The translations under genes were made by a program, and so were the position numbers. From Octopus vulgaris (lineage: Eukaryota): a DNA stretch of 64,000 nucleotides. Shown one piece after another: positions 1-64,000 of the stretch. Under the pieces are notes generated by a model that saw only the letters and a program-made list of their open reading frames with translations, did not search any database and was not told where the DNA came from. The DNA lies in assembly GCA_951406725.2 (NCBI GenBank), contig OX597815.1, positions 60,822,001-60,886,000 on the forward strand, in the 5' to 3' direction. Every line of letters begins with the position of its first letter. Position 1 is the stretch's first letter.

Positions 1-539
1 TTGGTGCAAAAAAATGGAACGAGAAAAAAGAAATGAAGTCAAGAACAATGGTCTTAATCCTCGCTGACTACAGAAAGCTCATTAAATGCAACTGGTTTAG
101 AGAAAAATAGCAGAAAATATGTCAAAGTCTACGAGACAGTAATTCAATCCGGATGGGGCGGTACCCTCCAATTCGATAAAAGGAAGCTGAATGTTGGAAT
201 TCGATAAAAGAATTTTAGAATTGCTGAATCGAAGAAGAATATGAGATATTTCTGCTAGGCATAAATTACATTTCTTCGATCCGTTAACATATGTCTTGGA
301 TTTCTTTACTATTCCCTACTTAGTTGTATGTGACATGGTGTTGCTCTTCAAATTCCAAAATTGGTTAGCCAACTTAGTTACGTTACTTTTAACAAGCTTT
401 CTGTAATCAGGGATGACGGGGATCTTAGTTTTTTTTATTTCGTTTCTTTTTTCTCCTATTATTTTGCTCCAAGCGTCTTTACATCTTTTTCTTATTTTCT
501 GACTGTCCTTGTTTTAAAAATAAATATAACGCATAAACA

Positions 540-627
540 GAGCCTGAAAGATTGCTTTAAGATACATGACGTACTTTATAGATGTGACTGTTCAAGTACG
601 ATAAAAGCATGAAACTATAAGTAGCTC
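540..627 (+). ncRNA. Type-I hammerhead ribozyme-like motif (slightly degenerate)
   Basis: GAGC-CTGAAAGA-T-TGCTTT...AAAGCA-T-GAAA-CTATAAG-TA-GCTC. Stem I is GAGC/GCTC, stem II is TGCTTT/AAAGCA; the core has one extra A; GUA cleavage triplet. Confidence 0.55.
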
Positions 628-825
628 ATTCGGTTGTGCATTTAAATTGATATTTATGTCACTGGATGGAGTACTTCTTTTGCACATTCTACCTCCATTG
701 CACCTTTAAACTGCACTGTGTATATATATGTGTATATACATACATACGTACGTACGTACATACACTCACACACATATATATATATGAAGTAAGTTAAAAA
801 TAGCGGAGATAATCCCTTACTATTT

Positions 826-1022
<197 letters not shown>

Positions 1023-1629
1023 TTTTCTCTCATACCAATGAAGTCTAATATAGTTAACCCCTTGATTTCCTAAGAAAATTGAAAAAAATTTGAATTAAAT
1101 TTGTAAGGGGATATCCCTTCCCTGTTAGTACAAGAACTGCTAGTTGTCTAGAACTGCTGACATCCCTGACAGCAGCACTGTACCCTGCCATGACCATTGT
1201 GGACACCCCTCTCTCTATCAAGTGGTTACAGACGAACACACAGACACAGTCTTTTCTGTTGCTTGACCATTAATACCTGCTATATCTCTCTCTCTTGCTG
1301 CCTTCGAAACACACTGCCACACATACATAGACGCACACACACATACATGAAAGCAATTTCTCACACTCAAACACTCTAGCACTCATTCTTAAAATAATTC
1401 AAATAAACACCAGTCATACAGAATACATTCACACTTTGATTTTCCTGTACTCCCCTTCTGCTAACCGGATTTTGACCTTGAATTATCTCAACGGGCCTTC
1501 TCGTCTGCTTTCACCCAGCCTGGCGTCAACGCATATAGATAGACAGTTTGTGCCATTTATTCCATGGGCTCCTCGTGAGCGTTTGTAGAAAAGCTTGCTG
1601 TGCATTTTGTTGGAGAATTAAGTTCCTGG

Positions 1630-1715
1630 ATTTTCCTGAAGAGAAGGCTTCAAAATGGACTCCTTATTCAATCCGAATTAGGGACTTTGCAGCCTTTGAA
1701 ACATATGTAGAAAAT
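1630..1715 (+). ncRNA. Type-I hammerhead ribozyme (fold-back family, solo copy)
   Basis: ATTTTC-CTGAAGA-GAAGGCT...AGCCTTT-GAAA-CATATG-TA-GAAAAT. Downstream tail AAGGAATTTTGTTAAATCTTCGTTCAGCTCCATTTCTTC is homologous to 37970-38010 and 59893-59935. Confidence 0.85.
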
Positions 1716-1770
1716 AATAAAAAGGAATTTTGTTAAATCTTCGTTCAGCTCCATTTCTTCCTACACTAAA

Positions 1771-1931
<161 letters not shown>

Positions 1932-2194
1932 CAATTCATAAATAAGGGCAAACGAAAAAAATTCTAATGCCAAATATGACGAAAAATTGGACATATTGTC
2001 CATTAACCATATAATTTTTTCACAATACGCATATAAATTTAACCTTTAAAGGTATTTTTTAATATGCTGGCCATTGATCAAAATTTTTTCGAAAAAAGTT
2101 TTATCCTACATTTGATATACATATATATATAAGAATCAAGTAAAAAAATGGGGAAGATAATCTCTCACCACTGGTTTTATATATTTATTTCTCC

Positions 2195-2561
2195 TTTTTG
2201 TCATTTGATTGCAACCATGCTGGGGCACCGCCTTGAAGAATTTTATAGTCGAATAAATCGACCCCAGGACATTTCTTTAAAGTCTAGTATTTATTAGATC
2301 GTTTTTTTTTTTTGCCATTTATGGGGACGTAAACACAACACCGGTTGTGAAGCGGTGGTGGGGACAAAGACACACAAAAATATATATACATATATACATA
2401 CAACGAGTTTCTTTACAGTTTCCATCTACCAAATCCACTCACAAGGTTTTGGTCGGCCCAAGACTAGCGAAGACACCTGCGTAATGTAGCACGCAGTGGG
2501 ACTGAACCCGAAACCATTTAAAAAGAGAAGCAAGCTTCTTACAACTGTCACGCCTGCACCT
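2195..2561 (-). mobile_element. tRNA-derived SINE with CR1-type 3' tail
   Basis: Minus-strand head has a B-box-like GGTTCAGTCCC (near 2497-2507). 3' tail reads GGCGGTGCCCCAGCATGG..CAATCAAATGACA. Homologous to 63715-64000. Confidence 0.8.
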
Positions 2562-2817
2562 ATATATAATATATATAAATTTAAATTTATATTAATAAGG
2601 ATAAGGTCGTTAATTTAAATTAAATAACGATCTTATCAAGTGGCCAGCATGGAAATAAAAACCTTCAAAGGTAATAATTATTATTAAAATTATAACTTAG
2701 AGTATGTACGAGATACCGCCATGCTGAAAATAGCAGCCAGGATCTGACATTAAGACCACATTAAGTGTTCATATAGCACAAGGAGACAAAATAAAACTAG
2801 TAAAACATTACTGGATA

Positions 2818-2876
2818 ATTCCAGATCCCGGATATCTGGCTTTGCATTTAGAAATGCTTTGCCTCATCAGTAGAAT
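2818..2876 (-). ncRNA. Degenerate hammerhead ribozyme motif in a PLE-type tail
   Basis: Minus strand: ATTCTA-CTGATGA-GGC...GCC-A-GATA-TCCGGGA-TC-TGGAAT. GAAA is mutated to GATA. Confidence 0.5.
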
Positions 2877-2896
2877 ATACGCAGAGAGAAACATAA

Positions 2897-2955
<59 letters not shown>

Positions 2956-3084
2956 CGAATACTTACATATACGAACGCATACATACATATATATGCACGT
3001 ATACAACATGACCAGTTTAAAATGCCCGATGAGTTCAAAATTTACAGTTCAAGTTAGCATGTTGAATTGTTGGTTTTTAAAAGG

Positions 3085-4456
3085 TTGTTGTTACATTACG
3101 TATGGTTACTGCCGTTTGTTTCGATTGTATTGTTATTACATTGTTGCAGTTTATTCGTTTATCTATAAGGATATAACAACTGGCGACGAGGAATCGTTCG
3201 AAACTCACATTCGTTATTTGACAATTTTTGCCTCATGGAAAACCTATTAGGCGCAGTAGTACAGCTCCAAGAGAAGTAACAGGAACAACTACAGGGGCTG
3301 CAAAAACATAAACGAAAACAACAACAACAATTAATTGAGTTACAGCCAGCGAAGTCCGAAAATCCAGTAAGCTCGTTTACGCCAGACAGCGTGGCTGACC
3401 CAATTTCTGAGTTTACGTATAAATTCTCGTGAACAACATGTAGAACACATAAAAGCTGTGTTTAAGAAAATTAAAGTTTTCGGGTTCAATTTTAGTGAAG
3501 AAAAATGCGAATTCTTTCTACCCCAAACTAAGTACTCAGGGCAAATAATTGATAAAAGTGGTAGACGTCCTGACCTGTCGAGGGCTGACACAATAAAGAA
3601 TATGCCTGCACCGACAGATATTCCAAGCGTTTCTTCGGTTGGCAAACTATTATCAAATCTGCATTCCTAATATGCACAAGTTAAGAGCGCCAATGAACGA
3701 CTTATTAAGAAAAGGAGTAAAGTGGAATTGGTCCACTAAATGCCAGAACACTTTTGAAGAAATCTCAGACTTGTCGTTAACGTATTACGATCCCGAAATG
3801 GACATCATTGTAACGTCTGATGCTTCCGAGCACGGATTAGGTGCAGTTCTACTTCATAAATACGACGACGGAAGTACAAGACCAGTGGTTCATGTTTCGC
3901 AGGCCCTAGCAATTATTTCTGCAGTTAAAAAATTTAACAGGTTTCTGCATGGCAGAAGTTTTTTTATTGCGAACAGAACATAGACATTTGCTGTCGATTT
4001 ATGGGTTTAAAAAAGGGCTATACTGCGAACCGCCTGTAACCTTGGGGGTGTAACATTACTAAATTATAATTTCAAAATGCAATACATTACATCAAAAAGA
4101 AACTGGTCATGAAGACTGCCTTTCGAGATTAATTCCAAAAATATGGAATCACTAGAAGAGACTATTATAGCCGCACCGCAGTGTGGATTTAAAAGTGTTA
4201 CGATGAACGTTATCCAAGAACTACAAGTGACGGCACAGGATATATGAATGAAAGCTGTAGATGATGAGTATATTACGAAAATAATCAGAATAAAAACTCA
4301 TACGCCAGTAGTTTTTCAATTTGCGACGATATTCTGATGTATACTCAAAGGGTGGTGGTTCCAACTACATTACAAAAACTGTATTGCAACAATTTCATAG
4401 CGGACATTCAGGAATGGCAATGATGAAGGCTCTGATGAGATGTTGTCTATTGGCCA
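3085..4456 (+). mobile_element. Gypsy (Mag-like) LTR retrotransposon remnant
   Basis: LTR-like end ...ATAACA, then AC, then PBS TGGCGACGAGGA (3181-3192). RT/RNase H pieces KCEFF..KYSGQII and VTSDASEHGLGAVL; integrase zinc-finger start FHSGHSGMAMMKALMR near 4395-4440. Many stops and frameshifts. LTR start is uncertain. Confidence 0.85.
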
Positions 4457-5400
4457 CTGTGAATTCCTGCTCTGTTCTTGTCTCCTTTACCTCGACGTGA
4501 ACCACTTGGTCTACACTCTCCTGCTCCTCAGTCTGTTCCATCTGTTGTTCCTTTTCTCTCTGGGGGCACCTCGCCTTCATGTGGCCTTTTTCTCTACATA
4601 AGCAGCATATGGGAGGCCTACCCTCCACCACCACTCTCAGTCTTATATCATCGAGCAGAACTATTTCTTTTGCAATTCTGTTGAGATCTTCCAAACTCGC
4701 TTGTATGGTCATCTCTATACCATGCCCCCAATAATTCAACCTTTTGGTTCTCGTTACCTAGAGTATCTTGGCATCCTCCTCCATGTTAAACATTATGGCT
4801 GCCATCTGCCATGTTTTCTTTATCTCTGGGGATACTTTGCCAACTCTTACCCTGGCTTGCCATAGTACGTCGTCAAAAGTACCCATTCTTCCTTCTTTAT
4901 TGCTTCCGTGGAGTGCTTAATCGCTTCGTCCTCCGTCGCAAAACGCACCTCCACTATGCCATACCTCCTTCCACATGTGATGAACGTGGTCAGCTTCCTG
5001 ATTTCCTTCAAGTATTCCTCAATAACTTCAATAGGTGCTATTTTAATCTTACTTGTTGATATCTTCAGTGTTTTGAAAATCACTGTCCTCTTTGTTACAC
5101 TGCTTGTGAATTCCCCAGGCGGCGTTAATCACAACGTTTTTCAATAGTTTCTCACATACTTTCATCTTTTTCGGCTCCACTTTTACTTCACGCACCTCCA
5201 AAGCTTCAACTTCTATTTCTTTACCAGTTGCTGCCGAATAGCTGTGGCCTCCTGCTGGCACTTTCTCCAATAGGGCAAAAACAAACAATTCAACAGTAAC
5301 AGTAACAGCAATTTCAAAAGTAACAATCAATAATCTTGTGTACATCCACGACAGGAGACCTTCAACAAATATTTAACAAGGTGACTTACGTCTAACAACA
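4457..5400 (-). pseudogene. Gag-like ORF1 remnant of a non-LTR retrotransposon (zinc knuckle)
   Basis: CLCREKGHMKARC matches a CX2CX4HX4C knuckle. Upstream fragments resemble an RRM (GIVEVRFATEDEA). It truncates the Gypsy integrase. Confidence 0.6.
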
Positions 5401-5479
5401 ATCAAAAATACGAAAAAATTAACTCCAATTGATACAAATATCTCTCACCGCCTACTACGCACACCGGTACCTTCACGTA

Positions 5480-6776
5480 CGAGGGGCGTTCAATAAGTAA
5501 TGCCCCTGACCCACTTGCAGTTGTTTGATCTAGCTGAAATTTTGCATGTGCAATTATTTATATCTCTATAGATTAAGTGGCAAATTACAGCTATGAAATA
5601 ATTGCGGTTTCTGATTTACAGGTGTTTGAACTGAGTCAAGTGTGAAATGGAGCCTGTTGAGTGTCAAGCAGTGATCCGGTTTTTGTATTTGAAAGGCCGC
5701 ACAACACGGGAGACTTTTGATGAAATGAAAGTAACTTATGGTGATGATGTCCCATCATATGACCTTGTAAAACGCTGGCATCGTGAATTCAAACATAGTC
5801 GGAACTCTGTGGAAACAGCTCACAGATCTAGTCGCCCTCCCCCCTTCTGCCATTGATGAGGCATCTGTCCGTCAAGTTGAGGCTGCCATTTTGGAAGATC
5901 GACGCAAAACTATTCGCCAAATAGCCCGTGAGGTCACGATTAGAACCAGGTCTGTGGAAACTATCATTCATGACCATTTGCATATGCAAAAGGTGTCTGC
6001 TAGATGGATTCCCAGGCTGCTCACGCCTTTCCAGAAGCAAGAACGCGTCGAGTGCTCAAGGATGAATTTGGAGATGTGCCAAGAAGATGAGTCAAAATTT
6101 TTCAAAAGACTGATTACACAGGATGAAGCCTGGGTCCATCACGATGATCCAGAGACCAAAGCCCAGTCAATGCAGTGGAAGCACCGTGACTCACCTCCTC
6201 CAAAGAAGGTAAGGGTGCAGCCCTCCGCTGGCAAGGTCATGCTCACAGTCTTCTGGGAGCAGGACGGAGTAGTGATGACATATTTCCTGGCAAAGGGTAC
6301 CACAGTTACAGGAGCCTATTATGCTTCACTTTTGAGGAAATTAAGAGAAGCTATCAAAATGAAGAGGCAAGGCAAGATCAGCAAAGGCATCTTCCTCCTG
6401 CAGGACAACGCTCCGGTCCACAACTCGCGTGTCGCCAGATCAGAAGCACAGGCGTGCGGCTATGAACTCCTCCCCCATCCCCCCTACTCTCCTGACCTTG
6501 CACCCTCTGATTTTCACCTCTTCCCAGCCATGAAGTTGTTTTTGAAAGGAAAGCGTTTCCCAGATGATGCAGCCTTGATTTCTGAAGTCACGTCGTGGTT
6601 GGAGGACCAAGCTGGGGTCTTCTACAAAAACGGTCTCCAGAGCTTCATCAAACGATGGAAGAAATGCATAACTCTGGGTGGTTCCTATGTAGAAAAAGCC
6701 TAATAACTGTGCCAAGTTTCGTTGCTCTACTGCTATGGGAAGTGGGTCAGGGGCATTACTTATTGAACGCCCCTCG
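5480..6776 (+). mobile_element. Full-length mariner (DD34D) DNA transposon, 1297 bp
   Basis: Perfect 37-bp TIRs CGAGGGGCGTTCAATAAGTAATGCCCCTGACCCACTT (5480-5516 and 6740-6776). TA duplication at 5478-5479 and 6777-6778. Confidence 0.97.
5647..6703 (+). pseudogene. Mariner transposase with a single +1 frameshift
   Basis: N-terminal HTH ORF 5647-5856 joins the 5783-6703 frame across the C-run near 5835-5844. Motifs WIPRLLT, TQDEAW, QDNAPVH, YSPDLAPSD; 34 residues between the 2nd and 3rd Asp. Confidence 0.92.
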
Positions 6777-6939
6777 TACATATCTTTACTTAGAGTGATT
6801 AGTTTATTTCATTCGTCTCGTGTGAGGGGTTACCATTATTACTAATTCCCCACAACAGTATAGAATGTATGTATATATAAAGAGAGATTGATGCAGATAA
6901 ACAGAATTATACACACACACACACACACACACATACAAA

Positions 6940-6981
<42 letters not shown>

Positions 6982-7099
6982 TATAAATATAATATATATA
7001 AATATATATATTAATATATATATATAATATGTATATGTATGTATAATATATATTATACATACATATGCATAATATATATGATTCATTTGGGCCACGCAA

Positions 7100-7351
7100 G
7101 CAAAATAGTAAAATGGGGATCTATTAAAGGTCCATAAAAAAATATTTGCTGCATATTTATTCATTATAAGAAACATCAGAATTTCTTTCTCTAACGTCTG
7201 ACATAGTTCAACCTACACAAGTGAATGTGGGAATAACAAAACGGAAAATTTGGAAGAAGTATTTTTAAACATCGAATCGCTATGGGGATCTACCATAGTT
7301 AAATAGTAATCAAAGGGGTCCACAGGTAAAAAAAAGAGTTGAGAACCGCAG
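7100..7351. mobile_element. hAT-type MITE right end (decayed)
   Basis: GGGGTCCAC..AAAAAGAGTTGAGAACCGCAG resembles a hAT/Charlie terminus. Left end not found. Confidence 0.4.
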
Positions 7352-8730
7352 ATCCGGCCAATCAATCTAGAATTATATTATTGTGTTGCGTAGAAAAGGC
7401 ACCGGCCATGATATTTACTCAGTCTTCGAGACCGGAAGGTGGGGGTAGAGTGAGGTAGTTAGAATGTGTTACCAGAGTGGACTCTACTATATGTACTTAA
7501 CAGCCAGGTAGGGGTGTTGAATGACAGACTGACCATACGACAAATGGTCAACAACCCAGTTTCGTCTTCCAAATTTCGCAGTCGGAGGTAATTTGGTGTA
7601 GATTCACCTGTTGTTTCTAGTCAATCGAGAGATAAACTTAAAAGCTTCTTCGCTTATTTTATGTCAGGTGTTATTGTGAGAAGTAGAAAGGACGGATCTC
7701 ATACTAATATTTATCGTGTCCGCCCTTTCTACCTCTTCTGTCAATTCACCACCGACATAGTTATATTTTTGCTATTGTTGTTGCTATTCTTGTTGTAACT
7801 GCTGCCGTTGTTAATGTCGTCTTTGTTGTTAGTGTTGTTGCTGTTGGTACTGGTGCTGCTCCAAAAGAGAGGATCAGGTTGTGAAATCAAAACGAAATTC
7901 TAACTTACTTCACTTCTGTCGCCGAACTTCCACAACGATGGCATCCACTGAGCAATGGCGAAAAGAATAACAAATAAAATGAAATGAAAATAAAAGGCAA
8001 CTAAGCCAGCTTTAAGGATTTGCAATATTGTTGTTGATGTTGTTGTTGTTGTTCTGGTGATGGTGATGTTGATGGTGGTGGCGGTGGTTGCGGTAGTTGT
8101 GATGGTGCTGGGGGCAGCGGTGGCAGCTGTGGTGGTGAAGGCTATGGCAGAGGTGGTCGGAGTTGTGGTGGTGGCGGTGGAAGACAGTGATAGACTAATT
8201 CCGCGCTGACAAGTGGAGCCACACCGATTAAAAGTGCACATGATGTGTAGAAGGCACAGCGCTTCTATTTACACCCGTTAAGCACGCAGAGTACTTAAGG
8301 TTTCCTCCTCTACACTGCACCGCCCCCATCCTCTGCCTGCTGCCGTAAAGAAGGCGAGATTTTTATCAAATTCTTTGAGATTAAAGAATGACTCACAAAC
8401 TGCCAGGCGTATGTGTGCACCTAGGCGCACATGCTTATATGTGTATATATGTCTATGTATGTTTGTGTCTATATGTATATATGTTTATGTATGCTTGCAA
8501 GCATATATGTATGAATGCATGCATATATGTATTTATATATGTATGCGTATACATGCATATATATATATATATATATATATAAATTTATATATAGAGGGCA
8601 TTATACATACATGCCAGAAGGCATTATACATACATGCCAAACGCTAAGAGGGACAATTAGTCATTTCTACCAAAAATATTACTAATCCCACCGAATGCAA
8701 TTTTTCAAAGTAAGACATTTAAAAAATATA

Positions 8731-8776
8731 GACCTGTATCACAGTGATTTCATACTTACGTACTCATCAGCAGGCC
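8731..8776 (-). ncRNA. Minimal type-I hammerhead ribozyme
   Basis: Minus strand: GGCCTG-CTGATGA-GTAC-GTAA-GTAT-GAAA-TCAC-T-GTGA-TA-CAGGTC. All three stems pair. Confidence 0.85.
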
Positions 8777-8940
8777 TGAATGCATTATAAATAAACAACG
8801 ACCCTGCCCCGCTTAAGTCGATCAGCTAACTGTTCAACATCAACGAAGCACATGGGTGAGTTTACATATATTACATCCGGTCAAATGGCAAACTTTTACG
8901 AATTGCATTTCGGGAGAGGAAAAGTTTTTTCGGAATAAAA

Positions 8941-9173
<233 letters not shown>

Positions 9174-9499
9174 GTGTGAATATGTGTGCTATGGAAAGCC
9201 TAGCTCGATACATCGTGATGTCGAGTTTCTCAATTCCGCTCTTCGGGCGAGGAAACAATACAGAATATTAGGATAACATATAAAACCCATATTTTGGTTG
9301 TTCGAAATTTTGTGTTGTATGAGACTGGAGTAAAACTGACATTGGGCATTTTCTGGTTTTGCAGATAGTACTGATTATCATTTCTTAGTGGTATGTGTAG
9401 ACAAACTCAATTCATATATACACATACGTACAAACATACATACATACATACATACTCTTCTTGCTTAATTTAACATTCAATATGAACGTAGGAAGGGAA

Positions 9500-10330
9500 T
9501 CTTTATACTTGGTATGTATTTTCTCAAAAAGAGAGAGCTGTGGTGTACCAAGATATTCAATAGAAACACCTTAAAGTTTAGCTATTCTTAGTAAAACGAC
9601 TTCGCCTCGTTGCGAAAATACACACTGAAAGGCAATATAAGTTAAGATCGATAAATGTAATTGTATAGACCCTAGCAACTGCCTGCTTAATAACGGTTTG
9701 GCCAAAGAGAAGTGTAATGAGTTACACTCCCAAGTGTTGGTAGCCCTCCTTGTAAATTTACTAGACCAACAAAAACAGCTTCAAGGCGAATTTTCGTCTA
9801 CACATGGATTCATTTAAATTTCCGAATAAGTGATCCTCAACGAGTATTTAGCTATTGAAATAATCTGTTTTAGGTTCTTTTAAAATCTAATGTTCAATGC
9901 CGCAATACTATCCGGATATGTTGCCTGTAAGTGAGAAGTGCTTTGTTCCACTTCAGGATAAATCGGTTTTAAACCCGGAATATGAATCGTTAAATCGTTG
10001 CGAACATTCTTCGAAATATTTTGGTTTCGGGACCTCTTTCACTGAATGGATGACATGTATAGCTATTCTTCTCCCTTATCCGTTCTTACAATTACCATTA
10101 ATATTATTAGGAAATATGTTAGGAATCATGTCTAATATTTTATCGACCGTCTTATCTCATTCTTTTTTTACGTAACGATTTTTACATAGCTGTTACAATC
10201 ATCGATCATTATATAAGTTTTTCTTATAACTTTTACAAAAGGCTTTTTTTATAATTATTGCCCTGGTTTCGAATTTATTTAATTCTTCGTTTCTATACAC
10301 TTTTAATGTGGTTTCCCACCATTTCAGACC
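9500..10330 (-). pseudogene. Highly decayed PLE reverse transcriptase N-terminal region
   Basis: Manual translation gives VIVRTDKG (ADKG-like motif) near 10070-10095, followed by KYFEECSQRFNDSY. Many stops. Confidence 0.35.
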
Positions 10331-10658
10331 GTGACTTTTGACTTGTTTTGTGTGCGTCTGTGTCGTCGTTTTGTTTATATGACACCTAAGAAAAGTACAA
10401 AACAATCCTATTATCCTTCACCCGCCGTTAGGTCTCTCCCTCTGCCTAACTTCTCAGATTTACTCCACTCTTCTGCCCATCCTTCCTTCCATACAAACAT
10501 ACAATGCATATTTTTATCTCATTCACACCCTTCGCCTTCTATACAGCTCCACTATATTGTTTTAAATCGAAGTTACGTATCGATATACAAAATGTGTGTA
10601 CGTGTGTATATACATGTAAATGTGTATCGTGTGTGTGTGTGTGTGTGTGCGTGTGTGC

Positions 10659-10728
<70 letters not shown>

Positions 10729-11047
10729 TGTAGGTGAACATCAAGGCTGGGTATATCGGAATGGAGTTTGGTTTCTGCTAAATATATTGATATCAGACAG
10801 TGTTATCTTTTACTTCCGCTCTGTGAAACAGACTGTGACACCAGTTTTTAAGATACATATGCACACATATGCACATTCATAACGTATACACACACACACA
10901 CAACGTACATATTCTCACTCATAAATAGAGATATATCTTGAAGTAGAAACACACTTGCACAAAACCCACAATTATAACAGGATATAAGAATAGATATATC
11001 CATTCAGGAGTATCTGTGTTTGTATAACTATTTCAGTGCGTGTTACG

Positions 11048-11106
<59 letters not shown>

Positions 11107-11465
11107 GTAAGTATGTATGTATGTATGTATATGCATATATGTATATGTATGTGTGTATATATGTATGTAAGTATGTATGTATGCATGTATCTATGTTTGC
11201 CTATGTATATATACATATATCACATAAACACCATATATATGTGTGTATGTATGTAAATATATATGTGTGTGTGTGTGTGTACGCGTGCATATGTGCGTGC
11301 TCGCACGCGTATGTGGATATGAATCCTAGATATGAATTATCTCTTCAACAGTCTCATGCGATATTTCCAGTATGATATTACTAAGAATTTTGGCAATAAC
11401 AGTACATATCGCTATAACGTGTGGCGATATCAGTATATATCACTACTGTCAGTGGTATTATCAAT

Positions 11466-11501
<36 letters not shown>

Positions 11502-11599
11502 CTTGTATGTACAGTTAGTTGTACGGCTACAATCGTATGATTTAGAGCTCCACGTAGATTATACAAGTCTGCATTTTTAAATGAAGTAAATGATGATTG

Positions 11600-13300
11600 T
11601 CAACTAGTAGGTGACTCTGAATCATATTTAATGCTTGTTTCAAATATGTTTTTAGCTTTTGCCTATTATGTACAAATTTTGCACAAATGGTTGCCAAAGA
11701 TATGATGATTTTTCTTGTCATTCATTCCCTTTTGTGGCAGACTTTTAGATAAAAATATCATGAAATTAAGAACAAATGACTAGGGCAATAATAAAAAAGA
11801 TATGAATAGTATGTAGGCCTACATATTGACTAAGAATATTTCTTTTAATGCACTTACCATAGCTTTAAAGTAATTTTATATTTTTTCAAACTTCCTTTAT
11901 CTTGATTTCCTTCCAGCTTTTGTAGTTGCTTGCAGTCTCTCTTTAGGGTCCAGCAGTAATCTGCCATCATGTTTACATTCCACCCCCCTCACTGGTATCT
12001 CCACTCCATTTCTTTAGTGTCCTGGTGAAATTACTCACCATGCTCTTCACTCAGGTTGCCAAGGTACTCTGGGAAATAGTTAAGGTGTGAGAGAAGTAAG
12101 TGCATTTTAACATTCATGTTGCACCCATACATTTTGAATTTTTGCAACATGGTATCAACTACGACTTTGTAATTTGAACACTTATTGTTTCCCCAAAAGT
12201 TCTCGACAACACACTTGCAACTCATTCATCCGTTTTTGAGATTCATTCAAGGATTTCTCACAATCTGGACTCCTGCTTTAATTTTCTCACTGGTTATAAT
12301 TGGGAATTGTTTCTGAGAGATACTGCAAACATAGTCCATTTGCAGGCAAAGATTTAACGAACTGTTTCATCAAACTCAGTTTGATGTGCAACGGTGGTAG
12401 CAGTAGTTTTGTAGGTTCTATCAAGGGCTTGTGCAGAATGTTTTTGGATCCAGGTAACAAACTTCTCCTTTGTGGCCAGTTCTTCACCATCCAATGCTTT
12501 TCGTTAGCTCTGCTGTTCAAATCACATAAAAACATAGCCTTTTAGTGTAGGCTGCCTGCCTGTTGGCCTAAAAGCATGCTTATAATTTTGAAATCTCCAC
12601 ACACTTGCGAGTGGTATTCTACATACTTTACATTTAACAAAAGTTTTTTAGAGTTTCATTAGTCACCTTTAGTTGTACAGAATGTGTCACTGCGATGGAT
12701 GAATACTTATTTTCATTGTGTAGCAAAACAACCTTCAAACTTTGGAGGAATCAATGAACAGGCTCCGTTCAGAGGGATTGCTCTCAATCTCAATATAGTT
12801 TAGCGGGTTTGGAATATTATAGCAAAATACCACTGATTCATCTGCAGCAAAGAATGGTAACAACTTGTGTTCCCTGTTACGATAGCTAGAGAAGAAGGTT
12901 CCCGGTAACAAAATCTTTTTTCATTTTCAGCCTAGAACCAAGAAGTTCCGCTGTAGATTCAAATCTCTCACCAAATCATTGAGCTCTTTCTGTGTAAATA
13001 ACTGCAGACTTAAGATTTTGTCAGGAGTGTAGTCATCCCCTTCTTCACATTTGCCATCATCATCATTATCTGATGCAACATTCTTCAAAGCAAGTGCTGG
13101 GAGAGGAACTGCAATGTCAACCCCATGTGCAATAGGCCGTATAACCGATGGCATACTATATTATGTTTATTTTTTGCGCTGTACCCATCAACTTTACTAA
13201 CGCAGTAATAACAATCGTCAGCGTGTTTACTCGGCTCTCGTCACACTGTTGGTATTCCAAAGGGCATTTCGTTTTTTCTTACCGGCTTTCCAGCGGCAAC
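11600..13300 (-). mobile_element. Chapaev3-like (CMC superfamily) transposase relic
   Basis: Motifs MPFGIPTV*REPSKHADDCYYC (about 13200-13268), LLPPLHIKLSLMKQFVKSL, GCNMNVKMHLLLSHLNYFPE..LSEEHGE*FHQD..ME..YQ and MMADYCW. Family assignment is from motif recall. Confidence 0.7.
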
Positions 13301-14516
13301 TCTTACTGATGTTTAATCGTGAGATCAGGTCATAAAATAAGAGATGATTTAATCGCCGTCAAAGTGTGACTACTATTTATTTTATTAAATTAAATCTTAC
13401 CCGTTGTGAAACGAGCACAGAATGTACAGAGCACAAGTCCACAGTTTTTTGTGGGGTTGCGGCACAATAGTTTAAATTATCCTTAGTATTTGATAGTTAA
13501 TTAATATCGGGACGATGATTTAAAAAATAGTCCCCTCTCCATAACTTTCGTAGGGTGGGTACAATCGATTAAACAAGTTCAATTATTTGAATAGCTCTTT
13601 AATGTATAGAAGCTCCCTACCAGTCTCAAAATATTTTCCGTTTGAAATGTCTCCTTCAGTGGGTTTGAAATAGGAACCAGCAGGATTGTAAGTAAACATC
13701 ACAAGCTATTTTATCTGAAGCTTTAACGTTTTTCTTGGTTTACGATCAACGTATTCTAGTAATGATATTCCTTCATTTTTTTTCTTGGAGTGAAAGAATG
13801 ATATCCCTTATTCAAACCACACTCCTTCTTCTCATATATCCTCTGATCTTTAATGATATCTACGGAATCTACTCACAGTGGGGTTTCAGATCAACTTGTC
13901 TTGAGGGAGATTCTTCTCCAAGTAATTGCCTTTTTTCCCTAATTCTCGACACAATACTTTCGCAGCTAATATTCTTACTCCCCCGCCAATACATTAATAG
14001 TTGTACTGTTTGCTTTTTGTTTTGTGTTTTGCTTTTTGTTTTGTAATTTGCTTTTTGTTTTGTGTTTTGCTTTTTATTTTGTGCTTTGCTTTTTGTTTCG
14101 CTATCCTATGAAGGCCCATAAATATGCATTTTATGCAAATGTATTTTTGTTTTGGCTGTTAGTTTCACTGATGTTGTTATCGCCACTGTGGTCGTGCCGG
14201 TCTTATTATTGCTGCAGTCATTTCTAGCAGTCTGCGTCACCATTATTGATTCTACTGTGAATATTGTCGTTATTCCTCTTGTAACTTTGGCTGCAAATGT
14301 TACTATTAGAATTATTGATGCTATTTGGACAGATGGCCGCAATGATTCGAGTTAACTCTCTTTTCCTCTCGGGGAAAAAGCTAGCTGCGACCATTAAGGG
14401 AGCTCTCCATCACCCTCTACCACTGTTATCACTGGAAACATGTTGGAATGTATTTCTGTATTTCTACTATGAGAGTAGAAACAAATAACAATTAACTCCC
14501 TTTAATGGGGGAAACA

Positions 14517-14563
<47 letters not shown>

Positions 14564-16092
14564 TACTATTAAACCCACCTCACTTCCTTGATATAATAAC
14601 AACAGTACAACAAACACTTGACAACTTTAACTTACGTCAAGTAAACAAATATTATAAGAAGTCAAAGAAGCATAGCTTTGGAACAAGTCTTTTGGCAAAA
14701 AATACTTCCACAACATTAATAATGACGAAGAGAAAATTACTAAACGTTGAAGTAGGTCACAGTTTTTCGGAATTAAGTATGGCTGGTTGAATTATTAACA
14801 GTTTATAACTGATACAATTTTATTGATCCGAAAAGATGAGTTGTAACGATCATGAATTTCCTAAGGACCGTAAGTAATATCAGTCACAACAAATATCGAG
14901 ACCGTGTCGCACATTCCGGCCCTCTATTTGTAGACCACGGCAAGGATCCATCATTATGGTAATGATAATAAACTAATGATGGTGAAGGCAGGAGATGTAA
15001 GTTACGAATAAATTTCATGCACTTACAATCAACGTCGTGTGTCATGAGCCAAAGAGGGAACGTCTATGTGGCTTCTCGACATTGTAAAATTAATAAACAA
15101 AGCTCACTCAAATCATATCCTACTGTCTCAGAAAAGAACACTTTGAGTAATATCATCCTGGAGGAAAAGTAGGATGACTACAGTTGTATTGCTTTAATCA
15201 AAATCTCTTTGATCGTGACTGACCTGTAGCTAAACAATAGCAGTAACCTCGAATGACTTCATATAACGTAGAGGTCGTTCTCGAAATAGGTAACCAGCTG
15301 TGTATATAACTTACATGGGCAGATGTGGTGGTGGTGTGGTGGAGATCATTTGTTGCTGATGTGTAACTCTAACTCAGCTCTGATAAAGCAGTCTGTTGAC
15401 CCTCAGGTAAACAGCTGAGACAACCCACAAATATTGCTGGTGTGTTTGTGTCTCAGCCTGAATGCTGAACACTCTAAGATGCAGGGAAAAATTGTATGGA
15501 GAATGTTATTCTGGACATGTTACCACCTCTCCATTGTCCTGTTTATTTCTGCATGTTTGCAGGCTCTTGTGCAACCTAGAGAAATAAACTCAGTGAGGGC
15601 GCTATCATTGCTCTCCCTCTGTTCATAATGTTGGTGACGTATATTCTAGTTTTGTGGTGGTGAAACTATTGATGTAGCTATTTAGATGACCTGTTGTGTA
15701 GCGCGATGACTAGTTCTGTAAATATCCGGTCACTTGCGTAGTTAAGAGGTCATCTGTGTAGACTGGAAATTAATGTTTTATATAACTGATGAATTTGATA
15801 CCAATGACTAAACCCTTTGTTCGTAATCCGCAAGTCACTTCGAATTTCCAATTGACGGCAAATTTCTACTTTTACATTGCCATTTTTACAACGTGATTTG
15901 GTGAAGCAAGTCGGAGGAAGTACATATACACACGTACACACATATGCACATTCACTCCCTCCAACTACAAACACATATATTCATAGACACACACAAGACT
16001 AGGCCTAAGCCGCATATGCACACAGATACACTTATACAGAAACATGGACTTACACACAAATAAGCGAAGTTTCGCTCTCTCTCTCTCAATCT

Positions 16093-16134
<42 letters not shown>

Positions 16135-16329
16135 TTCCATCTGTGTACACTTAGGAACATCTTAAGTCTATTTTCTCATAATTTAACATATTCAAACGCA
16201 TAGGCATATATTCACATGCGCATTCATAGTCTTCAACTCACGCACATATGCATATGTGTATATTTGTGTATACATATACCAACACACACACATACATACA
16301 TACATGCATACATACATACATACATGCAT

Positions 16330-16431
<102 letters not shown>

Positions 16432-16596
16432 AGTACCGTCAAAATGTTTCTACTCCTGCCGCCTTGCAATAATTTTAATGCTTTCTCTTAAAGCCTCCTC
16501 TTAATTTTGCATTTGCATTTCCTGTTATTCTTTGCTCAGTTGTTTCTATTTGTTGTTCATTTCCACTCAAAACTCTTTCATTATATTCTGACAAAC

Positions 16597-16809
16597 AAAG
16601 TGGCCATCTGGCAGAATCGTTAGCACGCGGGGCGAAATGTTTAATGGGATTTCGTCTGTCTTTATGTTCTGAGATCAAATTTCGCCGTGGTCAACTCTTT
16701 TATCCTTTTGGGTGGTCGATAAATTAAGTACCAGTTGCGTACTGGGGTCGATCTAATGGACTGCCCCGCCTCCACAAAAATTTCGCGCCTTGTTCCTAGA
16801 GTAGAATAG
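16597..16809 (+). mobile_element. tRNA-derived SINE with 17-bp target-site duplication
   Basis: TSD ATTATATTCTGACAAAC at 16580-16596 and 16810-16826. Central block TCCTTT..GGTCGATAAATTAAGTACCAG. Homologous to 16880-17110. Confidence 0.85.
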
Positions 16810-16879
16810 ATTATATTCTGACAAACCTTCTGTGTGTGTGTGTGTGTGTGTGTATGTGTGTGTATGTGTGTGTGTGTAT

Positions 16880-17109
16880 GGCGGCGAGCTGGCAGACACG
16901 TTAGCTCGCCGGGCGAAATGCTTAGCGGTATTTCGTCTGTCGTTACGTTCTGAGTTCAAATTCCACCGAGGCCGACTTTGTCTTTCATCCTTTCGGGCTC
17001 GATAAATAAAGTACCAGTTTCGCACTGGGTGTCGATGTAATCGACTTAGTCCCTTTGTCTGTCCTTGTTTGTCCCCTCTATGTTTAGCCCCTTGTGGGCA
17101 ATAAAGAAA

Positions 17110-17110
<1 letters not shown>
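16880..17110 (+). mobile_element. tRNA-derived SINE (same head and central domain, different tail)
   Basis: A-box-like TGGCAGACACG, B-box-like GAGTTCAAATTCC, central CTTTCATCCTTTCGGG.TCGATAAA. Confidence 0.85.
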
Positions 17111-17156
<46 letters not shown>

Positions 17157-17290
17157 CTGAGCTAGTGTATGTTTGTATATATATATATACCAGAGTAAGG
17201 CACATAAATGCGAAACAGAGTGGAAAAAAAAGTACTCGAATACCAGAGGTAGATTAATATGCTTTATTAAAAAGCAGCAAAAATATCACA

Positions 17291-17336
17291 AAAACTGTTA
17301 CTCAGAGTTTCACGTTCCCGTTCGTCGGACAGTTTT
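17291..17336 (-). ncRNA. Minimal hammerhead ribozyme, U4C core variant
   Basis: Minus strand: AAAACTGT-CCGACGA-ACG-GGAA-CGT-GAAA-CTC-T-GAG-TA-ACAGTTTT, with an 8-bp stem I. Lies in a tail that starts at (TA)n near 17190. Confidence 0.7.
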
Positions 17337-18390
17337 GTTTAGAATGGAGCAAGATAAAGTTATTTTCCAAAATACAATTACTTTGATAAATACACATTTG
17401 AAAATGGTTTTGTTTCAACCAACGGTCGTTTCATCTAACGACCTTTTCAATAACGGGTTGCATGAAATTACAACTGCGGTTTAAAATCAAATTATTATAA
17501 AAATCGAAAAAAAAACTAATATCAAAAATAACTTATGTAGAAGGGAAAAGGCCTGAATACCCAGCGTAAATAATTAGTGGTAAAATTAATAATAAGTTAA
17601 AAGATATATCCGTTTAAAAATCTTTCACGCTAAAATACAAATACATTTAGCAATACTTATGCATGCCAATCAGCCGATAATATACGTATATAAACAAAAC
17701 ATACAGTCGTTGGTGCATAGTTACATACATGTACATACATATATGGGCAAAACATAAATATATACAAATGCATATACATTTATGCACGCACACACACGCT
17801 CGTGCATAAACCTCCTGGTCTATGCCTATACAATTTAGTTGTTAAAGGTGAAGGAAAGAAAGAAAAGGAAAAATATCAGAGATTAACAAGTGTTGGGAGA
17901 AAGAAAAAAGGGAAAAGAAGAAAAGAAATGAAAAAAAAGAAACAGAAAATTAGAGAGAAAAGGGGAAAATAAACAGAGGTAGAGAGAGGAAATGATTGGC
18001 GTTCCTATAAGTTTCTAACGAAAGTTAGATACTTCGTTCAGCTTGCAAAATGCTAACATAAGGCAACATATTCGCAAATACATACCCATATATATATATT
18101 TAAAATTGAAAAAAGTTAGAAATTGATATTAATCAATTAAAACCAGTGGCCTAGCATATTAAAGAAATCTGAAGATTAAAATATTTTTACATACAAAATT
18201 TAAAGGACTGACCACTAAAAGTGGACGGTCAATATGCTAGATATAGACATCAAAATCGCCATTTTCCACAAAGAATGTGTTCTCAAATAAAAACTCAGCA
18301 CAAACCAAAGTGTAAAAAAAGCAAGACAAATGAAAATATACGAAATAATAACGATTACCTATGTACCGATCAGTTTACCCATATATATAT

Positions 18391-21247
18391 GGTGCGGATC
18401 GTGCAGATCGTACAAACCGAAATAAGGGAGGGACAGCCATCTTTATCCATGACTCCTTCTCACTTGATGCCAAGGACATATTTTCCAATGGCTATTGTGA
18501 ATCTGTATCACTATTCAGCAAGGCCAAGGACATAGTCATTGTTGGTCTTTACAGGCCTCCCCAAGCACCTTTAAAGTGCTTTGAAGAGTGCCTTAGCAAA
18601 GTCAAGTCCTTCCTTCGGAAGTACCACTCCGGAAACATACTAGTGATGGGTGATTTTAACCTCCCTCATGTGAATTGGCCCACAAATCGTCTGAAGTTAG
18701 GCAAGTGCTCTACATCAGATAGAGCAGCAGCGGAACTGCTCTTTAATCTAATGGATGAATACTTCCTGACTCAGCTAGTGCTCGAACCAACGAGTTAGAA
18801 TAAAACGATCTTGGATCTGGTATTGACCAATCACTCTAGCTTCGTTCACAGTATTTCAGTTGAAAAAACTCTCCTCTCAGATCACGACATGGTACTCTGC
18901 AATTTCAATTCCCGACATATAAAAACCAAACCAGCCAATCCCACTCCATGGCACTCATTTGATAACATAAACTTCCACAAAGCGGACTGGGGAGCAATCA
19001 GAAAGGATCTGTCTTTCATCGACTGGTCTTTTACTCTCAATTCCACCCATATTGACCCGCATGGCAGCACTTTGAAAACATTGTCACATATACATGCTCT
19101 AAACACGCTCCCACGAAATCTACTAACACAAACAGAAATCGGCTCCCTAAAAAGAAAAAACACTCATCAGGCGCATCAAAAGACTTAACAAAAAAATCAA
19201 CCAATTAAAATATTCCCACAAACAACATCCACGTTCAACAACAATGAAAAGGCTAGAGCTGGAAAAACTTCATCTGCAGAACGACATGAAAACCTCCATT
19301 GAAAATCAAAGAGCTGCGGAGGAACAGTGGGTAATCAAAAACATCAAACAGAACCCAAAAGTGTTCTATTCCTATGCAAATAAGCATAGAACCACTGTCT
19401 CACCCATTGGGCCATTGATTGACGCTAACGGCATTCCCCAACACGATGCTAAAGAAATGGCAGAAATACTGCAGAAACAATACTGCTGTCTTTAGTGTTC
19501 CCACTGATATTGACGTTAGAGAAGCGAACGAAGTTGACTCTCAACATAAAATCTCGGACATAACCTTCACTGCCACTGACATCATAGCAGCAATAAATGA
19601 GGTCAAATACTACTCTGCTGTAGGCCCTGATAGATTCCCCGCTAGTCTCCTGAAGGAATGTAGACACCAACTTGCAGTCCCTCTGACCAACCTCTGGAGA
19701 AATTCGTTAGATGCAGGTTATATACCAAAACAGTTTCTATCTCAGTCAGTCATCTCGGTTTTCAAACAGGGAAACAGATCCCTCGCACTCAACTATCGCC
19801 CAATCTCACTCACCTCCCACATCATCAAAGTGTTTGAAAGAGTGTTAAGATCAAGGATGGCTGACTTCCTGGAGACCCAGAAACTCCTAAATGCAAATCA
19901 GCATGGCTTTCGCTGTGGCAGGGACCGTCTAACACAGCTCTTACACCACATTGAAGATGTACTATAAAGCCTTGGGAACAGGTTCGAACTCTGATGTCAT
20001 ATATCTTGACTTCAGTAAAGCGTTCGACAGGGTAGACCATAATATCCTACTCTCAAAATTGGCAAATGTTGGAATCCGTGGAAAAGTTCTACACTGGATC
20101 AAGTATTTCCTGGCGAATAGAACACAACATGTTGTAGTTGATGGAGTCCACTCAAGCCCAGCAAAAGTCACCAGCGGTGTCCCCCAGGGGGCTGTCTTGG
20201 GTCCGCTACTCTTCATAATCTACATAAACGACCTTTCCATTGTCGTACATTACTGCAAAGTGAAAATATTTGCTGATGACACCAAGCTCCAGCAAATCGT
20301 CAATGAAGAAGCAGACCGAACTCAACTCCAGTCTGATCTATATGCTGTGAGTCAATGGGCAGACAGAAACAAAATGCAACTGAACGAGGGAAAATTTGAG
20401 CTGATGCATTTTGGAAGAAACTCCTCACTAAAACAGCCATACTCTCTTCCTTCAGGGAAACCGCTCACAGCCTCTAACAACATCAGAGACCTAGGTGTAA
20501 TTGTTGATGACGATCTCAGTTGGAGTGCACACATCAACAAGAAGGTCGATATAGCTCGTAGGATGAGTTCTGGATCTTAAGAACTTTCCGGTCCAGAGAA
20601 CAAGGTGTCATCATACCACTCTTCTCCTCCTTTGTACGGGCACACCTCGAATACTGCTGCCCACTGTGGTCTCCCCATACAAGACAAAACATCTCGAGGA
20701 TTGAATCACCCCAGAGAGCACTCACTAAACGAATTGAAGGCATGGCTGCTCTCGATTATTGGGATCGCCTTAAAGCCTTGAAACTCTACTCTCTCCAGCG
20801 TCGCCGTGAGCGGTACATCATTTGTACGATGTGGAGAATATACCGCCAACTTTGCCCAAACGACCTGAACATAAGCTTCAAGGTTCATCCAAGACTGGGA
20901 CCACGGGTCATACGTCCCCTGCCCAATTCAAGATTACAGCATACATATACACTACAACATACTTTCTTTTCCTCAACAGGCCCTGCCCTATTTAACATTG
21001 TCCCGAAAGAGATCAAAGAGGAACTGGATCCCATCAACTTTAAACGGAGTCTGGATAGATTCCTTCAAAGAATACCAGATAAGCCACCCATAATTGGATA
21101 CAACTCACCCAACAAAAACTCACTACTTGAATGGACCATAAGCAAAACTTGACTTAAACAGGATTCAAATAATTCTATCAGGTGGTGCTATTAAGTTAGA
21201 CATGGCTTGGACCAATCATTGGTCGAAACACATCTAAGTTTATCTAA

Positions 21248-21250
<3 letters not shown>
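18391..21250 (+). mobile_element. CR1/L2-group LINE, 5'-truncated, APE endonuclease + RT, frameshifted
   Basis: EN motifs GGTAIFI, GLYRPP, MGDFNLP, DLVLT, SDH. RT motifs [31 protein letters not shown]. 3' stem-loop GACCAAT/ATTGGTC-GAAAC and a TCTAAGTT tail repeat. Confidence 0.95.
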
Positions 21251-21329
<79 letters not shown>

Positions 21330-21399
21330 CATACATACATACATTACATGCATATACACATACCTACAATACATACACACACATATATATATATATAAA

Positions 21400-23250
21400 C
21401 ATATCTTCACATCAAGATAAGTATATCATACTATATATAGGTAAACAGACATTTTAAAAAATTGTCTGGTATATATGTAATATTAAAATGTAAAAATGAA
21501 GAAACTGCACAATAAATCACATAATTAAAAGCCTGAATAAACCATACAAATAAAAATAAAGTAAAAAAACAGTCGAAGGCTTTCTTAAAAGTCGGATGTA
21601 AATATAAACTGTAAAGTCGAAATATATACTAGCATTGTAATACATAAGGTGTAAAGTCAAATTCAAATGAGATGAAAGTCAAAACAATTTACCCATACGG
21701 TATTTTATCGATTGACATTTTAAACTTCACGTCGAGCCTGCAGGAATTTAAAAGCTCGCGCCTCTGGTTCAAAGCATGTTTATCCTGGAACAGGATGAAG
21801 AACTTTTCTGAGAGGCAAAGATAGCACTTCATGGGTCTTTTATAAACTCTATGTCTGTATGATGATGCTTTTTCTAAAATTTCCCAGGTAATATTGAAAG
21901 GACAGGTGTCATTCTCTTCCAAATCCCAGACATGCTGTCCTATTCTCGGTGTATCGAAAAGAATTTCAGTGAGAATAAAACCGAGTTTGAATGAATTTTC
22001 CGAATCCCATGTGTAAGTTTTATATTCTTGTGAGCCATCTACTTGCACTTTGGCTCTATAAACGATTACTTTTCAATACATTTACGTTCCAACGGACAGC
22101 AAGTCTTATCTTTGAAGTTGCAGTTTCTCAGATTAGATTCGGCACTGTGGCTGTTTGTAATACTTTTTGTGTTACGCTGATTAATAAGAGACGAAGCTTT
22201 TGCAACAAGAATAGCTAACCTTCAGTGTTATCTTATTCAAAAATCTATAGAACTTATGGCTAGATTGAAAATGTTTAGTTTTTACGGCCATATTAAATAC
22301 AGGATTAAACCACAAAACTTTCCTAGTTCTAGTTTTACGTGGTCTAATATTTTCAGAATTAGCTTGACTATACCGGATCTTCTCCGAGAATCTACTTTCC
22401 CTTAATGCATTATTATAATACGGTGCGGCATTTTGAAATGCTGCCTCATTTGAAGATATTATTAATATGCGCCTTCCTATATTACTAATTAAGTTCTTAA
22501 GAATTACGGGTAGATGATTTGATTCGTTGCTAATATAACAGCTTTTGATTGGGCTTGCGATAGGATTTTAACTTAACTAATTGCAAATCTAAGTTGATAT
22601 CTAAAATATCTACATTATTAAGGTTACTTTCTATCGTAATCCGTAAGTCCATTCTTTGGAAGAAAGTAATCAGATTCTTCCTAAGTTTATTCAACTCATG
22701 GCCATTTAAATTATAGATGACTATAAGACTGTCATCCCTGCATAATCGTGGATCTATAAAAGGGAATTCTAGATGCAGTTATGCAAAATATAAGTTTCTA
22801 TAAGTACACAGCTCCACCTCATCATATGCCCCCATCGGTACATCGAACAGAGAATCCTCACTCTCTTAGACCCAGGTAGAATCATCGTATAGAAAGAGGG
22901 ATTTCTTTGCATGCAGGATAACATCTATTTCCGAGCTATCGATGATGACTTACTGCTTAGCGAAGTCTAATGCATTTATAAGTAAAGGCCTAGATATTGA
23001 CGAGTAAAAATCGACAGTATCGAACTGCTTATATATGCAGTTATGCTTATGACTAATTCCTTTGAACCAATCTATCACTGACTTGCTTTTTTTTCCAAAT
23101 CCGTAAATTTAATTCACTATTTAACTTTCTTAAAATACGATCTAAAATATATTTGCTAATAATGTCTATCTTAGCTGGACTAATTAGTCTACATTTAGGG
23201 TTTCTATTGAAATTAGCTCTGTGGTCTTTCAGGGTATATATAAAAGCAAA
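21400..23250 (-). mobile_element. Penelope-like element (Penelope/Poseidon-type), decayed RT + GIY-YIG
   Basis: QFDTVDFYSSI, LFDVPMGAYDEVELC, RDD-like motif; C-terminal ITWEILEKA..CYLCLSEKFFIL..LNQRRELLNSCR. Confidence 0.85.
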
Positions 23251-23755
23251 CTTATATATATATATGAAAGCAAGTTTCTTTGCATTATGAACTTAAGTGT
23301 AAGACCTTCTCTGCTCTGATGACGGAGGCTCAACTCATCCTCCGTCAAATGCATCCATACGGCCACATATTGTGATGAGCTAAATCTACCAACATTACTA
23401 GGGATCGCCGAGACCTTGGAAACAGCTGTTGGACTTATAATAGCTTTCTTCTACGCCTTTAATTTTTTCTCTCATTTCTACTCTGTGTAAGTTGGCCCTA
23501 TTAATATACATATCTATATATTTATACATAAAAATTCATCGTCTGAAAGTCCCCACCTCTTGCTTTCTCTCATTTTACATGTATCCCTTGATCCCTCTTA
23601 TAACCTTTCTTTACTTTATGGAATAATCCCCTCTAAAGACATCGGAGTGTAAGTTTCAATCTTTTGATCACTACTAAATACCTGCTATACGAATATCTGG
23701 ATCTCATCTGTGAATTAAATGTGTGTGTGTGTGAGTGAGTGAGTATGTGTGTGTG

Positions 23756-23857
<102 letters not shown>

Positions 23858-24255
23858 TGTATGTATGTATGTATGTATGTATGTATGTATGTATGTATAT
23901 ACACATATGTACAATAATTTAGATATATATTTCCTGTGTATTGTGTTGAACAAGGAAGAAAGCCTGTTTATGGCTTTAATCCAGAAATTGGAACCAATTC
24001 ACAATTAACGTGAGGTCTTTTTAATATTCTTTCACTAGCCCGCTTTCAGCCATGTATATATTTATCTGGTGTTTTGGGAAATTTTTTGAAGGTCTCGGCA
24101 CTTCAAGCATGCTGCAGATAGGTCGTTTTCGCCCTTGCTCCCTTAATATAATTATATACATATGTATATTATTATTAATTTAATGTATAAATTGCTTATA
24201 AATTGTTATAGCATGCTGACTACCTGATAAAAATCCTTAACATGATTTTTATCCT

Positions 24256-24290
<35 letters not shown>

Positions 24291-24373
24291 AAGGGTGAAA
24301 AGGAACACACGAGTTGATATATATGAAAAAACAAGTCAAAATAGAAAATGCTAAAATAATTTTATAAAGAACA

Positions 24374-24417
24374 TTTCAGTACCGGTTTCGGCCATTTTGA
24401 GACCTTTTCAACTGTAA
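24374..24417 (-). ncRNA. Minimal hammerhead ribozyme with compensatory U3-A8 core
   Basis: Minus strand: CAG-TTGAAAA-GGTC-TCAAAAT-GGCC-GAAA-CCGG-TA-CTG. Palindromic helix III ACCGGT. Confidence 0.7.
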
Positions 24418-24767
24418 CGATTAAATAATTAAATTTAGAAAAATTAGAAGAAATGTTTTTTTAAAGGAATATTTGTATAGTGTTCAGATATAAGTGGCAT
24501 TCTGCCTTTCTCTGACTCCCTTGTTTGCACTTGTGTGTTCGAGGTCGATGTGAATTCTTGGTAGGGTAGAAGAAGAAGAAGGCTGATGAGGAGAGGGGTG
24601 GAAAAATTTGGGAGTGCCTTGATTGTTGTATTTTGAATGGTCAGTGACGGCTAGCAGTTGCAGTTCAATTCAGGAGAATATTTCTATTGAGAGGTTTGTT
24701 TATGGAATTTGCGTAGGTGTTTTACTAAAAAGCATTAGTGATAAAGTTAAGAGGTAGAAGGTGGAGC

Positions 24768-24863
24768 AGAAGAAGAAGAAGAAGAAGAAGAAGAAGAAGA
24801 AGAAGAAGAAGAAGAAGAAGAAGAAGAAGAAGAAGAAGAAGAAGAAGAAGAAGATGACGATGT

Positions 24864-24895
<32 letters not shown>

Positions 24896-25035
24896 TTGAT
24901 GATGATGATGAAGAAGGAGAAGAAGAAGAAGAAGGAGAAGGAGAAGAAGAAAATGATGATGATGATGGTGGTGATGATGATGACGACGATGATGATGATG
25001 ATGATGATGAAGAAGAAGAGGAAGAAGAAGAAAAC
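24768..25035. repeat. (GAA)n/(GAT)n compound microsatellite inside the PLE 3' UTR
   Basis: Directly visible. Confidence 0.95.
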
Positions 25036-25188
25036 AGAGAAGGGAGAATATGAATGGGTGAAAGTAGTGAGGTGTTGTATGAAGTTTGCATGTTATGGAT
25101 TATAGCTGTGATTGGGGCTGATTAGTAATGGATTCTTTGGAATGTAATATTTGTGTGTGTATTTCTTTTATTCTAAAGTTGAGGTATA

Positions 25189-26951
25189 TTAATCGTTTGT
25201 CGTAGACCCGTTAAGAAGTGGCCTGTATTTTGTAATAAAGAGAGTTTCTTTACTTATTCGTTGTCTCGAGGTTGTATCGTCCCTAAATTGGTAGAGGGGA
25301 AAATCCTGAAGCTTGGTGTTTTGTTGTTGGCGCAAGTATCTATGTGTTGGCTAAAAGCTATTTTTCTGTTTTGGGGAATTTTTATCTGGGATCTGTGCAG
25401 GGCCATTCTTTTACGCAAACTATTTTTTGCTTGGCCTATGTACTGCTCTTGACACCCGGAGCAGGTTAGTGAGTATATTAGGTTCTCCGAAGCACATGTG
25501 AAGTTGCTTTTCACTGTAAACCGTTGTCCCTGTTTGAAGGAGAACTCTGATCCCTCAATTAGATAGTCGCATATCCCGCAATTGGGTCTTCCACATTTTT
25601 TTACTGTCGGCTTCTGTGTTGAAGAGTGAATTCGGGCTTGTGTTAGGAGACTTTTCATGGATTTAGGCTGTCTCTTGCTTTTTATGATCGTGTGTGTTTG
25701 GAGGATTGTGTTCATTCTGTGGTCTTTTTTTAGGAGGGGCATGTTGTGGAGGATGGTGCCGAAGGCTTCGTTATTGAGAGGGTTGTGTGTGGAGATGTAT
25801 GGTAAGGCTTTTGGTCGTAAGTTTTTCTTTGATTTGGGATGTCTCAGTTCCTTGATGTTAAGTTGAAGGGCACGTTGAATGCACTTGTCAATAAGTGAAG
25901 GTGGATAGTTCCTGGTGATAAGGGTATCTTTTAGTTCTTGTAGTCGTGTGTCTCTGGTGTTTGCATTAGAGACTATAGTGCATATCCTTTTTGCTAGATT
26001 GAAGGGGATATTCATCCTGGTGTGTCTGGGGTGGCATGAATTGAATGGAAGATATTGCTTAGAGTCTGTAGGCTTATAATATATGTCTGTTTCTATTACA
26101 TTATTAGGTTTTTTAATGAGGATATCGAGGAAGGGGAGTAGTTGCTGGCTATATTCCATCGTGAATTGGATGTTTACGTCCAGTCCGTTTAAAATTTCCT
26201 GGAATTCTATGAGTTTTTCTATATTTTTATGCCAAAGAATGAAACAGTCATCTAGATATCTCTTCCAGTTGTTTTCTATGTAGATGGAGAAAGGGCTGCC
26301 ATATCTTTCTAGAACCTTACGATACAGACTGATCTCTAGATATCCTATGACTAGGTTGGCAAAGGAGGGGGCCATTCGTGTACCCATCGCAGTCCCCGAT
26401 TTTTGTCGGTAGAAGTTGTCATTGAAGGCGAAGAAGTTATTTTCCAGGATGAATTTAACCCCTTCTATCACGAATTCTTTTTTGATGCGATGTGGTAGTT
26501 CGTTGGCGTGATTCTCTAGCCAGAATTGGATTGCCTCTAGTCCTAGGTTGTGGGGGATATTGGAGTAGAGGTTGACTACATCGAAGGATACCAGTATGGT
26601 GTTTTTGTTTATAGTATTCGGTAGGTGATTGAGCATATCCAAGTCGTCCCTTATATAGCTTTTGACATGTTTGAGGAGTGGTTTTAACAGGGTGTCTAAA
26701 ACGTTACTGAGGCGGTGGGTTTCGCATGCGGGACCTGCTATTATGGGTCTCAATTTGAGGTCATTAGGATTAGGGACTTTAATTATTTTGTCTGTAGCTA
26801 TCTTGCATGCGTTGCTTATTTTCTCACTTTTGTGTATCTTAGGTATACCGTAGAATTGGCTGGTTTTACTTGTGAAATTGGTCATATAATCATATTCTTT
26901 GTCGGTGAGCCCTGCTTTGTATGGGTTTAACATGGATTTTAGTTCCCTCAT
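25189..26951 (-). CDS. PLE polyprotein fragment: reverse transcriptase + GIY-YIG endonuclease
   Basis: 565-aa open frame with FYGIPKIHK, LRPII, SFDVVNLY, GTAMGTRMAP, WKRYLDD, FLD, YYKPTD, CGRPNCGIC, NLIYSLTCSGCQEQYIGQ. The true C-terminus (RISKETLFITKYRPLLN) is in another frame after the G-run at 25296-25299; stop near 25189. N-terminus missing. Confidence 0.9.
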
Positions 26952-27295
26952 TATTTTTTGTTGACTGTAGTTTTGTGCCTTTTCATATATATATATAATA
27001 TATATATATATTTATACACACACACACACATATATATATAAGCACATATACATATATCTGTCTATTTATCTGTGTGTGTGTGTGTGTGTGTGTATGCATG
27101 TATGTAAGGAATTTTATACGAGCAACAGAGTCGAAAGACCCTCACGAAGCATCTACAGCGAGCTCAGGAGAAACCCGAAGAGAGAAGGAATAGACTTGAT
27201 GATATTCAAACACAAGTTTCTGTCGCTCGGACTCAGAAGACACCTGAGCGTAAGATGCATCGATTAAATGATAAGCGCATAAGATTCAGGAGACA

Positions 27296-27400
27296 ATGTC
27301 CAATTTCAATTCAAATGACTTCAATTCCCAGTGAATCTTAGTGTTGCCATCAACAAATCGCAAGAGCAAATATTTTTGGTTGCTGGTTTACACCTTGAAC
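27296..27400 (+). pseudogene. Helitron PIF1-like helicase C-terminal fragment
   Basis: QFK*LQFPVNLSVAINKSQEQIFLVAGLHL resembles the FKRLQFPV..AMTINKSQGQ helicase motif. Confidence 0.65.
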
Positions 27401-28040
27401 TATTAGCTTATTGCCCATTCTGCTAAAAGTCGTGAAACCAACTCTTCGGTCTGATATAACTTCCTTCTTTCAAACAATGTCAGTCATCTTCAACATGTTT
27501 AATGAGTTCAGGCCTTAACCCTACAAAAAAAAAACAAGTTTTGGGAGAGTTCTTTCATTTGGGCGGGAAGTGGCGTTAGGATTTTAAAGACGACCATTAT
27601 ATGATACCGAGTAGCCAGTGATTTTCAGTAACTTTCGAATTGTGTGACATCGATGGTTCTATCTTCTGTTTCATTGTATCTGTGCTAGATAATGTGAATT
27701 CAATTTTTTATATATCTAACTTTAGCACTGATAGGAAGACCTCATCTATAGTGAACGAATTGATCTCTAAAAATCAAGCATTTTGTAAAGTTTGGCATTA
27801 CAGCGATTCTTCTTATTGTGCCAGGTCTCATTGTGCCAACTTTGCTAACACCATAACTCATCATCACCACCATAACCCAACGATATTACTAATATATCTC
27901 CTGATACTTATACACAACCAATCACAAAAAAAATCACTTTCCGTAAAATTTGGAACAACAGCAATTTCGCAGTTACGTCAGCAGTTGCCTGTATGTGTGA
28001 GGTTGTGTGTGTCTACATATATACATATACATACATAGAT

Positions 28041-28125
<85 letters not shown>

Positions 28126-28559
28126 CATATATAAATATACATATATGTGTGCGTGTGTGTGCGTGTGTGTGTAGAAATATAACATTATCGATGTCACATA
28201 CTTATTGTATGTGATTTGTTTATACGCTCACTAACTGCGTCTGAGGGAAATGTCTCTTTAAGGCACTGAATGTTAAAAACAGACATTGAAGACCACAAAC
28301 CATACGAGACACATCGCCCTGCAGGTGATCTAGGGCGATCGGTATCTATATTTCTCTGTTTTTGCTACTCATTGGCATCTTAGATTTGAGTTACCCCGAA
28401 GTCAGTTGGAATCGCTTGTCTGAGGTATATATATATATATGCAAGTAGTATACAATCTATCTGTTGACGTGCAGCAATGCCGCACAAGTGAAACAAAGTT
28501 AAATTTTGGATTATAAGCAGCTCTCATAATGTAAACATTATGTATAAACATATATATCC

Positions 28560-28590
<31 letters not shown>

Positions 28591-28758
28591 TGTATGTATG
28601 TATGTATGTATGTATGTATGTATGTATGTATGTATGTATGCATGCATGTATGTATGTATGTATGTATGTATGTATGTTTGTATGTGTGTATGTTTGTATG
28701 TATGCATGTATGCCTATATGTATGCATGTATGCATGTATGTATATATATATACAGATC

Positions 28759-28820
28759 AGTGCCCTACCATGGCCGCAGTCAAATGACTGAAACAAGATA
28801 CAAAGATTAAGATAAGATAC
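28759..28820 (+). mobile_element. Isolated SINE/CR1 3' tail
   Basis: GTGCCCTACCATGGCCGCAGTCAAATGACTGAAACAAG. Confidence 0.7.
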
Positions 28821-28824
28821 ATAC

Positions 28825-28857
<33 letters not shown>

Positions 28858-29346
28858 TTATATATATATATTATAAACATAGACACGCGAATTCGTGTCC
28901 GGGAAACATCTCTTCCTTTCTCTCCATCTCTCTCTCTCTCTCTCTCTCTTGAAATTCATACATGCCCCCTTGTTAGTTGTGATAGTTATGTATTATCGTA
29001 CGAATTGGTGATGTGTCTCCATTCATGCTGGGGTCCTGGTGTTTCACCATATGTGTTGTCACCAACACACAATTCAATTTTTTTATATTATCTAAGTCTA
29101 TGAAGTATATTTGGAATACAGGACAATATAATGGATTTTACACATAACTATTATGGATTATTACAGAAGAGTTTCCAAGGAAGCATATATGGATTTAAAG
29201 ACTCTCATACTAAAGTGTTCTTACAAAAATCAAAAGTAGTAATTTTTAATTTTCAATTTATATTTCAAACAAACACCATTTTATCATATTACTTCATATT
29301 TTAAAAAAACTACCATTCGATATATTATACAAAATTCAAATTTTAT

Positions 29347-29436
29347 ATCTCTGAAGAGCAGAAGAATTTTCTATAAACGCTTATCAATATAGGATTACAT
29401 TATAGGGACAGCACTTCTGTGAAACGATCATAAGAT
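29347..29436 (+). ncRNA. Type-I hammerhead ribozyme
   Basis: ATCT-CTGAAGA-GCAGAAG...CTTCTGT-GAAA-CGATCA-TA-AGAT. Helix III is one substitution from the palindrome CGATCG. Confidence 0.75.
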
Positions 29437-29610
29437 GCTTTAAAAACTTAATCCAAAACTTTTGAACTGCCATATACATTACATATTTATACTTATACGT
29501 ATTTAAATATATATATATAATTATATTTTTAATACAACAATCATTTTACACACATATATATATTCCTGAAGAATTTTCTAATATTGATTTCCTGATATTA
29601 ATAATAATAT

Positions 29611-29734
<124 letters not shown>

Positions 29735-29742
29735 ATATATGT

Positions 29743-30606
29743 ACGAGGTGGTAACAGAAGGTTCCTGGACTAGTTATGTTTAATAAAAAATAACTTATTT
29801 ATCGAAGTTTTAACTACATTTTCGAAATCGTCATCTTGCGCAGCAACACACCGGTCCCAGCGTTCCTGCCGCTTTTGGAATTCGGCCTGGAAGTCGTTTT
29901 CATAAGTGAGTCGAAGACCTTTTGCGATTCGCTCTGGATCTCGACAACCGTATTAAAACGGTCACCTTTGAGCTACATTTTGATCTTGAGGAAGAGATAG
30001 AAGTCTGCAGCTGCTAAATCTGATGAATAGAGCAGGTGCGGAAGGAATACCGCGTTGCTTTTGAGGAGAGCTCGGTGACATGGTGCATTGTCTTCGTGAA
30101 GAATCCAATTTTTCGCGCTCCACAGATCCGGTCTCTTTCGCCAAATGTCATCCCTGAAACGCTTCAAATCGTCGCCGTAGAACTCTCGATTGACGGTCTG
30201 GCGCTGGGCAACGAATTCTCTCGATGCACAATACCGCGGATATCGAAAAATGCAATAAGCATACTCTTGACCGAATTGCTTCTCTGTCGTACCGCTTTCG
30301 AAGCGCCCACGTCACTCGAAACATTGCGTATGACCCATGGGCTCGTTGCCGTAAGCTTGCCAAAGCATACTCAATCTCTCTGTAGCAAACTTCTCAAGTT
30401 TAGAGCAAAATCTCACGTTGGCTCTTCATTCGAACTTATAGTCCGTGACAAAAATAGCAAATTACAAATTACACGTGACCATAAAAAACAAATTTCACAA
30501 CAAGCGAAGTAAACACATCGATGTTACTCGGCACACTGCTAGCTCTCACTGTACATGCAAACGTGTGCTGTCATCTAGTGGTGCGCTACGCTACAGAACT
30601 AGTCGT
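29743..30606 (-). mobile_element. Decayed, internally deleted mariner
   Basis: TACGAGGTGG.. terminus. Minus-strand RKRPDLW..WILHEDNAPCH and YSSDLAAADFYLF. Confidence 0.8.
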
Positions 30607-30869
30607 ATACATACATACAACATACATGCATACAAGCATATATATATATTTAAATATGAAATAGTAGCAGCTCTAGTATGATAAATATCATTTATCACAT
30701 ATACTTAACGTATATGTGGTTAATGATATTCATTATACTATAGCTGCTTCCATTTCAGATTTTAATTTATTCATACGTATGCATTTTCCGGGCTTACCTA
30801 TATATGGTTTTGCATGCCATGAGCATATAAGATGTGGACTAGCGATGTCCTTCCGATTCTGTAGAATAC

Positions 30870-30916
30870 GTGATGCTGACAAGCCACAAAAATGGCGAAG
30901 CATCGATGTCCTTTAC
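30870..30916 (+). ncRNA. Degenerate hammerhead motif
   Basis: GTGATG-CTGACAA-GCCA-CAAAAA-TGGC-GAAG-CATCGATG-TC-CTTTAC. Two core substitutions; palindromic helix III intact. Confidence 0.45.
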
Positions 30917-31312
30917 TTCTAGATGGGATTGAAGGTGAGTTATCTCGCCTGTCCATGACTCTGAGGTGTCTTAACATTCGGCACTTTGGGAGAGTATATA
31001 CTCCACCGCGCCGATAGCAGCCCACCGGCAAATACACAAAGCACATAATTAAGTATATTTGGTTAGTGATATGTGTAAATGTGTCTTTAGATTGATAGAT
31101 AGATAGATAGACAGCAAAAACACTTTACTTAAATTGTATCTTCGTTTATATATACAATCATTTAAATACACAAAAACATATCTTTAAGCCTGCTTGTCTC
31201 GCTTTCTGCATGTATATATAGATATCTATATGTATAGGTGCTGTATATACATATACATATCTATATCTATCTATCTATCTTTATACATATATATATATAC
31301 GCGCAATTATAC

Positions 31313-31365
<53 letters not shown>

Positions 31366-31689
31366 GCAACTATATACCTTGTATTAAAATATATACCATG
31401 TAATCTGAATTGATATACTATAAGTAGAGAGAACTTAATAAAATGTAGAGTAATTTATAATATCTAATGAATTTAATGCAGTTTTCGAAATAATTGTAGC
31501 TACTACTCAAAGTTTCGCCAACGGAATAACACAATAATGCCCTGCATTATTACATTTCAAAGGGATCATTGGAGGTAGATCTATATCTATTCATGTTAAT
31601 TCTGTATAAAGGACGAATGTATGTGACATAATCCGATATACTTGGATGATCCCCTTCGAGCATAATAGTCTTGTGAATAATATTAGAGT

Positions 31690-32400
31690 GAAAAACCATC
31701 ACCATGTATGGCGAAACACCATCACCAATACATACAGTGACGCACCACCCTCAACACATATAATGATGCACCACCATCAACACATAGAGTGACACATCAT
31801 CACCAGTATATTCGGTGACACACTACCACCAACACATACAGTGACACACCACTACCACCAACGCATACGGTGATACACCATCACCAACGCATACGGTGAC
31901 ATCACTTCCAATACATACAGTTAAACATCACCATCATCACATACAACGAAACACCAGCACCAATTCATACAGTGATATACTAGCGCACCCCAGACACATG
32001 GTAACAAACTATCGCCAACATAGACAGTGACATACTACCAGCATGATGGTAGTGAATCACCGTATGAATTGGTGATCGTGTGTCACTATGTGTGCTGGTG
32101 GTAGTCTGCCAATATATGTTGGGAATGCTGATGTGTTATTGCATGTGTTGATGGTGGTAGGTCATCGTATGAGTTGTGGGTGGTGGTGTGTTACTTTGTG
32201 TGTTGGTGACAACACATATGGTGAAACACCAGCACACCAGCAAAAATGGGGACACATCACCAATTCATACGGCGATACACTACAATCACATACGGTGACA
32301 TACCATCACTAACACATACGGTACAGCACCAATACCAACACCTATGGTGACACACCAAGACATAGTGTTGCACCATCACCAACACTTACAGAAGTGTTAC
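31690..32400. repeat. Degenerate minisatellite, about 24-27 bp unit CACCATCACCAACACATACGGTGACA, with an inverted block
   Basis: Repeated units visible; about 32043-32208 reads as the reverse complement. Confidence 0.8.
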
Positions 32401-32646
32401 TCCAATATATCACAAGCCTCACAACTGCATAGCCCACACTCACACACTCACACAGACACATACACTCAGACACAAACACTCACACACACACACACACTCA
32501 CACACACAATACAACAATATAGACAACTATAACCAAGTCAAAAATTTAGATAACTTCCGATCATCTTTCCTTTTGACTCTTTTGTTCTGTATGTTTCGTT
32601 CCTCTCTTCCCCATTATTCCTTCCCTCATCTTTCTCTATCTCTCTT

Positions 32647-32701
<55 letters not shown>

Positions 32702-33049
32702 TTCTCTTTCTCTCTCTCAGTCTCTCGCTACTACGGAAACCTCCCCGCCGCAACCACTAGTAATTAACAGTCGCTAAGGGTTCTGCCGTGTCGTCTTTAC
32801 GTTTTATTAACTCATGTAGTCCTCAATATGTAACCACTTACACCAACAGTAACACCATCAGCAAGCACCACCTCTGTGGCCACTGCTGCTTCCACACACC
32901 AACACAACATTTCACTACACCAATCCAGCACACCACAGCACCACTTAATCTATTTCCTACTTCATTTCACTCTATTCCTTCGCCAGTTTAATTGGACAAT
33001 AACATATGTGTGTGCTAGTGTGTATACATGTGCAAATCTGCGTGTGCAT

Positions 33050-33111
<62 letters not shown>

Positions 33112-33114
33112 CAA

Positions 33115-34270
33115 TATCAATAATAAAGTGATTGTTTCTTATCAGGAACAAAATGTTTTTTTAGGACTGCTATAGAAGTGCTCAATTAAATGAGACAAAT
33201 ATATCAAACTATGGTTGCAGAACAAACAAATATAAGGTCATCCATTATTATCTAGAATGGTCCATTGTCTCTACAATCCCAAATTTCAAAGGGAATATTA
33301 GCAAGTGTAAGCTGTGCATAAGGGAATCCCTTACAATCCTTAGGTGTTATGGACCACACACACTGAATAAATTTACTGACGTGATTCCTTTTTGCATCCA
33401 TAAATTTCATCTACCTTCTTAAAAGTGTATAGGAATAAAATAAGTTGTAGCAAGTAAATAATTTAGCTCTTACATGGAATTGAAACCATCGAGGTTGAAT
33501 TTAATTTAATACACCCATTAACATCGGGGGGTTTTTAAGGTGCTTTTTATTTATTTTTTAAAAACTTTTTTTACTGTTTTAATTCTTTCATTTGGACTGG
33601 TCTAAGCATGACTTCTTAAATAAGAAACCACGCAATATTGTGTTAGGTTTGGTTAAGGAGGTCTCACCCTGGTACGTGATGTCTGTTTCTTTCTTTTTCC
33701 CCTGACGAAGGAGTAATTATTATGATGCACCCTCATGCATTAAATACAGTGATGTACTCCTGAAATGGCCATAGGGAATGTAAATATGGTTTCTTCGTTT
33801 TTGCTTGGACACTGGCTTTTAACTATAGGTTTCCCTTATCTTGAAAAGTAATTTTTAATCGAAAAAATTTCTAAAGGATGAACTTTTTTCTTACCTTATA
33901 TATTATATATTACTTATTTATATGCTTCCTATATATATGTATGTTTATATCCTTTTATATATCTATATATTTATATATTTCTTTATATCGTTATGTATTT
34001 ATTATTCTAGGTGTTGTAATGTTTAAAAAAAATGTTTTAGTCGCTAAAGTATTAATCGTTAACTTTTAACAGCGATGAACTGTATTCACAAATTTTTCTT
34101 GTATTTTTGTTATATGCTTGTACTGATGAGTTGTGTTTCATCTTCTGTGATTTTATACATGTATATTCTATGTGAAAGAAAAAGCTTTATGTGATTAAAT
34201 GCTCGAGATATGAAATGTTACGTGGATGACCTTATATTTGCTGGTTCTGCAACCATAGTTTAATATACAT
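33115..34270 (+). mobile_element. PLE 3' fragment (GIY-YIG C-terminus + tail) with an inverted tail copy at its 5' end
   Basis: 33243-33422 translates to LEWSIV..CKLCIRESLTIL..LNKFTDVIPFCIHK*. 33200-33245 is the reverse complement of 34223-34268. HHR at 33697. Confidence 0.8.
33697..33778 (+). ncRNA. Type-I hammerhead ribozyme
   Basis: TTCCC-CTGACGA-AGGAGTA...TACTCCT-GAAA-TGGCCA-TA-GGGAA. All stems perfect; palindromic helix III. Confidence 0.88.
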
Positions 34271-34336
34271 ATATATATATATATAGTGTAATAAATAAAA
34301 TATATGCATACATACAAACATATATAAAACAGAGAC

Positions 34337-34408
34337 TTCTTATTCTCCCAGTACTGTTTTATATATAATTATGACGCGAAATTCTTTATCTCTTTGCTTT
34401 ACCTTCCC

Positions 34409-34478
<70 letters not shown>

Positions 34479-35327
34479 TCCCCATCTCTCTCTCAGCCGC
34501 TTGTCTTCCTCTATCTCTCTCTCTCTCTCTCACTCCTCCTCATCTTTGCTACTGCTAGCCAAAACTACTTCATTTTACACGCGGCTTTCAAACTGTAAAG
34601 ACACACATTTGTGTTCTCATGCGCTGCTAAAATCTCCTCCGTCTCACCCAGAAAAAAGGCCTTTTCGTTTGTTTTCTTGTTTGTTTTCTTGTTTATTTTT
34701 ATTTCTCTTATTGTAGTTTCTTTTTATTTCTCGTATTGTATGTTCTTGTACATGTATTTTTACCTTGTATTTTATTTTGTAGTTTTATTTGTATCGTTTT
34801 TACGTCCTGTTTGTGATACATTTTTTCTTGCTTGTTTTAACCCCTCTGCGAGGCAATTTTGTTTTAATTCTCTCACAGGAAGGACTAGTTTGGCGAGTCG
34901 TGTCCTGTCTTGCCTTCGAAACACGCTGGAGCCGAACTAGTGACAGCTGATGATAGGGGATTTTTCCTTGTGTAGTATGTCCTGTACTCTGTTTTTTCTG
35001 TTGTAAAAAAATGGTTTTTCCGTTTTCGTTTTTCGTTTTTCGTTGAGTTCTACGTCTCTGTTTTTCTATTGTAAAAAAATGGTTTTTCCGCTTTCGTTTT
35101 TCGTTTCTCGTTAAGTTCTACGTCTAGTTGTGGTGTCCTGTACTCACGTGTATATATATTTATACATGCATGTACATATACATGTAGATGTAGGTACGTA
35201 CATATATGTTTGTATGTATGCATATATTTTATTTATTACACTATTGTTTGACACCGCCCTCGCGTCGGGCTCGATTCGATTCGTTAGCTTCGTTCCGTTT
35301 CTTATTCTCCCAGTACTGTTTTATATA
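34337..35327 (+). mobile_element. Non-coding element bounded by 29-bp direct repeats
   Basis: TTCTTATTCTCCCAGTACTGTTTTATATA at 34337-34365 and 35299-35327. Internal duplication of about 68 bp at 34988-35125. Confidence 0.55.
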
Positions 35328-35337
35328 GATATGTATA

Positions 35338-35389
<52 letters not shown>

Positions 35390-35561
35390 CATATATATAT
35401 GTATATACATATATATATGTAAATACATATATATATGTATATACATATGTATGTATATACATATGTATGTATATACATATGCATGTATATACATATGCAT
35501 GTATATACATATGCATGTATATACATATGCATGTATATACATATGTATGTATATACATATG

Positions 35562-35596
<35 letters not shown>

Positions 35597-35611
35597 GTAT
35601 ATATATATGTA

Positions 35612-36006
35612 CTAGCGGTATCGCCCGGCGTTGCTCGGGTTTGTAAGGGAAATAACTATATAAGCATTTTAGAGAGTTATAGCCAAAAAATAGGAAAAAA
35701 ATGCATTAAAAATGGAAAAAAATTCAGGTAAATTTCTTTTTAAATCGTTGACACATCGTAGATATTTTTAGAGAGTTACTTCCCTTATATAATAGCGAAA
35801 AAAATGCATTAAAATGGAAAAATATGATGGTAAATCTTTTTAAATCGTAGACTCATCGTAGACGCGTGCTAATACCTAGAAGGGCTTGATATGACTCACG
35901 ACTATAAGATACCCGGTTTTGGTTACACTGCACCGCAAAATGTGGGAGTAGTTTGGAATCTAAATCGTAGGAGACAGACACACAACTTCACTCTTATATA
36001 TAAAGA
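35612..36006 (-). mobile_element. Non-autonomous Helitron
   Basis: Minus strand A|TC...CCCGAGCAACGCCGGG hairpin...CTAG|T with no TSD. Homologous to 47811-48208. Confidence 0.85.
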
Positions 36007-36114
36007 TATAAGTCACGTAGTTATATACACATACTTTGTTATATACACATTCTTAAAAGAAAATGTTATTTTGAATACAACATTTATAAAGAATAAAATA
36101 TTTTTTGGTTTTTC

Positions 36115-36400
36115 TTAACCCTTTCGTTACTATATTTCTGACCAAAATACACCCCTTATGTGTTTCAATTAACTTCTAACGTAATCATAAACTTAGTCTG
36201 GTTTCATTAAACAACAATAACTTTTTTATTTATCAATATATTAATGTGATTTTTGGAAGATAATTTAATGAAATGTCCTCAACCAATTCTATACTATAAT
36301 TTTTGTCACAAAGTGACTCTAATTGCAGGTAGATACAGGTAAATTCAACAATATATAAAATTATTAAAATTTTGTTCAAACATCGCTATAGAAAATGGGT
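36115..36400. mobile_element. piggyBac-like terminus fragment
   Basis: TTAA followed by CCCTTTCGTTAC. The same 12-mer recurs near 47487. No partner TIR seen. Confidence 0.4.
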
Positions 36401-36859
36401 TATTAGCTAATATTCAATTGGGTATACAACAACATTTTACGATAGAATTTGTTATTCTGGGTAACTTTCTGATACCCATAATAATATTTATGGCAAAATA
36501 GTCTTAATTTCATTTAAGGTTGTGGGAAATAACAAACTATCCTTTCTTTCGTTTTGTTTACGTTTAGCGTAACGGTTTGTTTTCACCGTAATGATTTCAA
36601 ATGGGCTCATTCGAAAAAGTAAAAAGAAATAGTTTAAGGCTTTACTCTTCTGGGAAAGTCTGTGGCTTGGTGCAGTTTCTTCAGAAAAATCACCGAAAAG
36701 AAACAGTTTTTAAATTTTCACTCCATTCAGGTACCAATTCATTTTCTTAATCGCTGTCGGATTCACTGTTTTCACTTTAATAGCTGCCAACTTGCAAAGA
36801 CAAAGGAGGAGAAGGGTGATAGCGTCAGTGAAACAATTCGCTCCGTTTGTGTGTGTGTG

Positions 36860-37094
36860 CGTTTGCGTGTGGTGTAAGCCACACTAAGAAAAACATTTGA
36901 CATATACACCACAATGTGAGTTTTCTCTAAATTTTGCTTAATTGGGGTTGAAATTTTAAAAAGTGAACCTGGCACGACCCGATGCATTCTACTCTTAAAA
37001 ATGCTAGGTAAATTGTAATTGAAGAAATCCTATATTGTAGATTTCTATAAGATACAAAGGGAGGCAGATAAAATCTGCCTTTTATAATAAGAGA
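36860..37094 (-). mobile_element. Helitron-like 5' end (family B)
   Basis: Reverse-complement homologue of 46451-46690; starts A|TCTCTTATTATAAAAGGCAG. Confidence 0.6.
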
Positions 37095-37236
37095 TATATA
37101 TATATATGTATATATATATGTATATATATACATGTATGTATATATGTATATATATATATGTATATATATATATGTGTATATATATATGTATATATATATA
37201 TATGTATATATATATATGTATGTATATATATATATG

Positions 37237-37267
<31 letters not shown>

Positions 37268-37308
37268 GTATATATATGTATATATATATATGTATATATA
37301 TATATATG

Positions 37309-37369
<61 letters not shown>

Positions 37370-37580
37370 TATGTGAAATAGAAAGATGAATAATCTTGTA
37401 GTAGATTAATCAAAAGTTTAACCGATACCTTGGTAGCAAAAATCACAGCAGTAAACAGCACGGTTGGAGGTACAACCATATGGTGTTGCAACCGTGCGTT
37501 GGTGCGGATAATTGAAATTAAAATATTATTGGTGAATTGAAGAAATGGAGCTGAACGCAGATTGAACAGAAATCGTTTTA

Positions 37581-37669
37581 TTTCATTCTACACGTGTTTC
37601 GAAAGGCACAATTTACCAAAATGAGATTGAATAATGGGACCATATTGTGTCTTTCTCTTCAGGAAGAAA
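37581..37669 (-). ncRNA. Type-I hammerhead ribozyme (left arm)
   Basis: Mirror copy of 37879-37967. Confidence 0.85.
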
Positions 37670-37878
37670 TAGGAAATCCGTTGGAAAAAACAAAAACAGA
37701 ACAGAGGCGGAGCAAAACAAATCGAACTAGGCTCCTAAGAGCCCATGGCAAAACTGATTATCAGTGTATGTTCTCAACATACACTGATAAACAGTTTTGC
37801 CGTGGGCTCTTAGGAGCCTAGTTCGATTTGTTTTGCTCCGCCTCTGTTCTGTTTTTGTTTTTTCCAACGGATTTCCTA

Positions 37879-37967
37879 TTTCTTCCTGAAGAGAAAGACA
37901 CAATATGGTCCCATTATTCAATCGGATTTTGGTAAATTGTGCCTTTCGAAACACGTGTAGAATGAAA
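37879..37967 (+). ncRNA. Type-I hammerhead ribozyme (right arm)
   Basis: TTTCTTC-CTGAAGA-GAAAG...CTTTC-GAAA-CACGTG-TA-GAATGAAA. Confidence 0.85.
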
Positions 37968-38021
37968 TAAAACGATTTCTGTTCAATCTGCGTTCAGCTC
38001 CATTTCTTCAATTCACCAATA

Positions 38022-42060
<4,039 letters not shown>

Positions 42061-42444
42061 TCTCTCTCTATATAAACGGCAGTTTGTCTGTGCGTGTTTC
42101 TGTGTGTCTGTTTGCTTGTACCCTCACCCTGACCACATCTTTCAACCGATTCTGATGAAACTTGACACACACATAGCCCAATGTCATAATTCAAAACTAA
42201 CGCAGCGAAAATTTTGAAAAGTTCCCCCTGTTCTGAAAAAAATCGATAAATTCGACATGGGGTCGAGAATCAGAAACACGAACCACAAACTGTCTAGGGG
42301 ACGCAACTCCACCTTTTTTAAATCTCAAAAAAAATTTACCATCATTTTTTTCCATTTTTTTGCTAATTTTTGGCTATAACTCTCTAAAAATGCTTTATAG
42401 TTATTTCCCTTACAAACCTGAGCAACGCCGGGCGATACTGCTAG
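42061..42444 (+). mobile_element. Non-autonomous Helitron (shared 3' module, different 5' module)
   Basis: A|TC start, GAGCAACGCCGGG subterminal hairpin region, CTAG|T end. Last about 120 bp match the copies at 35612 and 48208. Confidence 0.85.
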
Positions 42445-42706
42445 TATATATATATATGTATGTATATATATATATATGTATGTATGTATGTATATATATA
42501 TATATATGTATGTATATGTATGTATGTATGTATATATATATATATATGTATGTATATATATATATGTATGTATATATATATATGTATGTATGTATATATA
42601 TATATGTATGTATGTATATATATATATATGTATGTATATATATATATATATATGTATGTATATATATATATGTATGTATGTATATATATATATATGTATG
42701 TATGTA

Positions 42707-43634
42707 TACTCTTTTACTCTTTTACTTGTTTCAGCCATCTGGCTGAGGCCATGCTGGGGCACCGCCCTTGTTGCTACCCTCTCTAAGTCCAGTTTGCCGT
42801 GGCTGGCCACTGATCTAAGAGAGAGTTTGTAGCTGCTGCCCTTAGGTTACCTTCGTACCTTGCAGTGGGTTCATCTGGGATCCTGGAAAGCAGCTTGTCT
42901 AGATGTTTTTTGAAAATGTCCACATCCGCATCATGTAGATCTCTTAGTTTTCTTGGCAGTTTGTTGAACAGCTGAGGGCCCCTGAACCCCAGGCTATTAC
43001 AGTATCTGCTCCTTACCCTGGATGTGGAAGACGGGACCTTTGGCACCACACAGTGACGTCCTGTACGGGGATTGGAACAGCTCTCAATTCCAAAATTTGG
43101 TGCTAGTCCCTCCAGGATTTTCCATATGTATATCACTGCATATCTCTCTCGTCTTCGTTCCAAGGAGTACAAATTGAGTTCCCTAAGCCTCTCCCAATAG
43201 TTCTTTTCTTTCATGGTGGAAATCCTCTTGGTGAAATGTCTTTGGATTGTCTCAAGCTCTGTGGTTAGTTTGACACTATGCGGTGACCACAGTTGGGAGC
43301 AGTAGTCCAGGCGGCTTAGGACAAATGTCCTCCATAGTGTCAACATGGTCTCGCAGTCTCTTGTCCGGAATGTCCTCAGGATCCAGCCAGTGAGTCGTCT
43401 GCACATTGTCGCCACCTTCGCGATGTGTGAAGAAAAAGATGCATCGTCACTCATGTCTATCCCCAGGTCCCGTATTGATTTCGATACTGGGATTTCGATC
43501 CCTCCTGGACCAGTATAGTTGTGTTGTAATGTATATGTGTTTACAGCTTGATATTGTAAGGCTTGAAATTTACCAGCATTAAATTGCATGTTGTTGTCTT
43601 CAGCCCATTTGTATATGGCATCCAGATCTTGTTG
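42707..43634 (-). mobile_element. CR1/L2-group LINE 3' fragment
   Basis: 268-aa ORF ([26 protein letters not shown]). 3' tail ends GAAACAAGTAAAA(GAGTAAAA)n. Confidence 0.92.
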
Positions 43635-44544
<910 letters not shown>

Positions 44545-45362
44545 TAGGTAAACAGTAAAAATAATTACAGACATGGACAAGGACATGAAACGCCACAGAG
44601 ACGACACAAGAACCACAGGACGGGACATTCGAAGCCCTCAGTCATCAGTCAAGAACCAGATCATCTTAGCAATTTCGGCTGATTAATCTTGAGATTGCTC
44701 CGATATGGCCAGCCCGCCACGGGAAATCTAAGCCAAGTGCATTAGATCCCCTGGAAGAAAGCTTCGAATGTATACAACACGAGGACGGAAAACGAACGAA
44801 GTGCACGAACAAAAATACAGAATACGTGACAACAATAAGAATACAAAAACGTAAAAACAATAACGGTAAAAATAAAGTATAACAAATAAACAACAAAACA
44901 AAACCAGGACGTAGGACAAGGGTCTTTCGACAGGACGAATTGAGCATGGGGCAGGCTTATGAAGTTGTGCCTAATGGCCTACAGGGAGACGAACAAGTAC
45001 GTGTTGCTTCAACGGCTGCTGGAACGAAAAGAGCGTTCAACAGCGGCTAGCGGTCAAGTGAGAACAAAAGACAAGAGAAAGGGACAGATGAAAAGAGAGA
45101 GAAAAGGTGAACGAGGGAGGAGAAGAAAGAGACAGATCGAGGGGGCTGGAGGTGAGAGAGATAGAGAAACGTAGAAGGGGGGGGGAAACGGATGGAGAGG
45201 GAAAGAAAGGAGGGGGAATAAGGGAGGAGAGAGAGAGAGAAAGAAAGATTAAGAGTCGTATCAATGCTTGAGAAAAAAATATACTTATCGTATAAGGACA
45301 ATTGTGGATACGTAGCCGCCGATTATATAGGTAAACAGTAAAAATAATTACAGACATGGACA
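44545..45362 (-). mobile_element. Non-coding element bounded by identical 35-bp direct repeats, within (TA)n
   Basis: TAGGTAAACAGTAAAAATAATTACAGACATGGACA at 44545-44579 and 45328-45362. Confidence 0.7.
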
Positions 45363-46449
<1,087 letters not shown>

Positions 46450-47463
46450 AATCTCTTATTATAAAAGGCAGATTTTATCTGCCTCCCTTTGGGAGTTATA
46501 GAAATCTACAATATAGGATTTCTTCAATTACAATTTACCTAGCATTTTTAAGAGTAGAATGCATCGCGTCATGCCAGGTCCAGTTTTTAAAATTTAAACT
46601 CCAATTAAGCAAAATTTACAGAAGACTGACATTCTGGTGTGTGTGTCAAATGCTTTTCTTAGTCTGGGTTACATCACACGCAAACGCACACACACAGTGT
46701 GCAACGAATAAAATGAAAGTAAATAGCGACAGAGTGATTTGAGGAAGACTAAACTGAAAGTATTTAAACCACTACTCAAAAAAAAAAAAACACAGCAAAC
46801 AGAAACAAATAAATACATAACCATTTACTCCTCACACAATTTCTTCAATTAGAATTTACCTAAGATTTTTCAAAGTACTCCATTCGGTCATGCCATAATA
46901 TATTTCTTTCAATTTCACCCCCAATTAAGACAAAATTCGAGAAAACTCAATATTTTAACATTTTACTTTGAAGCCTTTACTCTGCCTATTACTCCAACTT
47001 CCTCTTTAGACACATAGACACGCTAATATATACGACAGTGTTGTTGACAGACATTGTAAGCTATCGTGTGTGTGTGTGTCTGTGTGTGTGTGCGTGTGTC
47101 TGTGCGTGTGTGTCTGTGTGTGTGTGTGTGTGTGATATTTTAACATATCACTCCGAAAGCATACACATACACGCATACACATACATATACAACTACATAC
47201 AACTACATACACATACAACTACATACAAACACGTGTGTGCTTGTTATTAGTAAAAAAGGCGCCAAATCACAACTCACTTATCATTCCAACACATTTGCAA
47301 AGACACACGGACGGACAGAAAAGGTAAATTGGTTTTTATTTTACTCTGTATATATTTTATTATATAATATTATATATAGATATATGTATATATAATTGCA
47401 GTATGAAACAGTGTTTATGTATAAACAGACGACACTTATATATAGTTATTATAATAAGAGATT
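46450..47463 (+). mobile_element. Family B element (Helitron-like 5' end, or bounded by a 15-bp inverted repeat)
   Basis: AATCTCTTATTATAA at 46450-46464 and its reverse complement at 47449-47463. Adjacent hairpin AGGCAGAT-TTT-ATCTGCCT. Confidence 0.5.
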
Positions 47464-47810
47464 AATAAATGTATGCATCCGTGTAACCCTTTCGTTACCA
47501 AGCCGCCCGAATTTACCTATTCATATTTAAATGAGAATATCAGAGCAAATCTCTTTAGTACATTCGTGAAAACACGTATTATACTTCGTAAACACTTCAA
47601 CTACAGTTTTGTACAAAAATCGAAGTGTAATTTTAATTCTAGAATTATGGGAGATTTTTTTCCGAAATTTGTTCCTATTGTGTTTTCAAAATTTGTAATT
47701 CTGACAAAAAATGGATACGAATTTCATTATATCAAGCAGCGAGTCAGAATTCGAAGGATTTTCTACTGAAGACCTTCATAAATCTAACTCTATGACTGAA
47801 AAAAAAAGCA

Positions 47811-48208
47811 TCTTTATATAAGAGTGAAGTTGTGTGGTGTCTGTCTCCTACGATTTAGATTCCTAACTACTCCCACATTTTGCGGTGCAGTTTAACCAAA
47901 AGCGGGTATCTTATAGTCGTGATTCATATCGAGCCCTTCTGGGTATTAGCGTGCGTCTACGATGAGTCTACGATTTAAAAAAAATTTACCATCATATTTT
48001 TCCATTTTAATGCATTTTTTCGCTTTCATATAAGGGAAGTAACTCTCTAAAAATATCTACGATGTGTCAATGATTTAAAAAGAAATTTACCTTAATTTTT
48101 TTTCAATTTTTAATGCATTTTTTGGCTATTTTTTGGCTATAACTCTCTAAAAATGCTTATATAGTTATTTCCCTTACAAACCCGAGCAATGCCGGGCGAT
48201 ACTGCTAG
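47811..48208 (+). mobile_element. Non-autonomous Helitron
   Basis: A|TC start, CCCGAGCAATGCCGGG hairpin, CTAG end. Homologous to 35612-36006. Confidence 0.85.
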
Positions 48209-48271
48209 GCAGGTGGAATACAAACAAACAATTGTATTAGTATGGCGCTCAGGAAATATAAATAAAACAAG

Positions 48272-48309
48272 TCTTTAACGTATCGAGCCTACGCTCTTCA
48301 ACAGAAAGA
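48272..48309 (-). ncRNA. Hammerhead-like motif in the 3' pseudo-LTR (A6U; GAAA mutated to GATA)
   Basis: Copy of 52506-52543 with one extra core mutation. Confidence 0.45.
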
Positions 48310-48924
48310 TACACAGAGAAAAAAACACAGAAAGAAGGAGAGAAGAAAAATATGCGTGCAGAAGCTAGCGAATCAACATGGCGATCTGATTTCAGCCAGA
48401 AGTCAAAGATCAAACATGAGACGCAAGAGCGAAATTAGGGGAGATAATAGGGTTGAATGACCTCGCTCCAACATAAGAGTGTGTGTGTGTGTATGAGAAG
48501 AGTGTGTGTGTGTGTATGAGAGAGTATTAGTGCGTATGAGAGGTCTGGACGTGTGTATGTATATATGATGTGATGTGTAAAGTCGTATGGTGTAGCGTAG
48601 AGAGAGGAGAAGAGGGGGGAGGGGAGGTAAGGGGGGGGAGAAAGAAAGGGGAGAAGAGGGGAGAAGATGAGGGGGGTGGGGAAGGGGGAGAAGGAAGGAG
48701 AGGAGAAGAGGAAGGGAGAGGAGGAGGGAGGATAGAGGGAGAGGGGGGAGAGAGAGAAGGGGAGTGAGGGAGCAGATAGGAAGAGGGAAGGGTAAGAGGG
48801 AATAAGGAGGGAGGGAGAAAGAGGGAAGAAGGGAAGAGGAGTAGGGGTGAAAGGATGAAGGACTCAAGAGAAGTAGGGGTCGGGGGAGGTTAGATGAGGA
48901 GGGGTGAGAGGGGGGGTTAGATGA

Positions 48925-51813
48925 GGAGGGGGGGAGTTGAGACCAAATGGCGTATAAGAGCGAAGAGAGAAGATTAATTCCTGTTCACGGCGCAAACGGG
49001 AATCCGGATGGTCTCTGTGTAACCGAACACAGACAGGTGTTGCAAGGAGTGACCGGTGGAGCGGAAATGGCGGGAGGCCGGTGTGTCGTTCGCAAGACGG
49101 ATGTCACGAAGGTGTTTCGCGAACCGGTCAGCCAAGCGGCGTCCCGTTTGTCCGATGTACAGGGAATGGCAGAGAGAGCAAGAGACGCAATAGATAATAT
49201 TGCTGGAGGTGCAGGTGAAGGAGTTGATGATGCGATAGGGTCGATGATGGGTGCCAGTGAGGAGGGTGGTGTTGGAGAGGTAAGGGCAAGTGCGGCAAAG
49301 TGGGCGGGAGCTGGGGAACGAGCTAGGTTGGGAGGTAGAGTCAGGGAAGGAGCTATGGACCAAAAGGTCTCGAAGGTTATGGGCTCGTTTGAAAGAGGGG
49401 AGGGGTCGGTTAGGGAAGAGGTGTAAAGTGGACGGGTCGGACTGGAGATGACGGAAAGCTCGAAGAATGGTGCGTTGGAGAGGTAGGGTCGTGGGTGTGT
49501 TAAGTGAGGGGAAAAGGGAGGCGGGAGACTACAGGGTGGGTTCGGGGAGAGAGAGCAGATACACGGTCCACGGAACGTGCTCTGGCAAGGGCGGTGTGGA
49601 TAGTGGTGAGGGGTATCCACGTAGGATAAAGTGGTGAGCCATACGTTGAGACTGAGTCTCAAAGTCATGGTCGTCACTACAGAGCCTACGTAGACGGAGG
49701 AATTGGGAATAGGGGATGGAAAGCTTGGTGTGTTCTGGGTGGGAGGAAGAGAAGTTGAGGTATGAGTGTGAGTCTGTGTGTTTGTAGTGAATGGAGGTGG
49801 TAAGAGTGGAGTGAAGAATGCTAACCGAAATGTCGAGGAAGGAGACAGAGGTGTTGGAGATAGTGGAAGTGAAGTGGAGGGCTGGATGGAAAGATTGAAC
49901 GAAAGAGAGGAAGGAATCTAGATGTTCACGAGAGAGTGAGGTGGCACCGATAATGTCGTCAATGTAACGACCATATAGTTCAGGAGTGGGACCAGTGAAA
50001 TTAGAGAATATTTGGGCCTCAACATAGCCAACGAACAGGTTCGCATAGTTGGGGCCCATTCGCGTTCCCATGGCCACTCCCGAGACCTGATGGTAGAACT
50101 CGCCCGTGAACGAGAAGCAGTTAAGAGTAAGGACAAGTTCGGCCAGACGAATGAGTGTGGAGGTGTCAGGTTCAGGGTTGGAGCGGAGGTCAAGAAAGTG
50201 TTGAAGTGCCTGCAGTCCTTCGTGGTGAGGGATAACGGTATAGAGGCTCTGAATGTCCATAGTAAAAAGGATTTTGGAGGAGCCGGGAGAAAAGGAGAAA
50301 GAGTTGAAAAGCCGGAGAGCATGGTTGGTATCGTGGATGTGGGAGGGAAGAGATGCCACTAGGGGGGCAAGGACACGGTCGAGGTATTTAGAGATGAGCT
50401 CCGTGGGGCAGTTACAGGCGGAGATGATGGGGCGGCCAGGGTTGTTGGGTTTGTGGATTTTGGGGAGGAAGTAAATGGTGGGGGTACGTGGGGTTCGCAC
50501 AATTAGGTTGGATGCGGTGTGGGGGAGACGGGAGGACGAGATGAGGTCGCGGACAGTAGAGGATACCGTCTGTTGGTAGCTACGTGTGGGGTTAGAGGAC
50601 AGAGGGGAGTAGAAGGAGGTGTCATTGAGTTGGCGGAGAGCCTCGGCCCTGTAGAGGTCCGCGGGCCACACCACTACAGCTCCATCCTTGTCAGCCGGTT
50701 TGATGATAATGTCAGCGTGCCGTTGGAGGGAACGAAGAGCCGAGAGCTCAGCCGGGGAGATGTTGAGGCGGCGTTGGCGCCTGGAGAAGTTGAACCACTC
50801 CAATGTACGCTGACAAGCGCCCGCGAAAAGATCCACTGCTAGGAACTGGCCGGGGGCAGGCGTCCACAGGGATGGTCGGCGGCCCAGGTCAGTGAAGCAG
50901 TCCTCTTCGTTGGATGTGGGTGGTGAGTCGCGGTAATGCGCACCCAACCGGACGCGGCGCACAAAGCTGTGGACATCAACTCGCGTCTGGAATTCCTTAC
51001 AGGATGGAGTGAGGGGGATGAAACGTAGACCCCTACTAAGGACGGAGCGTTCCGCCGCAGAGAGGGGAAGATCGGGGGGAATGGTAACAACAGACGGAAG
51101 TGGAGAAGGGGTGGGTGGAATAGAAGTAGGAGGGGTGGTAGGGCTCGTGGAGGTCTGAGGGGGAGGGATTGGGGAGGTGTGTGGGGGTGGTTGGGAGGGG
51201 CAGTAGGGTTAGGTGTAGGTGGATGGAGCCTATCAGGAGGGGAGAAGGGGTTGTTGGGAGGGGCAGTGGGGTTAGGTGTGGGTGGATGGAGCCTATCGGG
51301 AGGGTAGAAGGGTAGTGGAGGAGTTGGGGTGGTGGCGTCGGGTGTGGTGGAATGGAGGAGTAATTGGAGTTTACGAAGTTTGGTATCGGAAAGAAATTGA
51401 TGGAAGAGGTGATTCAAATGGATAATGAAGCGTAGCGTGTTTGGAGCATAGAAAGGCGGCAGAGAGGAGAAAAACGTGAGGAAAGCAGGAGGAAGAAGGC
51501 GGTTGATGGTATGTAGTTTAGAGAGATTGGAGCGAATGGTGGCCCGCATAAGGCGATAAGATGTAGTGCGGAGTATGGGTAAGATGGAAGAATCCGAGTG
51601 GAGAGCAGGGTGGAAGTGGAGGCGGAAACCTTTAGGGATGAGTCGGTGATGTAGGCAGCGGCTTAGGAAAGAGACATGGCTAGAGAAGCGGTTTTTTTAA
51701 AAAAGAAGTAGAGAGAGATTAATGGACGGCTGAAAACAGTTTAGGGGAAGAGGGCGGAGGTGATCCTTCAAACGGTGGTGGATAGTGAGGAGGTAGGACC
51801 TACAATCAGGCAT
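48925..51813 (-). pseudogene. PLE RT + GIY-YIG polyprotein, several frameshifts
   Basis: IIKPADK, YFLPKIHK, GRPII, MDIQSLY, GVAMGTRMGP, YGRYIDD, SFLD, RPLCRTC, NIIYCVSCSLCHSLYIGQTGRRL. Confidence 0.92.
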
Positions 51814-52505
51814 GATGGGATAGCGAAAAAAAGGGGAAAAAACAAACGTTCGAAAAAAAGCAACAAAAAATAATCGTATGAAAAAACTAGATAAAAAAAG
51901 CGGTAGGGACAGAAATAAAGGCGGAGAAGATGGGGCAAACGGAAAAAGGAAAGAAAGAAAGGAAGCAGAGAGAGGGGGAGGCAAAAAAGGGGGTGGTGCA
52001 GGCAGAGGAAACAGAGTATGGACATCAAGAGAAGGAAGAAACGACGGAAAGGAGGACAAAATTGCAGGAAAATGTGGAAAGCATGAAATGAATGTAAAAA
52101 AAGCGGTAATATATGAGAAAATAAAAATAAAACGAACGAGACAGTTTATGCGAACAAGTTCAAGGTTGAGAGTTCAAGGTTAGAAATGTATAGATGTCGT
52201 GGTATATTTTTTAAGGATTTCACATCAATAACAAAGTCACTTTGATCCGTGAAAGAGAGGTGCAGCCAATGGTAAGTATCCAAGGGGTAAAGAAAATCCA
52301 ATGTAGAGGTAAGAGTTGATAGTGGTGTTGGTAGAATATAGGATGAAAGTGAGACCACGTGAGCGCGTAATATATAACGGGAAGCTTTATGAAAATAGAC
52401 AAAAGACGAAGGCAGGTTTACGGAAATAAACAAAAGACGAAGGCAGGTGGAATACAAACAAACAATTGTATTAGTATGGCGCTCAGGAAATATAAATAAA
52501 ACAAG

Positions 52506-52543
52506 TCTTTAACGTTTCGAGCCTACGCTCTTCAACAGAAAGA
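52506..52543 (-). ncRNA. Minimal hammerhead-like motif in the 5' pseudo-LTR (A6U variant)
   Basis: Minus strand: TCTTT-CTGTTGA-A-GAGC-GTAG-GCTC-GAAA-CG-TT-AAAGA. Confidence 0.6.
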
Positions 52544-53658
52544 TACACAAAGAAAAAACACAGAAAGAAGGAGAGAAAAAAATATACGTGCAGAAGCTAG
52601 CGAATCAACATGGCGATCTGATTTCGGCCAGAAGTCAAAGATCAAACACGAGACGCAAGAGCGAAATTAGGGGAGATAATAGGGTTGAATGACCTCGCTC
52701 CAACATAAGAGTGTGTGTGTGTGTATGAGAAGAGTGTGTGTGTGTATGAGAGAGTATTAGTGCGTATGAGAGGTCTGGACGTGTGTATGTATATATGATG
52801 TGATGTGTAAAGTCGTATGGTGTAGTGTAGAGAGAGGAGAAGAGGGGGAGGGGGAGAAAGAAAGGGGAGAAGAGGGAAGAAGATGAGGGGGAAGGGGAAG
52901 GGGGAGAAGGAAGGAGAGGAGAAGAGGAGGGGAGAGGATGAGGGAGGATAGAGGGAGAGGGGGAGAGAGAGAGAAGGGGAGTGAGGGAGCAGAGAGAAAG
53001 AGGGAAGGGTAAGAGGGAAGAAGGAGGGAGGGAGAAAGAGGGAAGAAGGGAAGAGGAGTAGGGGTGAAAGGATGAAGGACTCAAGAGAAGTAGGGGTCGG
53101 GGGGGGAGGTTAGATGAGGAGGGGTGAGAAGGGGGGTTAGATGAGGAGGGGGGGAGAGTTGAGACCAAATGGCGTATAAGAGCGAAGAGAGAAGATTAAT
53201 TCCTGTTCACGGTGCAAAAGAGAATCCGGATGGCCTCTGTGTAAGGACAAACCGAATACAGACAGGTGTTGCAAGGAGTGACCGGTGGAGCGGAAATGGC
53301 GTGAGGCCGGTGTGTCGTTCGCAAGGCGGACGTCACGAAGGTGTTCCTCGGACCGGTCAGCCAAGAGGCGTCCCGTTTGTCCGATGTACAGGGAATGGCA
53401 GAGGGAGCAAGTGACGCAATAGATAATATTGCTGGAGGTGCAGGTGAAGGAGTTGATGATGCGATAGGGTCGATGATGGGTGCCAGTGAGGAGGGTGGTG
53501 TTGGAGAGGTAAGGGCAAGTGCGGCAACGTGGGCGGGAGCAGGGGAACGAGCCAGGTTGGGAGGTAGGGTCAGGGAATATATATATATATTAGACAAAAT
53601 GAGATGACAAAGCCAAGGCTGTGAGCTTCCAGGACATTAATAAGGGAAAATATATATA

Positions 53659-53707
53659 GCCTTACAGCTGTTTCTGGGATTTTATGGGTAATCCATTCAT
53701 CAGAGAC
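53659..53707 (-). ncRNA. Type-I hammerhead ribozyme (left arm)
   Basis: Minus strand: GTCT-CTGATGA-AT-GGAT..ATCC-CA-GAAA-CAGCTG-TA-AGGC. Confidence 0.75.
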
Positions 53708-54807
53708 AATGTGAGATGGTTAAATAGAGGTAAATATTTGAGTTCGAAATCTGGAATTATTGCGGAAAAGGATGAGATAGGGAATATAGGAGATAAGAAA
53801 ATGATAGTGAAAATAAAATATAAAACGTTGTAGTTCCATTATTCGAGTAAAGTGGTGTACAGAAGTGGTAAGAAAAAGTTTCCTGTACATGGTATGCTCC
53901 ATACTTTGGTACAGCTCCATACTTTGAAATGTAGTTCATTTTTAGTTATTTCAAAGTATGGAGCTGTAGAAACTGTTTTGTTCATTCGAAGGGTCTTGTG
54001 GTGTGAATGAAAATTTGAGAATGTATTGGTAATATTTGTGGATATATGGGGTGGGGGGGGGGTGTATTATTAGAATGAGGAGATAGGTCAAAATGAAGAG
54101 AGTAGCGACATGAAGAGAAAATGAGAAAAGAGAGAAAAAATAAAATTAAAAAATAATCCATTGTAGATGATCTAATGTAACTTATAAATGCACCGCCCTC
54201 AACACATTACACAATTCTACAGCCATATATATAGGATCAACCATAAATTTCAAACAGTGATATACCACTCATCACAATTCTTTTAGATACGAGAAACACA
54301 ATAAATCTACAAAACTCGCCAGTCACATACATCATCTCAAAAGTAGAAATATTTCTTACATCTTGTCATGGTCCTTGTTAAATTCAGGGTTTCCATAACA
54401 AGGTCAACACTTAGCCTGTAAGCAATGCCTAAAAGAGGTATTCAACATATTAAAACACAACTCCTGGACACTACTAACTAAATATAATGAGGCTCTAAGT
54501 ACATGCAACCACCGCTTTTTTCATACCTTCAAATTTTATCACAAATCTAAATGCAAACTAAATAATCACACTGCATATATCCACAACACCCTTTAGGTAA
54601 TCCTCACCAACCGTACTTAACTTTCCTTTATCTCTATTTTAATTTTTAATCTTTAATTTTTTAACTCCCCTATCTTACTTTAAGGATCTCAGTCATTTAA
54701 TACTACATATATGGACATAGAAGTGGATACATGTGTGTAAATGTGTGTGCATGTATTTTAATGTATGTATGTATTTGTATGTCGGTATATGTGTGTATGT
54801 ATGTATT

Positions 54808-54860
<53 letters not shown>

Positions 54861-55809
54861 ATATGTATGTATATATACGTGCATATGTATATACAAATAT
54901 ATATGAGTGTGTGCATGTGTATATATCTATACGTAAGTACCTGTAAGTGCGCATACGTGTGACTATGTGTAAGTGCGTGTGCTCCTGCGCGTATGTATGT
55001 GTGTATGCATGTATGTGCATATGTACACATGTATATGTATGCGTGTGCGTGCGTGCGTATGTCATTATACCTTCTTTCCTCCTCTCTGATTCCTACTTAT
55101 CACACTAATCTATCACATACGTCTATTTACAGAAATTTGCCACCCTTGTATTCTTCCCTTCACTTTAAATGTTACTCTCACCCATACCTTTTCTCTACCC
55201 ACCCCTTAATGCAGCCCTATCATATCACCCCTACTCACATATCTCACACTTATTCACTCTTTACCTTCTCTTCTCATCCTACCCACCCCTAACTCACTCC
55301 TCTCCCATCCTCCCCTCACATTATCTTGACCTCCAACTAACACTTCACTTCTCACTTCTTTCACCCTTTTTCACATTTTTTCACTCTTTTCATTTATTCT
55401 TCCTCTTTTTTCTCTCTCTTTATTTTAAAAATTTTTATCTTATTTTTTCTCTCTTTCTTCCTCTGATTTTCTCTTATGTCTTCATTTTGATCTATCTCCT
55501 CATTCTAATCATACACATGTCTGCCACCCCATTCTCAAATTTCCATTCACACTACAAAACTCCTTCGAATGAGCAACACAGAATTCACATCTCCATACTT
55601 TGAAATGACTAAACATTAACTTCTATTGGAACTTTTAACCACTTCTATACACCACTTTACTCGAATAATGGAACTTCAACGACAACATTTTATATTTTAT
55701 TTCTACTTTCATTTTATTATTTCCTTCTATATTCCTTATTTCCTCCTTTTCCATAATAATTCCATATTTCGAACTCAAATATTTACCTCTATTTAATCGT
55801 CTCATATCA

Positions 55810-55855
55810 TCTCTGATGAAGGGATATCCATAAAATCCCAGAAACAACTGTAAGA
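55810..55855 (+). ncRNA. Type-I hammerhead ribozyme (right arm)
   Basis: TCT-CTGATGA-A-GGGAT..ATCCC-A-GAAA-CAACTG-TA-AGA. Confidence 0.75.
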
Positions 55856-55932
55856 CTATATCTATATTTTTTTCCTTATAAATTGTCCTGAAAACTCCTC
55901 ACAGTCTTGGCTTTGTTATCTCATTTTGTCTA

Positions 55933-55981
<49 letters not shown>

Positions 55982-56122
55982 TGCTAATACAAGACCTACA
56001 TTAGACTTTATACTCGTATCGAGTATCACTATCGAACCAAGAATTTAAATACGGTCTGTCCATCCATAACACTTACTTAGTGTTACCTGCCACTCTTTGG
56101 ATCTTCTAGATACCAATACCTG

Positions 56123-56188
<66 letters not shown>

Positions 56189-56227
56189 GTGTGTGTGTAT
56201 GTATGTATATCTATCTATCTATCTATC

Positions 56228-56291
<64 letters not shown>

Positions 56292-56419
56292 TGTATGTAT
56301 TTATATATATGGTATCTGTACACACACATACACACAGATATGTATCTGATATTTTTAAATGGGTTCATGCATAAAGAAAGCTAGACATACAAAGATGGAT
56401 AGATTAAAATATAGTAACA

Positions 56420-57684
56420 TCAATGTCAAATCACCGTGGACTGAGTCCCATTGGTAGTTGATGGTGTAGTTTGTTCAGCGAGCGTTTTCAGGTTCAGAGT
56501 AGTTATTTTTAAACATAGTCCTCCTTGCTTTCCACGCATATCTTTCATCCGTGCCGCAGTGCTTGAGTCACATTGGTGAAGAATTTTTCATCCTGTTGGT
56601 CAAAAAAGTTATCAACAGAAGATATGACGTCATCACTGTAAAATTGGTTCCTGGCCAAGAGTTTTTCCATGTTGGGAACAGATGATAGTCAGATAAGGCC
56701 AGATCAAGAGATCATGGAGAGCGGTGATCAACTAGTTCAAATCTACAGTCACGCACAGCAGCCATTGAAATCAAGAACTTTCTGTACTGAATCATTGTCT
56801 TTTCGTCGGTTTTCTGTGCGTTCGGTCTTGATTACCATTCCTAACTGCCTCACTAAGTTGGTACAGTGCTTTTCTATTGATGGTGGTTCCTTTTGAAGAT
56901 AGCTAATGAGCACAATGTCTTTTGCATAAAAAAACTGAGACCATCACATTCCCTGTAGATGAGACGACCTTGGCCTTCTTTAGAGCAGTTGAAGAGGGAT
57001 GTTTTCCTTCTATGGATTATCTCTTTTTTTTCTGGTTCAAAATGATGAAGCCAACATGCATCTAGGGTTAGAAAACGTTCAAGGAAACCAGCTGGAACTG
57101 CCTAAAACAATGTCTGATTCTCCTGTTATGTGAGACATTTGAATCAGATGTCAGAAGACGTGGAAACCACTGAGCAGAATCTTTCGTTATGCCAAGATCA
57201 TTGTGCAGAATATTCTCAACTCTCTCAGACATTTGCTAATAGTACTGGGTATTTGATTTATAGTCAATCACCCTTGTAATCCATCACCATGTGGTGAACA
57301 CGATGAATATATTCTTTGGTGGCTGCAGTTTCAGAGCGTCCCGACCTTGGGTCCTCTTAAAGACTCGCCGTTCCCTTCCTAAATTCAGCTGCCTACTTTT
57401 TCACTGTTGTTAAAGCTGGAGCATCATCCACTAATGTTGAAAGTATGTAAGCATGAATGTCGTTGGGGGCTGAACCACTTTCCTCTCGCGTACTTATGCC
57501 AAATTTTGTTGATTTTCAAGAGAAGTTGCTACAAATTAATGCTGAAATCTTCTTCGACACTCAGATGTCAGTTTACCCAAAAAACAAAATGTCGATATTG
57601 ATAAGAATTGTAATTATTGCATTCAAGATCTGATAGCTCTAGCATCATTCTTTCATAGCCTATGATCTTTTCAGCCCACCCTCG
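56420..57684 (-). mobile_element. Old decayed mariner
   Basis: Terminus CAGCCCACCCTCG|TA at about 57672-57686. Minus-strand remnants of transposase-like sequence with many stops; other TIR not found. Confidence 0.65.
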
Positions 57685-58779
57685 TACATGCATACACACA
57701 AGCGGCAGGATTCCACGCAGTTTTCCTCTAACAAATTCAACCACAAGGCTATAGTAGAATACACTTACTCAAGATGCCTCGTAATATGACACAAGTGAAA
57801 CCGCGTGATTGTGAAATGAACATCTTAACCACACAGACATGTTTGGATATGTGTATGTGTTTGTGTGTATGTGTGTGTGTGTATGTGCGTGTGTGTGTGT
57901 GTGTGTAAGAGATGGACAGACAGACAGAGAGCGGGAGGGAGGTCTGTCTATCTATTTTAGTTTAAAGCTACGTGATACTGTTTATAACAATATGCAAAAC
58001 CTTTTTAGGTGGGTGATGTTGATGTTCACTTTGAATTTTATCTCCAATGATCCTCGTAGGGAGTTAGGAAAGAGTTCTTCTGGACCCCTACTTCCAGAAG
58101 ATAAGCTTCGATGATGACGTTTGTGAAAAGGTTAAGGATTGTTACTCCACAGAGATGGCAAGAGCAATCTCAGCACGCCGTTTAGTTACATAGCTTGTTC
58201 GTTAAGATAGGTAGAAACAGTTGTAGGTGTGGAAGAGGTCAAGTGTTGACAAAAGGTTTCAGTGATCACCTGATGTGGTTAAGTCGCAATCAGCCAACCA
58301 TCCCACCAGCCAACCAATGAACCAACCAACAAATCAACCAGCCAACCAAACACCCAAATACCCAAACACTCAAACAACCAAATAATATGAGTTACCTTGT
58401 TTATGATATAACCTCTATCTCAGCCATTTCAGTAAGAATCTAATCTGGGTTTTCCTGAGTTGTAGAGCTCTTCGGAAATAATTTCTTTTTAACATTGGAA
58501 AATATTGTGACTGCCCAGAGCATATTAAAGTTGAGTTTTGACAATATTATCAATGAGTGATCACAATGATAGATATATGACCAGAGTTTGTATGGCTCAA
58601 GTATTTATAGTATGTCAGAGGGTTTCAACTTTGTGATATTCTTGAGTAGGGTTAGAGCAGCGTTTCTCGAGCGGAGTTCCTCGACACCCTAGGGTTCAGC
58701 AAAAGATTCCTAGGGGTTCCGCGAGAAAGAGTGAGATAAGCTAATGCTAATTTCATGATCGTGATATTACTATACAGGC

Positions 58780-59262
58780 GTATACAAATACGTATGAGAT
58801 GGCTTGGACATGTTAGTCGTATGGAAGCTGGCAGAATCCCCCAGGACATACTCTACGGAGAGCTTGCTAGGGATACTAGGTCTGTTGAAAGGCAGTTCTT
58901 ACGATACAGAGATGTTTGCAAAAGGGACATGAAGGCCTGCGACATCAATATTTGCAACTGGGAAGCGGTTGCCAGCAACCGTGGAGATTGGAGACGTACC
59001 ATAAAAGAGGAAACACAAAGGAGTGACAGAGGGAGATAGGAGAAATGGAAAGACAAGAAAAGACGTCAACAAGAAACTAAGACATTACAACCAGCCAGGC
59101 AAAGTCATTGCTACATTTGCGGCACCTGCCAGAGTGTGTTTGTCCAGGATAGGACTACACAGCCACAGCAGGAGATGTATTAGAACATGAAATGTAAAAG
59201 CCGGACTAGATTATTTTATGCACAACTTCATTGTCTCCCAAGACAAAAGGATGCCAACAGCA
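58780..59262 (+). mobile_element. RTE-clade LINE 3' fragment
   Basis: RMRWLGHVSRMEAGRIPQDILYGEL..RYRDVCKRDMK..WEAVASNRGDWR, then a remnant RIGLHSH zinc finger. Confidence 0.85.
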
Positions 59263-59269
59263 ATATGTA

Positions 59270-59418
59270 TACATTATTTACATTATTTACATTGGACGGA
59301 CATGTCATCATCTTGTTTGTTGTTTGTACAAACAAGATGAGGACACATATCCGTCTAATGTAAATAATGTAAATATGTAAATAATGTACAGAATTCCTCA
59401 TCTCTAAAATACAGAACA

Positions 59419-59421
<3 letters not shown>
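59270..59421. repeat. Imperfect fold-back of a PLE extreme 3' tail
   Basis: 59270-59320 pairs with 59328-59390. Same sequence family as 60260-60310 and 61714-61751. Confidence 0.7.
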
Positions 59422-59453
<32 letters not shown>

Positions 59454-59651
59454 AGTAGGTGAATGAATTATCATAGTCTGGATAATTTGGTTAATCGATA
59501 CCTGGGTGGCAAATTCACGTCAGAAAACACGGTTGAAGCAACATGCCAAGGGCAAAACCCCGTGTTCCTGTGTGGAAATTTGTGTGCTTTTGTTTTATAT
59601 GAATAAATGAAAAGAATGGAGTCGAACGAAGATTTTAACAAAATTCCTTTA

Positions 59652-59734
59652 CTTTCGACACATGTTTCGAAGACTGCATATTCTTAATTCCGAAGGAATA
59701 AAGTGTGCATTATACCGTCTTCTCTTCAGGAAAG
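59652..59734 (-). ncRNA. Type-I hammerhead ribozyme (left arm)
   Basis: Mirror of 59808-59890. Confidence 0.88.
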
Positions 59735-59807
59735 ACAAGGAGCCTCTATCAGTCTCACGACGAACAAAAACTTTTTGTTCTTCGTGAGTCTGATAGAGGC
59801 TCCTTGT

Positions 59808-59890
59808 CTTTCCTGAAGAGAAGACGGTATAATGCACACTTTATTCCTTCGGAATTAAGAATATGCAGTCTTCGAAACATGTGTCGAAAG
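59808..59890 (+). ncRNA. Type-I hammerhead ribozyme (right arm)
   Basis: CTTTC-CTGAAGA-GAAGAC...GTCTTC-GAAA-CATGTG-TC-GAAAG; GUC triplet. Confidence 0.88.
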
Positions 59891-59938
59891 TAAAGGAATT
59901 TTGTTAAAATCTTCGTTCCACTCCATTCTTTTCATTTA

Positions 59939-60028
<90 letters not shown>

Positions 60029-60308
60029 TGTATGTATGTATGTATGTATGTATATGATATCTACCACGTAAACTAGGATGAAAAGAATTGGAGAGAGATA
60101 TAGTACATATGTCTTTTATGCAGGGGTTCCTTGAGACACGTAATTTATTTTAAGGGATACGCAAGGGTAAAAAGGTTGAGGAACACTGGGTCAGGTTAAT
60201 AGTGCTATCATATATTCTGCTATAACCGCCGTTACGAAGGATTTCTGCAGAAGTTGATCTACATTTTTTACAGTTGACAGATATTTGTCCTCATCTTATT
60301 TGTTGTTA

Positions 60309-60352
60309 ATACAACGTTTCAGCTGATATACCCTCCAGCCTTCATCAGGTGT
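60309..60352 (-). ncRNA. Minimal hammerhead ribozyme
   Basis: Minus strand: ACAC-CTGATGA-A-GGCTG..CAGCT-GAAA-CG-TT-GTAT. Confidence 0.7.
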
Positions 60353-60402
60353 CTTGGGGAAATTTTGAACCTGGGTTCTCATTCCTAAGGTATTTTTCGA
60401 TG

Positions 60403-60458
<56 letters not shown>

Positions 60459-60459
<1 letters not shown>

Positions 60460-60992
60460 TATGTTTGACTTTTGCTTTATGTCTGTACAAGTTGGCTCCA
60501 AGTCTCACTCAGAGACCTCAAGAGACAACAGGTTGGAAGTTCTGTGCCATATATTTGGAGTTTTTTTTTTTTTTTGGTGTTGTACTAGTGAATGTCTAAT
60601 ACATAAAAATAAAAAATAAATAAATAAAAAATAAAAAATATAAAAAATATAAAAAATAAATAAAAAAAAAGTTTGTTTTAAACCTTGGGATTACATAGAG
60701 AGTATTTTGCGTAGGATATGAGCAGTTCCCATGAGCACTATCTTTTGAATTTCTGCCATTTTGGGGTTTCCTGGTATCTGAGTTAGGTAGCAATCAGTCC
60801 CTTTCGCTATCATTCCCAGGGCACCTATGACAACAGGTATTGTTTCAGTCTTCAGCTTCCACATTTTGCTGATTTCTATTTCAAGATCTTTATATTTGCT
60901 CAGTTTTTGGTAGGTCTTGACAGATACGTTTATATCGATTGGGACAGTCATATCAATGAGGAGGCATGTTCTTTGTCTGAAGTCTTTCAATA

Positions 60993-60993
<1 letters not shown>
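60459..60993 (-). mobile_element. Dong/R4-clade LINE 3' fragment (restriction-like endonuclease) in (TAA)n
   Basis: LIDMTVP..KLSKYKDL..IPVVIGALG..IQKIVLMGTAHILRK* followed by a 3' UTR. (ATT)n on both sides, the known Dong target. Confidence 0.85.
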
Positions 60994-61043
<50 letters not shown>

Positions 61044-61050
61044 CATTATT

Positions 61051-61089
<39 letters not shown>

Positions 61090-61096
61090 GTCATCA

Positions 61097-61200
<104 letters not shown>

Positions 61201-62623
61201 TAGGTCACTTAATAGATTGTTATTGAGCTTGATCATGTCTTCGTGATGGGAATCATGATCGCGACTTATATTATTTGCTTGATGTTTTAGGCACTGAGCA
61301 ATCCCTCTCTTTACACTGTATGGATGGTGGGGGTTGAAGTTGAGGAATCGTCCAGTAAAGGTCCGCCTGCGGCATACGGATGTCCTGAATCCATACTTGG
61401 TGCGTGTTATTAATTCGTCCAGGAATGCTAGCTGATTGTCTTTTTTCTTTTTCCATTGTGAACTGTATGGATGGCTTTATTGAGTTCACATGATCTAACT
61501 GCACTTGGACATACTGAACTACCTACTTCAGTATGAACACTGATATATATCGACAAGAAGAGGGTTTAGCTATGGGTTCACCATTATCACCGATAATATC
61601 CAATATATACATGGAATACTTCGAGAATATGGCTTTAGGATCAACATCACTAAAACCAACCCTATGGCTGCGATATGCTGATGACACCTTCATACTCTGG
61701 TCCCACCAAGAAGATGTACATAATTCTTCATCTCTTAAATATAGAACTGTAGAGGTAGATCTGTTTGTTAAAAGGAGTAGCTTCATAAAATTAGTATATC
61801 TAGCATAGAGATATAATTAGGAGGCATGACTGGACGAAAACTTTTACGGAGGCGGAGAGTGAAGACAATGTGGAATTAATGCTAAGAAAAAACAATTCAT
61901 TGATTCGTGGAAGAAAACGTGGAGACACTACTAAAATTTGACACATAACGTGCATGCATGTGTGTGTGTGTGCGTCTGCGTGCTCGTGTGTGTGTGTGTG
62001 CGTGTATGTGTTTGTGTTTGCGAGCGTGCATGTGAGTGTGTGTGTATGTGTGTATGTGCGTGTGAGTGTGAGTGAGCATCCTACTCCGTAGGACTCACTT
62101 TAGTCTTGGATACATTTCATACCATGTACTTGAATAATATCGATGGTAAAGGCATCAATGCCCCAACTTCTATTTTCGTATTCCGCTGCCTCAAACTTCA
62201 AGTACAGCAAAACAGAATTGAAATGAAAGCGAGCTTTTTTATTGACATAGTCCGCACGAGGGCGATCAGGCACGAAAATTTCAAACAAAGAAAATGATGG
62301 AGCCTGTAGGCGGTGGCCAAATTACCAGCAAGAGTCACGAGCCTGACACGGTCGAAAGCTTTACTGAAGCCAACAGTAATGGCACTGCGTTCGGAAGAGC
62401 GGGAAATAAGTAGCGCATGATAATAGAGAGACAGTCACCGATAAGCTTGAAGTCTATGGAAATGGTTCTGCTTTTTAATCTAAACAGAAAGTGATCTGTG
62501 GTAATTGCAATAGATGTTGGTGTGTAAGTTTTTAGTATGTCTGACAGTTTGTCTATCTGCCTGATCCTACCTATATATATGTGTGTGTGTGTAATATATG
62601 TACACACATACAGGCACATACCT

Positions 62624-62658
<35 letters not shown>

Positions 62659-62778
62659 CACATACATATAATCATACATCGGCGAATGAATCCATGTAGC
62701 TAAATAAATACCTGCTTACACCCATATAGTAACATGTACAGGCACATACACACAAGAGACATTTACACACATATATAT

Positions 62779-62834
<56 letters not shown>

Positions 62835-62857
62835 ACAGGTAAATACACATAACACAC

Positions 62858-62894
<37 letters not shown>

Positions 62895-62951
62895 TATACA
62901 TATATATATATACATATATATATACATATATATATATACATATATATATGC

Positions 62952-62997
<46 letters not shown>

Positions 62998-63714
62998 CTT
63001 TATTTCTATATGTTTATAATGCACACAGTCACACATGGACACAAAAACGTGCATACATGTCTATGTATATACACACAATTTTATATACTCCCACAAACTA
63101 ATAATCATGAGATCGATATATATATCCATTAACATTATTGCCTTCATGTCGCTTATCCGGTTCCGGTGGCAGCTGATGTGACGTCATACTTTCTTTAGAA
63201 AGGATATACAAGAATGGCTTCCGGTTTCCGTCATGTGTACATAATGTTGGAGGTTATTAACTGCGGAAGTGGATGTTGTGATGTTGATGCTTTGGCCAAC
63301 TATATATTAGAAGTAAAATGGAATAAAATCAAGGAAATCCTGAATCGAGTCATACGACCTCAGTTGGTCTCTCACACACACACTAATACGCATACACACT
63401 GCGCACACACACACAGACGTACGCGTACACAAATATGAATCTGTGTATATATAAATGTGGGGGGATGTACACATACATTGCTTCCAATAGGAAAATCATG
63501 TTATGGACGTGCTGTGTCCAAAAACACAATATACATGGAAAGGATCCCATAGCAAGAATACTAGATGTAGTTCGGTCTCGTTGCACCAAGTCAATGGCGT
63601 GTTTTCACAGCCAGCCACATGCTTTGGACCAGTGAGTTGGACATCGTCTGACATTCTGGCTAGCCGTTGCTTTCAAGATTTGCGTCGCCTTCCCACATAT
63701 TCTTCTATTTTTTT

Positions 63715-64000
63715 ATTCTTTTACTTGTTTCAGTCATTTGACTGCAGCCATGCTGGGGTACCGCCTTGAAGGGTTTGAGTCAAACAAATTAACCCCAGGA
63801 CTTCTTTTGAAGCTTAGCACTTATTGCACCGGTCTCTTTTGCTGAACCGCTAAGTTACGGGGAAGTAAACACACCAACACCGGTTGTCAAGCGGTGATGG
63901 AGTAGAAACACACACACACAAATACGCGCGCGCGCACACACATATACACACACATACACACACACATATATACGACAGGCTTCTTTCAGTTTGCGTCTAC
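63715..64000 (-). mobile_element. SINE of the 2195-2561 family, cut by the window end
   Basis: TTTTACTTGTTTCAGTCATTTGACTGCAGCCATGCTGGGG..ACACCGGTTGTCAAGCGGTG..CTTTCAGTTT. Confidence 0.85.

Follow-up and report, generated by a model that had tools for sequence, protein, structure and literature searches.

A mirror-image repeat of about 500 bases, designated copy B, lies at positions 59451-59946 of the window, the 64,000-nucleotide stretch of DNA analyzed here. The window is animal DNA rich in microsatellites, which dominated the repeat search. The two arms of copy B stand head to head about a fold centre at 59771, within a short A/T-rich self-complementary stretch (59762-59780). The left arm (59596-59770, minus strand) represents the truncated 3' end of the element and reads away from the centre into a 145-nt tail (59451-59595, minus strand), which extends the sense strand of the element at its 3' side and is present at this end only. 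The right arm (59772-59946, plus strand) is inverted, has no tail and ends 61 nt past a predicted ribozyme cut site. The arms depart from perfect reverse complementarity at 3 of 175 positions, two of which are close to the centre (10 and 18 nt away), and computed folding gave a near-perfect 175-bp hairpin of -325 kcal/mol (z = -33, 100 dinucleotide shuffles). The repeat sits in a (TA)n target, represented by the left flank (59420-59450) and by (TA)n followed by (TATG)n on the right (59947-60055); no target-site duplication was readable within these flanks.

Each arm carries a candidate type I hammerhead motif, one per strand, and both face outward from the centre. On the plus strand (59808-59890), helix I would pair 59808-59812 with 59886-59890, the core (59813-59819) and the GAAA box (59874-59877) enclose a long helix II (59820-59873), and helix III consists of 2 bp with a self-complementary loop. 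Cleavage is predicted after C59885, where an initial annotation of this DNA had correctly placed the end of a GUC; the two related copies described below have GUA. The minus-strand motif (59652-59734) has its core start at 59729 and a predicted cut after C59657.

Other repeats crowd the surrounding sequence. A 97-nt palindrome (59277-59373) lies immediately left of copy B, and to its right, at 60348 (region 60240-60400), the minus strand has a hammerhead-like motif; by eye, these two apparently belong to one further small repeat family. Just left of copy B is also a LINE fragment (58800-59240), which we take from its appearance to be an RTE-type 3' end, and other LINE fragments occur at 18352-21152 and 40924-42123. 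A DDE transposase frame (5771-6703) is situated between 40-bp inverted ends at 5477-5516 and 6740-6779.

Two relatives of copy B were found in the window. Copy A (37369-38025) is a second fold-back, with a tail of about 153 nt, arms of about 250 bp that differ by 4 mismatches, (TA)n on both sides, and hammerhead cores at 37662 (minus strand) and 37886 (plus strand). The initial annotation had described copy B as having the same architecture, with 175-bp arms, 22 kb from copy A; the layout holds, and the arm length of 175 bp applies to copy B only. The homology motifs quoted in support are present in both copies (tail, 37423/59496 and 37459/59528; arm, 37545/59616) and nowhere else on the plus strand of the window. 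Copy C (1022-1770, plus strand) is a single, uninverted and tail-less member between two (TA)n runs, with its hammerhead core at 1636. The position of the arm end was constant in the three copies (61, 66 and 63 nt past the cut site). Upstream of the core, in contrast, the length of element sequence varied, being 42 nt in copy B, 112 nt in copy A and 614 nt in copy C, the last measured to a left boundary inferred from the (TA)n run.

Between the hammerhead and the arm end, the three copies are 67-75% alike, and the tails of copies A and B, which are restricted to one end in both fold-backs, share 57% identity, as compared to at most 53.4% in 300 shuffles. Arm identity is about 98% within a fold-back and 67% between copies A and B, and the fold centres differ, which supports the proposal that the two fold-backs originated independently. 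Subfamily-specific changes occur on both arms in each fold-back, indicating that each inversion postdates the split between subfamilies. A DNA element with terminal inverted repeats (MITE or Foldback) was rejected, as the ends are unequal by 145 nt, the centres vary and one copy is uninverted.

Contigs matching one arm plus the tail were numerous in four runs (747, 1285, 382 and 81, counts that in view of contig depth do not measure copy number) and most were 90-99% alike. The copy family is large and diverse. Where contigs left the matching region, (TA)n was found at the arm end in 20 contigs of run X3 and 3 of run X9, and loose ends also carried upstream sequence of the copy C type. Three contigs with only 2-3 differences from copy B (X1 record 8, X9 record 31 and X8 record 20) extend beyond its centre, with no turn-back listed at that point, and we therefore read copy B as a truncation of a longer element. 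Together with the differing fold centres, these contigs make it likely that the palindrome is a by-product of insertion.

The fold-back joint of copy B was seen in none of the DNA contigs of the four runs, and long (TA)n flanks are fragile and difficult to assemble. Both facts would suit a single end of a Penelope-like element (PLE) mirrored later by a DNA event, such as a template switch or a hairpin-capped break at the TA run, or an assembly artefact. We consider such an origin quite unlikely, because the mirror arm in two independent copies ends at the family-wide terminus, the same terminus is used by the uninverted copy C and by many contigs, the arms carry 3 and 4 mismatches, and the layout is that of a published PLE unit.

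A strict hammerhead scan of the window returned 6 sites, 5 of which belong to the family of copies A, B and C, and none in any of 30 block shuffles. All 11 positions of the type I core (CUGANGA / GAAA / NUH) are identical in the three copies, and the core is clearly better conserved than its flanks: outside it, identical columns amounted to 11/41 upstream, 27/55 in helix II and 36/65 downstream. Among the listed variants in the four runs (40 of 57 rows) no core position varied other than N7. As judged from its sequence, the family has type I topology around the core, with helix I open.

The stem strings given in the initial annotation (GAAGAC/GTCTTC, GAAAG/CTTTC and GAAGGCT/AGCCTTT for stem II; CATGTG, CACGTG and CATATG for helix III) occur as quoted. 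Stem II, however, is not a helix of 5-7 bp. It comprises 12 pairs in register, irregular and topped by a distal hairpin, with 11 paired in each copy and 54-55 nt between the core boxes. Six of the 12 pairs are changed on both sides across the three copies. Over the whole structure, 90.8% of cells are paired and 10 of 29 pairs show two-sided change; shuffles averaged 4.3, with none of 500 reaching 10, and slid controls gave 0-2, for a structure drawn from the same three sequences on which it was tested. Random substitutions at an equal number of sites kept as many pairs with P of 0.001-0.024 (six ordered comparisons, two transition rates). Five of seven stem variants in the runs keep or gain a pair, and the other two break one unless the partner changes, the variants being unphased and taken from the same 40 of 57 rows.

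Helix III was found to pair in a different manner from the one proposed. Only 2 pairs form within one molecule; the varying letters sit in the loop, and a second molecule is needed for them to pair. In all three copies the octamer of helix III is self-complementary (-6.0, -10.3 and -7.0 kcal/mol), and the pair at the octamer centre (U-A, C-G and U.G) has changed on both sides, so that helix III covaries only as an intermolecular palindrome. The majority variant in the runs converts the U.G of copy B into a Watson-Crick pair. The argument that compensatory change points to selection on the ribozyme fold thus stands within three copies, at a level short of R-scape-grade proof, and such selection likely acted on the parent retroelement and not on the fold-back.

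The hammerhead junction was the MFE structure in ribozyme-sized pieces of copies B and A, not of copy C, and the hammerhead-sized piece of copy B was no more stable than shuffles (z -0.87). For the full isolated arm, predicted pairing probabilities were 0.05-0.06 for helix I and 0.01-0.02 for helix III, and inside the fold-back every hammerhead helix had a predicted pairing probability of 0.00. Any single transcript of the fold-back contains one hammerhead and its full complement. The fold-back is therefore predicted to be catalytically silent; if it does silence its own ribozyme, selection is likely to have acted on the parent element.

A hairpin of this length and stability might instead be a host-kept source of small RNAs or an editing substrate. 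In a whole-window Rfam scan, no hammerhead appeared among the 150 listed of 247 matches and the fold-back region gave generic hairpin models only; Rfam's only strong scores were to generic miRNA-hairpin models, below their thresholds. The locus of copy B displayed no sign of conservation, and covariation between dispersed copies points to a mobile parent rather than to the copy B site. We consider a host function very unlikely.

The presence of a hammerhead on each strand, and of two fold-backs within 22 kb, also raised the idea that the palindrome is itself the propagating unit, a non-coding retrozyme- or viroid-like element whose transcripts from either strand are cut by the outward hammerheads and re-inserted as a unit. 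Strand-changing joints were found in two contigs, both from run X8, and would fit this proposal if X8 consists of RNA, which is a guess. We nevertheless regard it as very unlikely. The centres differ, subfamily changes occur on both arms of each copy, copy C is uninverted, close relatives extend past the centre, and the hammerhead helices are predicted not to form inside the fold-back; animal retrozymes, moreover, are head-to-tail tandem repeats (bioRxiv 10.64898/2026.07.22.740005, in its available part), unlike copy B.

No remnant of a PLE reverse transcriptase (RT) or endonuclease was found near copies A, B or C within the window, and no frame with RT and GIY-YIG domains, as an autonomous PLE would have, lies in or beside them. 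Coding frames were likewise absent from the tail and arms of the copy family, and the possibility that the tail encodes the start of an ORF was thus not supported. The PLE frames that do occur in the window (25.2-27 kb and 49-51 kb) belong to other families and bear other, short hammerheads, unlike those of the copy family. The first is a 5'-truncated Neptune-like PLE inserted in (TA)n at 24300-27011 (minus strand), in which a 585-aa frame encodes RT and GIY-YIG domains and includes a CxxxxCxxC linker. Its tail is only about 26 nt long, and it was rejected as the parent because it has a hammerhead of its own (near 24380-24415) that is short and decayed. The second is a partial-tandem PLE at 48207-53577 (minus strand) in which the RT/endonuclease frame (49025-51064) is broken; it also has pseudo-LTRs and, at 52538, a minimal hammerhead whose core reads CUGUUGA.

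The window holds further sequences of related kinds. A head-to-head pair of another family (53591-54099, minus strand, and 55479-55932, plus strand) is 73% alike and 1.4 kb apart; each member has a short hammerhead (53703 and 55813) and the same end point before (TA)n. One more hammerhead-like motif lies at 8770 (minus strand). Short palindromes were seen at 8943-9065, 30644-30770 and 53910-53968, two of which adjoin (TA)n, and at 61288-61718 two short fragments of a PLE-like RT lie side by side, facing opposite ways.

Searches outside the window were also made. The few named eukaryotic relatives of a PLE protein encoded in the window are from bivalve molluscs, and no PDB relative of that protein was found. 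A PLE profile search recovered no relative among viral contigs and three loci among genome contigs, two of them with short hammerheads and none with a long helix II. Animal-type PLE sequences in bacterial genome bins (L007, L008 and L009) are likely host contamination. L009 has pseudo-LTRs and a hammerhead at each end, with a hammerhead just before a terminal (TA)n, a layout like that of the copy family. The family pattern had no match in viral contigs, and six metagenome matches to it were judged to be chance, as they had neither helix II nor a BLAST match. Family motifs gave no match of note in the available portion of the Naiad/Chlamys/Hydra supplement (PMC8557442). Naiad_Ovul and the Hydra HHR table of this supplement showed no match to the copy family when compared by eye.

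Taken together, we consider copy B to be a dead, 5'-truncated insertion of a PLE 3' end (pseudo-LTR), placed head to head in (TA)n, with a probability of roughly 0.8. The two fold-backs show an inverted, 5'-truncated head-to-head copy and a tail at one end, and all three copies have a (TA)n target and variable 5' truncation. Known PLE biology suggests how such a structure could arise. A PLE-encoded RT that carries a GIY-YIG endonuclease would nick the (TA)n target, and cDNA would begin on uncut element RNA at two sites, one at the end of the tail and the other 145 nt inward, at the end of the arm. The accessible text of Frangieh et al. (PMC11167929) describes a PLE protein that cuts and extends both target strands and starts reverse transcription at two RNA sites bracketing the tail, using uncut RNA. 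Each cDNA would pass the hammerhead and stop early, and the two products would then join at a short self-complementary stretch.

The products could be joined if both target strands acted as primers, or if one cDNA snapped back on itself; both routes fit the copies. Arm mismatches were concentrated near the centres (two of three within 18 of 175 nt in copy B, and two of three events within 28 of 250 nt in copy A; P about 0.03 for each fold-back, with cut-offs chosen after the fact). This clustering is a hint that the template already contained imperfect hairpins, and it tips the balance slightly towards snap-back rather than two-ended priming. The parental hammerhead would act as a dimer held together by the palindromic helix III, and its cleavage would be slow; in copy B, the hammerhead is predicted to be tied up by pairing with the mirror arm. 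Dimer-acting PLE hammerheads with palindromic helix III have been described (PMC4209133, PMC6765202 and PMC3088659, each in its available part), including PLE hammerhead dimers by Lünse et al., as cited in the review PMC6765202.

The tail contains two predicted hairpins common to copies A and B. All 14 pairs are kept, 4 of them with two-sided change; this covariation was not significant for two sequences (40 of 500 shuffles matched it), and the folding energy of the tail was within the range of shuffles.

The length of helix II was a recurring feature. By sequence, the boxes are 54-55 nt apart in the copy family and a long helix II occurs in two unrelated families in the window. A hammerhead motif of unrelated sequence at 33684-33796 (plus strand, 33702) has its core boxes 53 nt apart, its helix III is a perfect palindrome, and the predicted fold is the junction. 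The surrounding 1.1 kb is bounded by (TA)n runs and has inverted ends of 39 bp (33206-33244 and 34223-34261). At 29335-29450 (plus strand, 29351), a hammerhead-like motif with a long helix II has 63 nt between boxes and TA-rich sequence about 60 nt downstream, and is weaker than the others. A model built from copies A, B and C detected the 33702 motif at an E value of 0.007, which is rough, and 29351 was absent from the listing.

These motifs could be viewed as an overlooked class of PLE hammerhead, in which a long covarying helix II (53-63 nt, three unrelated families in 64 kb) escapes standard descriptors and is combined with a palindromic helix III that pairs two template RNAs; a dimeric RT would then prime both target strands on the two RNAs, at sites 145 nt apart. 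If so, two templates would be represented in each fold-back, and the arms of some fold-backs should belong to different subfamilies. X8 record 20, a 418-nt fold-back contig with arms 16 and 2 letters different from copy B, fits a two-template origin, but may be chimeric. Naiads make inverted copies without canonical hammerheads (PMC8557442, available text), which argues against this proposal, and we consider it quite unlikely.

As the by-product of a known class of retroelement, copy B matters little on its own. Its modest practical interest is that the long helix II leaves a high-copy family under the Rfam threshold and outside the 7-17 nt spacer of a published hammerhead core search (PMC8557442, in the part available), so that counts of PLE ribozymes may be too low. 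From the long structured tail one would predict that reverse transcription starts at two sites, about 145 nt from each other, and young fold-backs such as copy B could serve to distinguish snap-back from two-ended priming in PLE insertion.

We compared the copies with known systems as these are described in the accessible parts of the sources cited. Non-LTR animal retrozymes share with the copies their non-coding nature, a type I hammerhead and kinship to PLE pLTRs; they are arranged as head-to-tail tandem monomers, whereas the copies are either single or paired head to head, the pairs having ends of unequal length and centres that vary. Against Rfam Hammerhead_1 (RF00163), the best match was an arm of copy B, with all core boxes aligned (19.9 bits, E 0.014). 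This is under the gathering score of 34 because of a 50-nt insert, and copies A and C had no match.

Metazoan PLE hammerheads (min-HHR and variants with a short palindromic helix III; Cervera and de la Pena, PMC4209133) were also compared. Their families are rich in covariation, helix III is palindromic and the activity measured in vitro is low; dual minimal hammerheads occur on opposite strands 100-700 bp apart. The copies share with them covariation within the family, type I topology, an intact core, a short helix I, the G10.1-C11.1 pair (G.U in one copy), a palindromic helix III suited to dimers, and opposite-strand pairs at 100-700 bp. Helix II of the metazoan motifs has 6-8 bp and a short loop, in contrast to the 12-pair helix with distal hairpin seen here, and the copies, unlike these hammerheads, have no unpaired base before helix II. 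A precedent for a long loop II exists in PLE-X1 of spike mosses (PMC8557442 supplement).

Two features, the 54-55 nt helix II domain and the 145-153 nt one-sided tail, depart from published descriptions. In the open literature, no report was found of the copy family, of a PLE tail near 145 nt or of a hammerhead class with a 12-pair helix II; subscription papers, Repbase and the 2014 supplements may hold some. The recurring mechanism that the initial annotation had suggested from two fold-backs is borne out as a pattern, but one already published as the PLE inverted-copy-plus-tail insertion, and the fold-back itself is likely a familiar by-product of PLE insertion. Craig et al. (PMC8557442) describe PLE insertions that begin with an inverted, 5'-truncated copy, carry a tail of 30-40 bp on a single end and show a (TA)n bias, and Arkhipova et al. 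(PMC3846280) report head-to-head PLE arrangements with junction palindromes, for which self-priming was proposed. Compared with the units of endonuclease-positive PLEs (Penelope/Poseidon, Neptune, Nematis and Hydra; PMC8557442, PMC3846280, PMC8969392), the copies differ in their tail of 145-153 nt, as opposed to 30-40 nt, and in having no adjoining ORF. They share with these units the head-to-head inverted truncated copy, the tail at one end, the (TA)n target, a hammerhead near the 3' end, the junction palindrome and variable truncation.
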